A stretch of DNA of 64,000 nt from Candidatus Forterrea multitransposorum CG_2015-17_Forterrea_25_41. GTDB taxonomy: Archaea; Iainarchaeota; Iainarchaeia; Iainarchaeales; CSSED10-239. Under the pieces are notes generated by a model. The model was given only the letters and a program-made list of their open reading frames with translations, was not told where the DNA came from and made no database searches. Both the position numbers and the translations under genes were made by a program. The DNA is taken from the NCBI GenBank assembly GCA_009392915.1, contig CP045477.1, forward strand, positions 640,001 to 704,000. The letters are read 5' to 3'. Within the stretch, counting starts at the first letter, position 1. Each line of letters starts with the position of its first letter. Positions 1 to 64,000 of this stretch are shown here, piece by piece.

Positions 1-1
1 A

Positions 2-322
2 GATGTTGAGCAAAGATTAATTGTTTCAAATGTTATTAAAAGCGTTATCTTAAAGACAGAAAAAAGTGCTTTAGTTGTAGATCATGATCTTTTATTTGTA
101 GACTATATTTCAGATAGAGTTCTTTTATTCCAAGGAGAAGCCTCTGTTAAAGGTTTTGCAAACAAAATAGATAAAATAGAAGCTTCTTTTAATAAATTTT
201 TAAAAGAACAAAACATGACTTTTAGACAAGATCCTGATACTAAAAGACCAAGAGCAAATAAACCAGACTCACAAAAAGATAAAGAACAAAGAAAAGATAA
301 TAGTTATTATTATACTATTTAA
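2..322 (+). CDS. ABCE1 (RNase L inhibitor / ribosome recycling ATPase) C-terminal fragment, 5' end outside window
   Basis: Frame 2 translates without stops to ...VVDHDLLFVDYISDRVLLFQGEASVKGFANKIDKIEASFNKFL...FRQDPDTKRPRANKPDSQKDKEQRKDNSYYYTI*. This matches the conserved ABCE1 C-terminus (FRRDP..RPRINK..S.KD.EQK..G.YFF). Stop at 320-322. Confidence 0.6.
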   Translation, partial: DVEQRLIVSNVIKSVILKTEKSALVVDHDLLFVDYISDRVLLFQGEASVKGFANKIDKIEASFNKFLKEQNMTFRQDPDTKRPRANKPDSQKDKEQRKDNSYYYTI

Positions 323-819
323 GGTCTTCTTTGGAAAATAATTTCTGCAGAAATATAATTATCTACAATTGAAACATTACAATCAGATAAATCACCAGAA
401 ACATCTATTTCTTTATCAAAATAAACTTCTTTTGAAATTTCAGAAGTAATATTTGAAGATTGATTATTACATAATAAATCTAATTTTCCAGAATATCTGT
501 CTCCTGAAAGAGCAGAATTTTCAATTGTAATATCACAATCAAGGCTATTTTTATTTGTTTCATTTAACATAGATGAAAGATAATTATTAACTCTTGAATC
601 ATAATTATTTTTTGTTGCAATTGAACAACTATTAAAAGTTTCATCCAGCAAAGAATCTACAACAATATTATCTGCTGATAAGGCTAAAAGAGAAACATGA
701 TTATAAGAATTTGTTATAACTTCTGTGTTATCAGAAATAATTATTGAAGGAGTTAAAAAAACTATAACAATTAATAAAATAATTCCACTAAACAAACCTT
801 TTTCCATCAAACCCCTCAC
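319..819 (-). CDS. archaeal type IV pilin-like protein (class III signal peptide)
   Basis: N-terminus MEKG|LFSGIILLIVIVF has K-G followed by a hydrophobic helix, like prepilin peptidase (PibD/FlaK) sites. Cys-containing, rich in N-x-S/T sequons; fourth gene of a tandem pilin-like array. Confidence 0.45.
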   Translation of the reverse strand: MRGLMEKGLFSGIILLIVIVFLTPSIIISDNTEVITNSYNHVSLLALSADNIVVDSLLDETFNSCSIATKNNYDSRVNNYLSSMLNETNKNSLDCDITIENSALSGDRYSGKLDLLCNNQSSNITSEISKEVYFDKEIDVSGDLSDCNVSIVDNYISAEIIFQRRP

Positions 820-1090
820 AATAAACTTTAGTTTCTAAATCATTATAACCATTATCAGTTGAAGTAAAATCATAATAAAAATATTCAGTACACCAGTAAT
901 ACTCAGCTAGACTTGTAACTTCTCCTTCTCCTGAATTAAACTCATTGTAGTTAAGTGAATTTAAAATTACTTGCTTATCTGTATTAACTGACCTATAAAC
1001 AACAAAAGTTGTAAGTGTTAAAAACAAAATAAATATCATTACATAATGAAGAGTTGTAATTGTTAAAATATATCCTTTATTTTGTTTCAT
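788..1090 (-). CDS. small pilin-like protein (class III signal peptide)
   Basis: MKQNKG|YILTITTLHYVMIFILFLTL: a charged patch with K-G and then a TM helix. 100 aa; sits in the array with three other pilin-like genes. Confidence 0.4.
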   Translation of the reverse strand: MKQNKGYILTITTLHYVMIFILFLTLTTFVVYRSVNTDKQVILNSLNYNEFNSGEGEVTSLAEYYWCTEYFYYDFTSTDNGYNDLETKVYCEGFDGKRFV

Positions 1091-1600
1091 TTATCTCCAC
1101 ACCTTTAAATTTAGTTCTTGTTTAGTATCTAAAATATTATCATTACCAGATAAACTATCAATATACCTTTTTTTATTAATTGCAAAGTTTGGTGTAATTG
1201 AAACATTAAAATCTATAGAATAATAATTATCAATTGATGGATCTAAAACATCAGTACATTCATTTGTAGTAAAAGCATAACTTGTAAGAGAACATTTATA
1301 GTTTGTAGGAATCCCTAGATTGTTTTTTGAAATATTTGAATTTTCAGTAAGGCATGCAGGAATATGATATCTATTATGAGAATCAAAAGCATAACAATTA
1401 ATATATGGATTATTAACTATATTTTTAAAAGCCATTTTTCCAACATTGTTTAATTGAGAATTAATATTATCTGTTGTTGTAGAATAAACTTTTGATTCAA
1501 CAATATTTACTAAAAGGAAAGAAACAAGTATGATTAGAACAACTGAAAAAAGAATATCTAAAACCATAATTTGTCCTTTTTTATTTTTAATCATAATCAA
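1091..1600 (-). CDS. archaeal type IV pilin-like protein
   Basis: MIMIKNKKG|QIMVLDILFSVVLIILV: KKG-Q then a hydrophobic stretch with an acidic residue near +6, the classic class III signal peptide. Many N-glycosylation sequons. Confidence 0.5.
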   Translation of the reverse strand: MIMIKNKKGQIMVLDILFSVVLIILVSFLLVNIVESKVYSTTTDNINSQLNNVGKMAFKNIVNNPYINCYAFDSHNRYHIPACLTENSNISKNNLGIPTNYKCSLTSYAFTTNECTDVLDPSIDNYYSIDFNVSITPNFAINKKRYIDSLSGNDNILDTKQELNLKVWR

Positions 1601-2070
1601 TCACAAACAATATCTCCAGAACTATTATAACAAGTTACTATTTCTCCACAGTATTTCTCAAAATCACTAAAAGAAAATTTAGTGTTGTTTAAAGACATGT
1701 TTTGATCGTAATAAATAACAGAATCATCATACTCTACAATCATATTTAAAAAACCAGGGTTAATAATAAACTTACATTCTACATTCTTAGAAGGAATCGT
1801 AATGTTTGGAATTTTAAAAGTATTTTCAAAACTTACATTAAAATTATTATCAACAACATCAGTTACAAATATTTCTTGAGACTTTAAAAAACTATAAAGA
1901 GAATCTGAAATTTGAGATTGTTGTTCTTTTATTTTATATAACTCAATTGTTTCAACAGTATTGTTTGAAAGATCATTAAATACAGTTATAAATATTATTA
2001 GAAAGATAATAATGATTACAACTTCAATTGAAACTTGAGCTTTTTTATTTCTATTCATAAATATTAACAA
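1597..2070 (-). CDS. archaeal type IV pilin-like protein
   Basis: MNRNKKA|QVSIEVVIIIIFLIIF: Q at +1 and E at +5 after the KKA cleavage site, a canonical prepilin motif. First gene of the array; overlaps the next gene by 4 nt. Confidence 0.5.
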   Translation of the reverse strand: MLIFMNRNKKAQVSIEVVIIIIFLIIFITVFNDLSNNTVETIELYKIKEQQSQISDSLYSFLKSQEIFVTDVVDNNFNVSFENTFKIPNITIPSKNVECKFIINPGFLNMIVEYDDSVIYYDQNMSLNNTKFSFSDFEKYCGEIVTCYNSSGDIVCD

Positions 2071-2145
2071 TTAATTAGTTATATATTATAAAATAGAATA
2101 AAACATTTATAAACATTAGCAATTTAAAGAAAAAAAAGAAAAAAA

Positions 2146-2412
2146 TTAAAGTAAAGTAGATACTTCAATTTCTATGTCTCTAACACCATCAATAGCTTTA
2201 ATAGCATCTTCAAGTTTATCTAAAAGACCATCTATTTTATCAGGGAAGACAACTCCTAACTTAATTACTTTTAAACCAAAAGCAATTGGTTCAATTTCAA
2301 GCTTTGCAACTTTGAAAGGATCACCAAAACCTTTTTCTAAAGATTCTTTGATCTTATCAATATCTTCTATTTCCTCAGGGTATACTTTGTATACTGAAAG
2401 AATGTCACCCAT
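2146..2412 (-). CDS. translation elongation factor aEF-1 beta
   Basis: 88 aa, MGDILSVYKVYPEE...EIEPIAFGLKVIKLGVVFPD...IDGVRDIEIEVSTLL. Length and EPIAFGLK core match the archaeal EF-1beta family. Confidence 0.8.
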   Translation of the reverse strand: MGDILSVYKVYPEEIEDIDKIKESLEKGFGDPFKVAKLEIEPIAFGLKVIKLGVVFPDKIDGLLDKLEDAIKAIDGVRDIEIEVSTLL

Positions 2413-2458
2413 AAATAATTCACCTACATTATGTTTTTAAAAATAATAAATTTAATAC

Positions 2459-2614
2459 CTAAGGACCTATAAATGAACAACTTGGACACTTATATTTCTT
2501 TGATATAGATTTACATCTGTTACATCTAATAATTTCTACTTTCCCGCAGTTTGGGCATTTAAATTTTGTGAAATTATCTGTAACTTCTATATTACAACTA
2601 CTGCATCTATCCAT
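2459..2614 (-). CDS. small Zn-ribbon protein (COG2888-like), 51 aa
   Basis: Hand-translated: MDRCSSCNIEVTDNFTKFKCPNCGKVEIIRCNRCKSISKKYKCPSCSFIGP*, with four CxxC pairs. A Zn-ribbon gene next to aEF-1beta is a common archaeal arrangement. Not in the ORF track because it is under 60 aa. Confidence 0.5.
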   Translation of the reverse strand: MDRCSSCNIEVTDNFTKFKCPNCGKVEIIRCNRCKSISKKYKCPSCSFIGP

Positions 2615-2705
2615 TAGTAATGCACCTCTAATTTTTTTAAAAAGAATAATTATATATTAACTTAAAACTATATATATTTAATAAACAAATCATTTTTAAA
2701 AGGGT

Positions 2706-2778
2706 GGGGTTGTAGCATAGTGGATAGTGCAGTTGGCTTCGGACCAACAGGTCGTGGGTTCAAATCCCACCAACCCCT
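2706..2778 (+). tRNA. tRNA-Arg (anticodon TCG)
   Basis: Cloverleaf by hand: acceptor GGGGTTG/CAACCCC, D-stem GCAT/GTGC, anticodon stem GTTGG/CCAAC with loop CTTCGGA (T33, anticodon TCG, G37), T-arm GTGGG-TTCAAAT-CCCAC. No CCA is encoded. Confidence 0.8.
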
Positions 2779-2812
2779 TTTTTCTATTTTTTTAAAAAAA
2801 TTAGAAAGAGAA

Positions 2813-3475
2813 CTATAAATCTTTTTCTTCTAAGATATCAAAGACAATAAGCTTTGAAGGAATATTTTGTAATTCCATCTCTTCTCTTAAATTTTCAGGA
2901 GTATATTTTAAAACTTCAAAGGTATCATAATGCATTGGAATTACAATTTTTGGTTTTAAAAGATTTAAAGCATAACAAGCTTCTTTTGGTCCCATATTAA
3001 ACCTACCATCAATAGGAAGCATCACAATTTCTGGAGCATATAAATCTTTAATAATTTTCATATCTAAAAAAACATTTGTATCTCCTGCAAAATAAATACT
3101 TCTTTGATCATATCTAATAATAAAACCTACAGGAACCCCTTTATTTGAGGAATGCTCAGCTTTAACAAAAGTAAAAGAAATACCTTTATAATCAATTGTT
3201 CCACCTAAATTCCCACCAATTGTTGGAACATGAAATTTATTTAGTTCTTGAGCAAGATCAAAAATTGTAATAATCTCTGCACCAGAATGTTTAGAAATCT
3301 CAATTGCATCTCCTAAATGATCGTGATGATCATGAGTTAATAGAATAACATCTGGCTTAACATCTAAAACACCCATTTTAGATAAAGGATTGTTTGTTAT
3401 AAAAGGATCTAAAAGAATTTTAATATTATTAATTGTGATTAAAAAACAAGAATGTCCAATGTATTTAATATTCAT
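2813..3475 (-). CDS. metallo-beta-lactamase-fold metal-dependent hydrolase (UPF0173-like)
   Basis: LLTHDHHDHLGD motif (HxHxDH) plus downstream His/Asp ligands; 220 aa. Overlaps the upstream gene by 4 nt. Confidence 0.7.
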   Translation of the reverse strand: MNIKYIGHSCFLITINNIKILLDPFITNNPLSKMGVLDVKPDVILLTHDHHDHLGDAIEISKHSGAEIITIFDLAQELNKFHVPTIGGNLGGTIDYKGISFTFVKAEHSSNKGVPVGFIIRYDQRSIYFAGDTNVFLDMKIIKDLYAPEIVMLPIDGRFNMGPKEACYALNLLKPKIVIPMHYDTFEVLKYTPENLREEMELQNIPSKLIVFDILEEKDL

Positions 3476-4329
3476 GATTTAAGCTCCTCACTTTTTTTAT
3501 TAATTTTTTCAATAATTGTAAATGGTCCAAAGAAATAAACTTTTCCAAAACTAAATCTTACTAAAATATCATTAATATAGATTTTAAACCTAATAGATAG
3601 ACTTTGTTCAAAATCTTTTAAAAGAAATTCTTTAAAAGAATCAAAATCTTTAATATTTAACTTAAAAGTAAAATCATTTTTTTTAATAAAAATATTATTA
3701 CTCTCAAAAAAAGTTATAGTCTGAGGATATTGATTTGAGCAATCAATAGTTAGTTCTTCAAAAGAATAAAGTTCTAAAACATGTTTAAAAATATCAAATG
3801 TTTTAGCATTAAGGTTAAAAATTAAATAATCTTCAAAATTTTCATTTTTTAAAATAGTTATATGGTTTGAAAGAATAGATGAGATGTAAGCATAATGAGA
3901 AACACTTGAATCAATTTCTTTTTTTAAAATTTCAAGATCACTTATATAAAAATTAGAACTTGTTTTTCCTGTTTTTAAAAAACTAGGATCTTGCTTACTT
4001 CTTTCAAGAAATATTTGTAAATTTTTTACAATCTCATCAACATCTTCTAAAGAACTTTTCTTTCTTGATTTTTCTAAAAGATCATTTATGTTAATTAAAA
4101 TTTTATTTTTAAGTTTAGACTCAATTGTCTGTCTTCCTTTTTCTGTTAAAAAATAATCATCATTATTCTTTTCAACTTCACCAAAAGCCACTAAATTTTT
4201 TAAAGCTCTTGAAAGAGCAGCTTTTGCAGAATTGACTGATGAATAGTTTGAAACCATTTTTGTTAAAAGATCATTATAATTTGTTTTCTTTTGACTTATC
4301 TGTAAAAGAATTGAATCTGAAAGAGCCAT
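3472..4329 (-). CDS. hypothetical protein with N-terminal winged-helix domain
   Basis: The N-terminus (AKAALSRALKNLVAFGEVEK...YFLTEKGRQTI) resembles a PadR/MarR-like wHTH. The C-terminal ~200 aa have no recognisable motifs. Translationally coupled to the MBL hydrolase. Confidence 0.4.
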   Translation of the reverse strand: MALSDSILLQISQKKTNYNDLLTKMVSNYSSVNSAKAALSRALKNLVAFGEVEKNNDDYFLTEKGRQTIESKLKNKILININDLLEKSRKKSSLEDVDEIVKNLQIFLERSKQDPSFLKTGKTSSNFYISDLEILKKEIDSSVSHYAYISSILSNHITILKNENFEDYLIFNLNAKTFDIFKHVLELYSFEELTIDCSNQYPQTITFFESNNIFIKKNDFTFKLNIKDFDSFKEFLLKDFEQSLSIRFKIYINDILVRFSFGKVYFFGPFTIIEKINKKSEELKS

Positions 4330-4514
4330 ATATATATTTCACATCTTAAAATATTATTAATTACTAAATAATTATTAGAAGGAAAAATATATAAAGACAT
4401 GTTAACATATTTATGTATTAACAAAGAAGTGTTAAGAGAAAAAAGAATATTTTATAAATCGTTTTGTGAAATAAATATATATAAGGAATTATTTTTAGAA
4501 AAGGAGGAGAATAT

Positions 4515-4724
4515 ATGTCAGAATTACCAATAGCAGCAATAGACAGACTTATTAGGAAAGCAGGGGCTGAGAGAGTCTCTGAAGATGCAGCAGAAGAACT
4601 TGGAAAAATATTATCAGAAGTTGCAATAGACATATCAAAACAAGCAATAGAACTTGCAAGACATGCAAAAAGAAAAACAGTAACATCAGAAGATATTAAA
4701 CTTGCTACAAAAACAATGCAATAA
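4515..4724 (+). CDS. archaeal histone (HMf/HTa family histone fold)
   Basis: 69 aa, MSELPIAAIDRLIRKAGAERVSEDAAEELGKILSEVAIDISKQAIELARHAKRKTVTSEDIKLA. This matches the archaeal histone fold signature (PIAPVgRIiKkAGAeRVS...A..L...lE....eI...A...A.HAgRKTV..eDi.LA). A GGAGG Shine-Dalgarno-like sequence precedes it. Confidence 0.8.
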   Translation: MSELPIAAIDRLIRKAGAERVSEDAAEELGKILSEVAIDISKQAIELARHAKRKTVTSEDIKLATKTMQ

Positions 4725-4734
4725 AGGTTTTTTT

Positions 4735-5577
4735 ATGGATAGATTTGACCTACATACACACACTCATTTTTCAGATGGAAAGTTAAGTCCAACAGAATTA
4801 GTGATAAAGGCTAAGGAAATTGGACTAAAAGGAATTTCAATCACAGATCATGATAGTATAGAAGGGTATTTTGAAGCAGAAAAAGCAGCAGAGAAAAACA
4901 ACCTAACCCTTATCTCTGGGGTTGAGATTCAAGGAATGGGTACAGAGATTTTAGGATATGGTTTTGATCCTAAGGATAATTATCTTGAAATGTTTCTTGA
5001 AAAACAAAGAATACAGAGAAAAAAGTTTATTAAAAAAAAAATAGAAGGACTTTTAGAGTATGGTATAGAAATTGACTATAATGAAGTTTTAGAAAACTCA
5101 GGAAAAGGTCAAAACCCTAATTCTGCAAATATAGCACAAGTAATGGTTGAAAAAAGACATGTAAAAAGCCTTGATGAAGCATTTAGTGAATATTTAAGAG
5201 AGATTAGAGTTAGACTTGAAACTCCTCCTACTAGAACAAAAAAAGTTATTCAAATTATTAAAGATGCACAAGGAATACCTGTACTTCCACATCCATGGTA
5301 TCTTAAGGATTTTCAAAAGGCAGAAATTGAATCTTTTATATTAAAATTAGTTTCAGAAGGTCTTTTAGGAATAGAAACTAATGGATATATTCCAGAAGAT
5401 TTAATAAAATATAAAAATACTGTTTTTATGGATAAAATAAAAGAACTTACTAAAAAATACGAGCTAATTGAAACTGCAGGCTCTGATTTTCATGGAGATC
5501 TAGTACATGAAAATAATGTTTTAGGAAAATACACTGTTTCTAAAAAAACAATTTTACAATTAAGCTCTAAAGCTTAG
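4735..5577 (+). CDS. PHP-domain metal-dependent phosphoesterase
   Basis: MDRFDLHTHTHFSDG...GISITDHDSIEG carries the PHP motifs (HxH, DH). ATG at 4735 chosen rather than the upstream alternative start at 4702, which overlaps the histone gene. Confidence 0.65.
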   Translation: MDRFDLHTHTHFSDGKLSPTELVIKAKEIGLKGISITDHDSIEGYFEAEKAAEKNNLTLISGVEIQGMGTEILGYGFDPKDNYLEMFLEKQRIQRKKFIKKKIEGLLEYGIEIDYNEVLENSGKGQNPNSANIAQVMVEKRHVKSLDEAFSEYLREIRVRLETPPTRTKKVIQIIKDAQGIPVLPHPWYLKDFQKAEIESFILKLVSEGLLGIETNGYIPEDLIKYKNTVFMDKIKELTKKYELIETAGSDFHGDLVHENNVLGKYTVSKKTILQLSSKA

Positions 5578-6136
5578 ATTTTACAAAATCTAATGTTTTT
5601 TTAAAGACTTGATCTATGTTTATGTTTGTAGTATCTAAAACATAGTTGAAAACAGATAAATCTTTACCAAAATCAAAACCATAAATTTTTTTATAATGAG
5701 CTCTATTAAACTTATCTTTTTTTCTTAAAATTTTATCTGCAGATTCTAAAGAAATTTTATTTCTTAAAGCCATTCTTTCAGCTCTTATCTTATGAGTTGC
5801 TTTAAGCCAAATTTTTAAAACCCCTTTTTTCTTTTTTAAAAGATAAGGAAGAGTTGAAGAATCTAAAACAATATTTTCATTTTCTTTAACTAAAGAAAGC
5901 AAATATTTATCTAAATTTTTATCAAAAGAAAAATCATTTTTTCTAACAACCATAAGATTTGATTTTTCATACCAACCTTTATTCATTTTAGTTTTTTCAG
6001 AAATTGTTTTTTGATTATCTGTAAATTGTTTTAAAACATCAGAAGTATGAACAACTTTATATTTTAGTTGTTTACCTAAATACCTCGAAACCATGCTTTT
6101 ACCAGAAGCTGCATACCCACAAACTAAGATAATCAT
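5567..6136 (-). CDS. cmk: archaeal-type cytidylate (CMP) kinase
   Basis: P-loop MIILVCGYAASGKS. The C-terminal half (LKIWLKATHKIRAERMALRNKISLESA...YKKIYGFDFGKDLSVFNYVLDTT) matches archaeal Cmk (LKIWLDAP.EVRAKRIA.REG...YKEIYGIDIDDLSIYDLVINT). Confidence 0.65.
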   Translation of the reverse strand: MIILVCGYAASGKSMVSRYLGKQLKYKVVHTSDVLKQFTDNQKTISEKTKMNKGWYEKSNLMVVRKNDFSFDKNLDKYLLSLVKENENIVLDSSTLPYLLKKKKGVLKIWLKATHKIRAERMALRNKISLESADKILRKKDKFNRAHYKKIYGFDFGKDLSVFNYVLDTTNINIDQVFKKTLDFVKSKL

Positions 6137-6248
6137 AAATAATCACATATATATTATATAGCAAAGATTTTTAAAACAAATATATTTATAAAACCATATA
6201 GTAACTAATAATATTGGACAAAAAAACATTAAAAAGTGGGGAAAATAA

Positions 6249-6662
6249 ATGGTTGTTAAAGATTCATTGAATGATTTTAAAAAAATTAGTAGTCTAGATT
6301 CATCTTGTCAAGAACTGCATATTACAAAGTCTTTTTCAATAAAAATAATTACAAAAATAATTACAAAATGTAAAAGACTAAAGTTAATAACACTTTCAAA
6401 AACAACAAAAGAAAGAATGGGTGAAAATACAAAAAAATTATTAAAATCAAAAAAAATAGCCCTTCAGATTAAAAATGAACAAGGAAGACCTATTGATATA
6501 CCTGCATCAAAACTTAAAAAAATTATTGAGATGCACAAAGATTTTTCATACAGAGAACTTGAAGAAAAATTAAAAGTTCCAAAAAGCACTATTCATTATT
6601 TAATTAGAAAATCTAAGAAAAAGAAATTAAAAGATGGAAAGAAAATTATTTATTTAAAATAA
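6249..6662 (+). CDS. hypothetical small protein with C-terminal HTH
   Basis: A C-terminal HTH-like segment is followed by a K-rich tail. Contains an internal IITKIITK repeat from a 12-nt tandem repeat. No family assignment. Confidence 0.3.
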   Translation: MVVKDSLNDFKKISSLDSSCQELHITKSFSIKIITKIITKCKRLKLITLSKTTKERMGENTKKLLKSKKIALQIKNEQGRPIDIPASKLKKIIEMHKDFSYRELEEKLKVPKSTIHYLIRKSKKKKLKDGKKIIYLK

Positions 6663-7097
6663 TTTTTCCATTTTAATAGAAGATCCAAAAAAATCAGAAT
6701 TATGGTTTTTTATTTTTTTATAACCTAATTTTGAATAAAAATTAATTGCTGTTAAAGAAGAATAAATAATTACAGAAGAAAAGTTTTTTTTTATTTCTTC
6801 TTCAGCAAAAAAAACTAATTTAGAACCTAAACCTTTTTTAAAAGAAAAAGGTGAAACATATAAAGAATAAATTTGGTTTTCAGAAATACAAATCGTTCCA
6901 ATAATTTTATTTAGATCTTCTAGAACATATATATTTTTTTCTTTAGAGCTAGTTATAATTTTTGAAATAGAATAATGACTTAGCATGTTACTAATTACTT
7001 TTTTAGAATAATCTTTAGAATTAACATTTAAAAGACAATCACTAATAATTACATTTAGTTCTTTAGCATCATCTAATTTAAATTTTCTAATTTTCAT
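6654..7097 (-). CDS. GNAT-family N-acetyltransferase
   Basis: 147 aa; the ...IYSLYVSPFSFKKGLGSKLVFFAEEE... segment resembles GNAT motif A (Q/R-x-x-G-x-G/A). Confidence 0.55.
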   Translation of the reverse strand: MKIRKFKLDDAKELNVIISDCLLNVNSKDYSKKVISNMLSHYSISKIITSSKEKNIYVLEDLNKIIGTICISENQIYSLYVSPFSFKKGLGSKLVFFAEEEIKKNFSSVIIYSSLTAINFYSKLGYKKIKNHNSDFFGSSIKMEKLF

Positions 7098-7137
7098 AAC
7101 ATTAATTTATATAAAGTTAAATTGCTTAAAAATTAAT

Positions 7138-7485
7138 TTAAGCAATTCCTTCAGTATTTGATTCATCCTTTGGTTTATCTTCTTTTTTGTTTTCTTTAGA
7201 TAAATCATTTAATCTTTTTAAAGTGTCGTTTTCTTGTTTTTCAACAGTTTTTAATCTTAATTCAACTGTTTCTTTAGTTTCTTTTGTTTCTTTAATAACA
7301 TCAGTTTTATCTTTTAAAATAAAAATGTTACCAACACCTTTGTAAACTTTAGTTTCTTTTGTATTTTCAAGTTCTTTAACTGTGCTATCTAACACATTTA
7401 CTTGAACTTGTAATTGTTGTTTTTGTTGAGATAAATACATTAATTGTTGTCTATAAGTATTTACCATATTATTATCTTTACTCAT
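7138..7485 (-). CDS. pfdB: prefoldin beta subunit
   Basis: Coiled-coil protein of 115 aa: QQLQVQVNVLDSTVKELENT...VYKGVGNIFILKDKTDV...LRLKTVEKQENDTL. This matches the prefoldin-beta pattern and sits at the distal end of the exosome superoperon. Confidence 0.7.
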   Translation of the reverse strand: MSKDNNMVNTYRQQLMYLSQQKQQLQVQVNVLDSTVKELENTKETKVYKGVGNIFILKDKTDVIKETKETKETVELRLKTVEKQENDTLKRLNDLSKENKKEDKPKDESNTEGIA

Positions 7486-7730
7486 TTTAAATCCACCTCA
7501 TAAACTTTAGAAATTAATTCTAAAAGATTTATGTAATTATTAATTGTTGCTTTAAAAGCAATAATATCTTTAGCATAAATCTCAATAACTAATTTCTTAT
7601 TTTCAATAGTTATTCGAGAATTTGAACGATCATATTTTTTTCTATCAATTTCAAGATCTAAAATTTCTTTTAAATCTTTTGGACTTTTTGTTTTTATTTC
7701 AAAAACAATTGAAAGAACTTGATCAATCAA
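7482..7730 (-). CDS. KEOPS complex subunit Pcc1
   Basis: 82 aa. The C-terminal half (ITIENKKLVIEIYAKDIIAFKATINNYINLLELISKVYEV) aligns with Pyrococcus Pcc1 (IDFKLEGKKIILDIKATDSSALRGTVNSYLRWIKAAIDVIEV). It occupies the conserved superoperon position. Confidence 0.6.
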   Translation of the reverse strand: MIDQVLSIVFEIKTKSPKDLKEILDLEIDRKKYDRSNSRITIENKKLVIEIYAKDIIAFKATINNYINLLELISKVYEVDLK

Positions 7731-8196
7731 AATTACTCACTTTAACTATTTTAAATTTAAATCCTAAATATTCTTCATTTTCAAGAAAATTAAAGACATT
7801 TTCTTCTGATGTTTGAAAAACACCAAAATTACTTTTTAAAGACAAATATTTTTTTTCAAGAAAATAAAATACTTTTTTTAAATCATTAAAAGAAGAATTT
7901 ACTGAAGAAATATATGAAAAAGACTTTAAGTGTCTTAAATCAATAACTTCAATTAAATATTCTCTTTCAAGAAAATAACTATCTTCTCTTAAAGCATAAA
8001 CTGAAAGTAAGATATTTCCTTTAATAGAAGAAACTATTAAAAAATATCTATGTCCTAAATATAATGCTTGTTTAAAAAATTTTAAAAGAGGAGTTTTTCC
8101 TCTTGGCAAATAATTCATTCCAGGAAGATATTTTGTAAGATATTTAGAAAATCTTTTTTCTAAAAGATTTGATTTCCTAGAAACTGTCACAAACAT
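7723..8196 (-). CDS. Brix-domain (Imp4-like) ribosome biogenesis protein
   Basis: MFVTVSRKSNLLEKRFSKYLTKYLPGMNYLPRGKTPLLKF...LGHRYFLIVSSIKGN matches the archaeal Brix signature (TTSRkPS...R.F.keL...P...y.RGk). Confidence 0.7.
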   Translation of the reverse strand: MFVTVSRKSNLLEKRFSKYLTKYLPGMNYLPRGKTPLLKFFKQALYLGHRYFLIVSSIKGNILLSVYALREDSYFLEREYLIEVIDLRHLKSFSYISSVNSSFNDLKKVFYFLEKKYLSLKSNFGVFQTSEENVFNFLENEEYLGFKFKIVKVSNFD

Positions 8197-8198
8197 AT

Positions 8199-8327
8199 TT
8201 AATTTGCCTTAATCTTTTTTAAAACAGGTTCTCTTTTTTTATAAAATATTCTAGAACCGCAAACTCCACATTTATCATTTTCTGGAATTGCATCATATTC
8301 AGTTTTACATCTTGCACAATAATACAT
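8199..8327 (-). CDS. rpoP: DNA-directed RNA polymerase subunit P (RpoP / Rpb12-like)
   Basis: Hand-translated 42 aa: MYYCARCKTEYDAIPENDKCGVCGSRIFYKKREPVLKKIKAN*, a CxxC...CxxC zinc ribbon. Lies between L37ae and Brix as in other archaea. Confidence 0.65.
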   Translation of the reverse strand: MYYCARCKTEYDAIPENDKCGVCGSRIFYKKREPVLKKIKAN

Positions 8328-8339
8328 TATTTTTCACCT

Positions 8340-8564
8340 TTAATTCTTTGAAGAAAGTTTATATGCAGCACCTGCTATTTCAGTTTTACATTTTGAACAT
8401 GTAAATATAGCAGAATCTCTTTTTGAAATTCTTCCCTTATATCCACAATTAGGACATACATAAGAAGATTTATCTGTTTTAGTTGCAAGAAGATATTTTT
8501 GTCTAATTCCTCTTCCGCCTCTAACACCATATTTTCCGGTTTCTTTTACTTTTTTTGTAGCCAT
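8340..8564 (-). CDS. rpl37ae: ribosomal protein L37Ae (eL43)
   Basis: MATKKVKETGKYGVRGGRGIRQKY...YVCPNCGYKGRISKRDSAIFTCSKCKTEIAGAAYKL is the canonical eL43 Zn-ribbon. Confidence 0.85.
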   Translation of the reverse strand: MATKKVKETGKYGVRGGRGIRQKYLLATKTDKSSYVCPNCGYKGRISKRDSAIFTCSKCKTEIAGAAYKLSSKN

Positions 8565-8576
8565 TTTAAATCACAT

Positions 8577-9383
8577 TTATTCTAAAGCCTCTATTTTTTT
8601 TAAAATTTCATTGTATTTATTTACAGAAATATCAACCATTGTAAAAATTTCTTCTTCAGTAAAAACACCATTTTTACTTTTTTGACAAGAAACAACAGTA
8701 TCTTTTACAAGACCTAAACTAAATCTTGCATCTGAAGCATATTCTTCTGATTCTGTAGGATCAACAATTATTTTTCCTTCAATTTTTTCAAAAGTAAAAC
8801 TTAAAGGAATATTTAAAAGTTCTAATTTTTTATCAGAATATTCTTTTGAAATAATATTATTTTTTTCATCAAGTTTTGGTATCTTAGCGTTTTTTAAAGC
8901 TGCAAGAGCTGCAATTTCAGTTGCATCAATTAAATTACCATCAGCATTAATTGCAATACAATCAACGAAAATAATAAATACTTTTTCTCCTGCGACAATT
9001 GAAAGTTTTTTAAAATCTATTGCTTCTGCAGATCTTATTGCTCTATCAGCAACTCTTCCATACTCAAGAGCATCTATTTGTGGAGGACCTGTTGAAAAAT
9101 CAGGAGAAGAAATTCCAGTAAGCTCTAAGTTAAGAGACATGCTTCCTTCATCTGGAGAATCTGGATATGGTGTTCCTACTGCAAATTTAATTCCAGCAAC
9201 AATTTCTGTTTTTCCAAGTTTAACCCAAGCAGAACCATCTGCTGAAGACAAAACTGAAGTTTTAATTTCAAGATCTCTAAAATCTTCAAATCCTCTATTA
9301 TCTTCTCTTTTTCCATTTTTTATTTTTTCTTTAATGCTTCCCGCATTAATTAAATTTAATATATCACTCATTAATATCACCAT
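8577..9383 (-). CDS. rrp42: exosome complex RNase PH-like subunit Rrp42
   Basis: RNase PH fold (ADGSAWVKLGKTEIVAGIK...). Non-catalytic partner directly downstream of Rrp41, overlapping it by ~20 nt. Confidence 0.85.
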   Translation of the reverse strand: MVILMSDILNLINAGSIKEKIKNGKREDNRGFEDFRDLEIKTSVLSSADGSAWVKLGKTEIVAGIKFAVGTPYPDSPDEGSMSLNLELTGISSPDFSTGPPQIDALEYGRVADRAIRSAEAIDFKKLSIVAGEKVFIIFVDCIAINADGNLIDATEIAALAALKNAKIPKLDEKNNIISKEYSDKKLELLNIPLSFTFEKIEGKIIVDPTESEEYASDARFSLGLVKDTVVSCQKSKNGVFTEEEIFTMVDISVNKYNEILKKIEALE

Positions 9384-10068
9384 TTACAGGGTATTTTTCA
9401 AGTAAAGCATTCTTTTGAAGAGCATATACTTTTTCTGCAGCTGAAAAACCCATTGAAACCATTTTTTTCCAATCGTCTTTGTTTACAAAACCATCCATTT
9501 GTAAAAGAGCAATTTCTTTTTGAGGCATAGTAATTGCAATTGCAGTGTCAACTGCATCAGGTGCATCTTCTTCATCTTTAGTTAAATCATAGATTAAATC
9601 TCCATTTGCTCTTCCAATAGCAACCGCTGAAACTAAACCTTTCATTGGAAGACCTGCATCTGCACATGCTAAAGAAGCTGCTGTTAAAGCTGCAACTCTT
9701 GTACCTGCATCAGCTGAAAGAATTAATGTGTTTACATTAATAACTGTGTTTGGAAATTTTTCAGTCATAATAACAGATTCTAAAGCAAAACCTGAAACTA
9801 AAGAAATTTCTTTATCTCTTTTTCCAGGAACTGGAGATTTTCTATCAGAAACTGAAAAAGGAGCCATTCTATATCTATAATCTACAACTGCTCTTTGAGA
9901 ATTTGACAAATGTTTTGGAAACATTGGTCTTGGTCCGTGAACTGTTGCAACAACTGTGTTTTTACCCCATTCAAGATAACATGAACCAGCAGCACTTTTT
10001 ACAACTCCAAGTTCTATCTTGATTGGTCTTAAATCATCTTTTTTTCTACCATCTAATCTTGTACTCAT
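9364..10068 (-). CDS. rrp41: exosome complex catalytic subunit Rrp41 (RNase PH)
   Basis: MSTRLDGRKKDDLRPIKIELGV...AAGSCYLEWGKNTVVATVHGPR...LSADAGTRVAALTAASLACADAG carries the RNase PH signatures. Confidence 0.9.
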   Translation of the reverse strand: MSTRLDGRKKDDLRPIKIELGVVKSAAGSCYLEWGKNTVVATVHGPRPMFPKHLSNSQRAVVDYRYRMAPFSVSDRKSPVPGKRDKEISLVSGFALESVIMTEKFPNTVINVNTLILSADAGTRVAALTAASLACADAGLPMKGLVSAVAIGRANGDLIYDLTKDEEDAPDAVDTAIAITMPQKEIALLQMDGFVNKDDWKKMVSMGFSAAEKVYALQKNALLEKYPVNGDINE

Positions 10069-10074
10069 AATTTA

Positions 10075-10698
10075 TCACTTTAATTTATTTTTTTCAAAAA
10101 AATCTTTTACACTGTTTGTAAGATTTGATTTTTGAGAATTTTTTACAACTAATGAAAATGCTCTCTTTGCAAGGGATACATCTTCTGAGTTATACCAAAT
10201 CCATCCATTTTTACCAATAACTATATTTCCACCTAAATGTTCTTTAAATAAATTTAGCATAGATTCATTTTTACCAATAAGTCTTGGTATCTTAACTGGA
10301 GAGGTTTGAAAAACTCTTGCTTTTGGTAAAATATTTATGTTATCAAACTCTAAAGAACCATTGTCTGCTATATTTTTAATTCTTAAAAAAACAACAGTAC
10401 CAATAGCAAGTTCTTTTCTAATATTTGATTTTAAAAGAAAAGAATCATCAAAAGAATTATATTCTAAAATATAACCATTAAGCACTTCATCTTTTACAAC
10501 AGCAATAATTCCATCTCCAGATATTGGAGAATAAGGGCCGTTTAAAGGTATTACTGAAACAAAATCATTTGATTCAGATAGAATACCAATAATTGAACTA
10601 TATATTTTGTTGTTTTCAAAATAAACATTTTGTCCTAATTTTTTTACCTGATCTGTTATTAAGTCGCCAGGAACAACTATTTTTTTTTCTGTATTCAT
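10075..10698 (-). CDS. rrp4: exosome RNA-binding subunit Rrp4 (S1 + KH)
   Basis: N-terminal VVPGDLITD, S1-like core, and KH motif IGKNGWIW near the C-terminus. Confidence 0.85.
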   Translation of the reverse strand: MNTEKKIVVPGDLITDQVKKLGQNVYFENNKIYSSIIGILSESNDFVSVIPLNGPYSPISGDGIIAVVKDEVLNGYILEYNSFDDSFLLKSNIRKELAIGTVVFLRIKNIADNGSLEFDNINILPKARVFQTSPVKIPRLIGKNESMLNLFKEHLGGNIVIGKNGWIWYNSEDVSLAKRAFSLVVKNSQKSNLTNSVKDFFEKNKLK

Positions 10699-10710
10699 AT
10701 TTTATCACAT

Positions 10711-11436
10711 TTAATTTTCATCAACAACAGTTGCAACTAAATTCCCATGAGTTAAATTATTAAGATCAGAAACTAAATTTTGTTTTTGACCTGCTGGAAT
10801 TTTTATTTTTGCAACTAATGCACCGCTTGAAAGCCATTTTTGATCTACAATTTCTTGTTTGTAGATTACAGATGATATTTTTCCTGCATAATTTGCAGGA
10901 ACTTCAACCATTAAAATAATTTTTTCAAAAGAGATTGGCATTATTCTTTTTAATTTATCTACAATTTCTTCAATTTCTTTTTCTTTGTGTTTACTTAAAT
11001 TTATTTTAATTTTAAGTTCTTCAAAAGCATTAACTATTCTTTGTTCAGGAATAGGAGTTTTGTTTTTAGGATCATGAGCATATTTTGAAATATAATTAAT
11101 TATTTCTTTTTCTCTTTTTTCCATCATTAATTGTTTTTGAGCAGTTGTTAATTGAACATCTCCATCTTTAACAATTTTTTCTGCTATTTTAAAAACATCT
11201 TCAGTTTCAAAATGTTCTAAAAGTAATTCTCTTGAAGCAACATTTGATTTTTGAAGATCAGAATAAACTTCTTCATAAGCTAAAACATCTTCAATCTTTA
11301 AATCAGATTTTCCAAGTCTAAAATCCCATGCTTGGAAAGGATATACTAAAATTTCAAAATTATGATCTGCTCTTTTAATTTTGGCAACAACTGTATTTTC
11401 TAAATTACCTTTATTTTTTTCACCCTTATAAAACAT
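10711..11436 (-). CDS. SBDS/Sdo1 ribosome maturation protein homolog
   Basis: VVAKIKRADHNFEILVYPFQAWDFRLGK..IEDVLAYEEVYSDLQKSNVASRELLLEHFETEDVFKIAEKIVKDGDVQLT matches the SBDS N-terminal FYSH domain. 241 aa, conserved superoperon position. Confidence 0.8.
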   Translation of the reverse strand: MFYKGEKNKGNLENTVVAKIKRADHNFEILVYPFQAWDFRLGKSDLKIEDVLAYEEVYSDLQKSNVASRELLLEHFETEDVFKIAEKIVKDGDVQLTTAQKQLMMEKREKEIINYISKYAHDPKNKTPIPEQRIVNAFEELKIKINLSKHKEKEIEEIVDKLKRIMPISFEKIILMVEVPANYAGKISSVIYKQEIVDQKWLSSGALVAKIKIPAGQKQNLVSDLNNLTHGNLVATVVDEN

Positions 11437-11453
11437 AATTACTCATATCCTCC

Positions 11454-11852
11454 TTAACCTTTTAATTTTTTATTAACATTTTTTAAAATTTCTAAAACTT
11501 CTTTACCTTCTTTTCTATTGATAGCTTTTGAAAATTCTTTTATAAACTCATTATGTTTTTCTGTTTTTGAAAAACTCCATAAAAATTTACTAAAAATATT
11601 CTCAAACAAAGTCTCTGCTTTTTCTTTTTCAACTTTAGAAAGACCATTTACTTTATGTTTTACTCTTGCAGATAAAATTTTATGATTTGCAAGCATTTTT
11701 TGATCTAAAACAACACCTGTACTAAATTTAGATGCATTTGATTTATTTTTCACAAAAGTTTCAGCTAAACTTTTATATTCCTGAATAGAAGGATGTTTTT
11801 TTAAATTTTTAAGATAAGGATTTTTTTTTAATGCAGGATTATTACTTTTCAT
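11454..11852 (-). CDS. uncharacterized small basic protein, paralog A of a tandem pair
   Basis: 132 aa, Lys-rich. Shares blocks NHKILSARVKHK / INRKEGKEVLEIL with the neighbour at 11865-12260. No known family recognised. Confidence 0.4.
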   Translation of the reverse strand: MKSNNPALKKNPYLKNLKKHPSIQEYKSLAETFVKNKSNASKFSTGVVLDQKMLANHKILSARVKHKVNGLSKVEKEKAETLFENIFSKFLWSFSKTEKHNEFIKEFSKAINRKEGKEVLEILKNVNKKLKG

Positions 11853-11864
11853 ATTTTTTTCACT

Positions 11865-12260
11865 CTAAATATATTTTTTTGAAATTTCCATTAATATTTC
11901 TAAAACTTCTCTACCTTTTTTTCGATTTATCTTTTCTGCAAAAACTTTTGAAAATTCAAAATATTTTAAACAACAATTTTTTTCTTCTAAAAGATTTAGT
12001 TTATTATAAATCTTATTTAAGAGAGAGAGTGCTTTTTTCTTGTCTTCAACAGGTAAATTTTTTAGTTTATTTGAAACTCTAACACTTAATATTTTATAGT
12101 TTACTAAATTTCTTTCAATTAACATATGTTTCTTTAAAACTTTATCTGTGGTTCCTTTAAGTTTTGTTGCAAATCCCTTATAATGACTAACAGTATGAGA
12201 TTTTTTTAAATCTGTTATCATTTTATTTTTTTTCAATGAAGGAAGATTTGTTTTTGGCAT
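11865..12260 (-). CDS. uncharacterized small basic protein, paralog B of a tandem pair
   Basis: 131 aa. NYKILSVRVSNK / INRKKGREVLEIL is paralogous to the preceding ORF. Inserted between psmA and SBDS. Confidence 0.4.
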   Translation of the reverse strand: MPKTNLPSLKKNKMITDLKKSHTVSHYKGFATKLKGTTDKVLKKHMLIERNLVNYKILSVRVSNKLKNLPVEDKKKALSLLNKIYNKLNLLEEKNCCLKYFEFSKVFAEKINRKKGREVLEILMEISKKYI

Positions 12261-12283
12261 ATTTTATTTAACACTTAATATTT

Positions 12284-13006
12284 TTAAATTAATTTAGAAT
12301 ATTTTTCAAAAGGTACAACAGAATCGTTATTATCATTTATGTGTATTACTTCTATATTCTTTGAATCTAATTTTTGTTTAGCTTCAAGATTTAAAGATAA
12401 AGTTTTAATTGCAAGTTTTAAAGCATCTTCAAAATTTAAATTATCTTTATAATTCTTTTCTAAATGTGCCATTAATTTTGGTTTATTTTGACCAATAGCT
12501 ATAGCTTTATAAGCTGTTGTTGCTCCACTTGGTTCTATTTCATAAATATGTTTTCCTAATGAATCAATACCTGCAACAATTAAAGAAACACCAAAAGGTC
12601 TTGCTCCTCCATATTGTGTAAAATATTGAACTACATTTCCAACTTTTTTAACTAAAGTATCAATTTCTATAGGATCGTCATAGTAAACTTTATTTTCTTG
12701 AGCCATTTGTCTTGAATAATCAACTAAACGTCTACCATCTCCAATAAGTCCAGAACAAGCAACCCATACATGTTTATCAACTTTAAAAACTTTCTCAACA
12801 GAAGATGGAATTACAAGTGATGAAAAGATTTTTTTATCAGCAACTAAAACAATTCCTTCTTTGTAAGTTACAGCAACAGCTGGACTTCCTTTTTCAATTA
12901 TTTTAGAAGCATAATCAACCTGGTATAAATGTCCTTCAGGACTAAAAACTGTTATTGATCTGTCATATGCTTGTGCCATTGCATTATTATTAGAAATTGG
13001 AAACAT
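12284..13006 (-). CDS. psmA: proteasome subunit alpha
   Basis: YDRSITVFSPEGHLYQVDYA is the proteasome-alpha signature; 240 aa. Confidence 0.95.
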   Translation of the reverse strand: MFPISNNNAMAQAYDRSITVFSPEGHLYQVDYASKIIEKGSPAVAVTYKEGIVLVADKKIFSSLVIPSSVEKVFKVDKHVWVACSGLIGDGRRLVDYSRQMAQENKVYYDDPIEIDTLVKKVGNVVQYFTQYGGARPFGVSLIVAGIDSLGKHIYEIEPSGATTAYKAIAIGQNKPKLMAHLEKNYKDNLNFEDALKLAIKTLSLNLEAKQKLDSKNIEVIHINDNNDSVVPFEKYSKLI

Positions 13007-13200
13007 ATTTTATTCACCTTTTTTTTCCTTTAATTATAATTATAAATAAAAATAGCTTTTTTTAAGATAAAATACTAATTAATAAAAAGCTATTAAATAA
13101 TAGCTAAAAATACTTAAACTTTAGTTACCTCTACTATTCTATACTATATATTATTATAGCAACAGATATAAAAACATTATGATTAATAAAAATATACAAT

Positions 13201-13518
13201 TTAATCTAATGATTTAAGAGTAGAAACTTGCTTAGTTACATAAACTAAACCTAAATCTTGCTTTAAATAGAAAATAGATGTTAAAAAAGAATCTTTGTAA
13301 TCTTTATTAATCCTAACAATTGCTGTGTTTTTTGTTGACTTCATTAAAGTAATATTTGCATTAACTAAACTAAACAAACCAAAAATATTTTGATAATTTT
13401 TTAAAAACAAACTAAAAAGATTATTAGAATATTCCTTTGTAAACTCTAACTTAAAATATATTTTTTTATGTCTTAAAGTTGGTCTTATAACATTTAATTT
13501 TTTTTTTAGTTTCACCAT
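13201..13518 (-). CDS. RNase P protein component Pop5 (Rnp2)
   Basis: VIRPTLRHKKIYFKLEF matches the Pop5 N-terminus (LRPTWRERHRYIAFEI). ~105 aa, conserved position upstream of psmA. Confidence 0.6.
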   Translation of the reverse strand: MVKLKKKLNVIRPTLRHKKIYFKLEFTKEYSNNLFSLFLKNYQNIFGLFSLVNANITLMKSTKNTAIVRINKDYKDSFLTSIFYLKQDLGLVYVTKQVSTLKSLD

Positions 13519-14132
13519 TTATTATCAACCATCCCTTTTGATAAGATTTTTAAAATAAATGATTCTTCTAAATCAAAATTTTTTAATAAACTAAATAAAA
13601 TATCTCTTGAAACTAAATCTTCTTTTGTTTTTGCAAAAGACGCAAATGTAAAATCAACTAGATGTATTTTTAAAAGGTTTACAATAAATAAATTTTGTTT
13701 TAAATATTTATTTTGTAATGGTTTATCTCTTAATAGATTATAATTAAAAATAACTTTTACTTTATGTTGAAAACAAGATCTTGCATTTTGTTCATCAAAA
13801 ATCAATTTATCAGAAAGTGGATTATATAAAAAAGGAATATTTTTACTTGTTGAAATTACTGTATTATTTTTTAAAGATTGAGAAGTTACTAAAAATAATT
13901 CTTTTTTTTTATAAAAATGTGCAAGAGAAGGTTCTTTTAAAAGATAAGCTTTCTTAAGTTTTAATATTTTTGATTTAGGTAAAATAAAATCTTTTTCTAA
14001 ATCTTCTTTTTTAGATATTTCTCTAAAAACATAGATATTTTTTATATTTAATTTTGTAAAAGTCTCTTCTAAATCTTCAATAGAATATTTTTCTATTAAA
14101 TCATCCATTACAAAATCAAATGTATTTTTCAT
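13512..14132 (-). CDS. probable RNase P protein component Rpp30 (Rnp3)
   Basis: 206 aa, translationally coupled upstream of Pop5 as in the canonical superoperon. The sequence is divergent, so the assignment rests mostly on position and size. Confidence 0.4.
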   Translation of the reverse strand: MKNTFDFVMDDLIEKYSIEDLEETFTKLNIKNIYVFREISKKEDLEKDFILPKSKILKLKKAYLLKEPSLAHFYKKKELFLVTSQSLKNNTVISTSKNIPFLYNPLSDKLIFDEQNARSCFQHKVKVIFNYNLLRDKPLQNKYLKQNLFIVNLLKIHLVDFTFASFAKTKEDLVSRDILFSLLKNFDLEESFILKILSKGMVDNKW

Positions 14133-14136
14133 AAAA

Positions 14137-15843
14137 TCACATTTTACTAGGAACTTTTATGCCTAAAAGATTTAAAGCATTATTTAAAGTAATTAAAAAA
14201 GCTTTAATTAATAATAATCTAGTATTTTTTGTATTTTCATTAACAACTAATACAGGACAATTAGTATAGAATTTATTAAAGATATGAGAGAGTTCTAAAA
14301 CATAATTAACCATTACATGTGATTTATAGCCTTTATATGAGACAAATACTTTTTCTTTAAAATCATTTATTTTTAAAGCTAATAAAATTTCATCTTCTTC
14401 TAAAGAATAATCAATAATTAAAGAATCTAAAGATAAATCACTTGAATTTGATTTTTCTAAAATACTTTTAGCTCTAACCCCACTATATTGAACATATGGA
14501 GAAGAATCTCCTTGGAAATCAAGAGCAGAACTTATATCAAATACAATTGTTTTATTTAGATTTGTTTTAAGCATTTCAAATTTAATAACTCCAAAAGATA
14601 TATCTCTAACAATAGAATCATCAAAATCTAAACCATTTTCAATTAATTTATTTTTAACTCCAGAAAACAAAGAATCTCTGAAATCTTCATAAAGAAAACT
14701 CTCGCCTTCTCTTGATTTCATTTTCCCTTCAGAAGTATTTATAAGTCCATGATTAATATGGAAGTGTGTTGTTGAAGGATAAATAAAAGAAAATAATTTA
14801 AATAATTGTTTAAAATAAAAATCTTGTTCACTTGCAACTACATATAAAAAATCATTACAAGAAGGATATCTTTCTTTTTTTAAAGAAACTAAACCAATAT
14901 CTTTTGCTCCATAAAGAGCAGCACCATTTTGTTTAATTAAAATAAAATTACCTAAAGATTCATCTTTTAAATCAGCTACAATAGCGCCATCATCTTCTAA
15001 AAATAATTCTTTATTTTCAGAAAATAATTTATCTTTAACTTCAAAAAATCTTTTTTCAGTATCAGATTCAAAAAAACTACTATCTAAATAAACATCAAGT
15101 TCTTTTCCAACATCCATGTAAGCTTGATGACTTTTATTTGCTAAATTTTTAATTTCTTCTTGAAGAGAACTTGATTGCATAATTTCTACTTGAAGAGAAT
15201 CAATTTCTTTAGTATAAACTTCTTTATTTTCTTCTAAAAGTAAACCTGCTTTAATATAGATACTTCCAAACCATTTAGAAACATCTTTATCAGGAATTTG
15301 CTTTTCTGAATCTGTTAGTTTAGAATAATACCAATACCATTTAGCAACATGAGTTCCTATATCTCCACCATAGGAAACAGGTTTAGGATCTGCTCCAACA
15401 AAGGTTAAAATTCTTGAAACAAAATCACCAGTTACAATGTTTCTTACATGTCCTATATGTAAAGTTTTTAGAGGATTTGCATTAAAGGTATCAATAACAT
15501 ATTGTTTATCATCTATTTTTAATGAACCATACTCTTTATCTTTTGTTAAAACTTCAGTAATTGTTTCTTTTAAAAGAAGAGAATCATTTATTTTTGCATT
15601 AAAATAACCATTAACTTCAGAAAAAGTAAATACTTCATTTGAAGGTATCTTTAAGTATAAATCTTTAGAAATCTCTTGAGGAGATTTTTTTAAAATTTTA
15701 GAAACTGCAAAACAAGGAAATGAAAGATCCCCTAAATCTCTTGAAGGAGGACTTGAGGTTAAGTTAAGTATCTCTTGAAAAGATTTAACATCATCTTTTA
15801 AAACTTGAAAAATAGAGTCTGCAAATAATTTTTTATAATCCAT
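14137..15843 (-). CDS. argS: arginyl-tRNA synthetase
   Basis: Class I HIGH motif (LKTLHIGHVRNIVTGD), N-terminal Arg-tRNA add-domain, and C-terminal DALR-type anticodon-binding region; 568 aa. Confidence 0.9.
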   Translation of the reverse strand: MDYKKLFADSIFQVLKDDVKSFQEILNLTSSPPSRDLGDLSFPCFAVSKILKKSPQEISKDLYLKIPSNEVFTFSEVNGYFNAKINDSLLLKETITEVLTKDKEYGSLKIDDKQYVIDTFNANPLKTLHIGHVRNIVTGDFVSRILTFVGADPKPVSYGGDIGTHVAKWYWYYSKLTDSEKQIPDKDVSKWFGSIYIKAGLLLEENKEVYTKEIDSLQVEIMQSSSLQEEIKNLANKSHQAYMDVGKELDVYLDSSFFESDTEKRFFEVKDKLFSENKELFLEDDGAIVADLKDESLGNFILIKQNGAALYGAKDIGLVSLKKERYPSCNDFLYVVASEQDFYFKQLFKLFSFIYPSTTHFHINHGLINTSEGKMKSREGESFLYEDFRDSLFSGVKNKLIENGLDFDDSIVRDISFGVIKFEMLKTNLNKTIVFDISSALDFQGDSSPYVQYSGVRAKSILEKSNSSDLSLDSLIIDYSLEEDEILLALKINDFKEKVFVSYKGYKSHVMVNYVLELSHIFNKFYTNCPVLVVNENTKNTRLLLIKAFLITLNNALNLLGIKVPSKM

Positions 15844-15894
15844 TCTAAAAAAACCTTTTTAAATTTATTTTACAAAATAGAAATTGTAAAAAAG

Positions 15895-15967
15895 CGAGTC
15901 CGGAGGGATTCGAACCCTCGACCCACAGCTTAGAAGGCTGTTGCCCTATCCACTAGGCCACGGACCC
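15895..15967 (-). tRNA. tRNA-Arg (anticodon TCT)
   Basis: Reverse complement: GGGTCCG-TG-GCCT-AGTGGATA-GGGC-A-ACAGC-CTTCTAA-GCTGT-GGGTC-GAGGG-TTCGAAT-CCCTC-CGGACTC-G. Anticodon loop CT-TCT-AA. No CCA encoded. Confidence 0.8.
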
Positions 15968-16047
15968 ATATATATATTATGAAAGAATAAATATTTAAAG
16001 GAAAGCTATTTTTAACTTTTTTGAAAAAAAGAAAAAAAAAGGAAAAA

Positions 16048-17640
16048 TTAATTTCCTGTGTTGTTAGAAGATAAATTTGTGTATGCTTCTTCTAATTCCT
16101 GAATTTCATCTTGATAATTTAAAGATACAAGATCATATACTGTTTGAACTCCTAAAACAGGATTTAATTCAAATAATTTTCTATTAACATCTAAAGAAAT
16201 ATTTTGATCTTCAGAACATTTTAAGAAAAGTATAGGGAATATTGAAAAAACATCATTTGTAACTAAAGGTTTAATTACAAGATTTATTTTATCAGAATAT
16301 AAATATTCTTCATAAAATTCATCTGTTAAAGTTTCTTTTTCAAATTGATTACAATAAGGACAATCATAATCTGTGAAAAGAACAACTGAAACAGGTGCAT
16401 CTTCTGTACCAATTAATTTATCTGATTCTTTAATAATTGAAGAATAATCTAATATTTTATAGATACCATCAATACCACTACCTAAAGCAAGTTGAGGGAA
16501 AACATCTTCTCTTAAGATATATCCATTGTTAACAGTTTCTTCTTTAAAGATTAAATTAAAAATATCTTTATTTTCAGAACCATTAAAATCAACGGAATTA
16601 ACATCTCCTAAAACATACATTGCAGGTAATGTATTTGAACCAATAGTTTCTAAAATTTCAATTCCTAATTCAGAATCGTATTGTACATATTCAACATCTA
16701 AATCAAATAAAACAGAGAAAATAGAATTTACATTTTCAAGTAATAATTCAGAAGTTTTTAAATATTCAATAAACTCTGTATTCTTTTCAGAAATCATTTC
16801 ATTTTCTTTATCGTAAATATAATACATTTTTAATGAATCTTGAGTATATGAAAATGAAGAATTATCATAATTTAGATCTAATGACTCTACGTTTTCTACA
16901 GAATCAATAAACTCTGTAAAAACATTATAATCTTTAAAACCAGATAAATTATATCCATTTACATAGATTGTTGGAGTTGACATTACATATAATTCTTGTG
17001 CTTGTAAGAAATCATTTTGTATTACACTTACTTTTTCATAATCATATAGATTAGAATCTTTTAAAAGATAATTATTTTCTAAAAGACAAGCATCCATTTC
17101 TTCAGAATTAATATTTAAATCTGAATAACTTTCTTCTAAAATTTCTTTTTGATAAGTTCTCATATCAGTTAAAAGAGTTAAAGTTAAGTTTAATGATTTT
17201 TCTTCAAATTCTTCTGCACTCATAGTAACAGTAAAAGTATTTGAATCAATTGTATTTGTGTCAGTTCCATTTAAAGGATCATCATTTGTTTGAACAGGAG
17301 TTATAGGAATTAAAAATGCTAAAGCAATAATTAAAACTATTAAACCAGCTAAAACACCAATAATTACATAATCTCTTTTTTTAGTAGATCTCTTTTTTGA
17401 AACATCTTTATGTTTTTCGTGAGAATGAACTTCAACTTTTGGTTCGTGTTTTTCAATTTCAACTTTTTTAGGTGTTGAAACTTTTTTTGAACTCATCTTC
17501 TTTGGCATTGCCTTTTTTGAAGTAGTTGATTTTTTTTTTGCTTTGTTTTTATTAACATCTAAAACAGTATTTGTATCTTCAAAAACAACTTGTACTTTTT
17601 TTGGAGATTTAGCTTTAGATTTTTTTTTAGTTTTAGCCAA
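16048..17640 (-). CDS. membrane-anchored DsbA-like thiol-disulfide oxidoreductase with poly-Lys cytoplasmic tail
   Basis: The first ~95 aa are ~35% Lys, followed by one TM helix (YVIIGVLAGLIVLIIALAFLI). The extracytoplasmic region carries thioredoxin-fold modules, including DYDCPYCNQFEKE, a DsbA-type CPYC active site. Confidence 0.55.
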   Translation of the reverse strand: MAKTKKKSKAKSPKKVQVVFEDTNTVLDVNKNKAKKKSTTSKKAMPKKMSSKKVSTPKKVEIEKHEPKVEVHSHEKHKDVSKKRSTKKRDYVIIGVLAGLIVLIIALAFLIPITPVQTNDDPLNGTDTNTIDSNTFTVTMSAEEFEEKSLNLTLTLLTDMRTYQKEILEESYSDLNINSEEMDACLLENNYLLKDSNLYDYEKVSVIQNDFLQAQELYVMSTPTIYVNGYNLSGFKDYNVFTEFIDSVENVESLDLNYDNSSFSYTQDSLKMYYIYDKENEMISEKNTEFIEYLKTSELLLENVNSIFSVLFDLDVEYVQYDSELGIEILETIGSNTLPAMYVLGDVNSVDFNGSENKDIFNLIFKEETVNNGYILREDVFPQLALGSGIDGIYKILDYSSIIKESDKLIGTEDAPVSVVLFTDYDCPYCNQFEKETLTDEFYEEYLYSDKINLVIKPLVTNDVFSIFPILFLKCSEDQNISLDVNRKLFELNPVLGVQTVYDLVSLNYQDEIQELEEAYTNLSSNNTGN

Positions 17641-17688
17641 AAATAATCACCTTTTATTTAATTATAATAATAGTAATTAAAAACAAAA

Positions 17689-18702
17689 ATGTTTAAAAAG
17701 AGTACTAAAGCTTATATTCTTATGGATAAGAAAAATAAAAATACAGAAGAAATATTTAAAGATTTAAAGAAAAAACATTATGGAATTTATGGAAAACACT
17801 CTGCAGTTGAAATCTGTAGCTGGAATAAAAAAGCATTAAGAGGAGAGGGTGTTTGCTATAAAGAAAAATTTTATAATGTAGATTGTCATAGATGTGCACA
17901 AATAACCCCTACAGTTATTAATTGTCATTTTAATTGTAACTTTTGTTGGAGACCTTCAGAATATATGAAAGAATGGGAAATGAATGAAGATTTATTAGAT
18001 GATCCTAAAGATATTGTTGAAGGACTTTTTAAAGAAAGAATCAAACTTTTAACTGGGTTTAAGGGAAACCCAAAAGTTAATCAAGAAAAATATCAAGAAG
18101 GGACAATTCCAACACATGTAGCAATCTCTCTTGCTGGAGAACCTACAATTTATCCTAAAATAGGAGAAATGGTTGGATATTTAAAAAATAAAAAAATGAG
18201 AAGTATATTTATTGTAACAAACGGAATGGAAACAGATAGACTTCTTGAAATGAATAAAAATAAACAACTTCCAACACAACTTTATTTATCTATTGTTGCA
18301 TGTACAAAAGAAATGCATCAAAAAATAAACAGAACAAAAATTAAAGATAGTTGGGAAAGATTAAATAAAACTATTGATATTTATCCAACACTTAATTGTA
18401 GAAAAGTAATTAGATTTACTTTAATTAAAGGAATGAATGATTCACTTAAATATTTAGATAAATTTATTGAAATGTTTGAAAGAAGTAATACAGATTATTT
18501 AGAAATTAAATCATACATGCATTTAGGACTTTCAAGAGAAAACTTAAGTGCAGATAATATGCCTGATCATCAAGAAGTTTTAGAATTTTCAAAAGAAATT
18601 GAAAAAAGAAGTAAATTATTTAAGATTCACAATGAACAAAAAGAATCAAGAATAATTCTTTTAAAAAATAAAAATAGTAAAGTTATAGATTTTATTAAAT
18701 AG
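17689..18702 (+). CDS. radical-SAM tRNA 4-demethylwyosine synthase (Taw1/TYW1-like)
   Basis: CHFNCNFCWRP is a CxxxCxxC radical-SAM cluster motif with the CxFCW context typical of TYW1/Taw1. An extra Cys pair lies upstream (CYKEKFYNVDCHRC). Confidence 0.6.
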   Translation: MFKKSTKAYILMDKKNKNTEEIFKDLKKKHYGIYGKHSAVEICSWNKKALRGEGVCYKEKFYNVDCHRCAQITPTVINCHFNCNFCWRPSEYMKEWEMNEDLLDDPKDIVEGLFKERIKLLTGFKGNPKVNQEKYQEGTIPTHVAISLAGEPTIYPKIGEMVGYLKNKKMRSIFIVTNGMETDRLLEMNKNKQLPTQLYLSIVACTKEMHQKINRTKIKDSWERLNKTIDIYPTLNCRKVIRFTLIKGMNDSLKYLDKFIEMFERSNTDYLEIKSYMHLGLSRENLSADNMPDHQEVLEFSKEIEKRSKLFKIHNEQKESRIILLKNKNSKVIDFIK

Positions 18703-18715
18703 AGAGAAGAAAAAA

Positions 18716-19576
18716 ATGGAACTTAATACTGAACTTATAGATGTTTTAAAAACAATTAATAAAGAAAAAGTTATTTGTCTTTTAGCACCAAGCTTTGTTG
18801 TAGATTTTAAATATCCTAAAATAATTTTAGAACTTAGAAGAATTGGTTTTAATAAAATTGTTGAACTTACATATTCTGCAAAATTAATAAATAAAGAAAT
18901 ACACAAACAAATATTAGAAAATAAAAAAAAACAATATATTTGTGGAAACTGCCCTAGTGTTGTTAAATATATTGAAAATAAATATCCAGAACTTAAAAAA
19001 AATATTATGGATATAGCTTCACCTATGGTTATTATGGCAAGATTTATGAAAGAAAAATATCCTAGTCATATAATTGTTTTTGTAGGACCTTGTTTTTCAA
19101 AAAAACAAGAAGCAAAAGAAAACAAAGAAGTTGATTATGCACTTACCTTTAAAGAAATAAATGATATGTTTTTGTATGCTAAAAAAAATGGTTTTTATAA
19201 AAAACAAGAAAATGAAAATAAGCATTTTGATAAATTTTATAATGATTATACAAAGATATACCCTTTATCTGGTGCAGTTGCAGAAACCATGAATACTAGA
19301 GAAATATTAAAACCAGAAGAAATGATTATTGCAGATGGAATTAAAGAAATTGATAAGGCAATTATGAAATTTAAAGAAAATAAAAAAGTAAGATTTCTTG
19401 ACATGCTTTTCTGTACTGGAGGTTGTGTTGGAGGACCTGGCATAATTTCAACAGAAACTATTGAACAAAGAGAAGACAGAGTTATTCATTATAGAGATAA
19501 ATCAAAAAATGAAAAACTTGGAAAAAACTTTGGAAAATTTAAATATGCAGAAAACCTTAGTTTAAAGAGGAAATAA
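18716..19576 (+). CDS. minimal [FeFe]-hydrogenase-like protein (H-cluster domain only)
   Basis: Three H-cluster motifs in order: ICGNCP (L1, cf. TSCCP), VGPCFSKKQEA (L2, cf. MPCxxKKxE), FCTGGCVGGPG (L3, cf. MACxGGCxxGGGQP). The N-terminal APSFVVDF also resembles the H-domain. No N-terminal ferredoxin domains. Confidence 0.55.
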   Translation: MELNTELIDVLKTINKEKVICLLAPSFVVDFKYPKIILELRRIGFNKIVELTYSAKLINKEIHKQILENKKKQYICGNCPSVVKYIENKYPELKKNIMDIASPMVIMARFMKEKYPSHIIVFVGPCFSKKQEAKENKEVDYALTFKEINDMFLYAKKNGFYKKQENENKHFDKFYNDYTKIYPLSGAVAETMNTREILKPEEMIIADGIKEIDKAIMKFKENKKVRFLDMLFCTGGCVGGPGIISTETIEQREDRVIHYRDKSKNEKLGKNFGKFKYAENLSLKRK

Positions 19577-19579
19577 TAA

Positions 19580-19999
19580 TTAAATAGTTAAAGAAAAAAT
19601 AACAGGAGTCTTTGGTTGTTCAGAAATAAATTTTTTTAAAGCAACTTTTAAAAGATTTAAAGTTAAATAAGCACATCTTACTCTTGTTTGTAAAACTCCA
19701 TCTAAATTTTCAATAATTGATTCTGGTTTTAAATTTATAATTTCATCTATTTTTTTATTTAAGGAAAGCTCGGTTGCAATACAGCCCCCTGCTTTTGAAA
19801 TTACACAACCAGAATGAACAAATGAAATATTTTTAACTATCTTTTTGTCTTTTGAGAATTTAACATAAATTGTGACTTTATCACTGCACCCAGAATTATT
19901 ACCTTCTATTTTTATATCAAAAGGCTTTAATACACCATAATTAACTGGGTTTGAATAATAATCTAAAATTATTTGACTAGGGATATAATCATCACTCAT
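19580..19999 (-). CDS. Fe-S cluster scaffold SufU/IscU-like (NifU N-terminal domain)
   Basis: Three conserved Cys (GCSDKV, HSGCVIS, RVRCAYL) in IscU/SufU spacing. Last gene of the suf operon. Confidence 0.75.
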   Translation of the reverse strand: MSDDYIPSQIILDYYSNPVNYGVLKPFDIKIEGNNSGCSDKVTIYVKFSKDKKIVKNISFVHSGCVISKAGGCIATELSLNKKIDEIINLKPESIIENLDGVLQTRVRCAYLTLNLLKVALKKFISEQPKTPVIFSLTI

Positions 20000-20871
20000 A
20001 ATTTATCTTTTATTTTTTTCTCAATATAATTAATTATTTTTTCAGGATAGAAAGAAATATTTGCTTTTAAAAAAGAAGAAACCATTAAGTTATAAGCATT
20101 TTTTTTAGATAAAGATCTTGAAGATAAATAAAATAATTGTTCATCAGTTACATGTTCAACTGTTGCAGCATGAGTTGCTTTAACATTTTTTGGAACTATT
20201 TCAAGCATTGGGACACTAATAGATCTAGAGGTATCTGAAAGAAGCATACTATTTGTTTCAAGATATGCTTTTGAAAAATCACCAGATTTTAAAATGTTAA
20301 TCATTCCATCATATCTTGAAAAAGATTTATTTTTTAATACATTTTTAATTGTTGTATTAGAAATAGTTTCTTTGTAAAGATGATTATTTCTTATATTTAT
20401 ATATGCTTTTTCAGATTTAGATAAAAGTAAAACATCATTTTGATTTAATTGAGAATCTTTTTTTATAAAAGTTTCTTGATTATATTTTAAATTATTTAAA
20501 TCAAAATAAAGATTTGAAATGTAAATAATAGACTTATCTAAAATAAAATTATTATCATAACTAAAATCATTAACTTTAAAATTTCTTATAAGATTTAAAG
20601 ACTTAGTATTTTGAAAATAATAAATAATATTTTTATGTTTTAAATTTTTAAAATCAGAAATTTCAAATAAATTTTTATTAGAAATTTTATTAAAAATTAT
20701 TAAAGAATTATTTTTAATAGAAGAAATATTAAAACTTGAAAAATCTTTAATAGAATCATCTATTAAATAGACATCACTATAATTAGATAGATTAAGTTTA
20801 TCTAAAGTATTTAGAATACTTTTAAAAATTTGTTTTAATTTATAATTATTTAAATTAATTTTTAGAAACAT
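19996..20871 (-). CDS. sufD: Fe-S cluster assembly protein SufD
   Basis: The C-terminus (HAATVEHVTDEQLFYLSSRSL) is paralogous to the SufB C-terminus. Immediately follows SufB. Confidence 0.7.
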   Translation of the reverse strand: MFLKINLNNYKLKQIFKSILNTLDKLNLSNYSDVYLIDDSIKDFSSFNISSIKNNSLIIFNKISNKNLFEISDFKNLKHKNIIYYFQNTKSLNLIRNFKVNDFSYDNNFILDKSIIYISNLYFDLNNLKYNQETFIKKDSQLNQNDVLLLSKSEKAYINIRNNHLYKETISNTTIKNVLKNKSFSRYDGMINILKSGDFSKAYLETNSMLLSDTSRSISVPMLEIVPKNVKATHAATVEHVTDEQLFYLSSRSLSKKNAYNLMVSSFLKANISFYPEKIINYIEKKIKDKL

Positions 20872-20877
20872 ATAAAT

Positions 20878-22323
20878 CTATCCTACAGAATTTTCAAACT
20901 CCATTTCAATTAATCTATTAAGTTCAACTGCATACTCTAAAGGAATTTGTTTTGAAAATTCACTTATAAAACCTAAAATGATTAAAGTAATTGCTTTAGA
21001 TTCATCAATACCTCTTGACATTAAATAAAATAATTGTTCTTCACCTATTCTTCCGACAGTTGCTTCATGAGAAACTTCTGCAGTAGGTTCATCAACAACT
21101 ATTACAGGATAAGTATCAGTCTTACTTATTGAATCAATTAAAATTGCATCACATCTAACATTAGATTTAACATTTTTAAGACCCTTATCTATTCTTACAA
21201 GCCCTCTATATGCTGATTCACCACCATCTTTTGAAATAGATTTTGAAACAATTGTTCCGGTGGTATTATTTGCTTGATGAACAATTTTTGCACCTGCATC
21301 TTGTTTTTGATTTTTTGAAGCAATTGCAATAGATAATACTTCTCCTCTAGAATTATCTCCTTTTAAATAAATTGCAGGATATTTCATTGTTAGTCTTGAA
21401 CCTAAATTACCATCTACCCATTCAACACTTGCATTTTTATAAGCAAAAGCTCTTTTTGTAACTAAATTATAAATATTATTTGCCCAATTTTGAATTGTAG
21501 TGTATCTTATACTAGCACCTTCTAAAGCAATAACTTCAACAACAGCTGCATGCAATGATTGAGTGGAAAATCTTGGAGCTGTACATCCTTCGACATAATG
21601 GATTTTACTACCTTCATCTGCAATTATTAAAGTTCTCTCAAATTGACCCATATTTGAAGAATTAATTCTAAAATATGCTTGAAGAGGAGTATCAACTTTA
21701 ACACCTTTAGGAACATAAACAAAAGAACCTCCTGACCAAACAGCAGAATTAAGAGAAGAAAATTTATTATCATCAATTGGAATTACAGATCCAAAATATT
21801 TTTTTACAAGTTCAGGATATTTTTTTAAACCTTCATCCATGGATAGAAAAACAACACCTTTTTCTTCAAATTCTTTTTTTGTTTTATGATAAATTACTTC
21901 AGAATCATATTGTGCACCAACACCTGCAAGAAAATCTCTTTCAGCTTTTGGAACCCCTATTCTATCAAAAGTTTTTTTAACATCTTTTGGAACATCTTTC
22001 CAATTTGTTTTTTCAGAATCTCCAACTGATGCAAAATAAGTTATATTTTTAAAATCAATTTCTTCAAGTGGCATTATTCCCCAAGAAGGCAATTTTTGTT
22101 TTATAAATGTTTTATAAGCTTTTAATCTAAAATCAAGCATCCATTTAGGTTCTTTTTTTATTTTTGAAATATTTTTTATAACAGTTTCACTTAACCCTTT
22201 ATCAAACTTAATTTTATAATCTTTTGTAGAATATGAAAAGTCATATTTCTTTATTTTTGTAGCTTTCTTAGCTTTTTTTAGAGAAGAATCTTTTACTCTT
22301 CCATCTATTTTATTTCTATTCAT
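20878..22323 (-). CDS. sufB: Fe-S cluster assembly protein SufB
   Basis: 481 aa; conserved SufB core (...HEATVGRIGEEQLFYLMSRGI...). Confidence 0.9.
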   Translation of the reverse strand: MNRNKIDGRVKDSSLKKAKKATKIKKYDFSYSTKDYKIKFDKGLSETVIKNISKIKKEPKWMLDFRLKAYKTFIKQKLPSWGIMPLEEIDFKNITYFASVGDSEKTNWKDVPKDVKKTFDRIGVPKAERDFLAGVGAQYDSEVIYHKTKKEFEEKGVVFLSMDEGLKKYPELVKKYFGSVIPIDDNKFSSLNSAVWSGGSFVYVPKGVKVDTPLQAYFRINSSNMGQFERTLIIADEGSKIHYVEGCTAPRFSTQSLHAAVVEVIALEGASIRYTTIQNWANNIYNLVTKRAFAYKNASVEWVDGNLGSRLTMKYPAIYLKGDNSRGEVLSIAIASKNQKQDAGAKIVHQANNTTGTIVSKSISKDGGESAYRGLVRIDKGLKNVKSNVRCDAILIDSISKTDTYPVIVVDEPTAEVSHEATVGRIGEEQLFYLMSRGIDESKAITLIILGFISEFSKQIPLEYAVELNRLIEMEFENSVG

Positions 22324-22330
22324 AATTTAT

Positions 22331-23098
22331 CTATTTAGACTTTTTTTTATAGTCTTCAATTATTTTTGTAAAACCATTTTTTTCAATATAGTTTGCAAAA
22401 GAACTATCTCCGCTTTTTATAATTTTTCCTTCATACATTACATGTACAAAATCTGGTTTTAAAAAATCAAGTATTTTTTTATAGTGTGTAATTACAATTG
22501 CAGAAAATTCTTTATTTTCTTTTTTTAAATTATTTATAGAATTACAAACAAGCTTTAAAGAATCAATATCAAGACCAGAATCAGTTTCATCTAAAATTGC
22601 AAGTTTAGGTTTTAATAAATTAAGTTGTAAAATTTCAGCACGTTTTTTTTCTCCACCAGAAAAACCAACATTTAAATCTCTAGATAAAAAATTTTCTGGC
22701 ATGTTTAAAAGAGAAATTCTTTCTTTAACTAAAGTATTAAACTTTAATGGAGAAATTCTTTCTTGATGAGTTGAAGAAAAAGAATTTTTTAAAAAAGAAA
22801 AATAATTAAGACCTTGAATCTCTAAAGGAGATTGAAAAGATAAAAATATTCCTTCTCTTGCTCTCTTGTCAACAGATAATTTTAATAAATCTTTTTCTAA
22901 AAATTTTATTTTTCCAGAAGATATTCTATACTTAGGATGACCCATAATAGAGTATGCAAGAGTTGATTTTCCAGAACCATTTGGCCCCATAATTGCATGA
23001 ATCTCTTGATTTTTTACATCTAAGTTAAAGTTATTTAAAATTTGTTTCTCTTCAACAGAAACTGATAAATTTTTTATAGAAATTAAATTTTTAGCCAT
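22331..23098 (-). CDS. sufC: Fe-S cluster assembly ATPase SufC
   Basis: ABC ATPase with Walker A GPNGSGKST, signature FSGGEKKR, Walker B ILDETDSGLD, and the SufC-specific C-terminus. Confidence 0.9.
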   Translation of the reverse strand: MAKNLISIKNLSVSVEEKQILNNFNLDVKNQEIHAIMGPNGSGKSTLAYSIMGHPKYRISSGKIKFLEKDLLKLSVDKRAREGIFLSFQSPLEIQGLNYFSFLKNSFSSTHQERISPLKFNTLVKERISLLNMPENFLSRDLNVGFSGGEKKRAEILQLNLLKPKLAILDETDSGLDIDSLKLVCNSINNLKKENKEFSAIVITHYKKILDFLKPDFVHVMYEGKIIKSGDSSFANYIEKNGFTKIIEDYKKKSK

Positions 23099-23226
23099 AT
23101 ATTATCACATATAAATGAAATACAATTCATCTATATATGTATTATATAAAAGAATTTAAAAAGGTAAGGTATTTATTTAAATGGAACAACTAAATATGTA
23201 TAGATAAAAAAGGGGGTTTTTTAAAA

Positions 23227-23403
23227 ATGCTTGAAACAATTATAGGAATAATAGGTTTAATTTCTGCAATCTGGGTAATTTATGATGTATTAACAAATAA
23301 TAAAAAATTATCAACAGTTAAAAAAGTTATTTGGATTATTTGTGCTATTTTATTTAGTATACTTACAGCAATAATTTATTTTTTAGTTTACAAAATGAAA
23401 TAA
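23227..23403 (+). CDS. small membrane protein, PLDc_N (PF13396)-like
   Basis: 58 aa, MLETIIGIIGLISAIWVIYDVLTNNKKLSTVKKVIWIICAILFSILTAIIYFLVYKMK. Two TM helices with a W-x-x-x-D-hydrophobic pattern as in the cardiolipin-synthase N-terminal domain family. Below the ORF-track cutoff. Confidence 0.45.
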   Translation: MLETIIGIIGLISAIWVIYDVLTNNKKLSTVKKVIWIICAILFSILTAIIYFLVYKMK

Positions 23404-23448
23404 ATTATAAAAAAAACAGAAAGAAGAAGGAAAGAAAAGAAAAAGAAT

Positions 23449-24522
23449 TTAATCTTCAATTCCTTTTTCTGTAACATTATATGCAACTTCACCATCAGGA
23501 AGTGCAGGAGAATCAACAAGCTTTGCAATTCTTTTTGAACCAGAACTTTTTCTTAAGTATAATCTTGTCTTGGAAGCGTGTTTTACAACATTTCCACCAA
23601 TAGCGTCAGTTGGATCACCAAACAAAACATCTGGTCTTGACATTACTTGGTTTGTAACAAATACAGCAACATTATAAAGTTCTGCAACCTTTTGTAAAAG
23701 TCTCATATGCTTATTTAATTTTTGTTGTCTATCAGATAATTGACCTCTACCAGTAAACTCAGATCTAAACTGACTTGTAAGAGAGTCAACAATTAAAAGC
23801 TTAATATTTTTTTCTTTAATTAAATCAACAGCTTTTTCTGCTAAAAGCATTTGATGATCACTATTATAAGCTCTTGCAACAAATATTTTTTTCATAACTT
23901 CGTCAGGATCAAGACCTTTTGCAATAGCCATCTGACTTACTCTTTCAGGTCTGAAAGAATTTTCAGTATCAATATACAACACAGAACCTTCAAGACCACC
24001 TTTGTCTTTAGGAAGTTGAGTTGTTACACATAATTGAAAACACCATTGAGATTTACCAGAAGCAAACATACCATAAACTTCAGTTATTGATTGACTTTCA
24101 ATACCACCTGCAAGAAGTTCATCAAGACTTGCAGAACCAGTTGTGATTTTATCAATCATTTTTCTTTTTTCTAAAAGAATATCAGCACTCTCAAAGCCCA
24201 TTTCAAGAGAATCTCTTGCAGCCTTAATACATTTAATTGCAGTTCCTTCACCTAAACCTGCAATTGCAACAAGTTCCATTGGAGAAGCAACAGCTATTGC
24301 TTCATAAGTATCAAAACCAGCAGCCTTAAGTTTTTCAGCAGAAGTTGGACCTATTCCTGGAAGATCTAGAATATCCTTTGGTTTTATTTTATCTTTGATT
24401 GGATCAGCATCCTTAGATACCATAGTATCTGTTTCTAAATCTTCTGAATCTAGAGAATCATCTATAGTTTCATTTACAAAATCATTATTTTCTTCATTAT
24501 CCATAATCTTTTCTTTCTTCAT
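23449..24522 (-). CDS. radA: DNA repair and recombination protein RadA
   Basis: N-terminal HhH ([17 protein letters not shown]), Walker [10 protein letters not shown], Walker B LLIVDSL, and RadA/Rad51 loops. Confidence 0.95.
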
Positions 24523-24589
24523 ATTTTCATCACATTTTAATTATTCTAAACAATTATATTAAGGAATTTAAAGAATATATGTGTTTTGG

Positions 24590-24611
24590 TAGGGGGTAGC
24601 TGGCCGAGAAA
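24590..24611. promoter_or_regulatory. GC-rich conserved upstream element (GGGGGTAGCTGGCCGAGAAA), ~80 nt upstream of the radA start
   Basis: The 11-mer TGGCCGAGAAA and its preceding G-run recur at the same distance upstream of mcm (56601-56622), in a genome that is otherwise ~70-75% AT. Confidence 0.3.
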
Positions 24612-24722
24612 AAAACCAAAAATAAGATAAACAAATAAATAGTTTTCTATCTACTATTAAAATAGCTATATAAAATATTATATTATAATAACTATAAATT
24701 ACTACAAAAAGAAAGATAAAAA

Positions 24723-26873
24723 ATGCTTGAAACAAATATTAAATGGCTTAAAGAAATTTCAGATCATGAAGTCCTAGAAGTAGGATATAAAGCACATATT
24801 TTATCAGAAATTTCAAAAGCAAATATTCCACTTCCAAGAGGTTTTGTAGTTAATTATAAAAATTTTTTTAATTTTGTACAAAAAGATAATTTAAAAGAAA
24901 AAATAAATGAAATTTTAAAAACTATTGATTATAACAACAAAGAAGATATTGAAAAAAAATCAATAGAAATAAGAACACTTTTTTTAAAACAAAAATTTGA
25001 TGAAGACTTTATTTCTGATGTCTTAAAAATGTATACAAAGCTTGGAGAATCAAAAGTTGGATTTATGAATACCAAGGTAGATGAATATACAGCTATAAGA
25101 GCATCTGTTTCTTCTGAAGAATATCCTTTAAAAGAACTTGATCCAATAGAAAGACATACAGGTTTTTTAAATATTAAAGGAAGAGAAGAAGTATTAAACA
25201 GTATTAAAGAATGTTGGGCAGATCTTTATGCTCCTGAAATCTTAGAATATAAATATAAAAAAGGTTTTGAAGAAAATAAAATACATCTTTCAATAATTAT
25301 TCAAAAAATGATACCTGGTAAAAAATCAGGAATAATGCTAACTTCTAAAAATGATTCAAAAGATACAATTGTAATTGAAGCAATACATGGTTTTGGAGGA
25401 AAAAGCCTAATTACAGAAGTTACTCCTGATCACTATGAGATTAATAAAAAAACACTAACTACAATTAAAAAAACACAATCAAATCAAGAATGGATGCTTA
25501 AAAGAATTGTAGGAAAAACTACAAAAACAAATGTAGATGTTAAAGATAGTGAAAAACAAAAATTAAATCAAAGAGATCTAAATGAACTTGCAAATATAGG
25601 AAATAAACTTGAAATGATCTATGGAACTTCTTTAGAAGTTAATTGGGTAATGGATGAAAACGAAGAATTTCTAATTGTTAGTGTAAACCCAATTGATCCT
25701 AATCTTAAAAAAATTAAAAAAAAGAAAAAAATAGATATTACTTCTTATCAAGAAAAACTAGATAGTTATAAAAAAAATTTACTTTTAGAAGGTATTGGAG
25801 TTTCAAACGGACTTTCAATTGGTATTGTGAAAATAATTAATAATAAAAAAGATCTTTTAAGAGTTGATGAGAATACAATTTTTGTAACTAAAATGACAAC
25901 TCTTGAAATGTCACAAACATTAAGAAAAGCAAAAGGAATTGTTACAGATGCTGGAAGTACAATCTGTCATGCAGCATTAATTGCTAAAAAATATGATGTA
26001 CCTTGTGTAGTACACACAGAAAGATCAACAGAAATATTAAGAGATGGACAAGCTGTTTTAGTTAATGGATTTAATGGTAAAGTGTATAGTGTTATAGGGT
26101 ACGTTGCACCACCAATTACAAAAACAGTTACAGAAACTAGAAGAGAAAATGAAGTATCTATTGAAAAAGCACAAAATAAAGATCCAGAATATCCAAAGAC
26201 AATTACAAAAATATTTATTAAAATAAATAATTTAGAAGAAGTTAAAAGTATTAACTTACCTGATATTGATGGTATAGTTTTAAGCATAGATTCTTTATTT
26301 ACAAATTATGAAAAAGGAAGTATGCTTGAAAACATTAATTTATTAGTTCCAACAATTAAAAATAAACTTTTAGAAATTACTAAAATATTTGAAGGAAAAG
26401 AAATTTTCTATAAAGTAAATACACATAAACAAAATTTAATTACTGAAAATGTTTCAAGTTATGAAATTGAAGCTATTATGGAACTTAAAAGTAGAATTAA
26501 CATTTTACTTGAAAATATTAAATCTGCAGATGAAATAATTCCTGTTAAAGAAAATACAGAATCAAAAATAGGAGTTTTAGTTGAAAATATTAAAGAAAAT
26601 ATAATTTCTGAATATATTTCAAGAGGTATAGAAAATATAACCTTTAATTTAGAAGAAATTGATTTTGTAAAAGTAAAAGAAGTTATTAAAATATGTAAAG
26701 AAAATAAAATTATGAGAATTGCAGAAATTAATTCTAAAAATACAATTTCAAATATTAAAACATATATTGATTCAAATATCAATGGAGTAATTATTAATAA
26801 AGAACAATTAGAATATAAAGATACAATTTATAAACAAGAAAGAGATCTCTTAAAGAATCTTCTTTCTGTTTAG
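24723..26873 (+). CDS. PEP-utilizing enzyme family protein (PEP synthase / pyruvate phosphate dikinase-like)
   Basis: N-terminal PPDK_N ATP-grasp domain (VGYKAHILSEISKANIPLPRGFVV) and phospho-His mobile domain (GIVTDAGSTICHAALIAKKYDVPCVV). The C-terminal ~250 aa are divergent from the canonical PEP/pyruvate TIM barrel. Confidence 0.55.
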   Translation: MLETNIKWLKEISDHEVLEVGYKAHILSEISKANIPLPRGFVVNYKNFFNFVQKDNLKEKINEILKTIDYNNKEDIEKKSIEIRTLFLKQKFDEDFISDVLKMYTKLGESKVGFMNTKVDEYTAIRASVSSEEYPLKELDPIERHTGFLNIKGREEVLNSIKECWADLYAPEILEYKYKKGFEENKIHLSIIIQKMIPGKKSGIMLTSKNDSKDTIVIEAIHGFGGKSLITEVTPDHYEINKKTLTTIKKTQSNQEWMLKRIVGKTTKTNVDVKDSEKQKLNQRDLNELANIGNKLEMIYGTSLEVNWVMDENEEFLIVSVNPIDPNLKKIKKKKKIDITSYQEKLDSYKKNLLLEGIGVSNGLSIGIVKIINNKKDLLRVDENTIFVTKMTTLEMSQTLRKAKGIVTDAGSTICHAALIAKKYDVPCVVHTERSTEILRDGQAVLVNGFNGKVYSVIGYVAPPITKTVTETRRENEVSIEKAQNKDPEYPKTITKIFIKINNLEEVKSINLPDIDGIVLSIDSLFTNYEKGSMLENINLLVPTIKNKLLEITKIFEGKEIFYKVNTHKQNLITENVSSYEIEAIMELKSRINILLENIKSADEIIPVKENTESKIGVLVENIKENIISEYISRGIENITFNLEEIDFVKVKEVIKICKENKIMRIAEINSKNTISNIKTYIDSNINGVIINKEQLEYKDTIYKQERDLLKNLLSV

Positions 26874-26893
26874 AATTTTTTTAAAAAAAAAAA

Positions 26894-27169
26894 CTATTTT
26901 TTAACAGAAGGAGCTTTTCCTTTACCAATACCTGATAAATAACCCATTTCTTTTAAAACTTCACCAGAAGTAACTCTTGGATTTTTTAGAAACATATCTT
27001 TTAAATGTTCTTTTTGTATTTTTGAAAGACCATGAGGATATACTTTATTTACACTTCCAAGAACATGTGTATAATGCTTTTTAATAGATTCTATAGACAT
27101 GTTTTTTGATTTAGATATTTTTGGTAAAGTTCCTTTTGAAACATAAGGTTTTTTTCTTGTAATTGCCAT
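26894..27169 (-). CDS. hypothetical small basic protein
   Basis: 91 aa, Lys-rich, no recognised motifs. Confidence 0.3.
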   Translation of the reverse strand: MAITRKKPYVSKGTLPKISKSKNMSIESIKKHYTHVLGSVNKVYPHGLSKIQKEHLKDMFLKNPRVTSGEVLKEMGYLSGIGKGKAPSVKK

Positions 27170-27198
27170 ATTTTAAAAATCCTTTTTAAGTAATTTAA

Positions 27199-27269
27199 AG
27201 CCTCAATAGGGAGTCGAACCCTATTCTTCCGCTCTGCAGGCGGATGCATGACCGTTCTGCCATTGAGGC
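27199..27269 (-). tRNA. tRNA-Cys (anticodon GCA)
   Basis: Reverse complement: GCCTCAA-TG-...-TCCGC-CTGCAGA-GCGGA-AGAA-TAGGG-TTCGACT-CCCTA-TTGAGGC plus discriminator T (U73 is typical of tRNA-Cys). Short D-arm with a 3-bp stem. Confidence 0.6.
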
Positions 27270-27354
27270 TAAAAAACATTACACAAACTATAAATAATGT
27301 TTCATAGGTATATATTTAATAATTAGAATAGTTTATAAACATTAGGTAAAATTT

Positions 27355-28554
27355 ATGAAAATTGCAATATTTAGTGATTGGCACTTAGGCCTTAATTTTG
27401 GCACAGATCTTGAAATGGATTCTTTTGTGCAGTTATCAGAAGCTTTCATGCAGATTAAAGAAGAAAATGTTGATTTTATAATTACTTGTGGAGATCTATT
27501 TGATAAAACTATGCCTACACATGAAGTTTATTATGAAGCTATCTCTGTACTTAACAATGTAGATATTGAAAACAAAATTAATCTAAAATCAAGACAAGAA
27601 AGAAAATTAAAAATACCAATGATAGGAATTATTGGAAATCATGAATTTAGAGGTAAAGACTTTAAATCAACTGTTGAACTTTTAGAAGTTATGAATTTTT
27701 TAAGAGTTGTACATGCAGATTCAGTAACTATAGAAAAAGAAGAAGAAAAAGTAAATGTTTTTGGTCTTTCAGGAGTTCCAGATAGATTTGCAAAAGATAT
27801 TTTAGATAAATGGAATCCTACACCTAAAGAAGGATACAATATTTTACTTCTTCATCAATCTTTTAAAGAATATCTTCCTTTTGAAAGTGAAGAAATGTTA
27901 TCTTTAAGTAACCTCCCTAAAGGTTTTGATATTATTGCAAATGGACATCTTCATTGGAAAGTTATAGAACCACTTGATGAAAAAACAAGATTTATAATGT
28001 CAGGTTCAACTGTCTCAACACAAAATAAAAAAATTGAATCAGATACTGAAAAAGGGTTTTTTATTTTAGACACAAAGACAAATAACTTAGATTTTCATGC
28101 AATTAAAAATACAAGGAAAGTTTTCTATAAAGATTTAGATCTTAAGTTAACAACTCCTGAAAAAACAATTGAAATTATAACTTTAGAGATTGAAAAACTA
28201 ATTGAAAAAAAAGAAGATAAAAAACCTCTTCTAAGAATAAGGCTTAAAGGAGAATTACTAAAAGGTTATTTTTTAAAAAGTATTAATCTTAAAGAAATTG
28301 AGGATAAATATAAAGATTATTTTTACATTTCTTTTTCAAATAAAATACAAGAACAGAAATTAAAAGAAAGTGTTGAAAAATTAAAAAGTATTGAACAGAA
28401 TAAAGGTAATCTTTTTGAAATTTCTAAAAGTATTTTCTTTGAACAGATATCTCAAACAAATATCTCCAAAGATTTTGATTATCAAAGATTTTTTGATATT
28501 CTTTATAATGGAGATTTATCTAAAGCAAAAGAGTTTATTTTAGATAAAAAATAA
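27355..28554 (+). CDS. Mre11/SbcD-family DNA repair nuclease (calcineurin-like phosphoesterase)
   Basis: Phosphoesterase motifs I-V in order: FSDWHLG, ITCGDLFD, IIGNHEF, LLLHQSF, IANGHLHW. 399 aa. No rad50 gene adjacent. Confidence 0.7.
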   Translation: MKIAIFSDWHLGLNFGTDLEMDSFVQLSEAFMQIKEENVDFIITCGDLFDKTMPTHEVYYEAISVLNNVDIENKINLKSRQERKLKIPMIGIIGNHEFRGKDFKSTVELLEVMNFLRVVHADSVTIEKEEEKVNVFGLSGVPDRFAKDILDKWNPTPKEGYNILLLHQSFKEYLPFESEEMLSLSNLPKGFDIIANGHLHWKVIEPLDEKTRFIMSGSTVSTQNKKIESDTEKGFFILDTKTNNLDFHAIKNTRKVFYKDLDLKLTTPEKTIEIITLEIEKLIEKKEDKKPLLRIRLKGELLKGYFLKSINLKEIEDKYKDYFYISFSNKIQEQKLKESVEKLKSIEQNKGNLFEISKSIFFEQISQTNISKDFDYQRFFDILYNGDLSKAKEFILDKK

Positions 28555-28617
28555 TTTGAAAACAAGAATAAACTCTAAACAAATAACTATTTAAACATTT
28601 TCTATATAATATTTAAT

Positions 28618-28929
28618 ATGAACTGCGCATCATATTATTTTTTTAATGTAATCTCAAACGAGACCAGATGGAAAATCATTAATTCTTTATATGAATCAGA
28701 TAAGTTTGTAACAGACATCTGTAAAGATATTAATGAAGAACAATCAAAGGTTAGCCATAATTTAAAAATACTTCTTGAATGTAATGTTGTTTTTTCTCAA
28801 AGACAAGGAAAATATATTAAATATTCCTTGAATAAAAAAACCATTAAACCACTTATTAAGATATTAAATGATCATATGAAAAATTTTTGTGGTGGAAAAT
28901 GTAAAAGAAATGTAATTGAGAAAAAATGA
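28618..28929 (+). CDS. ArsR/SmtB-family winged-helix transcriptional regulator
   Basis: A 103-aa wHTH (ETRWKIINSLYESDKFVTDICKDINEEQSKVSHNLKILLECNVV) with a C-terminal Cys cluster (CGGKC). Overlaps the downstream cysteine desulfurase start by 4 nt. Confidence 0.55.
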   Translation: MNCASYYFFNVISNETRWKIINSLYESDKFVTDICKDINEEQSKVSHNLKILLECNVVFSQRQGKYIKYSLNKKTIKPLIKILNDHMKNFCGGKCKRNVIEKK

Positions 28930-30050
28930 ATACTAAATATTTTGATTATGCATCAACTTGTCCTGTGGATACTAGAGTTCTTGAAAAAATGAAGCCTTAT
29001 TTTTCAGAAAACTTTGCAAATACCTCAAGCATGCATTCTTTTGGTGAAAAAATAAAAGATGAAGTTGAAAATGCAAGAGAAGAAATTTTAAAAAAAATAA
29101 ATGGTATTAACCATAAACTAATATTTACTTCTGGAGGAACAGAAAGTAATAACCTAGCCCTTAAAGGAATTGCAGAAACCTATAGAGAAAAAGGAAATCA
29201 TATTTTAATAAGTAAAATAGAACATGATTCAATTTTAAATTCTGCAAAATATCTTAAAACAAAAGGATATGAAATTGAGTATATTGAAAATGATTCAGAA
29301 GGATTAATTGACTTAGAAGACTTAAAACAAAAGATTAGAAAAGATACAATTTTAGTTTCAATAATTCATGGAAATAATGAAATTGGAACTTTACAAGATC
29401 TTGAAAAGATTGGAGAAATTTGTAAAGAAAAAGAAGTTTTTTTCCATACTGATGCATGTCAAAGCTTCTGTAAAAGTGAAATTGATCTTGAAAAACAAAA
29501 TATTGATCTAATAACAATTAATGCACATAAAATATATGGCCCTAAAGGTATAGGTGCGCTAATTATTAAAAAAAATATTAACCTAACTCCTCTTTTTCAT
29601 GGAGGAGGACATGAAAATAATTTAAGAAGCGGAACTTTAAATGTACCTGGTATAATTGGTCTTAGAGAAGCAATAAAATCTTTAGATAAAGAAGAACTCT
29701 TAAGAGAAAAAAAATTAAGAAATTATATTTTTTCAGAAATTGAAAACATTAATTCAATTAAAATATTAGGATCAAAAGAAAACAGACTTGTAAACAATGT
29801 TTGTTTATTATTTGAAAATATTGAATCAGAATCAATTCTTTTATCTTTAGACTTAAAAGGATTTTATGTTTCAACAGGTTCTGCATGTCTTTCAAATAAT
29901 AATGAAAAAAGTCATGTTGTTTCAGCACTAAAAGTTTTAAAAAATAAAAAAAATGGAATCTTAAGAATTTCTTTAGGTAAAGAAAATACTTTAGAAAGCA
30001 CTAAAGAATTAATTATTGAAATTAAAAAAACAATTGAAAAATTTGATTAA
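28926..30050 (+). CDS. cysteine desulfurase (IscS/NifS class)
   Basis: PLP-binding Lys context (HKIYGPKGIGAL) and active-site Cys (STGSACLSNN); 374 aa. Confidence 0.85.
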   Translation: MNTKYFDYASTCPVDTRVLEKMKPYFSENFANTSSMHSFGEKIKDEVENAREEILKKINGINHKLIFTSGGTESNNLALKGIAETYREKGNHILISKIEHDSILNSAKYLKTKGYEIEYIENDSEGLIDLEDLKQKIRKDTILVSIIHGNNEIGTLQDLEKIGEICKEKEVFFHTDACQSFCKSEIDLEKQNIDLITINAHKIYGPKGIGALIIKKNINLTPLFHGGGHENNLRSGTLNVPGIIGLREAIKSLDKEELLREKKLRNYIFSEIENINSIKILGSKENRLVNNVCLLFENIESESILLSLDLKGFYVSTGSACLSNNNEKSHVVSALKVLKNKKNGILRISLGKENTLESTKELIIEIKKTIEKFD

Positions 30051-30052
30051 CT

Positions 30053-30268
30053 ATGAAAATAACTTCAGAAACAAAATTAAAAGAACTTCTTGAAAGAGAA
30101 GATATTTTTGAAATATTAATGGCACACGGTTTTCCATGTGTAACTTGCCCAATGGCAAGAATGGAAATGGATATTCTAGAAATTGGTGCTGTTTGTGAAA
30201 TGTATGGTATTGATCAAATATCTTTACTTGAAGATTTAAATGAATTTTTAGAAAAAAAGGAGAAATAA
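30053..30268 (+). CDS. DUF1858 (ScdA_N-like) redox-disulfide domain protein
   Basis: 71 aa. HGFPCVTCPMARMEMDILEIGAVCEMYGIDQISLLEDLNEFL matches the DUF1858 pattern (HG..C.GCP.A..ET.E.AA..HGID...LL..LN). Confidence 0.6.
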   Translation: MKITSETKLKELLEREDIFEILMAHGFPCVTCPMARMEMDILEIGAVCEMYGIDQISLLEDLNEFLEKKEK

Positions 30269-30271
30269 TTT

Positions 30272-30841
30272 ATGAAATTAAAATATTTATTTATAATTAT
30301 GGTGCTTGTAACCATTTTTTCAAACACAGTCTTTTCAGAAGATGTAAATGTTGATATTAATCAGAATGTAATAATTGATATAAACCAAGAAACAAAAATA
30401 AACGTTTATTTCTTTGGAACTTCAACTTGCCCTTACTGTGCTCAGGAAAAAGAATTTTTCACAGAATATGTTAAAAATAATCCAGATGTAAGAGTTTATT
30501 ATTTTGAACTTGATACTCAAAGAAATAATTCAAAACTATTACTTGAATTTTCAAAAGCTTTTCAAGAAAGAAGCACAAGTGTGCCTATAACTTTCATTTC
30601 AGAGAAAGTATGGATTGGCTTTTCTGAAAGTATACAAGGACAAATGGAAACAATAATTAATAATTGTAGAGAAAACACTTGTAAGGATTCTTATACACTT
30701 CTTGAAAATCAAGAAGAATTTAGAGAATACTTAACTAATGACAAGTATGTTAAATATCTTGGAGAAGAAATTAAAAAAGAGAAAACAGACAAAATTGGTT
30801 TTTTTGAAAGAATAGTTACTTTCTTTAAAAATATATTTTAA
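30272..30841 (+). CDS. secreted glutaredoxin/thioredoxin-like protein (CPYC)
   Basis: Sec signal peptide MKLKYLFIIMVLVTIFSNTVFS, then a Trx-fold with VYFFGTSTCPYCAQEKEF. Paralogous to the N-terminal module of the next gene. Confidence 0.6.
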   Translation: MKLKYLFIIMVLVTIFSNTVFSEDVNVDINQNVIIDINQETKINVYFFGTSTCPYCAQEKEFFTEYVKNNPDVRVYYFELDTQRNNSKLLLEFSKAFQERSTSVPITFISEKVWIGFSESIQGQMETIINNCRENTCKDSYTLLENQEEFREYLTNDKYVKYLGEEIKKEKTDKIGFFERIVTFFKNIF

Positions 30842-30906
30842 ATATATTTAAAACATTATTCATATATAATATTATTAAAACAATAATTAAAATAAGAGAT
30901 GACTAA

Positions 30907-32595
30907 ATGAATTTTAAAAAAATTATACTTTTTATTTTTTTATTTTTAATAATTACAACAACATATATAGGTAGTGTTTCAGCTCTTGAACAAAAAGAAG
31001 TAAACATCTATTTCTTTGGAACCTCAACATGTCCTTACTGTGCTCAAGAAAAAGCTTTTTTAAAAGATTTTGTAAATGAAAATATAAATGTCACTGTTAA
31101 CTATTACGAGCTTGACAAACAAAAAGAAGCATCTAAACTATTACTTGAGCTTGGAGAAGAATTTAATCAAAGAACAACAAATGTACCTTTAACTTTTATA
31201 TCTGACAAATCATGGATTGGTTTTTCAGAAAATATAAAACAAGAAATAATAAATCAAGTAAATGATTGTTCTCAAAACGAATGTAAAGATACTATTAATT
31301 TTCTTAATGAACCTAAATTCTGGGAAAAATATACAACAGATAAAGAATATGTAACAATAATTGAATCTGATAAAAAAGAAACTAGTTTTGAAAAACCAGA
31401 AATTGAAGATGTTTATGTTCATTTATTCTATGTGCCTGATTGTGCACAATGTCTTAATACTTTAGAATATTTTAAATATATTGAAAGTAAATACCCATTT
31501 ATAATTACAGAAAAATATAATCTTTTAGATCCAAAAAATAAAGAACTTTTTGAAGAATATAAAAATTTATATTCTCTACAAGTTGAAATTTTTCCAATAG
31601 TATTTATTGGAGAAACATATATTAGTGGAGAAACAAATATTAAAAATAATCTTGACAAAGAAATTGATAGATGTTATAACACAGACATTAATTGTTCATG
31701 TCCTGAAAAAACAATTCTCTCAAAAACAAATAAAATACCTTCTTCAGAAGAATATGTTTCTGGAGAAGAAAATAAAAAAATTAGTTTTTTTGGAAAACAA
31801 ATCGATCTTGGAAATAAATCTTTATTTTTAAATACTTTAATTATTGCTTTTGTTGATGGGTTAAACCCTTGCTCTTTATGGGTTTTAATGTTTCTATTAA
31901 GTATTGTTGTTTATTCTGGTTCAAGAAAGAAAATATTTTTAATAGGTATAACTTTTTTAGCAGTTACAGCAATTATTTATGGTTTATTTATAACAAGTGT
32001 TTTAAATGCTTTAATTTTCTTTTATAGTCCAATTATAAAAGTTATAATTGTTCTTGTAGCAGTTATTTTTGGACTAATAAACATTAAAGATTATTTTTGG
32101 TATAAAAAAGGAATTTCTTTAACTATATCTGAAAAAGAAAAACCTAAAATCTATGATAAGATAAGAAACATAATGAATCCTAAAAATAGTTTATTTGCAA
32201 TTATGTTAGGAACAATAATCTTAGCTGGAGGAGTTACAATTTTAGAAATTCCATGTACAGCAGGGCTACCTTTGCTTTGGGCAAACATGATTGCAAACAG
32301 TACTCTTTCAAGTACAGGATATTATCTTCTTTTAGGAATATATATGATTATTTATTTGTTAGATGAAATAGTTTTATTCTCAATAGCTATATTTACTTTG
32401 AAGATATCTAAGATGGAAGAAAAACATGGAAAGGTCTTAAAATTATTTAGTGGGCTTTTAATCTTTGGTATTGGTGTTTCCTTTGCAGTTGCAGATAAAT
32501 TTATGCAAAGTATTTTAGGAATATTACTATTAACAATAGGTTCTATTCTTTTAACATATATAATAAACAAAATATATACAAAATATAAAAAGTGA
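30907..32595 (+). CDS. fusion of secreted thioredoxin-like domains (CPYC + CAQC) with a DsbD/CcdA-type transmembrane thiol-disulfide transporter
   Basis: Signal peptide; module 1 IYFFGTSTCPYCAQEK; module 2 FYVPDCAQCL. The C-terminal polytopic domain carries the two conserved DsbD/CcdA cysteines in TM helices (GLNPCSLWVL and LEIPCTAGLPL). Confidence 0.65.
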   Translation: MNFKKIILFIFLFLIITTTYIGSVSALEQKEVNIYFFGTSTCPYCAQEKAFLKDFVNENINVTVNYYELDKQKEASKLLLELGEEFNQRTTNVPLTFISDKSWIGFSENIKQEIINQVNDCSQNECKDTINFLNEPKFWEKYTTDKEYVTIIESDKKETSFEKPEIEDVYVHLFYVPDCAQCLNTLEYFKYIESKYPFIITEKYNLLDPKNKELFEEYKNLYSLQVEIFPIVFIGETYISGETNIKNNLDKEIDRCYNTDINCSCPEKTILSKTNKIPSSEEYVSGEENKKISFFGKQIDLGNKSLFLNTLIIAFVDGLNPCSLWVLMFLLSIVVYSGSRKKIFLIGITFLAVTAIIYGLFITSVLNALIFFYSPIIKVIIVLVAVIFGLINIKDYFWYKKGISLTISEKEKPKIYDKIRNIMNPKNSLFAIMLGTIILAGGVTILEIPCTAGLPLLWANMIANSTLSSTGYYLLLGIYMIIYLLDEIVLFSIAIFTLKISKMEEKHGKVLKLFSGLLIFGIGVSFAVADKFMQSILGILLLTIGSILLTYIINKIYTKYKK

Positions 32596-32603
32596 AAGAA
32601 TCC

Positions 32604-32945
32604 TTAACTTAGGATTCTTTTATCTATTTCTGAAATTTTATCTCTAACATCTTCATTTAATCTATCATAATCTCTTTCAATATTTGAAGGAACATCTTTT
32701 TTTGAAATATTATCTGAGATTGAATGTTGAAGATAAGAAATATCTTTCTTTAAAGCAGTTAAGTCTTCTCTATCTAAAGAATTTAAAGAAATTGAAAGAA
32801 GTCTTTGTAATTTTCTAATATCCGTTACAATTTTTGATAAAGAAACTGGAGAATCATTACCTCTTTGATTATAAGAATAATTTGTTGAGCCTTTTGACCA
32901 AGAAAAACTATCTTTTGATTTTATATTAGCCATATTTTTTAACAC
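32604..32945 (-). CDS. hypothetical protein
   Basis: 113 aa, predicted helical, no motif recognised. Confidence 0.3.
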   Translation of the reverse strand: MLKNMANIKSKDSFSWSKGSTNYSYNQRGNDSPVSLSKIVTDIRKLQRLLSISLNSLDREDLTALKKDISYLQHSISDNISKKDVPSNIERDYDRLNEDVRDKISEIDKRILS

Positions 32946-33140
32946 CTTTTTTATATACTTTTAATAGAAACATTTTTTATTTATATTAATATAATACATA
33001 AGAAGAATATTTATAATATATGGATATTAAAAACATACCAAAAATAAGTTTTAGATATACTTTTTAAACTTAATTAAAAGTTAGGTTTTAATTCTTATTG
33101 GTTAATAACTATAATATAATATTTATAAGAAAGAAAAAAT

Positions 33141-33695
33141 ATGGACACAATAAACATATCTATTTATGGTAGAGGGGGGCAAGGTGCTAAAACCTGTGCT
33201 CAAATCATTGCAGAAGCAGGAGTTAAGGCAGGGAAAAATGTACAAGCTTTTCCTGAGTATGGACCTGAAAGAAGAGGTGCTCCTGTAAGATCTTATGTAA
33301 GACTTTCAAATAAACCTATTAGGACACATGAGCCTATCTTAAACCCTGATGTTGTTATTGTAATTGATGGTAATTTAGCAAATGTTTTAAAAGAAATTAA
33401 AGAATATTCTTCTCCTTTAATTATTAATGGAAATGCAGAGATTAAAGGTTTTAAAAGTAAAGAAATATTTATAGTTGATGGGACTAAAATATCTTTAGAA
33501 GAGATTAAGATTAATAATCCAAATATTGTTTTAATAGGTTCTCTTTTAAAAATCTTAGAAGATAAAAAAATTAATTTTATAAAATATAAAGATGTTGAAA
33601 AAGTTATTAAAGAAACATTTACTAAAAAAAGAAAAGAACATTTTATTATGCCAAACCTTAATTGTCTTAAGAGAGGATATAATTTTAAAAAATAA
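33141..33695 (+). CDS. porG: pyruvate:ferredoxin oxidoreductase gamma subunit
   Basis: YGRGGQGAKTCAQIIAEAGVKAGKNVQAFPEYGPERRGAPV is the POR gamma signature. Confidence 0.85.
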   Translation: MDTINISIYGRGGQGAKTCAQIIAEAGVKAGKNVQAFPEYGPERRGAPVRSYVRLSNKPIRTHEPILNPDVVIVIDGNLANVLKEIKEYSSPLIINGNAEIKGFKSKEIFIVDGTKISLEEIKINNPNIVLIGSLLKILEDKKINFIKYKDVEKVIKETFTKKRKEHFIMPNLNCLKRGYNFKK

Positions 33696-33711
33696 AAAAT
33701 AAGAAATAACT

Positions 33712-33999
33712 ATGACAAAAGAAAATAAAAAAATTGGTGGAGTTTTAGAAGGTGGAACTTCTAAACAATACAGTACTGGTAACTGGAGACATAAAAAACC
33801 AATCTGGGATTCTAAAAGATGTGTTCAGTGTATGTTGTGCTATGTTTATTGCCCTGATAATTGTATTTTAGTAAAAAAAAATAAAGATGGTAAGCTTGTA
33901 AGAACAGAAACAGACTTAGAGTTTTGTAAAGGTTGTGGAATCTGTGAAAAAGTATGCCCTGTTAAATGTATAAAGATGGTTGAAGAAGACAAAGAATGA
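33712..33999 (+). CDS. porD: pyruvate:ferredoxin oxidoreductase delta subunit (2x[4Fe-4S] ferredoxin)
   Basis: Two CxxCxxCxxxCP motifs (CVQCMLCYVYCP, CKGCGICEKVCP). Confidence 0.85.
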   Translation: MTKENKKIGGVLEGGTSKQYSTGNWRHKKPIWDSKRCVQCMLCYVYCPDNCILVKKNKDGKLVRTETDLEFCKGCGICEKVCPVKCIKMVEEDKE

Positions 34000-34577
34000 T
34001 TCTAATGAACTTTATTGAAGAATTAAATCAAATAGAAACAATCATCAAAGTAAAAGAAAGCAAAAGAAAAAGTATTGTTGAAGAAAGATATGAAAGTTCT
34101 GCAGAACACACTTTTGGATGTATTCTTTTAGCACAATATTTTTTAAAAAAAATACCAGATAAATTAGATGAATTAAAAATATTAAAATTATTAAGTTACC
34201 ATGATATTCAAAATATCTATTTTGAAGATATAAATATAACAGATGAAAATTGGAAAAATAAAAAAAATCTTGAAAAAATAGCACATGAAAAAACAATTAA
34301 GACAATTCCAAAAGAAATATCTGAAGAATATAAGACACACTACATAGAATTTGAAGAATTAAAAACAAAAGAATCCAAATTTGCAAAAGCCATTGATGTT
34401 TTAGAACCAGTAATACACGCTAGCAATCATAAAGAACATTGGATAAGAGGAAACTGGAAGGAATCAGATTTAAGAAAACATAAAGAAAAATATTTAACCG
34501 AATTTCCAATATTAATGGAATTCTTTAATGAATTTGTAAATTATGCAAAAGAAAATAATTATTTTATAAAAGAATAG
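33996..34577 (+). CDS. HD-domain phosphohydrolase (YfbR-like 5'-deoxynucleotidase family)
   Basis: SSAEHTFGCILLA (H), LLSYHDIQNIYFEDI (HD), ...FAKAIDVLEPVIHA (D) in YfbR-like spacing. Overlaps porD by 4 nt and ends 13 nt before porA. Confidence 0.6.
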   Translation: MILMNFIEELNQIETIIKVKESKRKSIVEERYESSAEHTFGCILLAQYFLKKIPDKLDELKILKLLSYHDIQNIYFEDINITDENWKNKKNLEKIAHEKTIKTIPKEISEEYKTHYIEFEELKTKESKFAKAIDVLEPVIHASNHKEHWIRGNWKESDLRKHKEKYLTEFPILMEFFNEFVNYAKENNYFIKE

Positions 34578-34589
34578 ATGTGAAAAAAA

Positions 34590-35750
34590 ATGAAAACTAA
34601 AAAAACAGCACTTAACGGCGGAGAAGCAATCTCCTATGCAATAAAACAAGTAGATGTTGATGTGTTTGCAATGTATCCTATAACACCACAAACACCAATC
34701 ATTGAAAGTTATGCAAACCATCATAATAATGGAGAAGTTACAACTGAATTAATCTTAGTTGAATCAGAACATTCTGCTCTTTCAACAGTTATTGGTTCAG
34801 CTGCATCAGGTGCCAGAAGTGTAACAGCAACAGCCTCTCAAGGTTTAATGTACATGTATGAAGTTTTATCAGTTGCATCTGGTTTAAGACTTCCAATTGT
34901 TATGCCTGTTGCAAATAGAGCTATCTCTGCACCTATAAACATACATTGTGATCATAGTGACGCTATGGCTTGTCTTGATCAAGGATGGATGATGGCTTTT
35001 TGTGAAAGTGCACAAGAAGCATATGACATGACAATCTTTGCTTTTAAACTTGCAGAAAAGGTTTCTCTTCCAATCATGGTGTGTATAGATGGTTTTTATA
35101 CTTCACATAATTTAGAAAATTTAGAAACATATGAAGACAAAGTTGTTAAAAAATTTGTAGGAGATTACAAAGGACCTTATAATCTTTTAGATACAAAGAA
35201 ACCAATCTCTATTGGTGCACTTTCTCTTCCAAATACATTTTTTGAAATAAAGGTGGAATTGTTTAAAGCATTTGATGATGTTGAAAAAGATTTTTTAGAA
35301 GTTTCAAAAGATTTTGAAAAGACTTTTGGAAAAAAAATTAATTTCTTTGAAGAGTATAAAGTAAAAGATGCTGAAGTGGTTATTGTTGTAATGTCCTCAA
35401 CTGCTCAGTCAACAAAAAATGTTATTGATAAATTAAGAAAAGAAAGAAAGAAGGTTGGGCTTTTAAGACCTATTCTTTTTAGACCTTTTGTTTATTCTAA
35501 ATATCTTAATACTTTAAAAAAAGCAAAAGAAATAATTGTTCTTGATAGAGCTGAAGGCCCAGGATCCTCTTCTCCTCTTTATAAAGAAATTAAACTTTCT
35601 GTTTGCGATAATGATAAAAAAATAAATGTAACCTCTTATGTCTTTGGACTTGGAGGAAGAGATCTTTTTGAAAAAGATATTGAAGAACTTCTTAATGGTT
35701 TTATAAAAGGAAAACCAAATAAAGAAAAATATTTAGGGCTTAAAAAATAA
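34590..35750 (+). CDS. porA: pyruvate:ferredoxin oxidoreductase alpha subunit
   Basis: 386 aa; conserved POR alpha N-terminus (ALNGGEAISYAIKQVDVDVFAMYPITPQT). Confidence 0.85.
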   Translation: MKTKKTALNGGEAISYAIKQVDVDVFAMYPITPQTPIIESYANHHNNGEVTTELILVESEHSALSTVIGSAASGARSVTATASQGLMYMYEVLSVASGLRLPIVMPVANRAISAPINIHCDHSDAMACLDQGWMMAFCESAQEAYDMTIFAFKLAEKVSLPIMVCIDGFYTSHNLENLETYEDKVVKKFVGDYKGPYNLLDTKKPISIGALSLPNTFFEIKVELFKAFDDVEKDFLEVSKDFEKTFGKKINFFEEYKVKDAEVVIVVMSSTAQSTKNVIDKLRKERKKVGLLRPILFRPFVYSKYLNTLKKAKEIIVLDRAEGPGSSSPLYKEIKLSVCDNDKKINVTSYVFGLGGRDLFEKDIEELLNGFIKGKPNKEKYLGLKK

Positions 35751-35762
35751 AGTGAAAAATTT

Positions 35763-37796
35763 ATGAACTATATTGAACTTGCAAGTAAAATTGAAGAAAG
35801 AAAAGCTATTGTTCCTGGACATAGAACTTGTCCTGGGTGTCCTATAGCCATTATCTTAAGAACAGCATATGCTGCAACTGATAAAAAAATAATAACATCA
35901 TCTGCTACATCCTGTGCAGAAGTTACAACAACAATTTATCCTTACACCTCATGGAATGAACCTTGGATTCATTCTGTTTTTGCAAATGCTGCAGCAACCA
36001 TATCTGGTGTTGAAACTGCTTATAGAGCTTTAAAGAAAAAAGGAAAGATAAAAGAAGAAATTAAATTTATGGCTTTTGCTGGAGATGGTGGAGCTTTTGA
36101 TATTGGACTTCAGAGCCTTTCAGGAGCTCTTGAAAGAGGACATGATTTTGTTTTTGTTTGTTACGATAACGAAGGTTACCAAAACTGTTTATCAATAGAT
36201 TCATTAATAATGACAGAAACAGGTCTTAAAAAAATAACTGAAATTAAAAAAGGAGAGAAAGTCTGGGCTTTTGATCAAAATAAACATTTGCCGGTACTAA
36301 AAGAATGTACAGGGGTCTTTAATAATGGAAGAAAAAGAGTATACGAAATAGAAACTATACATCAAAATATAAAAGCAACATCAAACCACCCATTCTTAAC
36401 TTTAAAAAGAAACGGTAGAGGAAAAGAAAACGAGCTTATCTGGAAAACAGTTTCTCAATTAAAGGTAAATGATGAAATTGTAACTATGAGAAAACTTTAT
36501 GATAAAGGAAAAGCATATGAATTTAATAAAATAAAGCTAACTAAAAAAGGCGATTATAAAGTAAATATTATTAATGATGTTAAGCTTCCAGAAAAATCTA
36601 CAAAAGAATTAATGTTATGGCTAGGTTTATATGTTGGAGATGGATGGATTAGAGAAGAAAGAGGAGAAATTGGATTTGCTCTTCCAGAAAATACAGAAGA
36701 GAGAAAAATACTTCTTAAGATCCATAAGAAAATATTTGGACAAGAAAATAAATCTAAAGATAAATATTACATATACTATAATTCTGTAAATATTTCAAAA
36801 TTTATTAATTCCTTAGGGTTTATGCAAGGTGCTAAAAATAAAACAATACCATCTTGGGTTTTTACTTTACCAATAGATCAAAAAGAAGAATTTGTAAAAG
36901 GTTTATTAATGTCTGATGGATATATTTATAAAAAGAAAAAAGATAGTTGTAGATATTTATCAGCAAGCAAAGAATTAATTAAAAGATTAAGACTTTTACT
37001 TCAAACAATGGATTACAGAGTAGGAAAAATAACTATTCAGAAAAAACCAAAAGGAACTTTTGTAGTTTATAGAGAAATGTTAAATGATGGAGAATACTAT
37101 AGTATTTGTTTTAGTAAAAAAGACAAATGGGATGTTAAAAAATACCCTAACCAATACAAATATCAAAATTATTTTATTGAAAATGAATATTTTGAAACAA
37201 GAAAAATAAAAAATATTATTCCTAGAGGAATTGAACAAACATTAGATTTAAGAGTTGATGGAGAACACAACTTTATTGCAGATGGAATTGTTGTTCATAA
37301 CACAGGAGCACAACGATCCTCTGCAACACCTTATGGAGCTTCAACAACTACCACTCCTGGAGAGAAAAAAGAATTTCAAAAAGATCTTGCAAGGATAGCT
37401 ATTGCTCATAAAATACCATATGTTGCAACTGCAAACCCAGGAAATCTTTTAGACATGCATGAAAAGTTTAGAAAGGCTTTTGAAAAGAAAGGGCCAGCTG
37501 TAATCATTGTTTATGCAGCATGCCCTACAAACATGAAGGCTCCTGAAGACTTAACTATTGATATTTCAAAGCTTGCAACTGAAACTAATTTTTGGCCACT
37601 TTATGAAGTTGAAGATGGAAAATATAAAGTAAACTATAAGCCTGCAAATAAAAAACCTATTGAAGAATTTTTAAAAATGCAAACTAAGTTTAAAGAAGTT
37701 TTAAAAGATAAAAATGAAATTAAAAAAATACAACAAGAAATAGATGATGATTTTAAAGAACTTCTAAAAATGGAAGAAGCTTTTCCTTTAAAATAA
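35763..37796 (+). CDS. porB: pyruvate:ferredoxin oxidoreductase beta subunit, interrupted by an in-frame intein
   Basis: Exteins give a normal ~305-aa PorB. N-extein carries the TPP-binding CPGC / GDGG; the conserved YxNTGxQxSxxTPxGAxTxTTP motif is split as ...YDNEGYQN|[intein]|TGAQRSSATPYGASTTTTPGE. Confidence 0.85.
   Translation: MNYIELASKIEERKAIVPGHRTCPGCPIAIILRTAYAATDKKIITSSATSCAEVTTTIYPYTSWNEPWIHSVFANAAATISGVETAYRALKKKGKIKEEIKFMAFAGDGGAFDIGLQSLSGALERGHDFVFVCYDNEGYQNCLSIDSLIMTETGLKKITEIKKGEKVWAFDQNKHLPVLKECTGVFNNGRKRVYEIETIHQNIKATSNHPFLTLKRNGRGKENELIWKTVSQLKVNDEIVTMRKLYDKGKAYEFNKIKLTKKGDYKVNIINDVKLPEKSTKELMLWLGLYVGDGWIREERGEIGFALPENTEERKILLKIHKKIFGQENKSKDKYYIYYNSVNISKFINSLGFMQGAKNKTIPSWVFTLPIDQKEEFVKGLLMSDGYIYKKKKDSCRYLSASKELIKRLRLLLQTMDYRVGKITIQKKPKGTFVVYREMLNDGEYYSICFSKKDKWDVKKYPNQYKYQNYFIENEYFETRKIKNIIPRGIEQTLDLRVDGEHNFIADGIVVHNTGAQRSSATPYGASTTTTPGEKKEFQKDLARIAIAHKIPYVATANPGNLLDMHEKFRKAFEKKGPAVIIVYAACPTNMKAPEDLTIDISKLATETNFWPLYEVEDGKYKVNYKPANKKPIEEFLKMQTKFKEVLKDKNEIKKIQQEIDDDFKELLKMEEAFPLK
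36186..37301 (+). mobile_element. intein with LAGLIDADG homing endonuclease (372 aa) in porB
   Basis: Begins CLSIDSL (block A Cys1) and has block B ATSNHPF (TxxH). Two LAGLIDADG motifs (LWLGLYVGDGWI, FVKGLLMSDGYI). Ends ...NFIADGIVVHN with +1 Thr. Boundaries were mapped codon by codon. Confidence 0.8.
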
Positions 37797-37849
37797 AAAT
37801 ATAATGGCGGTTATTATAACCACTATTATAAATCATTTTAAAAAAAGAA

Positions 37850-39784
37850 TTAAATCTTTTTAGATTTAATTTTTTCAATAACCTCTGGATTGTAAAGTGT
37901 TGAAAGGTCTCCATAATCTTCAGAGTCATAAGCAATTGCTCTTAAGATTCTTCTTATGATCTTACCACTACTTGTCTTTGGAAGAGAATCTACAAATTGT
38001 ATTTTATCAGGTTTTGCAATTGGCCCGATTTCCTTTGCAACATGCTCTCTTAATTCTTTCACTAAATCTTCAGAAGGATTTATTCCTGCTCTTAAGATTA
38101 CAAAAGCATAAAGAGCTTGACCTTTAATTTCATGTGGGAAAGGAACAACTGCTGCTTCACCAACATTTTTATTTGAAACTAAGGCAGATTCAATTTCTGC
38201 AGAACCAAGTCTATGTCCTGAAACTTTAATTACATCATCCATTCTTCCAATTATGAAAAAATAACCATCTTCATCTATTTTTCCTCTATCTCCACAGAAA
38301 TAATAACCTGGGTATTTAGAAATATAGATATCTAAATATTTTTGATGTTCTCCATAAATTGTTCTCATCATTCCTGGCCATGGTTTTTTAATAACCACAG
38401 AACCTGGTTCATTAACATCTGCTTTAGAACCATCCTCTCTTAAGACATCAGCATCAATACCAAAGAAAGGTTTTGTTGCAAAGCCTGGTTTTAAAGGAAA
38501 GGCACCTGGAAATGGTGCTATTAAAAATCCACCAGATTCTGTTTGCCACCAAGTATCAACTATTGGACAATTACTTTTTCCAATGTTTTCATAATACCAA
38601 ACCCATGCTTCAGGGTTTATAGGCTCACCAACTGAACCTAAAAGTTTTAAGGATGAAAGATCATGTTTTTTTACAGGGTCAGTTCCATATCTCATTAATG
38701 ATCTTATAACTGTTGGAGCTGTATAAAAAATATTTACTTTATGTTTTTCAATAATTCTCCAGTATGTTTCATTATCTGGAAAGGTTGGTATTCCTTCATA
38801 CATTAAAACTGTTGCAGCATTTGCAAGAGGACCATAAACTAAATAAGAGTGCCCTGTGATCCAGCCTATGTCTGCTGTACACCAATAAACATCATCTTGA
38901 TGATAATTAAAAATATATTTAAAAGTCTCCTTTGTGTATACTAAATAACCTGCATTTGTGTGAAGTGTACCTTTTGGTTTTTCAACAGTTCCTGAATTAA
39001 ATAAAATAAATAAAGGATCTTCAGAATCCATTTCCTCTGGTTCGCAAGTGTCCAAGATATCTAGAGATTTTACTTCTTCTTGATAGATATATTCATTTTC
39101 TTTTAAAGTTAAAGGAATATCTATATTTTTAACAACTAATATTTTTTCAATATCTTTAATATCCTCAATTGCTTTTGAAACTTCTTCTTTAAAGTTTATT
39201 TTCTTTCCTGCTCTTAGAGAACCATCAGCTGTGATAAGCATTTTTGATTTTGCAAACTCAATTCTTTCTTTTGTTGTTTGTGTGCTATATCCTGCAAAAA
39301 CAACAGAATGTATTGCACCTATTCTTGCACATGCTAAAAGAGAGATTAGAAATTCTGGTATCATTGGCATATAGATAGAAACACGATCACCTTTCTTTAT
39401 ACCATGTTTCTTTAAAACATTTGCAAATCTTGAAACTTCTAAATGTAATTGTTTATAAGTATATTTTTTTACATTACTTTCTTCTTCCCCTTGAAAGATT
39501 AAAGCTATTTTTTCTGCATTCTTTTCTAAATGCTTATCTAAGCAATTATAAGAAACATTTAGTTTTCCATTCTTAAACCAAGAATAAAGATATTTTTCTT
39601 TATCTTCCCACTCAAAGACAGAAGTATATGGTTTAAACCAAGTAATATCTTTTGCTACTTCTTTCCAAAACTCTTCTGGGTTTTTAATAGAAGCATCATA
39701 TATCTTTTGATATTCTTCCATTGATTTAATATATGCTTTTTCTTGAAAAGCTTTTGAAGGGTAATATTTTTTTTCATCACTCAT
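37850..39784 (-). CDS. acs: acetyl-CoA synthetase (AMP-forming)
   Basis: 644 aa from MSDEKKYYPS. AMP-binding signature (TSGTTGKPKG-like YTSGSTGKPKG variant: FNSGTVEKPKG) and the conserved Acs C-terminal Lys region (SGKIIRRIL). Confidence 0.9.
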   Translation of the reverse strand: MSDEKKYYPSKAFQEKAYIKSMEEYQKIYDASIKNPEEFWKEVAKDITWFKPYTSVFEWEDKEKYLYSWFKNGKLNVSYNCLDKHLEKNAEKIALIFQGEEESNVKKYTYKQLHLEVSRFANVLKKHGIKKGDRVSIYMPMIPEFLISLLACARIGAIHSVVFAGYSTQTTKERIEFAKSKMLITADGSLRAGKKINFKEEVSKAIEDIKDIEKILVVKNIDIPLTLKENEYIYQEEVKSLDILDTCEPEEMDSEDPLFILFNSGTVEKPKGTLHTNAGYLVYTKETFKYIFNYHQDDVYWCTADIGWITGHSYLVYGPLANAATVLMYEGIPTFPDNETYWRIIEKHKVNIFYTAPTVIRSLMRYGTDPVKKHDLSSLKLLGSVGEPINPEAWVWYYENIGKSNCPIVDTWWQTESGGFLIAPFPGAFPLKPGFATKPFFGIDADVLREDGSKADVNEPGSVVIKKPWPGMMRTIYGEHQKYLDIYISKYPGYYFCGDRGKIDEDGYFFIIGRMDDVIKVSGHRLGSAEIESALVSNKNVGEAAVVPFPHEIKGQALYAFVILRAGINPSEDLVKELREHVAKEIGPIAKPDKIQFVDSLPKTSSGKIIRRILRAIAYDSEDYGDLSTLYNPEVIEKIKSKKI

Positions 39785-39853
39785 AAATAATCTCATTTAT
39801 TATATTTCTATTTGTACAGATAAAAGAGTAGATGAAAAGATATTTATATGTTT

Positions 39854-40447
39854 TTAAAGTATCTTTTTTCTAACAATAGGTTTCTTTTTAGAAACTTCTT
39901 TTGCAAAATAATTTTTAGGACTTTTTGTATCAAAAGGATTTAATCTAGGTTTAGGTTTTTTAACTTCTATATATTTTTCAAAAAAATAATCTCTAAACTT
40001 ACTTTTAAAAATAATATTTGATGCTTTTTTATTTTTTTCTAAATTTTTAAAAGCAGAATATTTTTCTAAAACAGGGTAAAGAGAATCTAATTTCTGGTTT
40101 GACAAAGAATTTGTAAAAGCTTTATAAAATCTATTAAAAGCAGGGTAACATGATTTTTTAGTTAAAGTTCCTGCTCTATAATAATCAATATGCTCAATAA
40201 AACTTTTAGCATGGAAAGAAATATCTGGATTTTTTAAAATAAATGAAATTTCTTTAACAACAAAAGCACTATCTTCTTTTGTTAATTGATATTTTTTTGT
40301 TAAAAAATTAGCTTGGTTTTCAAAAAGATATTTTTTTACATTTTCTCTTTTTTTATTTTGATCAATCTTAAGAGTAGAAAAAGTAACAATGGAAGAAACA
40401 CTTAAAATAAATAAAGCCCTTTTAAGCAAATCTCTATCCATAATCAT
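39854..40447 (-). CDS. hypothetical secreted/membrane-anchored protein
   Basis: N-terminal hydrophobic signal/anchor (ALFILSVSSIVTFSTL); no other motifs recognised. Confidence 0.3.
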   Translation of the reverse strand: MIMDRDLLKRALFILSVSSIVTFSTLKIDQNKKRENVKKYLFENQANFLTKKYQLTKEDSAFVVKEISFILKNPDISFHAKSFIEHIDYYRAGTLTKKSCYPAFNRFYKAFTNSLSNQKLDSLYPVLEKYSAFKNLEKNKKASNIIFKSKFRDYFFEKYIEVKKPKPRLNPFDTKSPKNYFAKEVSKKKPIVRKKIL

Positions 40448-40469
40448 TTTTTTTCTTTTTTAAAAAAAT

Positions 40470-41609
40470 CTATAAGAAAATCTCATTATCTATTTTTTCT
40501 GGCAAATACTTTTTAGCAACAAAATCTAAAGATTTGTTTGCAAGAGCCTGCTGTTCAATTCTGATCTTTTTATCAATTGCAAGCTTTAGTTCTTTTTGCC
40601 AAGCAGGAGATTTAAACCAATCATAAGACATAAGCTCTTTTGCTCTCTTAACATCCCCATCTTTCATTTTTTCAGTTACTGCTTGAAGACCGTATTCTTC
40701 AACATCTGTTAAAGTCATACCAACATACTTTGCATCAGGAACTGCTAAAAACTTAGAGTGAGCTGCAAGAGCCATAGAACCACTCTTAATTACAGAATAA
40801 ATATACCAACCATAAGGATCTCCATCAGTGAAAACAACAATTGGAAGATTAAACTCATATCTTAAACGGTGAACAAGTCTTCTTGCACCTCTTGCTGCTT
40901 GACCTGAAGTTCCAATTAATATAGCGTTATGTTTTTTAGGATAGTTTTCTTCAATTAATCTACCATACATCGCAGAAGTCTCTACAACTAAAACAAAATC
41001 AGCATTAACTTCTTTAATTTCAATTTCATCAGGCTCAATTCTGGACATGATAGACCATCCACCTCTTCCAAGATTTTTACAACTAAACTCATCATTGTTG
41101 TGTTTTCTATCAATTAAAGTAATGTCACCATAAAGTGAACCTTTAGGATCAGCTTGAAGTCCTAATTTTTCTCTAATTGTTGAAACAGAATGTTCAATAT
41201 CAACAATTACATCATTAGATTCTTCTTGACCATCAAAAGTATTTTCATTAGATTTTGCAACAGTGTGCTTAAGCTCATAATAAATTTCTCTGATTGATGC
41301 TGTTTTTGAATGTTTTAAATATTCATTACATTTTTCTGTGACTAAAACAGTTTGCATAAATTTTCTTGCAGCACCAAGATTTAAGAAAGGCCTTGTAACG
41401 GTTTTATCTCCAAGTTGTATAAATCCTTTTTCTTGATCAAAATAAACGTTTGAAAGTCCTCTTACCTTTGTTGAAAAAGTTGGAGTATGTTCATGTTCTA
41501 TTTGATGAACAATATTTTCTGCAATTTCATATACTCTTTTACCTATTTCTTTTGCACCCTCAACTTCGTGCTTTTCAAGTTCTTGTTTTTTTGGTTTTTG
41601 GTTTGCCAT
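40470..41609 (-). CDS. top6A: DNA topoisomerase VI subunit A (Spo11-like)
   Basis: Toprim DGDPYGWYIY, a 5Y-CAP region with a catalytic Tyr context, and LVVETSAMYGRL. Confidence 0.9.
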   Translation of the reverse strand: MANQKPKKQELEKHEVEGAKEIGKRVYEIAENIVHQIEHEHTPTFSTKVRGLSNVYFDQEKGFIQLGDKTVTRPFLNLGAARKFMQTVLVTEKCNEYLKHSKTASIREIYYELKHTVAKSNENTFDGQEESNDVIVDIEHSVSTIREKLGLQADPKGSLYGDITLIDRKHNNDEFSCKNLGRGGWSIMSRIEPDEIEIKEVNADFVLVVETSAMYGRLIEENYPKKHNAILIGTSGQAARGARRLVHRLRYEFNLPIVVFTDGDPYGWYIYSVIKSGSMALAAHSKFLAVPDAKYVGMTLTDVEEYGLQAVTEKMKDGDVKRAKELMSYDWFKSPAWQKELKLAIDKKIRIEQQALANKSLDFVAKKYLPEKIDNEIFL

Positions 41610-41654
41610 ATTTTAATCACATTTTTATAAAGTTTTATTTTTTTTAAAAAAGAA

Positions 41655-43382
41655 TCATTCTTCAATTTCTTCTTCTTCTTCAATTTCTTCTTCTATCTTG
41701 TCATCTTTTGCTTTTTGCTTTTGATCTTCTAAATCTTCCATTTTTAATTTTTCAAGAACCATTTTATCTAAATTCTTTTGAAGTTTAGTAGCATCAGCAC
41801 CTGTTATTCTTGAAAGAGCTTGAACAATTTCAGGAGCATATTTTGCAAAGACTTTTCTTTTTTCTAATTTTTCAGCTTCTTTCTTTTTATCAATAATATA
41901 TCTTCCAAGTCTTCTTGAAACATCCATTAAAGCAAGCTTTGTTTCTGCTAAAATTTCTTCTTCATCAGCAATTGCAGATTTACCAGCTGAAGTGTAAGGG
42001 ATATGCACAGAAATTAAATTTACAAAAACAGTTACTGGAGCAGATTCAAAATTATGAATACCATATCTTTTCCAATCAATAGATTGAACAGTTTTTGTAA
42101 TTGCACAACCTCCTGCATCAAATAAAAGAGGAGATTTATTTGCATATCTTATTATTTCAGAAACTCTTACTTCTTTAGTATCTTCTTCATTATCAAGAGA
42201 ATCTTTTCTGTTTTTAGCTTTTGGAGAAGAAACACTTACAAGACGTCCTGCATTACCTCCAAAAGCAACAGCAACTTCAACTTGGAAAGCATATCCTCCT
42301 TTATAAACAGAAGGCTTTCTAGTATACACAAAACAAAATTCAGGCTCAACAATTGTTTGTAAAGACTTTTCAATAAAATTTTCACCAATTGGAACTAAGT
42401 TATTTGTGTTTGGTGCAATAAATTTAGTTTTCTTAATAGCAGATACAATTTCTTCTGCTTCTTCCCAAGTTATTTTTCTTGGATCTTTATTAATATCAAA
42501 ATGAATCATTTTTGCAATTGAATCAACTGCAGTTTGACCAAATCTATCAAAAGTTAACATAAGATAAGAAGATATTTTTCTTGCAGAAGTATATCTTGCA
42601 AGAGATAATAATTCATCAACAGTAACTCCTCTAGGGTGAGGTTTTACTTGTTTTGGTATCTTTGGTAAAGTTTTAACTATTCTTTCATATTTTGTAACTT
42701 CTTGGAAAGGATCTTGAAAAACTATAGTTGCATGAGGATTTGCAATAGCAGTTCTTCTTAAATATTCATCAACAGAACCTTGTCCTTTCTTATACTGGAT
42801 TTCTTTAAATTTAGCTTTTATTCCAGTACCTCTAAATTTTTTTTCTAAATATACTTTATTTGTCATTTTTGGAGAATTAGTTTTTGAATCAATTGTTATT
42901 TCTAAAGAAACTGCTCTTTCTTTTGAAGTTCCAGAAATAACTTTTGTTGGTTTTCCAGTTGTAATTTGTGAAAATAAAATAATTCCTGAAACACCAATTC
43001 CTTGTTGTCCTCTAGTCTGAACTAACCTATGAAATTTAGTTCCAGCTAAAAGCTTTCCTAAAGCAGAACCAATTTTGTTTTCTGGAATACCAGGACCATT
43101 ATCCATTACAGATATTTCATAATATTCTTCTCCAATCTCTGAAATCTTAACTTCAATCTCAGGTAAGATACCTGCTTCTTCACAAGCATCTAAAGAATTT
43201 GTAACTAGTTCGTGAATAATTGTTGTTAAAGTTCTTTGTTTTCCATAAAGTCCTAACATTTGTCTGTTTTTTTTAAAAAAGTCAGCAACTGAATGTTCTT
43301 TAAATTCAGAGAATAAAACATTAGCATCTATTCCATCTTTTGAAACTTGAGTTTCTTGTTTTGTTATTTTTTCATTACTCAT
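41655..43382 (-). CDS. top6B: DNA topoisomerase VI subunit B (GHKL ATPase)
   Basis: Bergerat-fold motifs (ELVTNSLDACEEAG, VMDNGPGIP, GQQGIGVSG). Acidic C-terminal tail EEEIEEEEEIEE. Confidence 0.9.
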   Translation of the reverse strand: MSNEKITKQETQVSKDGIDANVLFSEFKEHSVADFFKKNRQMLGLYGKQRTLTTIIHELVTNSLDACEEAGILPEIEVKISEIGEEYYEISVMDNGPGIPENKIGSALGKLLAGTKFHRLVQTRGQQGIGVSGIILFSQITTGKPTKVISGTSKERAVSLEITIDSKTNSPKMTNKVYLEKKFRGTGIKAKFKEIQYKKGQGSVDEYLRRTAIANPHATIVFQDPFQEVTKYERIVKTLPKIPKQVKPHPRGVTVDELLSLARYTSARKISSYLMLTFDRFGQTAVDSIAKMIHFDINKDPRKITWEEAEEIVSAIKKTKFIAPNTNNLVPIGENFIEKSLQTIVEPEFCFVYTRKPSVYKGGYAFQVEVAVAFGGNAGRLVSVSSPKAKNRKDSLDNEEDTKEVRVSEIIRYANKSPLLFDAGGCAITKTVQSIDWKRYGIHNFESAPVTVFVNLISVHIPYTSAGKSAIADEEEILAETKLALMDVSRRLGRYIIDKKKEAEKLEKRKVFAKYAPEIVQALSRITGADATKLQKNLDKMVLEKLKMEDLEDQKQKAKDDKIEEEIEEEEEIEE

Positions 43383-43537
43383 AAAGTATCACTAAAATAT
43401 ATTTATATATATAATATACTTAAAAAGATTTAAAAAGGTTATCTTAAATCTTTCTAAACTTTTCAAAATAAAAAGTATTAAAGAATATTTAAAGCAATAA
43501 GTATTTATATTTAACTTATAAAAAAGATACATAAAAA

Positions 43538-44812
43538 CTAACTTCTTAAATTAAATTTAAAAACAAAAGCATCTAATGGAAGATTGTTTTTAGCAGCAGT
43601 TACATTTTCTGAAGAATAATGATACATTTCGATATATTCTATATTTCCATTAAATTGTTCTGCAAAAGAATCAATAGAGCCTAAATTTGCAGCACCAAAA
43701 ACATTCTTAGGATTATAATTTTCAGAATAATAAATTGGATCAACATGTCCTCCATATGGCCAAGTCCAAACTTCTGAACAAATAATGTTCCTAAATTCAT
43801 CATAATAACATGCACTAAAGTTTTTTCCAGTCTTAAATAAAATTACTTCATAATAATCACTGGATGGAGGAAATTTAAATTCAGATTGAAAAGGTTCTGC
43901 AAATTCATCCCAACCTCCCCACCACCAAGAATTAGCACCACCAACAGCAACTATGTGTTGAGAAGGAATAATTTGTAATTTAAATCCACTCCTATTAGTC
44001 CCAGTCATTCCAACAGTCCCAGAATATTTATAAGACATTAAAGTATTTGCAGAAGTTAAAGAATCAATTTTAAATTTAAGTTTAATAATAAAATTTGAAA
44101 TATTTGGAAGATCTAGATCTCCATTAACATCAACATAACTTTCATTTACATCTAATCTATAAGCTAAAGGGAAAAGTTCTTCAAAAGAATAAATTTTATT
44201 TCCATCAAAATAATTATTATAATAAGAAAGAGTTTTTTCTCCAGAATCATCCCATCTAAAAGCAAATCTTGAAGAAGTTTTTGATTGATTATTTTTAACA
44301 GACTCAATAGATAAATAATAAGTATCTCCACAAGAAATAGTATCTAAAGGAATATTTGAAACAACTAAATTATTTAAAATATTTGGATTTAAATTTTCAG
44401 AATCCTGAATAACATCATTATAAGTTACAACATATCTACTATTTTCTATTTTTTCATTATTTGAAGTCTCTAAAATAAGTTTATAAGTACCATCTTTTGA
44501 AATTGGTTTCCAAGAAAAATCTAAAAGACCAACTTTATTTTTTGAATTTTCTGGATTAACTAAATAACAATCTAAATATTTTGCGTTTACAGAAACAATA
44601 GTAGGTGCTAAAGGAGCATCTTTTGAAGAAGAAATATTGTTTGCTTGATCTGAAACAGAATCTCTTGATTGTCCACCTAAAGATACAAGAATAGTTATTA
44701 TAATTACAGCAATTAATACAGCACCACCAATTAATATTAAAGTTTCAAGACTTGCTTGACCTTTATTTTTTAATAAATTTAGTAATTTAGAAGGATTTTT
44801 AATAATAGCCAT
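43538..44812 (-). CDS. large pilin-like / adhesin protein with class III (type IV pilin) signal peptide
   Basis: N-terminus NKG|QASLETLILIGGAVLIAVIIITILV (Q+1, E+5) is a textbook archaeal prepilin signal. It is followed by a ~380-aa Cys- and sequon-containing extracellular domain. Confidence 0.5.
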   Translation of the reverse strand: MAIIKNPSKLLNLLKNKGQASLETLILIGGAVLIAVIIITILVSLGGQSRDSVSDQANNISSSKDAPLAPTIVSVNAKYLDCYLVNPENSKNKVGLLDFSWKPISKDGTYKLILETSNNEKIENSRYVVTYNDVIQDSENLNPNILNNLVVSNIPLDTISCGDTYYLSIESVKNNQSKTSSRFAFRWDDSGEKTLSYYNNYFDGNKIYSFEELFPLAYRLDVNESYVDVNGDLDLPNISNFIIKLKFKIDSLTSANTLMSYKYSGTVGMTGTNRSGFKLQIIPSQHIVAVGGANSWWWGGWDEFAEPFQSEFKFPPSSDYYEVILFKTGKNFSACYYDEFRNIICSEVWTWPYGGHVDPIYYSENYNPKNVFGAANLGSIDSFAEQFNGNIEYIEMYHYSSENVTAAKNNLPLDAFVFKFNLRS

Positions 44813-44879
44813 ACATAATCACTTATAATATTAGCTATATTAATGTATAAATACTTTACTAATAATTAAAAAAATCATT

Positions 44880-46988
44880 ATGTGCTCAATAATTGGTTTT
44901 GTAAACTACAAAGAAACTAAAAAAGAAATAATCTCTGCGTTTAAAACTCTAGAAAAAAGAGGTCTTGATGGATATGGAGTTTTTTGTAATGATAAGTGTA
45001 GTTATTTTAAAGAGATTAAAGAGATAGAATCTAAAAACATCCCTGATGATGTTGTTTTTGGACACAACTTACTTTCTATAACAGGAAATGTTTCACAACC
45101 TATTATTATTGATAAAAAAGTACTTTTATCTAATTGTGAAATATATAATTACAAAGAACTTTCTTCAAAATACAAAATAGATTCAAAAAATGATTCTGAT
45201 TTTTTACTTAAAGCAATAATAAAGATTGGAAAAAAAATATTTACTGAAATTAATGGACCTTATGCTATATGTTATTATGATGGCAGAGAAATTTATTTAA
45301 GAAGAGATTTATTAGGGATAAAGCCTTTATGGTATTCAATAGAAAAAAAATCATTTGGGTTTGCTTCAGAAAAGAAAGTTTTAGAAAATGCAGGTTTTAA
45401 AAAAATTGAATTTTTAGATCCTAGAAAAGAACTTTCTTATAATGTTTTAAAAAATAAAATTAGTTTTAAACAAATACCATTCTTTAAAATAGAAAAAAAA
45501 CAAACAACAAAAGAAAAAGTATATGAAAAACTAAAAAATGCAATTTTTAAAAGAGCATCTGGAAAACAAAAAATTGCTCTTTTATATAGTTCAGGAATAG
45601 ATTCTTTAGTTATTGCAAAAATTTTAAAAGATAATAAAATTCCTTTTAAAGGGTACTTTGCATATTCTCAAGATATTTTAAACCCTAAAGATCTTTCAAA
45701 TGTTTTAAGAACAGAAAAAGAATATGGTTTTTCTATTGAAAAGATTAAAATTTCTAAAACAGAAATTGAAAAAACATTACCTTTACTTATAGAGAGAGTA
45801 GAGTCATCAAACCCTATAAAAATTGGTGTGTCCTTACCTATATACTTTGCTTCAAAAAAAGCAAGAAAAGATGGTTGTAAAGTTATTCTTTCAGGACTAG
45901 GATCTGATGAAATTTTTGCAGGATATTCAAGATTTAAAGAATCAACTAATCTTTTAAAAGATACTTTAAACCTTTTATACCAAATGCATGAAAATGATCT
46001 TTATAGAGAAGATGTGGTTTGTACAAATAATAACATAGAAGCAAGATTTCCATATCTTGATAAAGAAGTTATTGAAGAATCTTTTTGCCTTACAGACAAA
46101 CAAAAAATTAATAATGAAGAAAATAAAGTAATCTTAAGAGAGATTGGAAAAGAAATTGGTCTTTTAAAAGAAGATTACAAGAGGAAAAAAACAGCAGCAC
46201 AATACGGAAGTGGATTTGATAAAATGATTGAAAAAATAGCAAAAGAAAATAATGTTAAACAAAAAGGAGAATTTCTTAAAAAACTTTCAAAAAAAGAAAA
46301 CCTTACTTTAGGATGTCTTTTCTCAGGTGGAAAAGATTCAAACCTTGCATACCACATTATGGCAAGACAAAATTATAAGATTGCATGCTTAATGACAATG
46401 GTCACTGAAAACCCAGATTCTTATATGTTTCAAAAAATTGATGAAAAAATACTTTCTCTTCAATCCAAAGCATTAGAAGTGCCTTTTGTTTTTCAAAAAA
46501 CAAAAGGAATTAAAGAAGAAGAACTTAAAGACCTTAAAAGATTACTTTTCAAAGCAAAAGAAAAATATTCTCTTCAAGGAATAATTACTGGTGCTATAAA
46601 AAGTAATTATCAAAGAGAAAGAATACAAGATGTTTGTAATGAACTTGGTTTAAGAATGTTTTCTCCTCTTTGGAACAAAACACAAGAAGGTGTTTTAAAA
46701 GAACTTTTAGATGATGACTACCAAGTAATGATTGTAAAAATTGCAGGACAAGGACTTTCTGAAAATTGGCTTGGAAAAGTTTTAACTAAAGAAGACGTCA
46801 TTAACTTAAAAATAATTAATAAAAAGAAAGGAATTAATGTTGCAGGAGAAGGAGGAGAATATGAAAGTATTGTTCTTGATGCTCCACTTTATAAGCAAAA
46901 AATAGTAATCACAAGTGCAAACCCAATTATGGAAAATGAAATCACTGGTTATTTAGATATTTTAAAATTAGGTTTAGAAGAAAAATGA
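44880..46988 (+). CDS. fusion protein: asparagine-synthetase-like glutamine amidotransferase (AsnB) + diphthine-ammonia ligase (Dph6/MJ0570-like)
   Basis: Residues 1-~460: Ntn-GATase MCSIIGF, then AsnB motifs SSGIDSL, LSGLGSDEIFAGY, REDV...EARFPYLD. Residues ~475-702: PP-loop LFSGGKDS, GAIKSNYQRERIQDVCNELGLRMFSPLW, GEGGEYESIVLDAP, closely matching DPH6/MJ0570. Confidence 0.65.
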   Translation: MCSIIGFVNYKETKKEIISAFKTLEKRGLDGYGVFCNDKCSYFKEIKEIESKNIPDDVVFGHNLLSITGNVSQPIIIDKKVLLSNCEIYNYKELSSKYKIDSKNDSDFLLKAIIKIGKKIFTEINGPYAICYYDGREIYLRRDLLGIKPLWYSIEKKSFGFASEKKVLENAGFKKIEFLDPRKELSYNVLKNKISFKQIPFFKIEKKQTTKEKVYEKLKNAIFKRASGKQKIALLYSSGIDSLVIAKILKDNKIPFKGYFAYSQDILNPKDLSNVLRTEKEYGFSIEKIKISKTEIEKTLPLLIERVESSNPIKIGVSLPIYFASKKARKDGCKVILSGLGSDEIFAGYSRFKESTNLLKDTLNLLYQMHENDLYREDVVCTNNNIEARFPYLDKEVIEESFCLTDKQKINNEENKVILREIGKEIGLLKEDYKRKKTAAQYGSGFDKMIEKIAKENNVKQKGEFLKKLSKKENLTLGCLFSGGKDSNLAYHIMARQNYKIACLMTMVTENPDSYMFQKIDEKILSLQSKALEVPFVFQKTKGIKEEELKDLKRLLFKAKEKYSLQGIITGAIKSNYQRERIQDVCNELGLRMFSPLWNKTQEGVLKELLDDDYQVMIVKIAGQGLSENWLGKVLTKEDVINLKIINKKKGINVAGEGGEYESIVLDAPLYKQKIVITSANPIMENEITGYLDILKLGLEEK

Positions 46989-47010
46989 TTGTTTTTTTAA
47001 AAGAGAACAA

Positions 47011-47457
47011 TCATTTTAAAATATCTTCAACAATTGATAAAAATTCATAAGCACTTTTTTTAATTCCTAAAGAATCTTCTTTAGAACATAAATCTCCAGA
47101 ATATTGAATTGATTCTCTAAAAGATCTATACATGTTTAATAGATTTAAATATTTTAAAACTTGAGGATATTTACTATATTCTTCTTTTAAAAAAGTAATT
47201 AAACAATAATGGCTTCTTTCTGTATATCCTTTATTAAACAATAAAGCTCTTGCTGAATGAAATTAACTATTATAAGACATTAAATAAGAAGTATCATAAT
47301 AATCTATATTAAAACTCCCTTCTGCTCTTTCTAAAAAATGTCTTGAAACTTTAAGTGAACCATTAATTCTTTCAAAAGTATTATTGTCTTTTTTAATTAA
47401 TTTTTTTTCTAAACATTCTTCAAGAGTCATTAATATTAGCACCCCACAAACAAACAT
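47011..47457 (-). pseudogene. HEPN-domain gene interrupted by an in-frame TAA stop (at 47263-47265)
   Basis: ORFs 47263..47457 and 47011..47241 are in the same frame, separated by one TAA. The joined product (...SLKVSRHFLERAEG...SYLMSYNS*FHSARALLFNKGYTERSHY...) has HEPN-like helical layout. Confidence 0.45.
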
Positions 47458-47989
47458 GATTATTTAAAATAGAAGTTATAAATTCATCCTTTTGATTTAA
47501 TTTTTTAACCCATTGGTTTAAAGATAACTTAGTTATATTAATCTCTTTTTTAAAAACATTTTCAAGATTTAAAATTGAATTATAATTTATTTTATCAGAA
47601 TTATAAATTATTAATATATCAACATCGCTATTTTCTGAATAATTACCAGAAGAATATCCACCATAAAGGATTAATGAAACTAAACTAGATTTATTTTCTT
47701 CAATAAATTTAGAAAAAGAAGAAGAATTTAATATACTTCCAATAAAATATGATTTTTTAAAAGATTTTACAAAAACATTATCATTATTAAGACTAAAAAA
47801 AACAGAATTTGATTTTTTCTCTTTAAAAAGAACAGTATCTTTAACATAACTATTACAGTATTTTAAAACACTACTTGCACTTACATTTAATTTTCTAGCA
47901 AGTTCATTTAAATGAATCTTTGTATTTGGATTTTCTATAAAATAAGAGAGAACTTTAAAACCAGTATATTGAGACCATTCTTTAAGCAT
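47420..47989 (-). CDS. wHTH-fused minimal nucleotidyltransferase (MNT, antitoxin-like)
   Basis: NTase motif LYGGYSSGNYSENSDVDILI (GS...DxD); the N-terminal ~70 aa are wHTH-like. Overlaps the HEPN gene, a typical MNT-HEPN pair. Confidence 0.55.
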   Translation of the reverse strand: MLKEWSQYTGFKVLSYFIENPNTKIHLNELARKLNVSASSVLKYCNSYVKDTVLFKEKKSNSVFFSLNNDNVFVKSFKKSYFIGSILNSSSFSKFIEENKSSLVSLILYGGYSSGNYSENSDVDILIIYNSDKINYNSILNLENVFKKEINITKLSLNQWVKKLNQKDEFITSILNNHVCLWGANINDS

Positions 47990-48063
47990 AAATATAATAG
48001 AACCATTTTATTTAAAAAACAATTGTTTTTTTAAAAGAATAATCATTCTTTTAAAAGAATGAT

Positions 48064-48909
48064 TTATTTTCTTACAAACTTTTGCTTAATTCTTGAAAAA
48101 AGACTTTTTTTTTCTTTTAAAGATTCTTTTTTAATTTCTTTTAAATGAAGTGGTTCTTTATGTCTTTCTTTAAAAGAAGTTCTTTCTTTAAATCTTGAAA
48201 GATAATTTTTCATTTCTTCTTTCAATGAGGCTAATTCATTTCTAGAATAAGGATCTGTTCTTAAAGAAAGAATAGCATCTCTTCTACTACTAAGCTTTAT
48301 TTTAGAAGTGTCTTTTAAAGAAAAAACATTTGAAATGCCTGCAAGATTATATATTTTAAAACTCTTAGGATCTAATATTAAAGAAGAAAAACCTAAATTT
48401 TCTGAAGGATTTTTAGAAAGTCCAACAAAAGTTTTTATAAAAACTCTTCTATTTTCTCCATCAATATTTATTTTTGTTGAAAAAACAGAATCTTGTTTAA
48501 AAGCTCTAATAAAACCAAATATAGTTTCTTTACAAGTTGCATAACCAGTATGAAAGATTAACCCTTTAGGAATAATTCCTTTTTTAATCCTCCAAAGCTC
48601 TCTTTCAAGAGAATTAAAGGAATTAATTTTTTTAGAAAATTTATAATTATAACTATTGTTATCAATTGCAAGTAAAAATAAGTTTTTTTGATTAAAAGAA
48701 AGAGATTTATAAACATTTAAAGCACTATTAAGTTCTTTTGAAGAAAAATTATTTAAGTAAGAAAATAATTTAGGATAATCAAGAGTATGAAAATGAAAAA
48801 CTGGACTTCTATGATTATCTGATTTTTGTTTTTTAAAAAGTTTTAAATTTTTACTTTTTTCAGAAATTAATATTTTTTCTAAACTATTTATAAAATCTAG
48901 AGCATCCAT
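48064..48909 (-). CDS. hypothetical protein (last gene of the eIF1A-RIO-KH cluster)
   Basis: 281 aa, basic C-terminus, no motif recognised. Confidence 0.3.
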   Translation of the reverse strand: MDALDFINSLEKILISEKSKNLKLFKKQKSDNHRSPVFHFHTLDYPKLFSYLNNFSSKELNSALNVYKSLSFNQKNLFLLAIDNNSYNYKFSKKINSFNSLERELWRIKKGIIPKGLIFHTGYATCKETIFGFIRAFKQDSVFSTKINIDGENRRVFIKTFVGLSKNPSENLGFSSLILDPKSFKIYNLAGISNVFSLKDTSKIKLSSRRDAILSLRTDPYSRNELASLKEEMKNYLSRFKERTSFKERHKEPLHLKEIKKESLKEKKSLFSRIKQKFVRK

Positions 48910-48924
48910 AAATATTTCTTATTT

Positions 48925-49491
48925 TTAAGAAAAATCAATATCATCAATTTTTTCTTCTTCTTTAACTTCTTTATAACCTTCAAGAAGAGAACTTCTTTTG
49001 ATTGCTTTAATTACAGTTGAATGTTTAGCACCAGCAAGAATTTTTTCAACAGCATCTCTTGCATCTTTAATATTATCTTCAGATGCAATTATTGAAACTG
49101 TTTTTCCATAAACAGAAATAATTGAAGAAAATTTACTTTCAATTAATTTTTTAATTCTTCCTTCTCTACCAATAACTCTTCCCTTTATTTGAGTATGTCT
49201 ATGTCTTGAGTTTTTAACATAATCTTCAAGAGGAATAACTTCTAAAACAAAATCATCTTTTAAAAGATTAAAAGCATTCTCTGGAGAAAAACCTCTTCCA
49301 ATTGCAGAAATAATATTCTTTGCAGTATGTACTTCAAAAAAAGATTGATCAGAAGAAATTGTAACTTCTCCTAAATGAGAATCAATATCTATCTTTGTTT
49401 TTGTTTTCTTTTCAATCTGTTTTTTAACAGTTCCATTTGGTCCAATTAAGACAGGAAGTCTATTATGACCAACTCTAATTATTTCTTCCAT
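48925..49491 (-). CDS. KH-domain RNA-binding protein (Dim2/Pno1-like)
   Basis: Two KH-like GxxG segments (IGPNGTVKK, IGREGRIKK). Conserved position after RIO kinase. Confidence 0.7.
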   Translation of the reverse strand: MEEIIRVGHNRLPVLIGPNGTVKKQIEKKTKTKIDIDSHLGEVTISSDQSFFEVHTAKNIISAIGRGFSPENAFNLLKDDFVLEVIPLEDYVKNSRHRHTQIKGRVIGREGRIKKLIESKFSSIISVYGKTVSIIASEDNIKDARDAVEKILAGAKHSTVIKAIKRSSLLEGYKEVKEEEKIDDIDFS

Positions 49492-50212
49492 AAAGCTCTT
49501 CTTTTTTTGTTTTTAAATCTTCTAAAAAAGATTCATAAGTAATATTTTTATTTTTAAATTTTTTATTTAAAAAATCAGTAATAGAAATTATATCTCTTTT
49601 TAAAAAATCTTTAGATAAAGGATGACTATAAACAACAGCTTGGCCCATATCAATAATTGTAATTTCTTCTGTTTCTGGATTTATTAAAATATTAAATGCA
49701 GAAAAATCTGCATGAACAATCTTTGCACCATATAACATTTTTGCATAATTTTCAATTATCTGTGGATAAACCACATCAAAAGAAAACTTCACCTCTGAAA
49801 GTTTAGGAAAAGGAATCCCATCTTTTGAACCTAAAAAAGACATAACAATTATATTTTTTTCTTTTGCAATAACAATTGGAACCTTAACATTATTTCTTAA
49901 AGCTAAAGTTAGATTTTTATATTCTTTTGAAGCCCAGATTAAGAATAACTCTCTTCTGTCTTTAGAGATTCTTTTAAATCTGTGATCTCCAATAATATAT
50001 TTATCCATGTTTTTAAAATCAGAAGTTTCTACTTTATATATCTTTAAAGCAAGAGGAGTATCATTTAAATAACCAAGAAAAGTTATAGCTTCTTTTCCAC
50101 TTGATATTGGAGAATCTATAGTATCCATTATACCATTCTTTGAAAGTTTAAAAATAGCTTCATGTGTTCTATTATCAAACACATAACCTTCAACTTTTCT
50201 TTTTTCAATCAT
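49475..50212 (-). CDS. RIO-type serine/threonine protein kinase (Rio1-like)
   Basis: ISSGKEAITF (P-loop-like), ALKIYK, catalytic VHADFSAFNILI, and metal-binding IIDMGQAV. Confidence 0.8.
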   Translation of the reverse strand: MIEKRKVEGYVFDNRTHEAIFKLSKNGIMDTIDSPISSGKEAITFLGYLNDTPLALKIYKVETSDFKNMDKYIIGDHRFKRISKDRRELFLIWASKEYKNLTLALRNNVKVPIVIAKEKNIIVMSFLGSKDGIPFPKLSEVKFSFDVVYPQIIENYAKMLYGAKIVHADFSAFNILINPETEEITIIDMGQAVVYSHPLSKDFLKRDIISITDFLNKKFKNKNITYESFLEDLKTKKEELYGRNN

Positions 50213-50226
50213 TTAAAATAACATCC

Positions 50227-50571
50227 TTAATATCTATTTCTATTACCAGTAGAACTTTGTGCGTGCTTACTCATTTCTGTTAAAAGACCACGTTTTTCAA
50301 GAGCATTTACTTGGAAACCTAAATATCTCCAAACAACATCTCCTTTTGTAGGTTGGAAATCCCATAATTTTACAATTACTAAATCTCCTTGCTTTATCCA
50401 GATGTGTTTAAACATTTTACCAGGAATTCTACAGATTCTTTCTTTTCCATCTTCACACATTATAGAAATATTATTAACACCCATTAATTGAGTAACCACA
50501 CCAAACATTTCAAGTTCTTTTTTATTTGGTGTTTTTAATCTAATATTTGTATTATCAGTATTTGGTTCCAA
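50227..50571 (-). CDS. eif1a: translation initiation factor aIF-1A
   Basis: An S1-like OB fold (MFGVVTQLMGVNNISIMCEDGKERICRIPGKM...) plus a C-terminal extension containing WDFQPTKGDVVWRY. Confidence 0.85.
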   Translation of the reverse strand: MEPNTDNTNIRLKTPNKKELEMFGVVTQLMGVNNISIMCEDGKERICRIPGKMFKHIWIKQGDLVIVKLWDFQPTKGDVVWRYLGFQVNALEKRGLLTEMSKHAQSSTGNRNRY

Positions 50572-50592
50572 AAATTAATCAACTCCTTTTCT

Positions 50593-50883
50593 CTAAACTT
50601 TATAAATTTGAACATGAGGAATTTTTTCAATATAAATAATTGACTCTTTTACAATTATTTTTTCCTCTAAAAGTAAATTGCAGACTTTTTCTCCAAAAAT
50701 ATTTGCAGAATGACAACTATCAATATACTTTAAAATTTCTTCTTTAGAAAGTAATCTATCACCATAAAAAGATTCTGAAAAATAGATTTCAAAATCATCT
50801 GTAATAATTGTTTTTCCAACTAAAGATTTATCACAAGATGCAAAAATTTTATTTCCACTTACATCATGTATTTTACCAATCAT
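50593..50883 (-). CDS. small beta-barrel protein, possibly Gar1-like (tentative)
   Basis: 96 aa. MIGKIHDVSGNKIF...VGKTIITDD loosely resembles the Gar1 N-terminus (GKVLHVSGNRLIVR...GSKVVDE). The assignment is weak. Confidence 0.25.
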   Translation of the reverse strand: MIGKIHDVSGNKIFASCDKSLVGKTIITDDFEIYFSESFYGDRLLSKEEILKYIDSCHSANIFGEKVCNLLLEEKIIVKESIIYIEKIPHVQIYKV

Positions 50884-50913
50884 AAAAAGTACCTTTCTTT
50901 TAAAACTTAAGAT

Positions 50914-51351
50914 TTACAACTTAGGTAATGGACTTATTGCTCCGCAAGCAGTACATTTTAATATCTTAACATTATTTTGAACAACAATCTCTGTATCTGG
51001 TTTTTTACATGCAGAACAAAGTACAAAATATTTTAGATATTTATCTAATATCTGATTCATCTTTTGATTATTAAAAATACCATTTAATACTAAAGTACCA
51101 TTAACAATAGTAGAAGATGTTGAAATTTCTTTCATAACAAACTTATACATTTGCAATTCTTCTCTTTTTAGGTCTTTTGCACATTTTGAAAAATTTTTCC
51201 AAATAGTTTGTTTACCTTGAACAATAGAGTCAACTGTTGGAAGTTCAAACCTTGTGTTTTCTAATGTTTTTGTTGGAAGAGACATGTAAAGTCTATCTAA
51301 CAAAGAATTATAATCTAAAGGATTATCAGTATTTGTTTTTTCTTTAACCAT
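50914..51351 (-). CDS. translation initiation factor aIF-2 beta
   Basis: C-terminal C4 zinc ribbon (CSACKKPDT...CTACGA) and a conserved central region (LDKYLKYFVLC). Confidence 0.8.
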   Translation of the reverse strand: MVKEKTNTDNPLDYNSLLDRLYMSLPTKTLENTRFELPTVDSIVQGKQTIWKNFSKCAKDLKREELQMYKFVMKEISTSSTIVNGTLVLNGIFNNQKMNQILDKYLKYFVLCSACKKPDTEIVVQNNVKILKCTACGAISPLPKL

Positions 51352-51668
51352 AATATATTATATGTTTAGAAGTGTTTATAAATATTAGTTAGTTTGGAAA
51401 TTTTGATAAAAAGTAAAGTATAAACATTAAATCAAAAGAGAGTAAAATTTAAGTTTAAAACATTATTTCTTTTCAATCTTATTAATCTCTTTTATAAAAA
51501 GACTATAATTTTCAGCATATGTTAAAGGATCAAATAAATAAAGATCTATTGGTTTTTTGGAAAAATCTATAAAACAATTATTCTTTGTTAAATCAAGATC
51601 CTTAAAACCTATTTTTTCAAGTGATTTGTTTAATTTTAAAAATTTAGAATTAATTTCTTTTTTATCTT

Positions 51669-52265
51669 CTAAAGTAAGTTTTTTTTCTTAATGGCATCAC
51701 TAACTGTTATTAAATAAGATAAATCATAAGCAATAAAAGATCTAAGATCAGAAGCATTATAAAAAAATCCTTTTTTTTGAGAATAATTATCAAATGCAAA
51801 ATGAGGTTTAATTATTTTAAAACCAGACTTTTTTGCTTCTTTTTCAATTAATCTTAAAGCAAGTAATTCTTCTGTTAGAGACATGTCTACCTTACCTTTT
51901 GTTTCTTTTATAAAAAACCTAATTGGTTTTTTATTATTAACAATTAAAACAAAACCATTAGAGGTGTTAAGAACACTGGTATTTCTGTTATTAAGAATTT
52001 GATTTGTAACTTTTAAAATTTCAAAATTACCTTTTTTATCAACAAATCTTATTTCTTTTTTATTTTTTGACAAAAAATCAATTGCTTTAATAATTCCTGG
52101 ATTTTCTATTAATACTTTCCTTGCAAAATTATTATAGATTAATTTTTTACCTAGATATCTGTAAGGCCGATTATCTTTATAAGTTAATTGATCTGGATGT
52201 TTAGAAGTTTTTGATGGAACTATTTTTTTCTTTTTTTCAAAAGCACTTTTTAATAACTTAAACAT
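51669..52265 (-). CDS. hypothetical protein; may continue by a frameshift at a T8 run into a 72-codon ORF (51463-51680)
   Basis: The ORF ends ...AIKKKNLL* just after the A8/T8 homopolymer at 51681-51688. A 1-nt shift there would read KLTLEDKKEINSKFLKLNKSLEKIGFKDLDLTKNNCFIDFSKKPIDLYLFDPLTYAENYSLFIKEINKIEKK*. Confidence 0.3.
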   Translation of the reverse strand: MFKLLKSAFEKKKKIVPSKTSKHPDQLTYKDNRPYRYLGKKLIYNNFARKVLIENPGIIKAIDFLSKNKKEIRFVDKKGNFEILKVTNQILNNRNTSVLNTSNGFVLIVNNKKPIRFFIKETKGKVDMSLTEELLALRLIEKEAKKSGFKIIKPHFAFDNYSQKKGFFYNASDLRSFIAYDLSYLITVSDAIKKKNLL

Positions 52266-52350
52266 TATATCAAAACCTTTTTACATAAAATATAAATATT
52301 AAAAATAACAAACCATTTATAAAGATTGTTTTAATGGCTGTTAAAAAAAA

Positions 52351-53292
52351 TTAAAAACTAATTAAAATAACCATCACAATAATCATAAACAAAGCTTGCA
52401 AAGGAAGAGCAGGCATTGCCTTAAATTTATATTTCTTTAAAAGATAAAATGTTAAAAATAAACCTAAAAGAGAAGAAAGTAAAACTAAAGAAACATAGAG
52501 AAGAGAACAAAACAAAGTTATTTTAGAGCTTAAAAAGAAATAAAAAGAAGAAGCCACAACTAAAGGAATTACTAAATCTCCTCCACCTAACTGATAGGTT
52601 TTTTCTTTTGTTGGAATATAAAAGATTAAAGCCATTTTAGTTTTTGAAAATGTTTTTGCTAAAGTTATCATGTGCTTTGTATAGAAAACAGCAATAATAT
52701 CATAAATAGATAAAAGAATTAAAAAAACTAAAACAGGAATAAAACCTAAAGAAAGCCCAATTATTGATCCTGCTCCTGCAATAGAGATTGCAAGAAGTAT
52801 ATTATTGTACCAAGAAACTAGGTTTAAAGATAGTTTTTTGCTTTTATCCATTAAATATTTAATAAATAAAAAAATTACTGTTAAGTACATTGCAAGAGTT
52901 TCAAAAAAGAAAACATCAAAAACAATTGTAATACCAACAAATAAAGCTAAATATTCAAATATTCTTAAATAAGAGGTTTTTTTTGAAAATCTTTTTATTA
53001 AAAGAATAATTCCTGTAACTACAAGAATTTGAACAATTATGAAAACAGAATTAATAATATCATCAGGATTATCAGTGATTAAAGCAATTCTTAGATCTGT
53101 TAAAGAAGAATAATAAGATGCAGTGTAAAGTCCTATGACTTGAACAATTACAAAAATGATTATTAAGTAAAATATAAAAGATGTTGAAAAAGAAGTTTCT
53201 TTAAAAGACTCTTTTTTACTATTCTTAAGAGGTTTATCCTTCTTAAGAGGTTTATCCTTTTTAACAAATTTTGTTTCTTTTTTAGAGCTCAT
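52351..53292 (-). CDS. presenilin/signal-peptide-peptidase homolog (A22 intramembrane aspartyl protease)
   Basis: Polytopic; YD in a TM helix (LSIYDIIAVF), GxGD (QLGGGDLVIP) and PAL (AMPALPL) in the canonical order. N-terminal K-rich cytoplasmic tail. Confidence 0.6.
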   Translation of the reverse strand: MSSKKETKFVKKDKPLKKDKPLKNSKKESFKETSFSTSFIFYLIIIFVIVQVIGLYTASYYSSLTDLRIALITDNPDDIINSVFIIVQILVVTGIILLIKRFSKKTSYLRIFEYLALFVGITIVFDVFFFETLAMYLTVIFLFIKYLMDKSKKLSLNLVSWYNNILLAISIAGAGSIIGLSLGFIPVLVFLILLSIYDIIAVFYTKHMITLAKTFSKTKMALIFYIPTKEKTYQLGGGDLVIPLVVASSFYFFLSSKITLFCSLLYVSLVLLSSLLGLFLTFYLLKKYKFKAMPALPLQALFMIIVMVILISF

Positions 53293-53819
53293 TTTCTACC
53301 ATGCTTTTTAATTAAAATATTTGTTTTTGGTTTTATTTTTTTAAATTTATCAATATACATTTCAGATTTTTTTTCTAAAGAATATTCTTTTTTAAAAGAT
53401 TTATTTCTTCGATTAACTATATCTTCATTTATAGAATATATTTTTTTAGAAATCACAGCACCACTCTCTATTTTTTCAACCTTATATTTAGAAGACATAA
53501 AAGTTGTAACTCTTAGTTTTAGTTTTCTACCTAAACCTTTATTTTGAAAATCAGGATGAATATAAAGATTATTTATAAAAAAAGATTTATTCTTTAAATT
53601 TCCTTGACAAACACCAACAATCTTTGAATCTGATTTTAGTAAAAATAAATGAGTGTTTTTCTTTAAAAGATCTTTTTTAAAAAGAGAAACTTCTCTTGAA
53701 GTGAAATTTTGAATCTTTGTTAAATATTGCATCAATATTGAAAAAGTCTCATTAACTTCACTTCTGTTTTTAATAAATTCAGATATATTTTCTGAAGAAT
53801 AATGTTTATAATTAATCAC
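53289..53819 (-). CDS. GNAT-like acetyltransferase
   Basis: IHPDFQNKGLGRKL matches the GNAT motif A region. Paralogous N-terminus with the neighbour. Confidence 0.45.
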   Translation of the reverse strand: MINYKHYSSENISEFIKNRSEVNETFSILMQYLTKIQNFTSREVSLFKKDLLKKNTHLFLLKSDSKIVGVCQGNLKNKSFFINNLYIHPDFQNKGLGRKLKLRVTTFMSSKYKVEKIESGAVISKKIYSINEDIVNRRNKSFKKEYSLEKKSEMYIDKFKKIKPKTNILIKKHGRK

Positions 53820-53822
53820 AAC

Positions 53823-54326
53823 TTATTTCCTCTTTAAACTTGTTTTTTTAAAAACCTTAAAAGATTTTTTAGAAAATAAAGTATCTTGAAAATAACTAAT
53901 TCTTTTTGATTTATTTTCTCTAGAGAACATTTTTTTAAAAGAATTTGTTGTTTCTGGAGATAAAATATAACTTGATTCAAAATGTTTAATATCTTTTTTA
54001 ACTCTTAAATATCCAATTGCTCTTGTAATTAGCTTTTGCTCAATCAACGATTTGTTTGTTCCTTTTAAAACAAAAAAATGATTTAAAGTAAAATGATCTT
54101 TAAAAACACTACCTTGAGCAATTGCAATTAATTTTTTATTTTCAAAAGCCATAAACAAAGAAGTATTTAAGACATCTTTTAAAAGTTGATTTTTTATTTT
54201 TTGAGAATAAGAAATTGGAATTTTTTCAACATTAAAATAAATTTTATAAACTTCTTTTAAAAATTCTGGTTTATGAATTATTTTTTCATAAATCTCATTT
54301 CCAAAATATTGTTTGTAAGTTATCAT
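53823..54326 (-). CDS. GNAT-like protein, degenerate paralog
   Basis: N-terminus MITYKQYFGNEIYEKI is paralogous to MINYKHYSSENISEFI of the previous gene. The acetyl-CoA motif is degenerate. Confidence 0.35.
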   Translation of the reverse strand: MITYKQYFGNEIYEKIIHKPEFLKEVYKIYFNVEKIPISYSQKIKNQLLKDVLNTSLFMAFENKKLIAIAQGSVFKDHFTLNHFFVLKGTNKSLIEQKLITRAIGYLRVKKDIKHFESSYILSPETTNSFKKMFSRENKSKRISYFQDTLFSKKSFKVFKKTSLKRK

Positions 54327-54391
54327 ATCTTTTTACCTATATTTATTTATAAATAAAAAAATATATAAAAGACTTTATAAAACCTATTTTT

Positions 54392-56530
54392 CTAAAAAGC
54401 ATCAGGCTCTGTTGCTTTTAAAAGACCAGATCTAGGTTCATAAATATCCCCTATTTTCTTAAGCTTTGAAATAGCATCCATTACTTTATCTTTATCATGA
54501 CCTTCTTTTGTTGTAAAATCAATAAACTCTTTTGTGGTAATAGGATCTTTTGAAGATAAATCTTTTAAATATTTTAAAACAACTTTAATAAAGTTTCTCT
54601 CACTTTGAGATTGACCAGTCTGCAAAATATCAATATCAATCTTACCAGTCTCTTTATCCATAGCAACTTGCTCTAAAGAAGTTTTAAATATCCTAATTGC
54701 TCTTTGAGCATCTTCTGCATCAATGGTTTTTTTAAGTTTTATTTTAGCACTAGCTTCAGATAATCTTATAAAACCTTCAAGCTGTCTTGGTGTTGCAGTA
54801 AAACTTCTATTTTTTCTACCTAAATCTCTTAACTCAACATAATATTTTAAAATAATATCAGAAGCTTCTTTTGAAAGAACAGGACGTATATTCTGTCTTG
54901 CAAAAGCTACAAATTTTTTAAAAAGATTAGGATCAATTGAAGGAAGTATTTCTTTTTCAATATCATTTAATTCTTCTTTTGAAATAGTTTTATCTCTACC
55001 AGATAATTTTTCTGCAAGTTCTTGAGTTCTTAAAACATGTTTTGCAATATCTGAATCCATTTGTCTATCTAAAAGATCTGGAATTACAAAATAAAGATCA
55101 AATCTTGAAAGAAGAGAAAAAGGTAAGTCAATTTGTTCTAAAGGATTCTTATAAGGATCAAACCTATTGTATTTTGGATTTGCAGCAGCTAAAACTGATG
55201 TATCAGCTCTAAATTTACTATATAAACCTGCCTTAGATACAGAAACTGTAGCTTGAGCCATTGCTTCGTGAAGAGAAGATCTATCATCTGCACCAATCTT
55301 ATCAAACTCATCAATCATTGCAATTCCACCACTTGCTAAAATAATAGCACCGGCTTTTAAAGTCCAACCACCTTCTCCATATTCATCTTTCACAGCAGAA
55401 ACTGTAAGACCAGCACCAGAAACTGTTTTTCCTGCAACATATATACTTTTTGGAGCTAAAATATTTGCATATTCTAAAATTTTAGATTTACCAGTAGAAG
55501 GATCTCCCACAAGAAGAATATGTATGTTTCCTCTAAACTTTTGTTTTGCAATTTCTTTTTTAACACCACCAAACATTTGTAAGGTTACAGCTTCTTTTAC
55601 AACTTCATGTCCAAAGATATTAGGAGCAACTGATTTTGATAATAATTGATAAACATCTTCTTTTTTTGAAAGAGCTTTAATATCTTGTTCTTCTTCATAA
55701 GATATTTTTAATTCTTCATACTCTTGATCTATTTTTTCAATATGGTTTGCAACTAGATATCTTGAAAAAATATTAATGTCTCCTTTTGGAGGTCTTAATT
55801 TTAATGTACCAGTTACAATTATTTTATCTCCAGCTGAACATCTATTAACTAAATCATCTGATAAATAAACATCTATGTTAGAGGCTTGTTCTGAACCTTT
55901 TAAGTTTTCTAAAGGTTCTTGAATTTGTATTTTTTGATAATCAATAAATTTAGATTGTTCTAAATCTAAATCAAACTCTCTAGATTTACATTCATTACAC
56001 ATTACAGGTTTTACAAGTTGTTGTGTTTTTTGAGATAAAACAACTGGAGTTGAACATTTTCTACAAATATAATAAGCTTGAGTTAATTTTTCTAATTTTT
56101 CAGTAATAACTCTTATTGTTCCTTCAACAGAGACAAGATCAGTTAAATGTTCAGAACCAACTTCCCTTATTGAAACTCTGTATTCTTCAGGAAGATTAAA
56201 AAATCTTACAATAGGTTCAAAATTATCTTCAATTTCTGAATCTAAAATACCAAGATCTATTTTTTTAATAGCAACATTTGCTGCTTCAAAAATAATACCT
56301 GGAGAAGATAATAACCTTTCTGCTAAATTTAGATCAAAATCTTCTAATTTTTTATAATCAATATCTAATGATTTTTTTGTAGGATAATTAGAGGCTAATT
56401 GTTCAATTTCTTTTTTATAAACATCTTCAAAAAAATCTATAAAGAGATCAACATATTCATCAACTAAAATACTCTTTGATTCTTTAATATCAAACTCGTT
56501 TAATTCTTTTTCAAGATCTATATCAACCAT
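54392..56530 (-). CDS. mcm: MCM replicative helicase
   Basis: Zn finger (CRKCSTP...CNECKS), Walker A GDPSTGKS, Walker B IDEFDKI, arginine finger SRFDL, and a C-terminal wHTH. Confidence 0.95.
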   Translation of the reverse strand: MVDIDLEKELNEFDIKESKSILVDEYVDLFIDFFEDVYKKEIEQLASNYPTKKSLDIDYKKLEDFDLNLAERLLSSPGIIFEAANVAIKKIDLGILDSEIEDNFEPIVRFFNLPEEYRVSIREVGSEHLTDLVSVEGTIRVITEKLEKLTQAYYICRKCSTPVVLSQKTQQLVKPVMCNECKSREFDLDLEQSKFIDYQKIQIQEPLENLKGSEQASNIDVYLSDDLVNRCSAGDKIIVTGTLKLRPPKGDINIFSRYLVANHIEKIDQEYEELKISYEEEQDIKALSKKEDVYQLLSKSVAPNIFGHEVVKEAVTLQMFGGVKKEIAKQKFRGNIHILLVGDPSTGKSKILEYANILAPKSIYVAGKTVSGAGLTVSAVKDEYGEGGWTLKAGAIILASGGIAMIDEFDKIGADDRSSLHEAMAQATVSVSKAGLYSKFRADTSVLAAANPKYNRFDPYKNPLEQIDLPFSLLSRFDLYFVIPDLLDRQMDSDIAKHVLRTQELAEKLSGRDKTISKEELNDIEKEILPSIDPNLFKKFVAFARQNIRPVLSKEASDIILKYYVELRDLGRKNRSFTATPRQLEGFIRLSEASAKIKLKKTIDAEDAQRAIRIFKTSLEQVAMDKETGKIDIDILQTGQSQSERNFIKVVLKYLKDLSSKDPITTKEFIDFTTKEGHDKDKVMDAISKLKKIGDIYEPRSGLLKATEPDAF

Positions 56531-56600
56531 TAATTATCAACTTTTTTTTGTTCTATCATTATATTTAAGTTCCCAAAACCTTTTTAAAGGTAAATTGGGA

Positions 56601-56622
56601 GGGAGAGGATGTGGCCGAGAAA
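56601..56622. promoter_or_regulatory. GC-rich conserved upstream element (GGGAGAGGATGTGGCCGAGAAA), ~82 nt upstream of the mcm start
   Basis: Same TGGCCGAGAAA 11-mer and G-run as upstream of radA, in the same orientation and at the same spacing relative to the downstream gene. Confidence 0.3.
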
Positions 56623-56980
56623 GAAAAAAAAAAATTTTTTCTAAAAGATAATTTATTTTTCCTTTAACTTTTCACAAACCTCTTTTTTATTGATAACTAT
56701 TATATGTTTATAAAAAAGCAGAATTTTATATAAAGTAATTATACAGTAAAATGATTATAATTAGATTTAGTTTAGAAAACTAAGAAAATTGTTAAAAATA
56801 GATATAAATTGAACTAAATATAGTTAATTTATTTAAGTTAACGAAAAGTTTATAAAAGAAAAATTAAAAAAGAAAAGAAATAACCCTCTTTTTCTCTTTT
56901 AAAAAAGAAATAAAGGTTATTTTTTATTTTAAGATTGTATTTTTAAGTTTTAAACAAATAAGGATTCTAATGTTTTAAAA

Positions 56981-57172
56981 TTAAACTTTTTGAACATTAA
57001 TTGCTTTTTGACCTTTTTCATCTTCTGTAACTTCAAAAGTAACAGGCATACCATCTTTAATCATTTGTCCGTCAGCAACGCCTGAACTATGAACAAAGTA
57101 GTCTTTACCATCTTCTCCAGTTATAAAACCGAAATTTTTTTTAAAATTATAGAATTTAACAGTACCATTCAT
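56981..57172 (-). CDS. cold-shock protein (CspA family, bacterial type)
   Basis: MNGTVKFYNFKKNFGFITGEDGKDYFVHSS carries the RNP1-like KGFGFI core; 63 aa. Confidence 0.8.
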   Translation of the reverse strand: MNGTVKFYNFKKNFGFITGEDGKDYFVHSSGVADGQMIKDGMPVTFEVTEDEKGQKAINVQKV

Positions 57173-57546
57173 ATTTTTTTCACTCTTTTTTTATATTTTT
57201 TTTTTATTTAAAACAATATCTTAGATAACCAAGTTTTCTTTATAAAAATAAGTTATTTAAAAGAATCATTAAAAATAAAGATTTTTAATTCATAGTATAA
57301 AAATTTTATTAAAAATAGTTAATTATTGTTTTATTGTCAATTGTAGTATAAGGATTTGATAATAAATAGTTTTTATTTTTATTAAAACATTTTCCATTGA
57401 ATTTATTTTTTATTTTTATTTTCTTTAACAACACATTTTATTTTTTCAACTTTGTTATTAATCATTTATCATTTTATAATGTAATTATAGATTAGAAAAG
57501 TATATAAAGGGTTTTATTTTGTATTATATAAAAACTGTGATTATAT

Positions 57547-58323
57547 ATGACTATATTTAAAAAAATAATAACAACTTATAATAATGAAGGATTAAAGAAA
57601 TTATTATTAAAAAGTAAAAATTATATTAATAGAAAATATTTTAAAAAAGATAAAAATATATTTCACAATATAATTACACTAATAAAAATAAAAAGATTTA
57701 TTAAAAATAATAAAAACCCAAATATTAAAAAAATTATTAATTTTTTATTTAATAATAACTTAACTATTAGACCAGCACAAATAAAATATGAACTTAAAGA
57801 ATTATTAGAATTATTAATTTTAAATAATCCAAAATATGTCTTGGAAATTGGCACATACAATGGGGGAACACTATTTACTTTTTCTCAAATTAGTAATAAA
57901 AAGTCAACAATTATTTCTTTAGATCTACCAAATGGAAAATATGGCGGTGGATACCCTAATTGGAAAAAAAAAATATACAAAGCATTTATTTTAAAAACAC
58001 AAAAAATACATTTAATTAGAAAAAACTCTCATCTTAAAGAAAGCTACTTAGAAGTTAAATCAATACTTAAAAACAAAAAACTAGACTTTCTATTTATAGA
58101 TGGTGATCACACATACGATGGAGTTAAAAAAGATTTTAAATTATATAGTACTTTTGTTAAAAAAGGAGGTATAATTGCATTACACGATATAGTTGTTCAC
58201 CCTCCTAAATTAAATTGTCATGTAAATGAATTTTGGAAAGAACTAAAAAATAAATACAAATATAAAGAGATAATAAAAAATAAAAATCAAGGATGGGGGG
58301 GAATTGGGATAATTTACAAATAA
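57547..58323 (+). CDS. class I SAM-dependent methyltransferase (CmcI/Methyltransf_24-like, glycan O-methyltransferase type)
   Basis: VLEIGTYNGGT (motif I), SLDL, FLFIDGDHTYDGVKKDF, and IALHDI match the CmcI-like O-MTase layout. Confidence 0.6.
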   Translation: MTIFKKIITTYNNEGLKKLLLKSKNYINRKYFKKDKNIFHNIITLIKIKRFIKNNKNPNIKKIINFLFNNNLTIRPAQIKYELKELLELLILNNPKYVLEIGTYNGGTLFTFSQISNKKSTIISLDLPNGKYGGGYPNWKKKIYKAFILKTQKIHLIRKNSHLKESYLEVKSILKNKKLDFLFIDGDHTYDGVKKDFKLYSTFVKKGGIIALHDIVVHPPKLNCHVNEFWKELKNKYKYKEIIKNKNQGWGGIGIIYK

Positions 58324-58330
58324 GATAAAT

Positions 58331-59134
58331 ATGAATACAAAAGTATCAATCTTAATTTGCACATATAATTGTGAAAAATACATAAAAAACACAATTCAAA
58401 CAATATTAGATCAAACTTACAAAAATTGGGAACTTTTAATATTAGATAATAATTCTAAAGATAGCACTAAAAATATACTTTCAAAATACAAAAAAAATAA
58501 AAAGATAAAATTATTTTTTTCAAAAAATAATAAAGGAGCATATTCTGGACTTAACTATCTAATTAAAAAAGCAAAAGGAAAATATATTGCAATCCAAGAT
58601 CATGATGACCTATGGCACCCTAATAAATTAAAAGTACAAGTTAAATTTTTAAACGAAAATAAAAAATATATAGGGTGTGGAACAAATCAAATTACTTATT
58701 ATGAAAAAGAAAAAAAAATTTATTTTGGGTCAGTTAAAAAAGATAATTTTTTTGCATGCCACACTACATTAATGTTTAGAAACAATAATTTTTATTACAA
58801 TCCTAATATTTCTTTTGAAACAGACCTATATTTTATGAAAAAAATTATTTGCAAAGATGAATTAAAAATATATAATATTAATAAATTTTATAGTGTACAT
58901 ATTATTAGAAAAGATCAAAATAACTTAACAATAAAAACAATTAAAGAAAATAGTTTAATAGAAATAATAAAAATAATAAAAATAAATAATAGATCTAATA
59001 TAAAATATTTTTTAAAAATAATATTTATAAAATATTTTTATAAAATTTACAAAATAATTGAAAATAAAAAAATAAAAAAAATAAAAAACAAAAATAAAAT
59101 TAACTATTTTAAAAAATATTTAAAAGTAGATTAA
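58331..59134 (+). CDS. family 2 glycosyltransferase
   Basis: VSILICTYNCEKYI...LDNNSKD (DxD-type) and IQDHDD. Confidence 0.7.
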   Translation: MNTKVSILICTYNCEKYIKNTIQTILDQTYKNWELLILDNNSKDSTKNILSKYKKNKKIKLFFSKNNKGAYSGLNYLIKKAKGKYIAIQDHDDLWHPNKLKVQVKFLNENKKYIGCGTNQITYYEKEKKIYFGSVKKDNFFACHTTLMFRNNNFYYNPNISFETDLYFMKKIICKDELKIYNINKFYSVHIIRKDQNNLTIKTIKENSLIEIIKIIKINNRSNIKYFLKIIFIKYFYKIYKIIENKKIKKIKNKNKINYFKKYLKVD

Positions 59135-59135
59135 A

Positions 59136-60053
59136 ATGGATTTAATTAGCATAGTATTACCAGTATTTAATTCAGAAAAATTTATTTTTAAATCAATAAA
59201 AAGTATTCTTAATCAAACATACAAACATATTGAATTAATTATAATTAATGACGCATCTACAGACAATAGCGAAAAAATTATTTTAAAATTTAAAGATAAA
59301 AGAATAAAATATATTAAAAATAAATTTAATTTAGGAGAACAAAAAACTACTAATGTAGGTTTAAAACTATGTAAAGGAAAATATATATCTATAATGCACT
59401 CAGACGATATAGCTCATAAAAATAAAATAGAAGAACAAACAAACTATTTAAATAAAAATAAAAATATATTTTTAGTTGGCACAAGTTATAATATTATTGA
59501 TGAAAATGAAAAAATAATAAAAATAGTTAATAAAAAAATAACACCAAAAAAAATAAATAAAAAAATACTTAAAGGAAAAAATATAATCTGCCATCCTACA
59601 ATAATGTTTAGAAAAGAAAAAATAAATTACAGATCAAAAATATACTATTGCCCAGATTTAGATTTGTATTTAAGATTAATTAAAAAAAATAAAAAAATAG
59701 CTATTTTAAATAAAGTTTTATTAAACTACAGAGTACACTTTAATCAAATAAGTATTTCTAAAAAATATAAACAAAACTTATTTAAAAAAATAACTCTAGA
59801 AATTAACAATGGAGAAAGAAAATATAAATTATTTAATCCTCAAAAAATATTAAACATAAATGAAAAAAAATTAGATTACAAAGAACAGATTATATACCAC
59901 TATTTATATAAAAATCCTAAAAAAATTAGAGATAATTATATCAAATACATATATAAAGAAAAAAAAATTGACAAATATTTATTTTATTATTTATATTCTT
60001 ATTTAATTAACATTTACATTTTATTTAGAAACAATAAAAGAATATATTTTTAA
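59136..60053 (+). CDS. family 2 glycosyltransferase
   Basis: ISIVLPVFNSEKFI...INDASTDNS and IMHSDD. Confidence 0.7.
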   Translation: MDLISIVLPVFNSEKFIFKSIKSILNQTYKHIELIIINDASTDNSEKIILKFKDKRIKYIKNKFNLGEQKTTNVGLKLCKGKYISIMHSDDIAHKNKIEEQTNYLNKNKNIFLVGTSYNIIDENEKIIKIVNKKITPKKINKKILKGKNIICHPTIMFRKEKINYRSKIYYCPDLDLYLRLIKKNKKIAILNKVLLNYRVHFNQISISKKYKQNLFKKITLEINNGERKYKLFNPQKILNINEKKLDYKEQIIYHYLYKNPKKIRDNYIKYIYKEKKIDKYLFYYLYSYLINIYILFRNNKRIYF

Positions 60054-61208
60054 AATAGCAATATTAATTTTTGAAATATAATAATTTTTAGAATATTTCA
60101 TAATTTTTTTATATTCCCATTTTTTATTTAATCCATAATTAATTAAAAAAAACAATTTGTTAAAATTATAAGGATCATCTAATATAATTCCTATGTCTGG
60201 AAAAATAATTTCTTCCATTCCACCAGCACTTGAACCTAAAAAAGGACATCCACAAGTCAATGCCTCTAACATAACAGTAGGGTTTCCTTCAAAATAACTT
60301 GGCAAAACAAATAAATCAGAAGCACTCATCCAAATAGGTATTTCATTGTGAGATTTTGAACCAACTACTTTAATATATTTAGTTAAATTTAATTTAATTA
60401 TTTCTTGTTTAATTTTAAATTCATCTTTTCCAGAACCTATTAAATATAGAACAAAATCACCTCTTACTTTTGATAATTCATTAATAGCTTTTATTAAATT
60501 AATTTGATTCTTAATATCAACAATATAATTACCAACATGTAAAATAATTTTCTTGTTTAGAGGTAATTTTAATTTTTTCCTAGCAATTACTTGTGACGTA
60601 TTTTTAAAATAATTAGGAATTCCATTAGGAATTATTTTATATTTATCTTTAACGTCAACAATTGAATTTACTTTATTCATATTTTTTTTAGAAACAGTAA
60701 TAAAATAATCACAATTATTTAAAGTATAAATAAACTTACTTTTATTATTTTTATTTCTAAAAGGAAAATCATAAACATCAAATCCATGACCAGTAACAAT
60801 TAATTTAATACCATATTTCTCTTTTAATTTACTTGCAACATATCCAGAAGGATATGTGAAATGAGCATGCATTAAATCAAATTTCAAGTTATTTTTTTTA
60901 ATAACACTATCGACTGAATCAAATAAATTAAATGTTTTATAACTAATTTTATTTGGAAGTTTAAAATAAGTTGTATAATAAACTTCTATATTTTTATAAC
61001 AATAATTCTTATTATTAAGTCTATTTTTATAACCTTTAACAAACTTACTTAAAAAAATAGAAAAATAAGGTGTTGGTACAATTACATACACTTTTTTAAA
61101 ATATTTTGAAAGTTCATCAACCTGTGTTTTTACAAAAGTACAATCTATACTACCTTCTTTATTAGGATAACCATTAGAAATAATCAATAAGTTCTTATCT
61201 TTAAACAT
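60021..61208 (-). CDS. GT-B glycosyltransferase (GT4-like)
   Basis: C-terminal E(x7)E-type motif SYFEGNPTVMLEALTCGCPFLGSSAGGMEEI. Confidence 0.7.
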   Translation of the reverse strand: MFKDKNLLIISNGYPNKEGSIDCTFVKTQVDELSKYFKKVYVIVPTPYFSIFLSKFVKGYKNRLNNKNYCYKNIEVYYTTYFKLPNKISYKTFNLFDSVDSVIKKNNLKFDLMHAHFTYPSGYVASKLKEKYGIKLIVTGHGFDVYDFPFRNKNNKSKFIYTLNNCDYFITVSKKNMNKVNSIVDVKDKYKIIPNGIPNYFKNTSQVIARKKLKLPLNKKIILHVGNYIVDIKNQINLIKAINELSKVRGDFVLYLIGSGKDEFKIKQEIIKLNLTKYIKVVGSKSHNEIPIWMSASDLFVLPSYFEGNPTVMLEALTCGCPFLGSSAGGMEEIIFPDIGIILDDPYNFNKLFFLINYGLNKKWEYKKIMKYSKNYYISKINIAILKIYSFIVSK

Positions 61209-62242
61209 TATTTTTTACTCCTTTTTAATGAATTAAATAGCAAATCCACAAATTTAGATATGTTTGTAGATTTTAACTTTTTAGCTTTATTTTTTTTAAC
61301 AAGCATAATATTTTTAACAGTTTTTAACTTTTTTAAATAACCTTTTTTTAATAAATATTTATCAACACCCCCTATTTTTAAAGCTAATATAGTGTATACC
61401 GGAGTGCCTAATGCACAAGCCTCTCTATTCATAGTGCCACCTGCGCTTATCACTAAATCAGATTGTTTAATTAAACTAGGAGCGTCAATAGCTTTAACAG
61501 GAATTATAAAATTATTATATTTATTAGATTTTATTAAATTAATTTGATCTACATCTCTCCCTAAATATACTACAACTACATTTTTTTTATTTGATAAATA
61601 ATTTATTAAATCTAAATAAATATTATTTTTAATCCCTTTATGATATAAAGATTTTTCAGCAGGAGGTCTAAAAACTACAATTATCTTTTTAGAATCTATA
61701 TTTAATTTTTTTAAAATTTTATTATCAAAATTATAATCAGAAAGATACATTTGCTCTTTAAGACCATCATATTTAATAATTTTTTTATCATTAACACCAA
61801 ATTTATATAAATCTTTTGAATTTATATATTTAGGACAAACTATTTTTGTTGCACATCTAAAATTAATATGATGGAATTGAGCATACTCATAATCAAAGAT
61901 ATCTATTATAGGTATTCTTGAAATCCAAGAAACGATACAAATATCAATAGAATTATGAGATAAAGATAAATGAAATTTATGTTTTATTGAAAAAAATAAT
62001 AATCGAATAGACCTTGTTATAAGGAACAATATTTTTTTAAATAAATTATTTCCTGCATATTTTCCAAATTTATAATACTTAATATTATATTGATCTAGTA
62101 AATCATAGGTCTGCGCAAAATCTCTTGCAGTAACTATAACTTTAAAGCCTCTTTTTTCTAAATTTTTTATAATAGGTCTAAAAAACAAAACGTGAGGTGA
62201 ATTTGTAACATCAATCCATATTTTTTTAACCATAATAATCAA
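61208..62242 (-). CDS. DUF354-like GT-B fold protein (putative glycosyltransferase/epimerase)
   Basis: N-terminus KKIWIDVTNSPHVLFFRPIIKNLEKRGFKVIVTARD resembles the archaeal DUF354 pattern (IWIDI.N.PHVHFF..I...L...GH.V.ITARD). Confidence 0.45.
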   Translation of the reverse strand: MIIMVKKIWIDVTNSPHVLFFRPIIKNLEKRGFKVIVTARDFAQTYDLLDQYNIKYYKFGKYAGNNLFKKILFLITRSIRLLFFSIKHKFHLSLSHNSIDICIVSWISRIPIIDIFDYEYAQFHHINFRCATKIVCPKYINSKDLYKFGVNDKKIIKYDGLKEQMYLSDYNFDNKILKKLNIDSKKIIVVFRPPAEKSLYHKGIKNNIYLDLINYLSNKKNVVVVYLGRDVDQINLIKSNKYNNFIIPVKAIDAPSLIKQSDLVISAGGTMNREACALGTPVYTILALKIGGVDKYLLKKGYLKKLKTVKNIMLVKKNKAKKLKSTNISKFVDLLFNSLKRSKK

Positions 62243-63691
62243 TTATTTTTTAAAAGTAAATAATATTTCTTTAATTTCAGTAATAGAAAGTATTTTTGTA
62301 ACAAATAATAAAATTAAATAAATAAAACCACTAATTAATAATATAAATAATATATCTAAAGAATTATAAAAGAATCTAATTACATAAATATTTTTTAAAA
62401 AATAAACTGCAAAACACATTAAAATACTAGATAAAAATAATTTAATAAAATCTATTTTAAAACTAAAAAAGGTGATTTTTTTAGTATGAATAGATAAATA
62501 TATTAAATTAATAATTTCAGATATAACAGTTGTTATTGCAGCTCCGATTATTCCAAATAAAGGTATAAATATAAAATTTAAGAAAATATTAATTCCAGTT
62601 GATATTCCTCTTATTTTTAAAACAAATTTTTCTTTATTATGAGCCATTAAAAAAATAGTGAAAATTACTGAAAAAGACATAAGGAAGAAAAATAAAAGTA
62701 ATATAGAAAAAGAAGTGCTTGCTAGAATATACTCACTACCAAAAACTAATTGAATAATCTCTTTTGAAAGTAATATTCCACCTAAAAAAATTGGAAAAGA
62801 AATAATCATTGAAACTTTTAAAAATTTATTTAATATTGAAGATACTTGTTTTTTAAAAGAATACTTTGAAAATAAATTAAAAAATACAAAACTAAATAAA
62901 CTAATTATTGCAGTTAAAAAACTAATCAATGTAACACTTGAAGAATAAAGCCCTAATTGAAAATCATTTATAAAAAAAGAAATAAATAATTTATCAAAAT
63001 TAAAAAAAATTATTGTAAAAAGATTAGACAAAGCAAATGGCCAAGAATATTTTAACTTTTCAATAAAAAAAGAAATATTTAATTTTAAATTAAGTTTAAC
63101 ATATTTTTTAACAATAAAAAACAAATATAAAAAAACAATAAAGAAAGCAATTACTTGAGATAAAAATATACCTAATAGCCCTTGATTAAAATAAATAACA
63201 ATTATTGCTAAAACAGTATATAATAATTTAGATAATAATTCTTGATAAGCCTGATATTTAAAATTTTGAAGAGAAGATAATAAATTATAAATTGTATTAG
63301 AACTATAATGAAAAATTAAATAAAATAAACCTAAAAAAATCATTTCTTTAACAATAAATGGCTTATCTATAAACAAAGAAACAAAAATCATTACAAGAGA
63401 TACTAAAAATAACAAAAACATCTTTGGCAGAAAAAGATCATTAAAATATTTATCCTTAAGAGAAGGATTCTTTGAAACATCCCTAAATATCAAAGTGTTT
63501 ATCCCTAAATCACCAAAGATTGCAAAAAGTCCAATAAATGACAAAACAAAATTTAAATAACCATAATTTTCAACACCTAAATATCTAGGAATTAAAGTAA
63601 TAGTTACAATAGATAATAGATAAACTAAAAACTTAGAAATAGATAAATAACCAATATTTCTAATAACTCCTCTTTTTTCTTCTAACTCCAT
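62243..63691 (-). CDS. polysaccharide/oligosaccharide flippase (Wzx/MOP superfamily)
   Basis: 482 aa with ~12-14 predicted TM helices. Sits with the GT genes. Confidence 0.6.
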   Translation of the reverse strand: MELEEKRGVIRNIGYLSISKFLVYLLSIVTITLIPRYLGVENYGYLNFVLSFIGLFAIFGDLGINTLIFRDVSKNPSLKDKYFNDLFLPKMFLLFLVSLVMIFVSLFIDKPFIVKEMIFLGLFYLIFHYSSNTIYNLLSSLQNFKYQAYQELLSKLLYTVLAIIVIYFNQGLLGIFLSQVIAFFIVFLYLFFIVKKYVKLNLKLNISFFIEKLKYSWPFALSNLFTIIFFNFDKLFISFFINDFQLGLYSSSVTLISFLTAIISLFSFVFFNLFSKYSFKKQVSSILNKFLKVSMIISFPIFLGGILLSKEIIQLVFGSEYILASTSFSILLLFFFLMSFSVIFTIFLMAHNKEKFVLKIRGISTGINIFLNFIFIPLFGIIGAAITTVISEIINLIYLSIHTKKITFFSFKIDFIKLFLSSILMCFAVYFLKNIYVIRFFYNSLDILFILLISGFIYLILLFVTKILSITEIKEILFTFKK

Positions 63692-63742
63692 AATAAATAT
63701 AAATATATAAACAAATTTATAAAAACATAGTTTTTTTTAATA

Positions 63743-64000
63743 TTAAAATAATTTCTTATACCATAAAAACAAACCAATAACAACAGATATAACAAAAGAA
63801 ATTAAAAGTATAAATATAAAAGCACTAGGATTATCTTGAAAAGGCAAAATAACATTCATACCATAAAGACTTGCAACTAAAGTAGGAATTGCAATAATAA
63901 TTGACATAGATGTTAAAAATTTAACAATTCTATTTAAATTATTAGAAATTAAGGAAGAAACTACATTTAAAGTATGCTTTAAATTATCAGAATAAATATT
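63743..64000 (-). CDS. CorA-family Mg2+ transporter, C-terminal fragment (5' end outside window)
   Basis: Hand translation of the minus strand gives ...PTLVASLYGMNVILPFQDNP...FVISVVIGLFLWYKKLF*. It carries the CorA YGMN signature between the two C-terminal TM helices. Confidence 0.55.
   Translation of the reverse strand, partial: NIYSDNLKHTLNVVSSLISNNLNRIVKFLTSMSIIIAIPTLVASLYGMNVILPFQDNPSAFIFILLISFVISVVIGLFLWYKKLF

Follow-up and report, generated by a model that had tools for sequence, protein, structure and literature searches.

A Lineage-Specific Orphan Family of Small Basic Proteins Between psmA and SBDS in an Archaeal Exosome/Proteasome Superoperon

Introduction

What are the two small genes that separate psmA from SBDS in the gene array described here, how did they come to lie there, and which of the neighbouring machines might their products serve? 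The superoperon is among the most conserved arrays of archaea, and functions have been predicted from membership in it, SBDS being the classic example; in its canonical archaeal form, psmA and SBDS are directly adjacent. The array is referred to as the "predicted exosome superoperon" of archaea in a passage of PMC2695463, which cites Koonin, Wolf and Aravind 2001.

The whole stretch of DNA that was analysed, 64,000 nucleotides long and called the window below, carries two open reading frames at this junction, ORF A on the SBDS side and ORF B on the psmA side. An earlier note, made from the sequence alone, had described them as tandem paralogous small basic proteins assignable to no family, and had suggested from their position a role in RNA processing or ribosome biogenesis. 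A search of the literature found no paper on the A/B family or on insertions into the superoperon in DPANN archaea.

Results

Gene Order and Spacing of the Locus

Both genes lie on the minus strand, ORF A at positions 11454..11852 (132 aa, pI 10.1) and ORF B at positions 11865..12260 (131 aa, pI 10.0). Directly upstream of the insert is psmA, which encodes the 240-aa proteasome alpha subunit (12284..13006, minus strand; Pfam Proteasome, E = 4.6e-53, and Proteasome_A_N), and directly downstream is the gene for the 241-aa ribosome maturation factor SBDS (10711..11436, minus strand; Pfam SBDS_N, SBDS_domain_II and SBDS_C). Further downstream, the minus strand carries Rrp4 (10075-10698), Rrp41 (9364-10068), Rrp42 (8577-9383), L37ae (8340-8564), RpoP (8199-8327; 42 aa with CxxC..CxxC), a Brix-like gene (7723-8196), Pcc1 (7482-7730) and the prefoldin beta gene PfdB (7138-7485). 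Upstream of psmA, it carries a Pop5-like gene (13201-13518) and a 206-aa ORF in the position of Rpp30 (13512-14132).

Rrp4, Pcc1 and PfdB are identified by Pfam, and Rrp41, Rrp42, L37ae and RpoP by precomputed Pfam matches on orthologous loci. The superoperon order proposed in the earlier note therefore stands for most of the genes on the evidence of Pfam, but it is weak for Brix, with a weak NCBIfam match (E = 5e-5), and for Pop5, with a sub-threshold Rpp14 match (E = 6e-4), and it is only positional for the Rpp30 ORF, which is named by position alone and has no family match of any kind. PF01900 is matched by the Pop5 orthologs of two relatives, L022 and L023.

Compared with the archaeal exosome/proteasome superoperon, the genes here follow the same order and are tightly packed on one strand; the differences are the one or two extra genes, of no recognised family, between psmA and SBDS, and an ArgRS gene joined at the upstream end in the insert-bearing clade and its sisters. 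What is new at this locus is the extra component, specific to the lineage, of an otherwise known superoperon.

The insert and its neighbours are separated by short spacers on the minus strand: 23 nt between psmA and B (12261..12283), which is too short for a promoter and has a weak Shine-Dalgarno-like "aagtg", 12 nt between B and A (11853..11864; "gagtga", Shine-Dalgarno-like), and 17 nt between A and SBDS (11437..11453; Shine-Dalgarno "aggagg"). From psmA to SBDS, each start codon is preceded at 6–10 nt by a G-rich patch of this kind. The only promoter-sized gap near the insert is the very AT-rich stretch of 194 nt upstream of psmA (13007..13200, minus strand), which ends in the Shine-Dalgarno sequence "aaggtga". 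Because the spacers are tiny and the sole large gap lies upstream of psmA, we infer that psmA, B, A and SBDS are co-transcribed with the exosome genes downstream, with a putative promoter in the 194-nt gap. With Rfam models, no RNA gene was detected within the region or next to it; the window's only RNA genes, three tRNAs, lie elsewhere.

Paralogy and Composition of A and B

A and B are true paralogs, as the earlier note had claimed, since BLASTP aligns them with 40% identity over 130 aa (E = 6e-22). The shared blocks that it had pointed out were also found, namely NHKILSARV and NYKILSVRV in one place and INRKEGKEVLEIL and INRKKGREVLEIL in the other.

The description of the two proteins as small, basic and Lys-rich is likewise correct, though these properties are moderate for a genome of ~22% GC. 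Lys makes up 21% of A and 21% of B, against a median of 12% for the 67 ORFs of the window, and the pI values of 10.0–10.1 compare with a window median of 9.1, 13% of the same 67 ORFs having a pI of 10 or more. The GC content of the A and B genes (0.21–0.24) is below that of the core genes (0.25–0.35). A begins with a basic N-terminal tail, PALKKNP..LK.LKK. It lacks Cys altogether; B has a pair of adjacent Cys residues that is not conserved in P0012. The copies found in single-copy lineages resemble the A type most closely.

Family Searches

When A, B and further members were scanned against Pfam, NCBIfam, PHROGs and PADLOC, nothing significant emerged; the best matches of A and B in Pfam and NCBIfam, both below threshold, were TPPII_C (E = 0.012) and a model of a 5'-3' exonuclease, which scored 20 bits where 347 were required. 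Across 15 members, no Pfam family is recurrent even at E ≤ 10. Searches of the PDB with single sequences and with two profiles returned chance-level matches only. The inability to assign a family, which the earlier note had reported, is upheld by all of these searches. Placement in a superoperon family such as an RNase P subunit, which that note had named as the outcome that would make the pair ordinary, was looked for and did not occur: neither A nor B has a Pfam or NCBIfam match above threshold to Rpp30, Pop5/Rpp14, PsmA, SBDS, Rrp4, Rrp41/42, Csl4, L37ae, RpoP, Brix/Imp4, Pcc1 or prefoldin beta.

The RNase P subunits deserve separate mention. Rpp21 is a zinc ribbon with four Cys, Rpp29 an Sm-like barrel, Pop5 an alpha/beta protein, Rpp30 a TIM barrel and L7Ae an alpha/beta sandwich. 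Checked against these five, A and B have purely alpha-helical models, no Cys4 motif and no Pfam match.

Ribosomal protein L39e was tried as a candidate homolog and rejected. One microsporidian L39 was matched with the first profile, A1 (E = 0.19); it was a single match among the many L39e sequences of the PDB and was lost with the wider profile A2, and no member matches Ribosomal_L39 in Pfam.

The family is also very narrowly distributed. HMMER, run exhaustively over 1.84 billion representatives, found 11 proteins, and in a database of 5.8 billion proteins 5 and 3 clusters were matched, with "hypothetical protein" as the sole source name. Pattern and tblastn scanning located carriers in 2 of 185,579 GTDB species genomes and at three metagenome loci. 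According to these data, A and B are members of a taxonomically restricted orphan family with no recognisable relatives. In their narrow distribution, fast evolution, low GC content and lack of annotation, they are like other orphan small proteins of DPANN archaea; typical orphans are found at variable loci, whereas this family is fixed inside a highly conserved archaeal array and has been held in place while SBDS diverged to between 68 and 99% identity.

The occurrence of two small adjacent genes would also be expected of a selfish or defence module, either toxin–antitoxin-like or a mobile or viral remnant. We regard this explanation as effectively refuted, considering that A and B are paralogous to each other, rather than two different cognate proteins, and that 7 of the 11 lineages examined, including the one with the most diverged copy, have a single gene. 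In addition, the best E-values in PADLOC and PHROGs were 0.013–0.014, none of them significant, tblastn found no phage or plasmid relatives, and hmmsearch of six-frame ORFs from the window and 24 fetched loci found no other locus, no extra paralogs and no likeness to the C-terminal part of psmA.

Predicted Structure and Conserved Residues

The structure prediction proposed in the earlier note gave confident bundles that match no natural family specifically. AF2 models both proteins as all-alpha bundles, with pLDDT 81.8 and pTM 0.75 for A and pLDDT 83.7 and pTM 0.74 for B. In both models a short, less confident N-terminal segment is followed by helices at about residues 21–35, 45–67, 73–93, 98–112 and 117–131. 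The predicted fold is a compact basic bundle of ~130 aa with four long helices and one or two short N-terminal ones; a conserved Lys-rich tail at the N-terminus comes before it. Foldseek of the models against the PDB gave nothing better than E = 2.2, and the structural matches of both were generic or designed helix bundles only. Near the models are generic small up-down bundles that bind large RNP or protein complexes, such as the Zuotin four-helix bundle (6cgh, 7x34); the LYR-motif proteins NDUFA6, NDUFB9 and L0R8F8 are generic helical-bundle comparators in the same way.

The traits common to the family are a length of ~120–140 aa, the position between psmA and SBDS, the all-alpha bundle and a turn of the form I-N/D-R-K-E-G. 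Across the 15 sequences of alignment A2, 8 residues are invariant and 3 nearly invariant; the conserved positions, in the numbering of A, are Y26, N56, L60, R63, K67, L71, G116 and V119, and five of them (N56, L60, R63, K67 and L71) lie on the same side of helix 3. Lys or Arg occupies 8 of the 15 polar positions that are conserved (K10, K18, K52, R63, K67, K105, R113 and K114). All 15 members have a pI of 9.8–10.3 despite pairwise identities of 23–50%, and the first 20 residues have a net charge of +4 to +6. Such conserved charge would fit a surface that binds a polyanion such as RNA, though the basicity is in part compositional.

Distribution and Evolutionary History

A walk outward along the relatives, anchored on SBDS identity, was made for the synteny comparison. 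The gene or genes between psmA and SBDS were found in all 11 lineages examined, of which six have a single copy, one has a very diverged single copy and four have a tandem pair. The tandem pairs are those of the window, L007-L010/L012, L005/L013 and L001, and the single copies those of L003 (P0005), L011/L014 (P0011), L015/L016 (P0013), L017 (P0014), L018 (P0009) and L019/L020 (P0010). The tandem insert described in the earlier note is thus present in the window, but a tandem arrangement is not the starting condition: in most lineages there is one copy, and the duplication came later in one subclade.

In two sister lineages the insert is absent. In L022 (SBDS identity 62%) and L023 (56%) the order ArgRS-Rpp30-Pop5-psmA-SBDS-Rrp4... 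is kept, with 5 nt and 19 nt, respectively, from the end of psmA to the start of SBDS. Since psmA abuts SBDS in these two sisters, the insertion is lineage-specific, which answers the question of synteny that the earlier note had raised. The insert-bearing clade is one of low-GC archaea, and its closest public genomes are labelled Candidatus Iainarchaeum (Iainarchaeota, DPANN).

In a neighbour-joining tree of SBDS, the insert-bearing lineages form one clade that is sister to the insert-free ones. The bootstrap is 90–91% for the clade with the 241-aa SBDS and 52–68% for all insert-bearing lineages, and the latter value, coming from a single-gene tree, counts against the picture of a single origin. 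In the tree of the family itself, the B-type clade has 100% bootstrap, and the single-copy proteins P0009 and P0010 nest with L001_A, also with 100% bootstrap.

From these trees and the synteny, the most parsimonious history would begin with one gain, precisely between psmA and SBDS, in the common ancestor of a small low-GC DPANN clade. Rapid divergence would have followed, and then one tandem duplication, in the subclade that includes the window, which would have produced the A and B types. B would later have been lost secondarily, at least in the lineage of P0009 and P0010.

L021 (SBDS identity 70%) has a 136-aa ORF in the same psmA–SBDS slot; it is co-linear with the family and a borderline member of it, with an hhalign probability of 53% (E = 1.3e-4), and when the loci were searched locally with the HMM it ranked first among the non-members (hmmsearch E = 0.018). 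Its INRKEG turn has degenerated to ISRLPD. As this homolog is barely detectable, deeper homology of the family could be hidden.

The insert might accordingly be a housekeeping protein diverged beyond recognition (a small ribosomal protein, an accessory subunit of RNase P or the exosome, or a nucleoid protein) that was transferred to the superoperon as its canonical copy disappeared, and DPANN genomes do commonly lack canonical components or have strongly diverged ones. We nevertheless consider such an origin quite unlikely. The confident models of the two paralogs point to no particular natural family; they are all-alpha and have no Cys motif, whereas the known superoperon and RNase P proteins have beta-rich, alpha/beta or zinc-ribbon folds. 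The failure of the L39e match to survive the wider profile, and that of any Pfam family to recur among the members, points in the same direction.

Selection on A and B

In codon-level comparisons with three orthologous loci, dN/dS for A and B was 0.38 and 0.38 against L007, 0.56 and 0.30 against L005, and 0.55 and 0.44 against L001; the flanking psmA, SBDS, Rrp4 and Rrp41 gave 0.02–0.16 in the same comparisons. A and B are under purifying selection that is several-fold more relaxed than that on their neighbours, and they evolve 5–20 times faster. Intact ORFs in 11 lineages, dN/dS below 1, Shine-Dalgarno-like motifs ahead of the starts and confident models together show that A and B are genuine protein-coding genes. 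Evolution at this speed is unusual for a core component of the ribosome or of an RNA machine, which counts against an RNA or ribosome role.

Relaxed constraint of this order (dN/dS 0.3–0.56) is also what would be seen if the insert were a hitch-hiker. Such a gene would be young, confined to the lineage and fast-evolving; its function, whatever it is and perhaps marginal, would be unrelated to the neighbouring machines, and it would have landed in, and stayed at, a site that ensures constitutive expression. The extremely narrow distribution, the loss of B in one lineage, the decay of the most conserved motif in L021, the GC content below that of the core genes and the absence of a detectable ancestor in the HMM search of 1.84 billion representatives all agree with this explanation. 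On the other side, the same junction has been held across lineages whose SBDS proteins are 68–99% identical with no complete loss inside the clade, the duplicate has been kept in four lineages, 11 residues are invariant or nearly so over 15 sequences, and both models show a confident compact fold. In view of these data, a hitch-hiker is a possibility to be taken seriously, if on the whole a somewhat unlikely one.

The N-Terminal Extension of SBDS

When the N-termini of SBDS from 13 loci and from P0016-P0050 were compared, a derived N-terminal extension became apparent in the window, formed by codons 1–11 (MFYKGEKNKGN; 11404..11436, minus strand). Every 241-aa SBDS has the near-invariant form MFYKGEKNxGNLENT, and this form occurs only in insert-bearing genomes. 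The insert-free genomes have an SBDS with the ancestral start, and so does L003, in which the insert is present and SBDS begins with MVKLDD.... As L003 combines the insert with the ancestral start and the extension is never seen without the insert, the extension arose after the insertion.

In eukaryotic complexes, SBDS touches the peptidyl-transferase centre with its N-terminus, of which residues 1–6 reach into the exit tunnel (PMC6710477), so this end of the protein is functionally sensitive. The correlation between insert and extension is suggestive only of a link to SBDS, and the extension may be a by-product, a new upstream start that appeared when the junction was remodelled. It should be noted that the operon position favours psmA as a partner equally, which counts against the link to SBDS.

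Discussion

We hold the evolutionary and structural description of A and B given above with high confidence and regard it as well supported. The function is a different matter. Our best explanation is that this orphan basic bundle is an RNA- or ribosome-binding accessory factor tied to SBDS or the exosome, and to the whole statement, function included, we give a probability of roughly one in three (about 0.35).

According to this explanation, A and B would be co-transcribed and translated together with psmA, SBDS and the exosome subunits, and the product would act as a small RNA- or ribosome-binding helper in SBDS-dependent maturation of the large subunit or in RNA processing by the exosome. 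Binding would involve the Lys and Arg residues conserved along one side of helix 3, the conserved INRKEG turn and the basic tail at the N-terminus. Where there is a single copy, the protein would form a homo-oligomer, and where there are two, possibly an A/B hetero-oligomer. The role in RNA processing or ribosome biogenesis put forward in the earlier note is at bottom an argument of guilt by association, to which the conserved Lys and Arg residues and the correlation with the SBDS extension may add modest support. Since B can be lost and the INRKEG turn is degenerate in L021, no single motif is indispensable, which counts against this explanation.

A more far-reaching proposal, which we consider improbable, sees in the family a new subunit, specific to the clade, of a core archaeal machine. 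Its members could assist SBDS as a cofactor in the final maturation and the quality control of the large subunit, co-evolving with the unique SBDS extension; alternatively, the duplicated B could have become a new ATP-independent binder of the proteasome alpha ring.

The proteasome must be considered more generally: A or B, and especially B, might dock on the alpha ring of the 20S particle and, independently of ATP, regulate it, cap it or chaperone its assembly. Contact would be made through the penultimate Tyr of B (KKYI/KKYM), akin to the GQYL of the four-helix-bundle activator Bpa/PafE; Bpa, a small proteasome activator, depends on a conserved motif at its C-terminus, the penultimate residue of which is Tyr (PMC4254994). 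B likewise is predicted to be a small helical bundle, and it adjoins the alpha-subunit gene, starting 23 nt downstream of psmA, whereas bpa itself is not near proteasome genes (PMC4254994). The C-terminus of B, ...SKKYI, is kept as SKKY[IM] in four of four B-type orthologs that are overall only 40–43% identical.

The details of the C-terminus are less favourable. The HbYX class of alpha-ring binders (PAN, Cdc48, PbaA/PbaB, Blm10/PA200 and Bpa) is marked by a tripeptide of a hydrophobic residue, Tyr and X at the extreme C-terminus, borne on a flexible, accessible tail of an oligomer that forms a ring. When compared with this class, the B-type proteins end in K-Y-I or K-Y-M, and the Lys at position -3 is ruled out by published HbYX search criteria (PMC4254994). 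A penultimate Tyr occurs in 3 of the 67 ORFs of the window, equal to the background Tyr frequency of 4.5%, and the invariance of four of the last five residues, set against 36% invariant columns overall, corresponds to P~0.06. Because the motif is missing from the A-type and all single-copy members, docking by an HbYX-like motif cannot be the ancestral function of the family. Moreover, A and B have no sequence or fold match to Bpa/PafE, and the last helix of B in the model (117–130 of 131) leaves no flexible tail. Finally, B has a pI of 10, and this value is, to our knowledge, atypical of known proteasome activators. For these reasons, a proteasome role for B by way of KKYI is a weak lead, and we judge docking on the alpha ring decidedly improbable.

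The protein is compact, folds well and is unannotated, and as there are only two obvious candidate systems for its partner, SBDS with the ribosome and the 20S proteasome, the question of the partner is directly testable. If A and B were indeed a recruited subunit of a core machine, a protein lacking any detectable ancestor would have found a place inside an ancient, universally conserved array; if they were mere hitch-hikers, they would be of limited interest, the genomes of DPANN archaea being full of unannotated small proteins. As a stable lineage-specific addition, the insert indicates that even a highly conserved superoperon can accept new genes, and the family offers a small case study of the history of an orphan gene in reduced DPANN genomes, with gain, divergence, tandem duplication and loss.

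A minor observation concerns the C-terminus of psmA itself, where the sequence "EKYSKLI" is similar to the C-termini of two single-copy members, "EYEKLI" in P0013 and "KYNKLI" in P0014. We judged this likeness to be compositional, because psmA of the insert-free L023 has "DKYSKYL" at the corresponding place.

Genes flanking the insert

The SBDS protein encoded next to the insert (the genes for the paralogous orphan proteins A and B, or for a single family member, between psmA and SBDS) begins with a derived, near-invariant N-terminal extension, MFYKGEKNxGNLENT, whose first 11 codons lie at positions 11404–11436 (minus strand) of the window. We found it in the window and in loci L001, L005, L007, L011, L016, L017, L019, and L021, where SBDS is 241 aa long versus about 232 aa for the form lacking it, and it is restricted to genomes that also carry the insert; L003, a locus with a single-copy insert, retains the ancestral SBDS start. 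In eukaryotic SBDS, the N-terminus extends to the peptidyl-transferase centre and the exit tunnel (PMC6710477).

Within the insert, the B protein contains an adjacent Cys-Cys pair at residues 95–96 (12021–12026, minus strand), in a KNCCL motif that P0007 and P0008, also B-type, share with it; the pair is missing from the B-type ortholog P0012 and from every A-type and single-copy member.

On the other side, the psmA C-terminus (12287–12310, minus strand) reads ...FEKYSKLI and resembles those of P0013 (...QEYEKLI) and P0014 (...EKYNKLI), the single-copy members that have diverged furthest. Since psmA of the insert-free sister L023 ends in DKYSKYL, we judged this likeness to be a compositional coincidence.

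Ends of the superoperon

The upstream end of the superoperon is joined to the arginyl-tRNA synthetase gene (14137–15843, minus strand; also in L007, L011, L022, and L023) in both the insert-bearing clade and its insert-free sisters; in the window, 4 nt separate the end of this gene from a 206-aa ORF (13512–14132, minus strand), which in turn overlaps the Pop5-like ORF by 7 nt. The 206-aa ORF is named as an RNase P subunit (Rpp30) from its position only: with a threshold as loose as E ≤ 1, neither Pfam nor NCBIfam yielded a match for it or for the orthologs from L007, L021, L022, and L023. In L021, which has a very diverged single-copy insert, the array has received another lineage-specific insertion, an unannotated 440-aa ORF (191–1513, plus strand; no Pfam match) between the arginyl-tRNA synthetase gene and the gene in the Rpp30 position.

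At the downstream end, the 157-aa protein in the Brix/Imp4 position (7723–8196, minus strand) gave no Pfam match and no more than a weak NCBIfam match to "rRNA maturation protein" (E = 4.9e-5; 23 bits, where the cutoff is 171). High divergence is seen in several of this lineage's superoperon proteins. In every related locus, with or without the insert, prefoldin beta is followed directly by a conserved convergent gene (6249–6662, plus strand, in the window; also in L001, L007, L019, L022, and L023) encoding a 137-aa protein with 24% Lys and similarity to DUF1699 and HTH (HTH_SB).

Elsewhere, the window encodes an MCM helicase (712 aa; 54392–56530) and, at 52351–53292 and 53289–54326, a presenilin-type signal-peptide peptidase and two adjacent GNAT acetyltransferases, all on the minus strand, as well as three tRNAs (2706–2778, 15895–15967, and 27199–27269).

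Follow-up and report, generated by a model that had tools for sequence, protein, structure and literature searches.

Candidate group E ('ultraminimal') [FeFe] hydrogenase encoded beside TYW1 in Candidatus Forterrea multitransposorum

Gene content of the locus

The window analysed here, a stretch of 64,000 nucleotides from contig CP045477.1 of Candidatus Forterrea multitransposorum, has a G+C content of 18-30% and includes genes for RadA, topoisomerase VI, MCM, exosome and proteasome subunits, SBDS, a class III signal peptide protein and TYW1; because of RadA, topoisomerase VI, MCM, and the exosome and proteasome genes, among others, the window can be recognised as archaeal. The genes that bear on the function of hydA are as follows.

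17689..18702, plus strand: taw1/TYW1, radical-SAM 4-demethylwyosine synthase (TIGR03972, 354.6 bits, above the cutoff of 317.95)
18716..19576, plus strand: hydA, assigned as a group E ('ultraminimal') [FeFe] hydrogenase gene from a PF02906 match, an AlphaFold2 model and Foldseek
19580-19999, minus strand: SufU/NifU_N scaffold (Pfam, NCBIfam)
19996-20871, minus strand: SufD-like protein (Pfam, NCBIfam)
20878-22323, minus strand: SufB (Pfam, NCBIfam)
22331-23098, minus strand: SufC (Pfam, NCBIfam)
33141-33695, plus strand: POR gamma (Pfam)
33712-33999, plus strand: POR delta, 2x[4Fe-4S] (two CxxCxxCxxxC motifs)
34590-35750, plus strand: POR alpha (Pfam)
35763-37796, plus strand: POR beta, interrupted by an intein (Pfam)
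37850..39796, minus strand: AMP-forming acetyl-CoA synthetase (Pfam ACAS_N, AMP-binding and AMP-binding_C)

TYW1 and hydA lie on the same strand, separated by a spacer of 13 nt (intergenic sequence AGAGAAGAAAAAA), and are probably co-transcribed. The SUF operon (19580..23098, minus strand) is convergent with hydA, and the facing stops are 3 nt apart. Further downstream, the POR unit (33141..37796) matched the Pfam families POR, POR_N, PFOR_II, TPP_enzyme_C, Intein_splicing and LAGLIDADG_3, and a PEP synthase/PPDK-like gene is found at 24723-26873. A preliminary description of this DNA had stated that POR and an acetyl-CoA synthetase are encoded in the window, and both were indeed found within 33141-39796.

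The same description had reported no hydE, hydF or hydG gene in the window, and an ORF motif screen and a Pfam scan agreed with it. TYW1 was the only ORF in the window with a CxxxCxxC radical-SAM motif, no ORF joined a P-loop with the HydF Cys/His motif in the manner of a HydF-like GTPase, and no further radical-SAM or HydF-like family was detected in a Pfam scan of 52 of the 58 window ORFs of at least 120 aa. TYW1 was also considered as a HydE or HydG in disguise, and this was ruled out by its TIGR03972 score, which exceeds the TYW1 equivalog cutoff. No free-standing ferredoxin gene was found in the window.

Domain and predicted structure of the hydA product

The hydA ORF extends from an ATG to a TAA codon and encodes a protein of 286 aa with a computed mass of 33.46 kDa, a computed pI of 9.3 and six cysteines in total (residues 21, 76, 79, 126, 233 and 237). 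The preliminary description had interpreted this ORF as a [FeFe]-hydrogenase-like H-cluster protein with no ferredoxin-like accessory domains, and had suggested a search with the Pfam profile Fe_hyd_lg_C (PF02906) and structural modelling as ways to check this interpretation; both lines of analysis upheld it. PF02906 matched the protein far beyond chance (E 2.9e-44; 152 bits, cutoff 22.1), and the alignment, which pairs residues 18-241 with profile positions 2-245 of 245, spans the full length of the profile. The H-domain thus begins at residue 18 of the protein, and a Pfam scan together with the count of six cysteines gave no indication of a second domain. Among the NCBIfam models, the top match was to TIGR04105 (monomeric [FeFe] hydrogenase), with a score of 163.6 bits (cutoff 450); this match is confined to the C-terminal half of the model (positions 209-460 of 462), because the ferredoxin-like N-terminal half of TIGR04105 has no counterpart in the hydA product. 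The exact protein sequence occurs in four database deposits, all of them named 'hypothetical protein [archaeon]'.

An AlphaFold2 model, built on an alignment of 47 sequences, had a mean pLDDT of 94.2 and a pTM of 0.92 and shows a confidently predicted H-domain fold. When this model was compared with the PDB by Foldseek, the 50 best listed matches were all [FeFe] hydrogenases (probability 1.0), with query-normalised TM-scores of 0.69-0.77 and approximately 20% identity among these 50.

H-cluster ligands and the proton pathway

Residues were mapped by HMMER alignments to CpI and by searching the PDB with sequence and profile queries, which matched C. pasteurianum CpI and HydABC-type hydrogenases with E-values of 1e-12 to 1e-20. 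The active-site elements that were located are listed below.

18785..18793, plus strand: A24-P25-S26 loop (invariance in the family)
18941..18955, plus strand: L1 motif C76-G77-N78-C79-P80, CGNCP (alignments to CpI)
19088..19111, plus strand: L2 motif P125-C126-F-S-K129-K-Q-E132, PCFSKKQE (alignments to CpI)
19409..19441, plus strand: L3 motif F232-C233-T-G-G-C237-V-G-G-P-G, FCTGGCVGGPG (alignments to CpI)

The three H-cluster motifs are those quoted in the preliminary description, which had also claimed four Cys ligands and a replacement of the L1 proton-relay Cys by Asn, and the alignments support it on each of these points. CpI residues C300, C355, C499 and C503 correspond to C79, C126, C233 and C237 of the hydA product, with the [4Fe-4S]H ligand C300 of CpI aligned to C79 of L1, and Asn78 stands at the position of the proton-relay residue Cys299. 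CpI K358 and E361 are likewise matched, by K129 and E132. In CpI, C503 forms the bridge to the di-iron subcluster, and we take C237 to be the bridging Cys of the hydA product. The A24-P25-S26 loop presumably corresponds, by motif order and by the start of the Pfam domain, to A230-P231-S232 of CpI, which contacts a cyanide ligand of the di-iron site.

Conservation of these residues was assessed among relatives of the hydA product, of which 778 were found at an E-value of 1e-5 or better in a search of 5.8 billion proteins. The best 120 of these, nearly all of them 283-299 aa in length, share L1 as I-C-x-N-C-P, L2 as F-[VI]-G-P-C-x-x-K-K-x-E-A and L3 as C-x-G-G-C-x-G-G-P-G. All four ligand Cys and the equivalents of K358 and E361 are invariant in this set; N78 and C79 are each present in 120 of 120 sequences, and C76, an additional Cys in place of CpI T297, is near-invariant (118/120). 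The A24-P25-S26 loop was found in 47 of 47 sequences in one alignment and in 117-120 of the 120 sequences in the other, and the alignments show this loop, K129, S102-P103, N78 and G235-G236 to be invariant across the family.

By contrast with these retained residues, both second-sphere Met residues of CpI are replaced (M353 by G124 and M497 by L231). The residues of the group A proton pathway were also followed in the alignments: E279-E282 of CpI falls inside a four-residue CpI insertion that has no counterpart in the family of the hydA product, R286 aligns with Q65, and S319 aligns with M98; at none of these group A pathway positions (E279, E282, S319 and R286) does the family have a conserved acidic or hydroxyl residue. 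Where the gaps fall in the helix that precedes L1 is uncertain, but conserved acidic residues are absent from this whole stretch in the best 120 relatives, so that in any register the hydA product lacks the canonical proton pathway of group A.

Family, host lineage and conserved gene order

When 1.84 billion cluster representatives were searched exhaustively with a profile, 3,696 matched at E 1e-3 or better, including 278 at 1e-30 or better. Minimal forms account for approximately 25-30 of these clusters, with lengths of 250-310 aa, and multidomain proteins of 560-750 aa rank below them. Deeper minimal lineages have an L1 of the form I-[SA]-[SA]-[AVPT]-C-P, and the Cys-x-Asn variant of L1 thus marks the subclade to which the hydA product belongs. 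Outside the minimal forms, the closest relatives (28-35% identity) are sensory proteins of the group C type, in which Fer4, the H-domain and PF04060 are fused to either a sigma-54 activator or a histidine kinase. A neighbour-joining tree, constructed without support values or reference sequences of groups A-G, placed the minimal forms in one clade adjoining these sensory-type fusions, an arrangement that seems to match the published sister relation of groups E and C.

The closest relatives are encoded in Iainarchaeota (Diapherotrites) MAGs. Among species-representative genomes, the closest loci were those of Candidatus ainarchaeum, Candidatus Iainarchaeum, an uncultured archaeon and Candidatus Diapherotrites, with identities of 96, 84, 78 and 77%, respectively. 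Pairing of TYW1 with hydA was observed in each of the 20 Iainarchaeota loci examined, with a gap of 0-49 nt in 19 of them and of 774 nt, including an intervening ORF, in the remaining one (L057), and these loci also share the gene order ArgRS, thioredoxin-like protein, TYW1, hydA. Adjacency of the SUF operon to hydA, by comparison, is limited to the window and the four loci most closely related to it (L003-L006); in the other 15 Iainarchaeota loci, RadA or other genes are located 3' of hydA. As the SUF operon is convergent and its adjacency is kept solely in close relatives, this adjacency is regarded as incidental, and SUF was rejected as a functional partner of hydA on the grounds of convergence, the 3-nt spacing of the stops and the lack of conservation. 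The preliminary description was thus correct in placing hydA beside a SUF operon, but the weight that it gave to this neighbourhood does not hold.

Homologues that are 44-50% identical to the hydA product were also observed in CPR bacteria (SR1/Absconditabacteria and Gracilibacteria), which contributed approximately 35 of 80 genome loci, including one in a complete genome (CP006913.1), and a search of a limited literature collection found no report of group E-like hydrogenases in Absconditabacteria or Gracilibacteria. In a rough neighbour-joining tree, CPR and archaeal sequences interleave. Database translations of the CPR genes show Trp in place of invariant Gly, with G235 and G236, for example, given as W in 37 of 120 sequences; we read this as UGA codons that encode Gly (code 25) and appear to have been mistranslated as Trp. 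A RimO-like radical-SAM gene is located directly beside hydA in most CPR loci, upstream or downstream depending on the clade, and a HemW-like radical-SAM gene often adjoins hydA as well. These neighbours were considered as HydE or HydG and rejected; they score as RimO/MiaB-family and HemW-like proteins, with no HydE or HydG match.

With TYW1 in archaea and RimO or HemW in CPR bacteria, radical-SAM genes form a recurrent neighbourhood of hydA that apparently was gained independently. A functional tie between the minimal H-domain protein and radical-SAM enzymes would be of interest, as the hydA product might then provide radical-SAM enzymes with low-potential electrons (from H2 or ferredoxin) or with [4Fe-4S] clusters in organisms that do not have flavodoxin systems or, alternatively, housekeeping radical-SAM enzymes might take part in a HydEFG-independent maturation route. 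We nevertheless consider such a tie very unlikely, because synteny in compact genomes could account for the adjacency.

Assignment to group E

Group E, or 'ultraminimal', [FeFe] hydrogenases were defined by Greening et al. (Cell 2024; PMC11216029) as monomeric enzymes that consist only of an H-domain and average 286 residues; they were described from Iainarchaeota, Micrarchaeota and Nanoarchaeota (DPANN), are sister to the sensory group C, and retain the ligand Cys with altered proton-transfer residues. The group E enzyme of Ca. Forterrea multitransposorum, termed Fm, was expressed in that study as a protein of 33 kDa, which contained 4.2 Fe per protein and one [4Fe-4S] cluster and which, after addition of synthetic [2Fe]adt, showed FTIR bands of the H-cluster and measurable H2 production; activity was seen solely after this artificial maturation, in E. 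coli lysate or with purified protein (PMC11216029). Electrochemistry showed Fm to be bidirectional with a bias toward H+ reduction, whereas TmHydS prefers H2 oxidation, and the role proposed for group E is reoxidation of ferredoxin in fermentation (PMC11216029). HydEFG are missing in most group E genomes, including the closed Forterrea genome, and many of these genomes have no hydrogenase other than a group E enzyme (PMC11216029).

All group E features that could be tested were found in the hydA product, which at 286 aa with one Pfam domain, six Cys and a DPANN host can be classified, by its sequence characteristics, as a group E [FeFe] hydrogenase. We further regard it as probable that the hydA product is Fm itself or a population variant of Fm, an identification that rests in part on the agreement of the masses (33.46 and 33 kDa). 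The enzyme class was thus already described and characterised in 2024, probably including the very protein encoded here, and the significance of group E is already in print, so this locus confirms earlier work and does not constitute a discovery. As the smallest hydrogenases known, group E enzymes are attractive minimal scaffolds for H2 catalysis, and they are reported to be the only H2 enzymes of many genome-reduced DPANN symbionts.

Proposed function and alternative explanations

The best explanation for these data, to which we assign a probability of roughly 0.8, is that hydA encodes a group E [FeFe] hydrogenase of Iainarchaeota that carries out ferredoxin-dependent H2 evolution downstream of POR. 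The preliminary description had put forward such a role for an enzyme made up of the H-domain alone, and the profile match, the predicted structure and the residue mapping, along with the biochemistry of Fm (PMC11216029), support it.

The results reported here for the hydA product concern its domain and fold, the mapping of its ligands, the family to which it belongs and its gene context; a mechanism can be added to them in conditional form. C79, C126, C233 and C237 would hold the [4Fe-4S] half of the H-cluster, with C237 as the bridge to the di-iron subcluster, the cyanide ligands of which would be held by K129 and the A24-P25-S26 loop. Since relay Fe-S clusters are absent, reduced ferredoxin would be expected to dock straight on this basic protein at its exposed [4Fe-4S]H; POR, encoded 14 kb downstream of hydA, is the likely source of the reduced ferredoxin, and electrons may then pass to the di-iron site via C237. 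With the canonical group A proton pathway absent, protons must use another route, and a non-canonical path to the amine bridge is envisaged in which the invariant Asn78 probably positions water. Following reduction of protons, H2 would leave and oxidised ferredoxin would return to POR, which is the direction that we infer for the reaction in vivo. The overall process would be a fermentation of pyruvate to acetyl-CoA and acetate, with the AMP-forming acetyl-CoA synthetase as the putative acetate branch. Several observations were counted against H2 evolution, namely that HydEFG are neither encoded in the window nor reported for the closed Forterrea genome (PMC11216029), that Fm was active solely after artificial maturation, that the hydA product, like slow sensory hydrogenases, has neither the proton-relay Cys nor the two second-sphere Met residues of group A, and that the window has no free-standing ferredoxin gene.

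The absence of maturases from the window, and reportedly from the closed Forterrea genome (PMC11216029), is also an argument for a protein that in vivo contains a [4Fe-4S] cluster without the di-iron subcluster and that acts as a Nar1-like Fe-S carrier or as a redox partner of radical-SAM enzymes. An arrangement of TYW1 followed by hydA in Iainarchaeota, RimO-like and HemW-like neighbours in most CPR loci, and the SUF operon that adjoins hydA in the window genome would all be consistent with such a non-catalytic protein. However, the APS loop, K129, S102-P103, N78 and G235-G236 are invariant even though a cubane does not need them, and the type enzyme, Fm, takes up [2Fe]adt and turns over (PMC11216029). 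In addition, the hydA product has no equivalent of the N-terminal Fe-S domain of Nar1, four loci (L048, L050, L053 and L055) have no radical-SAM neighbour, and the SUF operon is convergent with an adjacency that is not conserved. We judge a protein without the di-iron subcluster to be unlikely. Even less probable, in our assessment very unlikely, is an H2 sensor comparable to HydS of groups C and D in place of a metabolic enzyme. While the closest non-minimal relatives have sensory-type H-domains, and the hydA product resembles HydS in having neither the group A proton pathway nor a proton-relay Cys, output domains, whether PAS, kinase, sigma-54 or of another type, are absent from the protein, as are accessory Fe-S clusters of the group C/D kind, and its neighbours are TYW1 and SufU, with no adjoining regulator or signalling partner. 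Fm also differs from TmHydS in its bias toward proton reduction, and a group E enzyme is reported to be the sole hydrogenase of many such genomes (PMC11216029), in which there would be nothing for an H2 sensor to regulate. The sensory and Nar1-like homologues that the preliminary description had offered as alternatives are thus the weaker readings, with neither a signalling domain nor an N-terminal Fe-S domain to support them.

Compared with H2 evolution downstream of POR, net uptake would reverse the direction of the reaction, with environmental or host H2 used to reduce ferredoxin for purposes such as the operation of POR toward pyruvate or radical-SAM activation. Bidirectional activity of Fm on an electrode (PMC11216029), the statement in the Forterrea genome paper that ferredoxin-reducing mechanisms are unknown, the reduced, CO2-rich aquifer of Crystal Geyser and the low-potential donor that the radical-SAM neighbours require are all compatible with uptake. 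Against this stand the electrochemical bias of Fm to H+ reduction (PMC11216029) and the fact that no respiratory chain or carbon-fixation pathway has been reported that could serve as an electron sink (PMC11216029; Forterrea genome paper), and net uptake is accordingly considered highly improbable.

Comparison with known systems

Fm is the known protein that the hydA product resembles most closely in description: both are H-domain only enzymes, with 286 aa in the hydA product and as the group average and masses of 33.5 and 33 kDa, and they share a groundwater host of the Iainarchaeota/Diapherotrites, the four ligand Cys, altered proton-transfer residues and the lack of maturases nearby. No difference between the two was detected in this comparison, which was made by published description rather than by sequence.

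Proteins of group C (the TmHydS type, here the sigma-54 or histidine-kinase fusions at L058-L082) are 28-35% identical to the hydA product and share with it a Gly at the position of CpI M353 (FIGPC) and the absence of the proton-relay Cys from L1. They are longer (650-750 aa), with a 2x[4Fe-4S] domain at the N-terminus, the Fe-S motif PF04060 and output domains, and they also differ at the L1 position itself, which is variable in group C (P, D, F, T or A) as opposed to the invariant Asn in the family of the hydA product.

Nar1/NARFL proteins have the same Pfam domain as the hydA product, and the likeness extends to the genomic company of Fe-S assembly genes and to an organism without HydEFG. 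Nar1 proteins are eukaryotic, are about 450-500 aa in length and have an N-terminal ferredoxin-like Cys cluster, and to our knowledge none binds a di-iron site. The hydA product, on the other hand, has no N-terminal Cys motif of the Nar1 type, with C21 as the sole Cys before L1; the residues of the di-iron pocket are kept in its family, and the type enzyme is catalytically active.

The comparison with group A, represented by C. reinhardtii HydA1 (457 aa) and by CpI, reveals the same fold (TM-score of approximately 0.75, query-normalised) at approximately 20% identity, with trimmed loops that make the hydA product shorter than HydA1 by approximately 170 residues. The L1 motif is TSCCP in group A and CGNCP in the hydA product, the pathway of C299, E279, E282, S319 and R286 is absent from the latter, and so are both active-site Met residues of group A. 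The four Cys ligands and the equivalents of K358 and E361 are nevertheless common to both, and HydA1, which has no accessory clusters, receives its electrons straight from ferredoxin, as is proposed here for the hydA product.

Gene neighbourhood of hydA

Radical-SAM genes recur as neighbours of hydA, which encodes the minimal, H-domain-only [FeFe] hydrogenase, both in the window and at Iainarchaeota and CPR (SR1/Absconditabacteria and Gracilibacteria) loci. The genes at hydA in the window are:

16048-17640, minus strand, 530-aa protein with a C-terminal thioredoxin-like (Thioredoxin_4) domain
17689-18702, plus strand, radical-SAM gene TYW1
18716-19576, plus strand, hydA

All 20 Iainarchaeota loci (the window, L003-L016, L019, L032, L042, L043 and L057) have TYW1 upstream of hydA and in the same orientation, and the two genes directly adjoin, with a gap of 0-49 nt, in 19 of them; the exception in spacing is L057, where a gap of 774 nt holds one ORF. 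The 530-aa protein, which has a Lys-rich N-terminus followed by a hydrophobic segment and the Thioredoxin_4 domain, is encoded immediately upstream of TYW1-hydA in divergent orientation, an arrangement kept in 18/20 Iainarchaeota loci. At most CPR loci a RimO-like gene adjoins hydA, either upstream or downstream, and a HemW-like gene often flanks hydA on the opposite side (loci listed for this neighbourhood: L017-L047, L051, L052, L056 and L059). The radical-SAM neighbourhood was missing from L048, L050, L053 and L055.

Other features of the window

33996-34577, plus strand, HD-domain ORF (HD_3/YfbR-like 5'-deoxynucleotidase)
35763-37796, plus strand, beta (TPP-binding) subunit of 2-oxoacid:ferredoxin oxidoreductase (POR), intein-interrupted
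44880-46988, plus strand, 702-aa fusion protein
56000-64000, glycosyltransferase, methyltransferase, DUF354 and polysaccharide-flippase genes

Within the POR cluster, the HD-domain ORF is located between the delta and alpha subunit genes and shares 4 nt with the 3' end of the delta gene. The beta subunit intein comprises an Intein_splicing match (residues 149-513) and a LAGLIDADG homing-endonuclease domain (LAGLIDADG_3, residues 373-446). The fusion protein joins a glutamine amidotransferase and asparagine-synthase module to a C-terminal diphthamide synthase domain (Diphthami_syn_2). G+C content falls to 18-21% across 56000-64000, and this gene cluster is probably a surface-glycan island.

H-domain proteins beyond the window

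Besides DPANN archaea, CPR bacteria encode minimal H-domain proteins, which are about 290 aa long and share 44-50% identity with the window protein (loci within L017-L054, L056 and L059; e.g., L051, CP006913.1, 690390-703217); no published account of them was found in the literature searched. Public translations of these proteins carry Trp at invariant Gly positions, which we read as mistranslation of UGA codons that specify Gly (code 25). Archaeal and CPR sequences were intermixed in a rough NJ tree.

A database protein outside the window, P0121, has a predicted length of 4,122 aa and 14 tandem H-domain profile matches, in which the motifs GLMPCTVKKTE and CEGGCMNGAG recur. Either a giant repeat protein or an assembly or gene-calling artefact could account for it.

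A more distant minimal form (38% identity to the window protein) is encoded at L055:

143-985, Woesearchaeota-labelled contig, 281-aa minimal H-domain protein

No radical-SAM or POR neighbour of this gene was present at the locus. Its first H-cluster motif (L1), ISTVCP, is without the Asn and the extra Cys, and a Cys-x-Asn-Cys-Pro L1 is thus confined to the Iainarchaeota/CPR subclade.

Follow-up and report, generated by a model that had tools for sequence, protein, structure and literature searches.

A promoter-proximal element common to radA and mcm in DPANN archaea, a putative binding site for one regulator

Most characterised archaeal repressors overlap the TATA box or the transcription start site (TSS), and the upstream-binding archaeal activators include Ptr2 and Sta1. 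Other activators, such as EarA (PMC5512572) and TK0271 (PMC6737238), sit just upstream of the BRE. In the Sulfolobales, the DNA-damage-responsive element 5'-ANTTTC-3' is bound by Orc1-2, a paralogue of Orc1/Cdc6 (PMC6061795). The mini-ORB of Pyrococcus, TTCCAGTGGAACT, is a 13-bp element with the conserved cores TTCC and GAA (PMC1904270).

Here we describe two short sites upstream of radA and mcm in a 64-kb stretch of DNA from an archaeon of the Iainarchaeota, a DPANN lineage (hereafter the window), together with their counterparts in related genomes. As far as we are aware, gene regulation in DPANN archaea has hardly been explored. In our literature search, neither this motif nor a radA/mcm regulon turned up for DPANN or any other archaea, and no damage-response or cell-cycle regulon with radA or mcm came to light for DPANN lineages. 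We propose that the two sites, which read TTTCTCGGCCA on the gene strand, are very probably the cores of ~20-bp putative binding sites for one sequence-specific regulator that would co-control radA and mcm.

The 11-mer TGGCCGAGAAA occurs on the + strand at 24601-24611 and 56612-56622, with no other exact copy in the 64-kb window. Both copies had been picked out in the initial annotation, which placed them behind a G-run, 79 and 82 nt upstream of the start codons of radA and mcm and oriented alike with respect to their genes; the coordinates and the Pfam assignments of the two genes confirm this description (Table 1). The G-rich run on the + strand is GGTAGGGGGTAGC before the radA copy and GGGAGGGAGAGGATG before the mcm copy. 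From the radA start codon (24522) the closest motif base lies at 79 nt and the core spans 79-89 nt; from the mcm start codon (56530) the closest base lies at 82 nt and the core spans 82-92 nt. Since radA and mcm are both encoded on the minus strand, the sites are properly read as TTTCTCGGCCA with a C-rich tract behind it, and the order on the gene strand is the same at both: TTTCTCGGCCA, the C-rich tract, a stretch rich in A, a TATA-like box, and an SD-like sequence near the ATG. The C-rich tract at radA is a putative part of an extended site of roughly 20 bp. A repeat search did not extend the similarity of the two regions past the short common block of 11 nt.

Chance is a poor account of the repetition. 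At the low GC content of the window (~24%), a second exact copy of the 11-mer has a probability of ~0.003 by a hand estimate that takes the GC content as 24.5%. When up to one mismatch to TGGCCGAGAAA is allowed, the window contains three matches against 0.18 expected, and at least three were obtained in 0 of 100 shuffles. The third match, with one mismatch, lies at 45281 and is read as a chance occurrence because it falls inside the coding sequence of an ORF (44880-46988).

Table 1. Coordinates of the radA and mcm sites and their surroundings in the 64-kb window
Feature	Position	Strand	Details
Core motif, radA promoter	24601..24611	-	Gene strand TTTCTCGGCCA; exact copy; matrix score 34.7
C-rich tract, radA, directly 3' of core	24588..24600	-	Gene strand GCTACCCCCTACC
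Predicted TATA region, radA	24566..24580	-	Gene strand ATATATTCTTTAAAT; inferred
radA (recombinase)	23449..24522	-	Pfam Rad51 (1.1e-92), HHH_5
Core motif, mcm promoter	56612..56622	-	Gene strand TTTCTCGGCCA; exact copy
C-rich tract, mcm, 3' of core	56597..56611	-	Gene strand CATCCTCTCCCTCCC
Predicted TATA box, mcm	56579..56588	-	Gene strand TTTAAAAAGG; inferred
mcm (replicative helicase)	54392..56530	-	Pfam MCM P-loop (1.3e-80), MCM_OB, MCM_lid, MCM_N

The sites also stand out by their scores. With 12 sites from the clade of the window as input, a position weight matrix gives 35.1 at mcm and 34.7 at radA, while the next best match in the window (15.5) lies in coding sequence. As a guard against circularity, the matrix was rebuilt from eight radA sites with zero mcm training data; this radA-only matrix scores the mcm site at 30.0, and the next best non-radA match in the 64 kb at 16.4. 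RadA of the window maps to the 663,621-bp JGI metagenome contig Ga0100381_1000002. The DNA scanned comprised the 64-kb window and 9 kb beyond it on the same contig (locus L108, which includes rpa), or ~73 kb of the 664-kb genome. No site was found in the 9 kb of L108, where the best scores are 10.4 (12-site matrix) and 10.8 (radA-only matrix), and in the window the element is absent from the genes for both Topo VI subunits (A and B, 40470-43382) and for an Mre11-like phosphoesterase (27355-28554). With only two scoring sites in the window and the adjoining 9 kb, the motif is not a frequent one; it recurs at two genes above chance and is otherwise rare in the scanned DNA, as a promoter site should be.

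In the window, the core GG lies 25-28 nt before the start of the predicted TATA box, and in the window's clade 23-28 nt; the boxes were called by eye in a genome that is 75% AT. The predicted TATA box of mcm begins 28 nt past the core GG, and a 30-bp palindrome (56571-56600) is centred on it; another TATA-like candidate, TTAAATATAA, follows 20 nt farther on. At radA, ATATAT(A/T) is found 23-25 nt past the core GG in the related loci L002, L003, L005 and L008. The radA gene of the window has an SD-like GTGATG 6 nt 5' of the ATG, and a 5' UTR is therefore implied. Across the wider clade, a logo of 35 sites places the GG 20-21 nt 5' of TTTAWAAA in nearly all of them. Relative to the expected TSS, the core GG would lie roughly at -50 to -57, and near -55 at the two sites of the window. 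Both position and orientation of the element are fixed relative to the predicted BRE/TATA, which is the arrangement of a promoter-proximal site.

Conservation at radA was followed in 80 loci from GTDB species, among which the closest genomes to the window are Candidatus Iainarchaeum / Diapherotrites MAGs (DPANN). The closest relative (L002, with RadA 88% identical) has TTTCTCGGCCAGCTACCC at the equivalent position of its radA promoter, and L003-L008 carry graded variants of the element at radA (ACTCGGACA, CTCGGTCA, CTTGGCCAGCTACCCCCCC, CACTGGACAGCTACCCCCCC, ACTGGCCACTACCCC and CTCGGCAAACTACCCCCC). The CTACCC(C) tract is seen again upstream of the radA genes of L005-L008 and of the mcm genes of L084 and L092. 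Between L002 and the window, the site is identical at 15/17 positions, the stretch downstream of it (core promoter plus 5' UTR) at 60/79, and the upstream flanks at 70/123. The footprint in this pair is modest: the site is barely better kept than the downstream promoter and 5' UTR, and the upstream flanks are kept clearly worse.

In the wider clade (Iainarchaeota and Micrarchaeota), the radA core takes the form CACCGG(C/A)A, with the GG invariant in 35/35 sites of the logo; it is followed by three uninformative positions, RSYY, an A-rich stretch, and TTTAWAAA. A strict pattern, consisting of xCYGG(C/A)x and then a TATA box 15-19 nt on, matches 27/38 radA promoters of Iainarchaeota and Micrarchaeota. 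The expected number is 0.12 (Poisson P ~1e-53), and the remaining 589 kb, searched on both strands, hold 10 matches. Given this enrichment at radA, and since the other promoters in the ~590 kb of relatives virtually lack the element, it is ruled out as a general promoter element.

Several positions differ between the window variant TCTCGGCCA and the wide consensus CACCGGCAA. The two are taken as homologous because L005-L008 have intermediate forms. Farther away, an ACTTTCAC element is found ~20 nt 5' of the radA TATA box in Methanosarcinales loci and in one Thermoplasmata locus, a hint related to the mini-ORB reading considered below. A search for a conserved regulator gene beside radA by clustering of the neighbouring genes returned only rpa and housekeeping neighbours.

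For mcm, a metagenome scan gave 18 loci. The loci L090 and L096 (MCM 98-99% identical) have a site identical to that of the window, with an indel-rich stretch just upstream. As MCM diverges, the upstream element reads TACGGCCACGACCTCTCCCTTCC in L082 (MCM 88%), GTTGGCCAGCTACCCTCCCAAAAAC in L084 and L093 (77%), TCTTGGTCAACTACCCCTCCAAAAAC in L092 and L094 (75-76%), and TTTGGTCACATACCC in L086 (74%); in L088 (66%) it reads CGCACTGGACACCTACCCCCCCGAAAAC and stands before an rpa-ORF-mcm operon. Within the C-rich tract of mcm, CCTCTCCCT(C/T)CC is kept in L082. The radA-only matrix was applied to six of these loci (L082, L084, L086, L088, L090 and L092), each scanned over 8-10 kb on both strands, and in 6/6 its best match is the mcm or rpa-mcm promoter.

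Outside the window's sub-clade, the distribution of the mcm site is patchy. A clear site is present in L097 (MCM 41%), where TCACTGGAAACC lies 24 nt before TTTATAG. Only doubtful variants are seen at mcm in L087, L089 and L112, and in the mcm upstream regions of L099 and L101 the element is not recognisable. A broad 18-nt core matrix is too weak for specificity in the higher-GC relatives. The element is conserved at orthologous radA promoters (L002-L008) and at orthologous mcm or rpa-mcm promoters (the six loci above), as expected of a promoter site, and it stays with radA or mcm, not with a neighbour, where the genes upstream of the two differ among loci. The proposal of a shared cis-regulatory site, made in the initial annotation from the two copies, is supported. 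Neither outcome named there as refuting it was found: the motif is not frequent in the ~73 kb scanned, and it does lie upstream of radA and mcm in relatives, where a matrix trained on radA alone finds the mcm promoters.

Variants of the element are common to the sites of one genome and differ between genomes. Both sites of the window read CTCGGCCA, with CCA as the three bases after GG in each. In the genome JAQVTI01 (L004, L086), radA and mcm both have GGTCACA. In JBBABY01 (L006, L111), radA has GCACTGGACA, rpa has GCACCGGACA, and a match at a DUF1016 gene has GCACTGGACA, with ACA after GG in all three. CAZQEL01 (L003, L082) has CGGACA at radA and CGGCCA at mcm (ACA vs CCA). Such co-variation would be expected of sites that follow, genome by genome, the sequence preference of a single trans-acting factor.

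The genes that carry the site point to a putative regulon, in which radA is a predicted near-universal member and mcm a predicted member in the window's sub-clade that is sporadic beyond it. The rpa gene has a site in L111, where the GG lies 21 nt before TTTTAATAAT, and in L088 it is covered through the rpa-ORF-mcm operon. As a member in the window genome rpa is ruled out, the site being absent in L108, and the site is likewise absent from wider-clade rpa genes adjoining radA. Accessory genes of relatives carry the promoter module as well: a Bro-N protein gene located after mcm in L082, and a VapB/PemK pair in L088, which has a duplicated copy. A DUF1016/YhcG gene in L111 is possibly another carrier, with a matrix match of 17.8 that begins 6 nt inside the called gene and makes the gene start or the assignment uncertain. 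NCBIfam gave no match for the Bro-N protein, the DUF1016 protein or the operon ORFs. The replication/repair label suggested by the initial annotation covers the putative regulon only in part: Topo VI and the Mre11-like gene in the window and rpa of the same genome lack the site, and in relatives accessory genes carry it.

A shared regulatory site is supported directly by its recurrence, its specificity, its conservation at orthologous promoters, its fixed position, and its co-variation within genomes. From these features we infer a protein that would bind immediately 5' of BRE/TATA in both the radA and the mcm promoter. Its binding would co-regulate the recombinase and the replicative helicase and, in some related lineages, also RPA and a few accessory genes. 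The bound regulator would most likely help to recruit TBP/TFB and so activate, as happens at other archaeal upstream activating sites, and the signal to which it responds might be DNA damage or the replication cycle. Activation is the most likely direction, as read from the position of the site, because the spacing to the TATA box in the wider clade is rigid at about two helical turns and the site lies outside the BRE, TATA box and TSS.

Repression by SOS-box-like logic, in which the site would be an operator that holds radA and mcm down until a DNA-damage or cell-cycle cue, appears unlikely. A dedicated site at a recombinase promoter does recall recA under LexA, and in relatives the module also drives the Bro-N protein gene and the toxin-antitoxin pair, accessory genes of a sort that is often damage-induced in bacteria. 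The site, however, lies upstream of the predicted BRE/TATA and not over the TATA box or TSS, it keeps a rigid distance of 20-21 nt to the TATA box, which suits recruitment-type activation and not steric repression, and mcm is an essential housekeeping gene. The word operator in the initial annotation would suggest a repressor; a position upstream of the predicted BRE/TATA better fits an activator. A narrower version of the activator explanation names the factor: the site would be a single mini-ORB-like element, and an Orc1/Cdc6-family initiator or a paralogue would act there as a transcription factor, so that mcm, radA and (in some lineages) rpa would be expressed in step with replication initiation or in response to DNA damage. 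We regard this version as rather improbable. It draws on several wider-clade sites that resemble the mini-ORB (TTCCACTGGAAAG in L043, GCAGTGGAAATCC in L010, ACACTGGAAAC in L046, and TTCACTGGAAACC at mcm in L097), on the plausibility of the targets, MCM being the helicase loaded by Orc1/Cdc6, and on the precedent of Sulfolobus, where the DNA-damage regulator Orc1-2 activates transcription through promoter motifs to which it binds (PMC6061795). The logo speaks against it, as the base after GG is C in 22/35 sites (GGCA, not GGAA), GGAAA is present in 12/35, and positions -8 to -5, where TTCC would fall, carry no information; moreover, the window variant CTCGGCCA contains neither the TTCC nor the GAA core of the mini-ORB, and the adjoining tract is C-rich on the strand where the ORB has its G-string (PMC1868953). 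If the element were nevertheless the DPANN form of the mini-ORB, with an Orc1/Cdc6-family protein switching on helicase, recombinase and (in some lineages) RPA, an outcome to which we assign a low probability, it would represent a primitive circuit of minimal-genome archaea, E2F-like or SOS-like in logic. Such a circuit, shared by Iainarchaeota and Micrarchaeota, would tie the expression of replication and recombination genes to the initiation of replication or to damaged DNA. An Orc1/Cdc6 paralogue as the factor would extend the regulatory role known from Sulfolobales to very distant Archaea. That the sites instead mark replication origins, as origin recognition boxes beside radA and mcm, is very improbable. 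The loose mini-ORB resemblance, the divergence of gene orientation at 24.6 kb, and the ~450 bp of roughly 15-25% GC upstream of mcm would suit an origin, but each locus has one site and no inverted pair around an unwinding element, the GC skew just follows gene orientation, and the fixed distance to the TATA box points to transcription. No orc1/cdc6 gene was found in the window or in any locus examined, and the clustered copies that flank an AT-rich unwinding element beside orc1/cdc6 at ORBs have no equivalent here. A replication origin is ruled out by the single copy, the lack of a nearby orc1/cdc6 and the uninformative GC skew.

It is extremely improbable that the two copies are pieces of RNA genes or borders of mobile elements, whether 5' fragments of class II tRNAs, split-tRNA halves, a small RNA, or repeats. 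On the + strand, GGGTAGC-TGGCCGAG does resemble the acceptor stem and the start of the D-arm, the opening 15 nt of a class II tRNA, and GC-rich islands between the genes of AT-rich DNA often turn out to be structural RNA. The + strand TGGCCGAG matches positions 8-15 of many tRNA-Ser/Leu genes. ARAGORN, however, found only three unrelated tRNAs in the window and none at either site, and Rfam covariance models, at gathering thresholds and at E<=10, gave nothing at either site, which settles the small-RNA check suggested with the motif. Nothing like the remainder of a tRNA follows the patch, good T-loop-like matches in the window fall only inside the three known tRNAs, no T-arm or matching 3' tRNA half was found in the 64 kb, and variants in relatives, e.g. 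CACCGGAAACCCACCCCC, are not tRNA-like; a tRNA fragment or split-tRNA half is ruled out on these grounds. Fold z-scores are -0.96 and 0.08 at radA and -1.78 and -2.61 at mcm; the structures of the two regions are unrelated, and a small RNA is ruled out by the lack of a structure common to both sites. An insertion border would not keep a fixed distance to the TATA box of orthologous genes with differing neighbours. Direct repeats of a 32-kb insert are rejected for the same kind of reason, as only 11 nt are common to the two sites and the element stays with orthologous genes. Assignment of the site to the divergent PEP-utilising (PPDK-like) gene at 24723 was also rejected, as the element follows radA despite other neighbours and the mcm site has no + strand gene nearby.

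The putative regulator-binding site at radA and mcm may be set beside the known systems. The element closest in logic is that of the Sulfolobales, which is likewise a short promoter-proximal motif common to genome-maintenance genes, and where a dedicated regulator activates transcription, as proposed for the radA/mcm site. The sequences differ, ANTTTC being represented in the window by TTTTTC and TCTTTC, which lack the A, and the informative core of the radA/mcm element being (C/T)(C/T)GG(C/A)(C/A)A. So do the positions: the Sulfolobales motif lies at -23 to -55 from the ATG (PMC6061795), whereas the cores in the window span 79-89 nt (radA) and 82-92 nt (mcm), and the window sites are thus neither ANTTTC nor within -23 to -55. 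The Sulfolobales targets are ups, ced and tfb3, and radA and mcm are not mentioned in PMC6061795. In geometry, the sites of EarA at the fla promoter (PMC5512572) and of TK0271/Tar (PMC6737238) are alike in lying directly upstream of the BRE/TATA in a fixed helical phase; they are unrelated to the radA/mcm site in sequence and serve other target genes. Mini-ORBs (PMC1904270, PMC1868953, PMC4010727) are close to the wider-clade variants TTCCACTGGAAAG and GCAGTGGAAATCC, and a homopolymer-rich tract follows. ORBs are clustered around an unwinding element beside orc1/cdc6, while the radA/mcm site is single and stands at promoters.

The radA/mcm element is therefore of a known kind, a transcription-factor site, and is put forward as a solid prediction, by comparative genomics, of a new, well-supported instance, not of a new mechanism. 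A defined ~20-bp site with lineage-specific variants provides a handle for its regulator and regulon, and opens the question of whether recombination and replication are co-controlled in genomes of ~0.7 Mb. The TTTCTCGG stretch is mismatched to the E2F consensus at two positions and is not an E2F site. The eukaryotic G1/S elements are E2F (TTTSSCGC) and yeast MCB, and the bacterial counterpart is the LexA SOS box; we know of no sequence or protein homology between any of these and the radA/mcm system, and the factors are unrelated as far as known. The likeness to them is one of analogous logic only: a single kind of site controls MCM together with RAD51 in eukaryotes, or recA in bacteria, along with further genes of genome maintenance.

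The palindrome centred on the predicted TATA box of mcm, with the sequence TCCCAAAACCTTTTTAAAGGTAAATTGGGA, is unchanged in the two mcm loci whose MCM is 98-99% identical to that of the window (L090 and L096), and is not conserved in L082 (MCM 88% identical). The AT-rich stretch upstream of mcm is of unusual length, with a GC content down to 8-16% in places, and its sole gene encodes a cold-shock-domain protein of 63 aa (56981-57172, minus strand). In L082, two copies of this csp gene lie upstream of mcm.

Features of the window and of fetched loci of relatives (L-numbers; L108 is the rpa locus on the window's own contig)
Feature	Location	Context	Domain evidence (Pfam)
Near-perfect palindrome, 30 bp	window 56571-56600	centred on predicted mcm TATA box	
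Gene-poor, very AT-rich stretch	window 56623-57546	upstream of mcm	
Second conserved block	window 24630-24672	between radA and PPDK-like gene	
radA leader blocks	L004 ~3925-3975; L005 ~3790-3840; L008 ~3925-3975; further radA loci, e.g. L009-L025		
Bro-N domain protein gene	L082 5262-6038 (also L083, L091)	just downstream of mcm	3.7e-10
Promoter module, two near-identical copies	L088 661-704 and 1312-1355	650 bp apart	
rpa promoter block	L108 3930-3990; L110 3925-3990; L086 ~850-880		
TPP-binding 2-oxoacid:ferredoxin oxidoreductase beta-type subunit, intein-interrupted	window 35763-37796		Intein_splicing 4e-15, LAGLIDADG_3
Direct repeat, 300 nt, 71% identity	window 30387-30686 and 30989-31288		

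The promoter module (the radA/mcm element with its promoter) is also found before accessory genes. One copy precedes the Bro-N gene of L082. In this gene an in-frame TAG follows codon 23, both in an NCBI MAG and in a JGI contig (one each), and the gene may either be a pseudogene or rely on read-through; a homologue directly follows radA in L058. Of the two copies in L088, one is followed by a toxin-antitoxin pair (VapB/PemK), the second by the rpa-ORF-mcm operon, an arrangement that looks like promoter duplication tied to insertion of the toxin-antitoxin module. Within the window's clade, rpa promoters have a common conserved block of their own, (C)TTACCCTTTATTAATATTTTC, distinct from the radA/mcm element.

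The second conserved block near radA reads ATAGTAGATAGAAAACTATTTATTTGTTT on the radA strand, includes a small palindrome (ATAG-N4-CTAT) and is common to the radA loci L002, L003, L004 and L008. The PEP-utilising enzyme gene that diverges from radA (24723-26873) probably has its promoter or operator here. In many Iainarchaeota the radA 5' leader is long (about 100-160 nt) and contains conserved, structured-looking blocks, one of which is TGTGAGGCGAGAAACACAAGAAATAAAACGC (L004, L005 and L008), while other leaders carry GC..AAAGGG..GCCAAA..CTCAAAAAGC. This long leader, which radA of the window genome lacks, may be a cis-regulatory RNA.

Elsewhere in the window, the intein carries a LAGLIDADG homing-endonuclease domain, and the direct repeat reflects a pair of neighbouring paralogues, the glutaredoxin/thioredoxin-like genes 30272-30841 and 30907-32595.

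Among euryarchaeal radA promoters, those of L052, L056, L071 and L078 (Methanosarcinales/Methanoperedens) and of L080 (Thermoplasmata) share (T)ACTTTCA(C/G), located about 15-22 nt ahead of the TATA box. L059 has CTTTCTCGCC at a comparable position. In Sulfolobales, the hexamer ANTTTC has been described as the Orc1-2 damage-response element (PMC6061795), and this hexamer is contained in the euryarchaeal radA element.

Follow-up and report, generated by a model that had tools for sequence, protein, structure and literature searches.

The region 28618–32595 of the window (the whole 64,000-nucleotide stretch of DNA that was analysed) probably comprises two adjacent functional units, namely a sulfur and Fe-S unit and a thiol-disulfide relay resembling DsbD/CcdA. 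Based on the program-made ORF list, exactly five ORFs were found here, all on the + strand, with spacings of −4, +2, +3 and +65 nt in the 5′ to 3′ order. Together with the domain matches, this confirms the five co-directional, tightly spaced genes that had been described in a sequence-only reading of this DNA, whose overall interpretation as one extracytoplasmic thiol-redox cluster is partly supported.

The first gene (28618–28929, + strand) encodes an ArsR/SmtB-type transcriptional regulator of 103 aa (HTH_5, 6.9e-10; NF033788, 60.4 bits, cut-off 55). A 4 nt overlap joins its stop codon to the start of the second gene (28926–30050, +), which encodes an IscS/NifS-type cysteine desulfurase (class V aminotransferase) of 374 aa (Aminotran_5, 2.9e-81). 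The desulfurase scores 308.7 with the IscS subfamily model PRK02948 (cut-off 304), and the 407 bits obtained with the NifS model TIGR03402 are under the equivalog cut-off. The third gene (30053–30268, +) encodes a small cytoplasmic DUF1858 protein of 71 aa, which barely exceeds the threshold of PF08984 (33.9 bits, gathering score 32.2) and stays under that of TIGR03980, the "redox disulfide domain" (41.3 bits against 44.95). It carries a CVTC motif (Cys29 and Cys32, codons 30137–30148), and hydropathy indicated no hydrophobic segment in it. The fourth gene (30272–30841, +) encodes a secreted protein of 189 aa with a CPYC motif (Cys53 and Cys56, codons 30428–30439), assigned to the glutaredoxin fold by a sub-threshold match to the Glutaredoxin model (20.1 bits, gathering score 22.9) and by paralogy to the fifth gene product. 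The latter (30907–32595, +) is a fusion of 562 aa in which a signal peptide is followed by CPYC and CAQC domains and then by a seven-helix membrane domain. The fusion from locus L003 is 79% identical to it, and a comparison of the window with L003 (ArsR left out) indicated purifying selection on the genes of the desulfurase, DUF1858, the secreted paralog and the fusion, with dN/dS of 0.12–0.17.

Both exported proteins (189 and 562 aa) begin with a single signal-peptide-type hydrophobic segment according to hydropathy, located at residues 3–25 in the shorter one. The signal peptide predicted for the fusion by hydropathy and AF2 covers residues 1–26 (MNFKKIILFIFLFLIITTTYIGSVSA; 30907–30984, +), modelled as a helix at 3–20 and a low-confidence linker at 22–27; in L007 and L088, the equivalent peptide runs straight into domain 2. 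Domain 1 (30988–31341, +) is an exported thioredoxin/glutaredoxin fold (Glutaredoxin, 33.3 bits) with a CPYC motif (Cys42 and Cys45, codons 31030–31041) and an additional conserved pair, Cys121/Cys126. Domain 2 (31399–31710, +) contains a CAQC motif (Cys179 and Cys182, codons 31441–31452) followed by conserved Cys256, Cys263 and Cys265 in the pattern C-x6-C-x-C, and each of its cysteines is kept in 47–49 of the 49 two-domain homologs. The family profile matches PDB thioredoxins at positions 143–230, and AF2 folds the CAQC stretch as beta-alpha-beta with a pLDDT of ~95, so that by these models it is a second, exported thioredoxin fold. The AF2 model of the full-length fusion has a pLDDT of 85.9. 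The domain architecture is as the sequence-only reading had described it, and its view of two paralogous CPYC modules was borne out by 48% identity between the 189-aa protein and the fusion over 134 aa (E 2e-41), which marks them at the sequence level as true paralogs. The top Foldseek matches, weak ones with E of 2e-3 to 4e-3, were archaeal PDO (P. furiosus, 1A8L) and the N-terminal domain of AhpF, which likewise have tandem thioredoxin folds with two CxxC sites; PDO and AhpF are soluble proteins of the cytoplasm, whereas a membrane conduit tethers the exported domains of the window protein.

The membrane domain (31783–32592, +) has seven helices and the DsbD/CcdA fold, with invariant Cys322 in TM1 (motif NPCSLW, codon 31870–31872) and Cys450 in TM4 (motif EIPCTAG, codon 32254–32256). 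Modelled alone by AF2 (pLDDT 85.2, pTM 0.80), it finds its best structural match in CcdA, with moderate fold agreement. None of the Pfam or NCBIfam models, including the curated DsbD/CcdA ones, matches the window domain, and the family profile did not retrieve CcdA from PDB sequences; a few family members weakly match the clan relatives SfLAP and DsbD_2. The family was aligned by hhalign with E. coli DsbD, C322 falling on C182 and C450 on C304 (precursor numbering), with weak statistics (probabilities of 1–5% for the DsbD/CcdA comparison); C182 and C304 are the known catalytic pair. Global alignment of the family profile with a CcdA/DsbD profile of three sequences (canonical CcdA from L031 and L069 and the E. 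coli DsbD membrane domain) gave an E of 0.0023 with both cysteines in register. After the addition of the 5VKV CcdA, the local score was 26.0, while 30 column shuffles reached at most 18.9 and reversal of the profile gave 12.8.

The "DsbD/CcdA-type" label that the sequence-only reading gave to the conduit thus holds only for the fold and for the placing of the cysteines, and does not extend to curated sequence models. The two transmembrane cysteines are in register with the DsbD/CcdA pair, as that reading had required, although the sequence statistics are weak. Within the DsbD superfamily, the domain represents a remote branch without a name, a sister family to canonical DsbD/CcdA that forms about 2,400 clusters at the 50% identity level. 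Since canonical CcdA genes adjoin family members in L031 and L069, the two are distinct paralogous families. The superfamily also includes transporters, as illustrated by the ArsG permease model matched by a canonical CcdA.

The topology and signal-peptide checks proposed earlier were also run. The family mean K+R content is 7.8 in loop 3–4, 1.9 in loop 5–6 and 8.3 in the C-terminal tail, as opposed to 0.01, 0.19 and 0.4 in the alternate loops, and because of this charge distribution the thioredoxin domains are predicted to face the outside of the cell. CcdA (Thermus thermophilus, PDB 5VKV; Rhodobacter; Bacillus) gives no significant sequence match to the window membrane domain and has the motif PCxxP instead of NPCSLW and E-x-PCTAG. 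The window protein differs from it further by a seventh helix, by a K/R-rich cytoplasmic tail, by the pair of exported thioredoxin domains fused to its N-terminus and by the strongly conserved cytoplasmic loops NIKDYFWYKKG and EEKHG. In E. coli DsbD and ScsB, eight helices are flanked by an immunoglobulin-like alpha domain at the N-terminus and a thioredoxin gamma domain at the C-terminus, whereas the window fusion lacks an alpha domain, carries both thioredoxin folds N-terminally and ends in the cytoplasm. In DsbD, CcdA and ScsB, electrons taken from cytoplasmic thioredoxin reach an exported domain of the thioredoxin-like type through a pair of membrane cysteines in similar positions (PMC3322552).

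The window comes from an archaeon with a tiny genome, and the relatives in which the fusion is linked to GcvH belong to DPANN and CPR. In 23 genome loci, the fusion gene is directly followed by GcvH in the same orientation, mostly with overlaps of 1 to 59 nt (largest gap, 49 nt). The order fusion, GcvH, secreted paralog, flavoprotein, LipA, LplA and LplA_C recurs in 11 metagenome loci, the flavoprotein being Cys42-type and CoA-disulfide-reductase-like, and in some cases the module comes with an AhpD-like CMD protein or with the sulfur carriers TusA and DsrE. This lipoyl-GcvH module, overlooked by the sequence-only reading, is the dominant partner of the membrane-fusion family. ArsR homologs were found upstream of the fusion gene in 17/81 genome loci, and homologs of the secreted CPYC paralog adjoin it in 17 genome loci. 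Many relatives have ArsR, Thioredoxin_3 and an ArsP_1 permease immediately upstream. A co-conserved neighbourhood of all five genes, as had been expected, did not emerge: a cysteine desulfurase is near the fusion in 6/81 genome loci, without adjoining it in every case, and DUF1858 in only 5 closely related loci out of 107 (the window, L003, L004, L007 and L088). The two genes adjoin the redox genes only in the Iainarchaeota-like lineage of the window.

GcvH, LplA, LipA and the flavoprotein reductase are all absent from the window, and a search with GcvH of the sister lineage returned no match attributed to the window's genome. In the NJ tree, the window clade is sister to GcvH-linked L004, among other GcvH-linked clades; the window lineage is nested among them and has lost the GcvH module secondarily.

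Unit 1 (28618–30268) would comprise ArsR, the desulfurase and DUF1858 and serve sulfur mobilisation and Fe-S assembly. A SufC-SufB-SufD-SufU (NifU_N) set is located 6 kb upstream on the opposite strand (19580–23098), an IscU gene stands beside DUF1858 in L004, and DUF1858 is also known from fusions with SufT, an Fe-S maturation factor (PMC4982691), and as a CxxU selenoprotein (PMC9312934). DUF1858 and the desulfurase, beside SufCBD-SufU, are better explained as Fe-S assembly components than as working parts of the redox system. It is unlikely that all five genes form one integrated pathway, in which either the DUF1858 CxxC replaces thioredoxin or GcvH as the donor or the relay supplies reduced cysteine or sulfur to the desulfurase. 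The shared direction and tight spacing, down to the 65 nt before the fusion, would also suit such a pathway, as would the arrangement kept in L003, L004, L007 and L088, the redox character of the CxxC (selenoprotein forms, the name of TIGR03980), the donor needed where the GcvH module is absent, and the sulfur theme that recurs in other relatives, where the sulfur-trafficking genes TusA, YeeE and DsrE/DsrE/DsrH occupy the same position. However, DUF1858 is missing from all the other family loci, lineages without it show the same invariance in the cytoplasmic loops of the membrane domain, its known ties are to Fe-S maturation, and in L004 it co-occurs with GcvH and so is no replacement for it there.

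For unit 2 (30272–32595), we suggest a transmembrane thiol-disulfide relay that would work like DsbD/CcdA. A cytoplasmic dithiol would reduce the Cys322–Cys450 disulfide buried in the membrane domain (TM1 and TM4), and this pair would then reduce the N-terminally tethered exported CAQC and CPYC domains. These would keep the secreted CPYC paralog reduced, which may pass the reduction to cysteines of surface proteins for their reduction, isomerisation or repair. Which way the electrons flow, in which order the exported domains act, what the substrates are and the role in surface-protein reduction or isomerisation are matters of inference. The electron source was not found in the window evidence, and ORFs with a thioredoxin-reductase-like CxxC were not seen in the window. 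Because GcvH is coupled to the fusion gene, with the flavoprotein, LipA and LplA downstream, the ancestral donor was presumably NAD(P)H-reduced dihydrolipoyl-GcvH; the family data suggest that this, rather than the thioredoxin used by DsbD and ScsB, is the usual cytoplasmic donor. The present donor may be the neighbouring DUF1858 or a thioredoxin whose gene lies elsewhere.

The consensus of domain 1 and the secreted paralog across the family is CPHC, which is also the motif of the oxidase DsbA and counts against a firm direction of flow. It is quite improbable, though, that the system is oxidative and substitutes for DsbB/VKOR where quinones are absent, with the CPYC/CPHC domains oxidising secreted proteins and electrons flowing inward via Cys450 and Cys322 to a cytoplasmic acceptor (in relatives lipoyl-GcvH and then the flavoprotein, which would hand them on to NAD+ or O2). 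This would agree with weak matches to DSBA, TraF and TrbB models, with the flavoprotein belonging to the CoA-disulfide-reductase/NADH-oxidase group, with the absence from the window of a DsbB- or VKOR-like membrane CxxC protein, and with the transfer from dihydrolipoyl to NAD+ that is normal in 2-oxoacid dehydrogenases. By textbook potentials, however, electrons leaving protein dithiols (about −120 to −220 mV) would have to go uphill to reach lipoamide (−290 mV) or NAD+ (−320 mV), and all characterised members of the DsbD superfamily are reductive (PMC3322552). Very unlikely is a transporter of small molecules or metal(loid)s from the wider LysE/DsbD superfamily, with the exported thioredoxin domains as substrate-handling accessories and ArsR as the substrate sensor, for although ArsR is a recurrent neighbour (with Thioredoxin_3 and ArsP_1 in many relatives), SfLAP and DsbD_2 are weakly matched and the ArsG match shows that the fold can transport, the two invariant mid-membrane cysteines in pseudo-symmetric TM1 and TM4, CxxC domains fused outside with a translationally coupled dithiol carrier inside in relatives (an electron-relay signature), the lack of a visible metal-binding motif and the relatives' downstream operon made up entirely of thiol-disulfide components argue against it.

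The GcvH of the relatives, which has its own LplA and lipoyl synthase and no glycine-cleavage context, resembles stand-alone lipoyl-GcvH systems; the window itself is without this module. The mycobacterial Lpd-DlaT-AhpD-AhpC relay is a further lipoyl redox system for comparison. Precedents are the S. aureus GcvH-L operon and LbpA of the sHdr sulfur-oxidation pathway (PMC12440151, PMC6067878). For none of these three is a link with exported thioredoxin domains or with a cysteine conduit in the membrane known. The combination of a DsbD/CcdA relative, exported thioredoxin domains and a lipoyl carrier in this family suggests a new route for exporting reducing power.

The five genes of the cluster lie on the plus strand at 28618-32595 with spacings of -4, +2, +3 and +65 nt, as the sequence-only reading had placed them. 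The genome is archaeal and metagenome-assembled, the window has a G+C content of about 24%, and the closest named relative is 'Candidatus ainarchaeum sp.' (Iainarchaeota, DPANN), with 93% identity between the two fusion genes. Profile searches bore out the assignments of an ArsR/SmtB regulator, an IscS/NifS-type cysteine desulfurase, a DUF1858 protein and a glutaredoxin-type domain 1 in the fusion. The two CPYC modules are indeed paralogous: the 189-aa secreted protein and domain 1 of the 562-aa fusion share 48% identity over 134 residues (E 2e-41). Export of both proteins is also predicted: each starts with one signal-type hydrophobic segment, and the loop charges of the fusion indicate an N-out orientation. 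The expected co-conservation of the five genes as a neighbourhood failed, as the full set is kept only in the lineage of the window (loci L003, L007 and L088 of relatives carrying fusion homologs, and L004 with extra genes). The original observation is confirmed, and its interpretation is supported in part. The last two genes, the secreted paralog and the fusion, are considered below as a relay; they evolve under purifying selection (dN/dS of 0.12-0.17 between the window and L003, whose fusion is 79% identical).

The exported part of the fusion includes domain 1 and a CAQC region (domain 2), which forms a second thioredoxin fold. The thioredoxin/glutaredoxin fold was recognised by a CxxC motif opening helix 1 of the beta-alpha-beta fold and by a conserved cis-Pro loop. 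The Pfam glutaredoxin score of the 189-aa protein was below threshold, and domain 2 alone gave nothing useful against Pfam and NCBIfam at E ≤ 10. A Foldseek search of the PDB returned thioredoxin-fold and tandem-thioredoxin matches only and did not retrieve the CcdA NMR structure. All eleven cysteines of the window fusion are conserved family-wide, among them the Cys121/Cys126 pair that follows domain 1 and the C-x6-C-x-C triplet that follows domain 2. The alpha domain of ScsB was considered as a counterpart of the tandem thioredoxin folds and rejected, because it is built of immunoglobulin folds.

The fusion is only 434 aa long in L007 (10484-11788) and L088 (approximately 8484-9779), two relatives with 93-94% identity to the window: domain 1 is missing, and the signal peptide is fused in frame to the CAQC domain. 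This natural deletion shows that domain 1 is dispensable. Both loci keep the free CPYC paralog, and the deletion fits the idea that domain 1 and the paralog are interchangeable. Recoding of UGA as selenocysteine in domain 1 of these fusions was rejected, given that the in-frame join of signal peptide and domain 2 represents a clean deletion. Elsewhere in the window, a minus-strand gene (16048-17640) encodes a protein of 530 aa. Its N-terminal tail is rich in lysine, it has a single transmembrane helix, and its long exported portion ends in a DsbA-like Thioredoxin_4 domain (64 bits) with a third CPYC motif. The relay may have this protein as a substrate or partner.

The membrane domain (residues ~293-562) had no matches in Pfam or NCBIfam even at E ≤ 10. 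When 55 family members, i.e., homologs of this domain, were scanned individually, none matched PF02683 (DsbD_TM), and the faint matches were to DsbD_2 in two members and to SfLAP in two. The canonical CcdA of locus L031, used as a control, matched NF001419 at 1.5e-26 and PDB entry 5VKV at 1.1e-10. A search of PDB sequences with the family profile did not find CcdA; the full-length profile led to thioredoxin-fold proteins only, and the membrane-only profile to one spurious match. Some source databases name homologs 'CcdA/glutaredoxin'.

Profile alignment placed the two membrane cysteines in register with the catalytic cysteines of DsbD/CcdA, so this part of the initial proposal withstood the comparison by hhalign. 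Against the single sequence of E. coli DsbD, Cys322/Cys450 aligned with Cys182/Cys304 (precursor numbering) at an E-value of 0.038, which is not significant. Global alignment with a three-sequence CcdA/DsbD profile kept both cysteines in register with a modest improvement (E 0.0023). After the addition of 5VKV (four sequences), the local score was 26.0 versus a maximum of 18.9 among 30 column shuffles and 12.8 for the reversed profile. Cys322 and Cys450 are invariant in 72/72 and 121/121 homologs, within the motifs G-[FL]-N-P-C-S-L-W and E-x-[PS]-C-T-A-G. Mean K+R counts of the family loops were 7.8, 1.9 and 8.3 on one side versus 0.01, 0.19 and 0.4 on the other. This asymmetry indicates seven helices with an N-out, C-in topology, which places the thioredoxin folds, N-terminal to TM1, outside. 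Together with the signal peptide and the two thioredoxin folds, these positive-inside statistics agree with a thioredoxin-like acceptor that is exported to the outer face, and the domain matches, to a moderate degree, the pseudo-symmetric helical bundle of the CcdA-type fold. The cytoplasmic loops NIKDYFWYKKG and EEKHG are conserved as well.

Accordingly, the description of the conduit as DsbD/CcdA-type holds for fold and cysteine geometry but not for sequence. By the former, the membrane domain belongs to the DsbD/CcdA superfamily as a distant branch; judged by sequence, it is a separate family, which the curated DsbD/CcdA models do not capture. The architecture also differs from that of DsbD proper. 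DsbD has an N-terminal immunoglobulin-like alpha domain, eight helices and a C-terminal thioredoxin gamma domain, whereas the fusion has two N-terminal thioredoxin folds, seven helices after the signal peptide and a short cytoplasmic C-terminal tail. In two Anaerolineae (L031, 481-1158; L069, 7955-8872), a canonical CcdA gene lies directly upstream of a family member, and we conclude that these are two paralogous membrane lineages that coexist. Clustered at 50% identity, the family amounts to 2,449 clusters at E ≤ 1e-3 (1,150 at E ≤ 1e-10), and it is carried by at least 535 species-representative genomes. Its hosts include DPANN, CPR, Chloroflexi (among them the cultured Pelolinea and Longilinea), Bipolaricaulota and one actinobacterium.

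The first three genes of the cluster probably form a different kind of unit. The desulfurase matched Aminotran_5 at 2.9e-81 and PRK02948 with a score of 308.7 against a cut-off of 304, while the NifS and IscS equivalog cut-offs were not reached. Its sequence contains NAHKIYGPKG and STGSACLS, and the class V fold, the PLP-lysine and the catalytic cysteine loop are all present. The DUF1858 protein scored marginally with PF08984 (33.9 bits versus a gathering score of 32.2) and under the cut-off with TIGR03980 (41.3 versus 44.95). It has no signal-type hydrophobic segment, and its CxxC (CVTC or CISC) is conserved in four orthologs. In the iron-centre repair protein ScdA/YtfE, DUF1858 makes up the N-terminal domain. 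Genes for SufC, SufB, SufD and a NifU_N (SufU/IscU-like) scaffold were found on the minus strand at 19580-23098, 6 kb upstream of the desulfurase gene, and this proximity suggests that the desulfurase serves their machinery. In L004, an intein-containing IscU (NifU_N) gene (4540-6132 of that locus) is located between the desulfurase and DUF1858 genes. DUF1858 is also known as a CxxU selenoprotein (PMC9312934) and in fusion with the Fe-S maturation factor SufT (PMC4982691). Based on the nearby Suf set, the IscU gene of L004 and these known associations, we read ArsR, the desulfurase and DUF1858 as an Fe-S/sulfur unit that adjoins the relay in this lineage. The relay itself is probably separate from the Fe-S assembly genes; ArsR possibly controls both units. 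Next to a wyosine radical-SAM gene, a plus-strand gene (18716-19576) encodes 286 aa consisting solely of the C-terminal domain of an [FeFe]-hydrogenase large subunit (152 bits); its product is possibly a Nar1-like Fe-S protein and not a hydrogenase.

The neighbourhoods of the fusion were surveyed by calling ORFs in 81 genome loci, clustering neighbours within 6 kb label-free and annotating the clusters afterwards. The dominant partner was a GcvH-type lipoyl carrier, present in 23 of the 81 loci, always directly downstream and on the same strand; its start usually overlaps the stop of the fusion, and the lipoyl-lysine motif (E-A-V-K-W) is conserved. Less frequent neighbours were ArsR and the secreted paralog (17 loci each), LplA (13), a Cys42-type flavoprotein with the greatest similarity to CoA-disulfide reductase (10), lipoyl synthase (9), the cysteine desulfurase (6) and the LplA C-terminal subunit (6). 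DUF1858 was a neighbour in five closely related loci of the genome and metagenome sets combined. In an independent set of 26 metagenome loci, ten had the order fusion, GcvH, secreted paralog, flavoprotein, LipA, LplA and LplA_C, and an eleventh had GcvH in third place. Single-thioredoxin versions of the family (Chloroflexi, Bipolaricaulota) lack the linkage to GcvH. Uptake of lipoate by the membrane protein was deemed unlikely, because lipoyl synthase is encoded in many of the operons.

In a second operon variant, genes for TusA, a YeeE-type sulfur transporter, DsrE, DsrE and DsrH take the place of the flavoprotein gene. This set lies downstream of GcvH in L008, L010, L014, L019, L026 and L033, sometimes with a DGC-domain protein and DUF169, and recalls the sulfur-relay genes that surround LbpA in sulfur oxidisers. 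Upstream of the fusion, ArsR, Thioredoxin_3 (of the redox-active disulfide protein 2 type) and an ArsP_1 permease recur as a triplet in L010, L014, L017, L019, L035, L040, L097 and L103, in some cases together with a small ferredoxin and a 213-aa secreted protein without annotation. A literature search found no paper that links GcvH or lipoyl to DsbD, to CcdA or to DPANN. For lipoyl-GcvH proteins that stand alone, redox roles have precedent (PMC12440151; PMC6067878).

The putative donor module is missing from the window, where tblastn detected no GcvH, LplA, LipA or flavoprotein reductase and where no thioredoxin or thioredoxin reductase was seen. A database search with the GcvH of L004 gave no homolog attributable to the genome of the window, a result that is suggestive only, as it comes from a word-index search. 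The fusion gene is followed by a minus-strand ORF of 113 aa and then by pyruvate:ferredoxin oxidoreductase genes. In a neighbour-joining tree of membrane domains, the window clade is sister to the GcvH-linked L004 and nested among GcvH-linked clades. The absence of GcvH here is therefore best read as secondary loss or relocation. The 113-aa ORF (32604-32945) sits where GcvH lies in other lineages; it is kept in close relatives (81-117 aa; L003, L007 and L088-L090) and has no family match. Further downstream, the pyruvate:ferredoxin oxidoreductase beta-subunit gene (35763-37796, plus strand) contains an intein with a LAGLIDADG endonuclease. An HD-domain (HD_3/YfbR-like) gene (33996-34577, plus strand) is inserted between the delta- and alpha-subunit genes of the same enzyme and is absent at the corresponding position in L003.

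Based on these results, a reductive relay of the DsbD kind is the model with the most support. A cytoplasmic dithiol would reduce the Cys322/Cys450 pair, which would then reduce the exported CAQC and CPYC domains. These would pass electrons to the secreted CPYC paralog, and the latter to cysteines of surface proteins. Known superfamily behaviour (PMC3322552) is the basis for inferring which way electrons flow, in what order the domains act and what the substrates are. Every operon product in the relatives is a thiol-disulfide component or the maker of one, so the simplest reading of their donor chain would run from NAD(P)H through the flavoprotein and lipoyl-GcvH to the membrane pair and the exported domains.

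We tentatively consider it possible, at somewhat less than even odds, that the family is a lipoate-driven transmembrane disulfide reductase in DPANN/CPR and that the lineage of the window has been rewired to another donor. In such a system, NAD(P)H would reduce the dedicated lipoyl-GcvH through the Cys42-type flavoprotein, and the swinging dihydrolipoyl arm of GcvH, not thioredoxin, would reduce the membrane cysteine pair and so supply the exported thioredoxin-like proteins. The window lineage would then represent a natural knock-out in which the donor module is gone, with the adjacent CxxC protein DUF1858 as a possible new donor.

Three other explanations were weighed. An integrated pathway of all five genes, with DUF1858 as the donor, would suit their tight spacing and the conserved CxxC; set against the narrow distribution of the complete set, it is unlikely. 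An oxidative, DsbB-like role would use the same exported CxxC domains with electrons moving the opposite way to the direction known for the superfamily, and is slightly less probable still. That the membrane domain, a helical bundle with an invariant cysteine pair, is a transporter is the most doubtful of the three. The reductive relay is retained: the conduit is DsbD-like, divergent in sequence and built differently, and the setting of its family suggests an undescribed donor that depends on lipoate.

To our knowledge, all membrane conduits described so far (DsbD, CcdA and ScsB) draw on thioredoxin. For the organism of the window, the more modest outcome is a probable DsbD-like relay for surface proteins. 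For the family, which has about 2,400 clusters at 50% identity and escapes curated models, the fusion gene of small-genome lineages is hard-wired to a lipoyl carrier and to the enzymes for its synthesis and reduction. If this coupling is true, it would provide a new electron donor for the DsbD/CcdA/ScsB class of transporters and would explain orphan GcvH and lipoylation genes where lipoate-dependent metabolism is thought to be absent. Lipoic acid would then have a role in organisms without classical lipoate enzymes.
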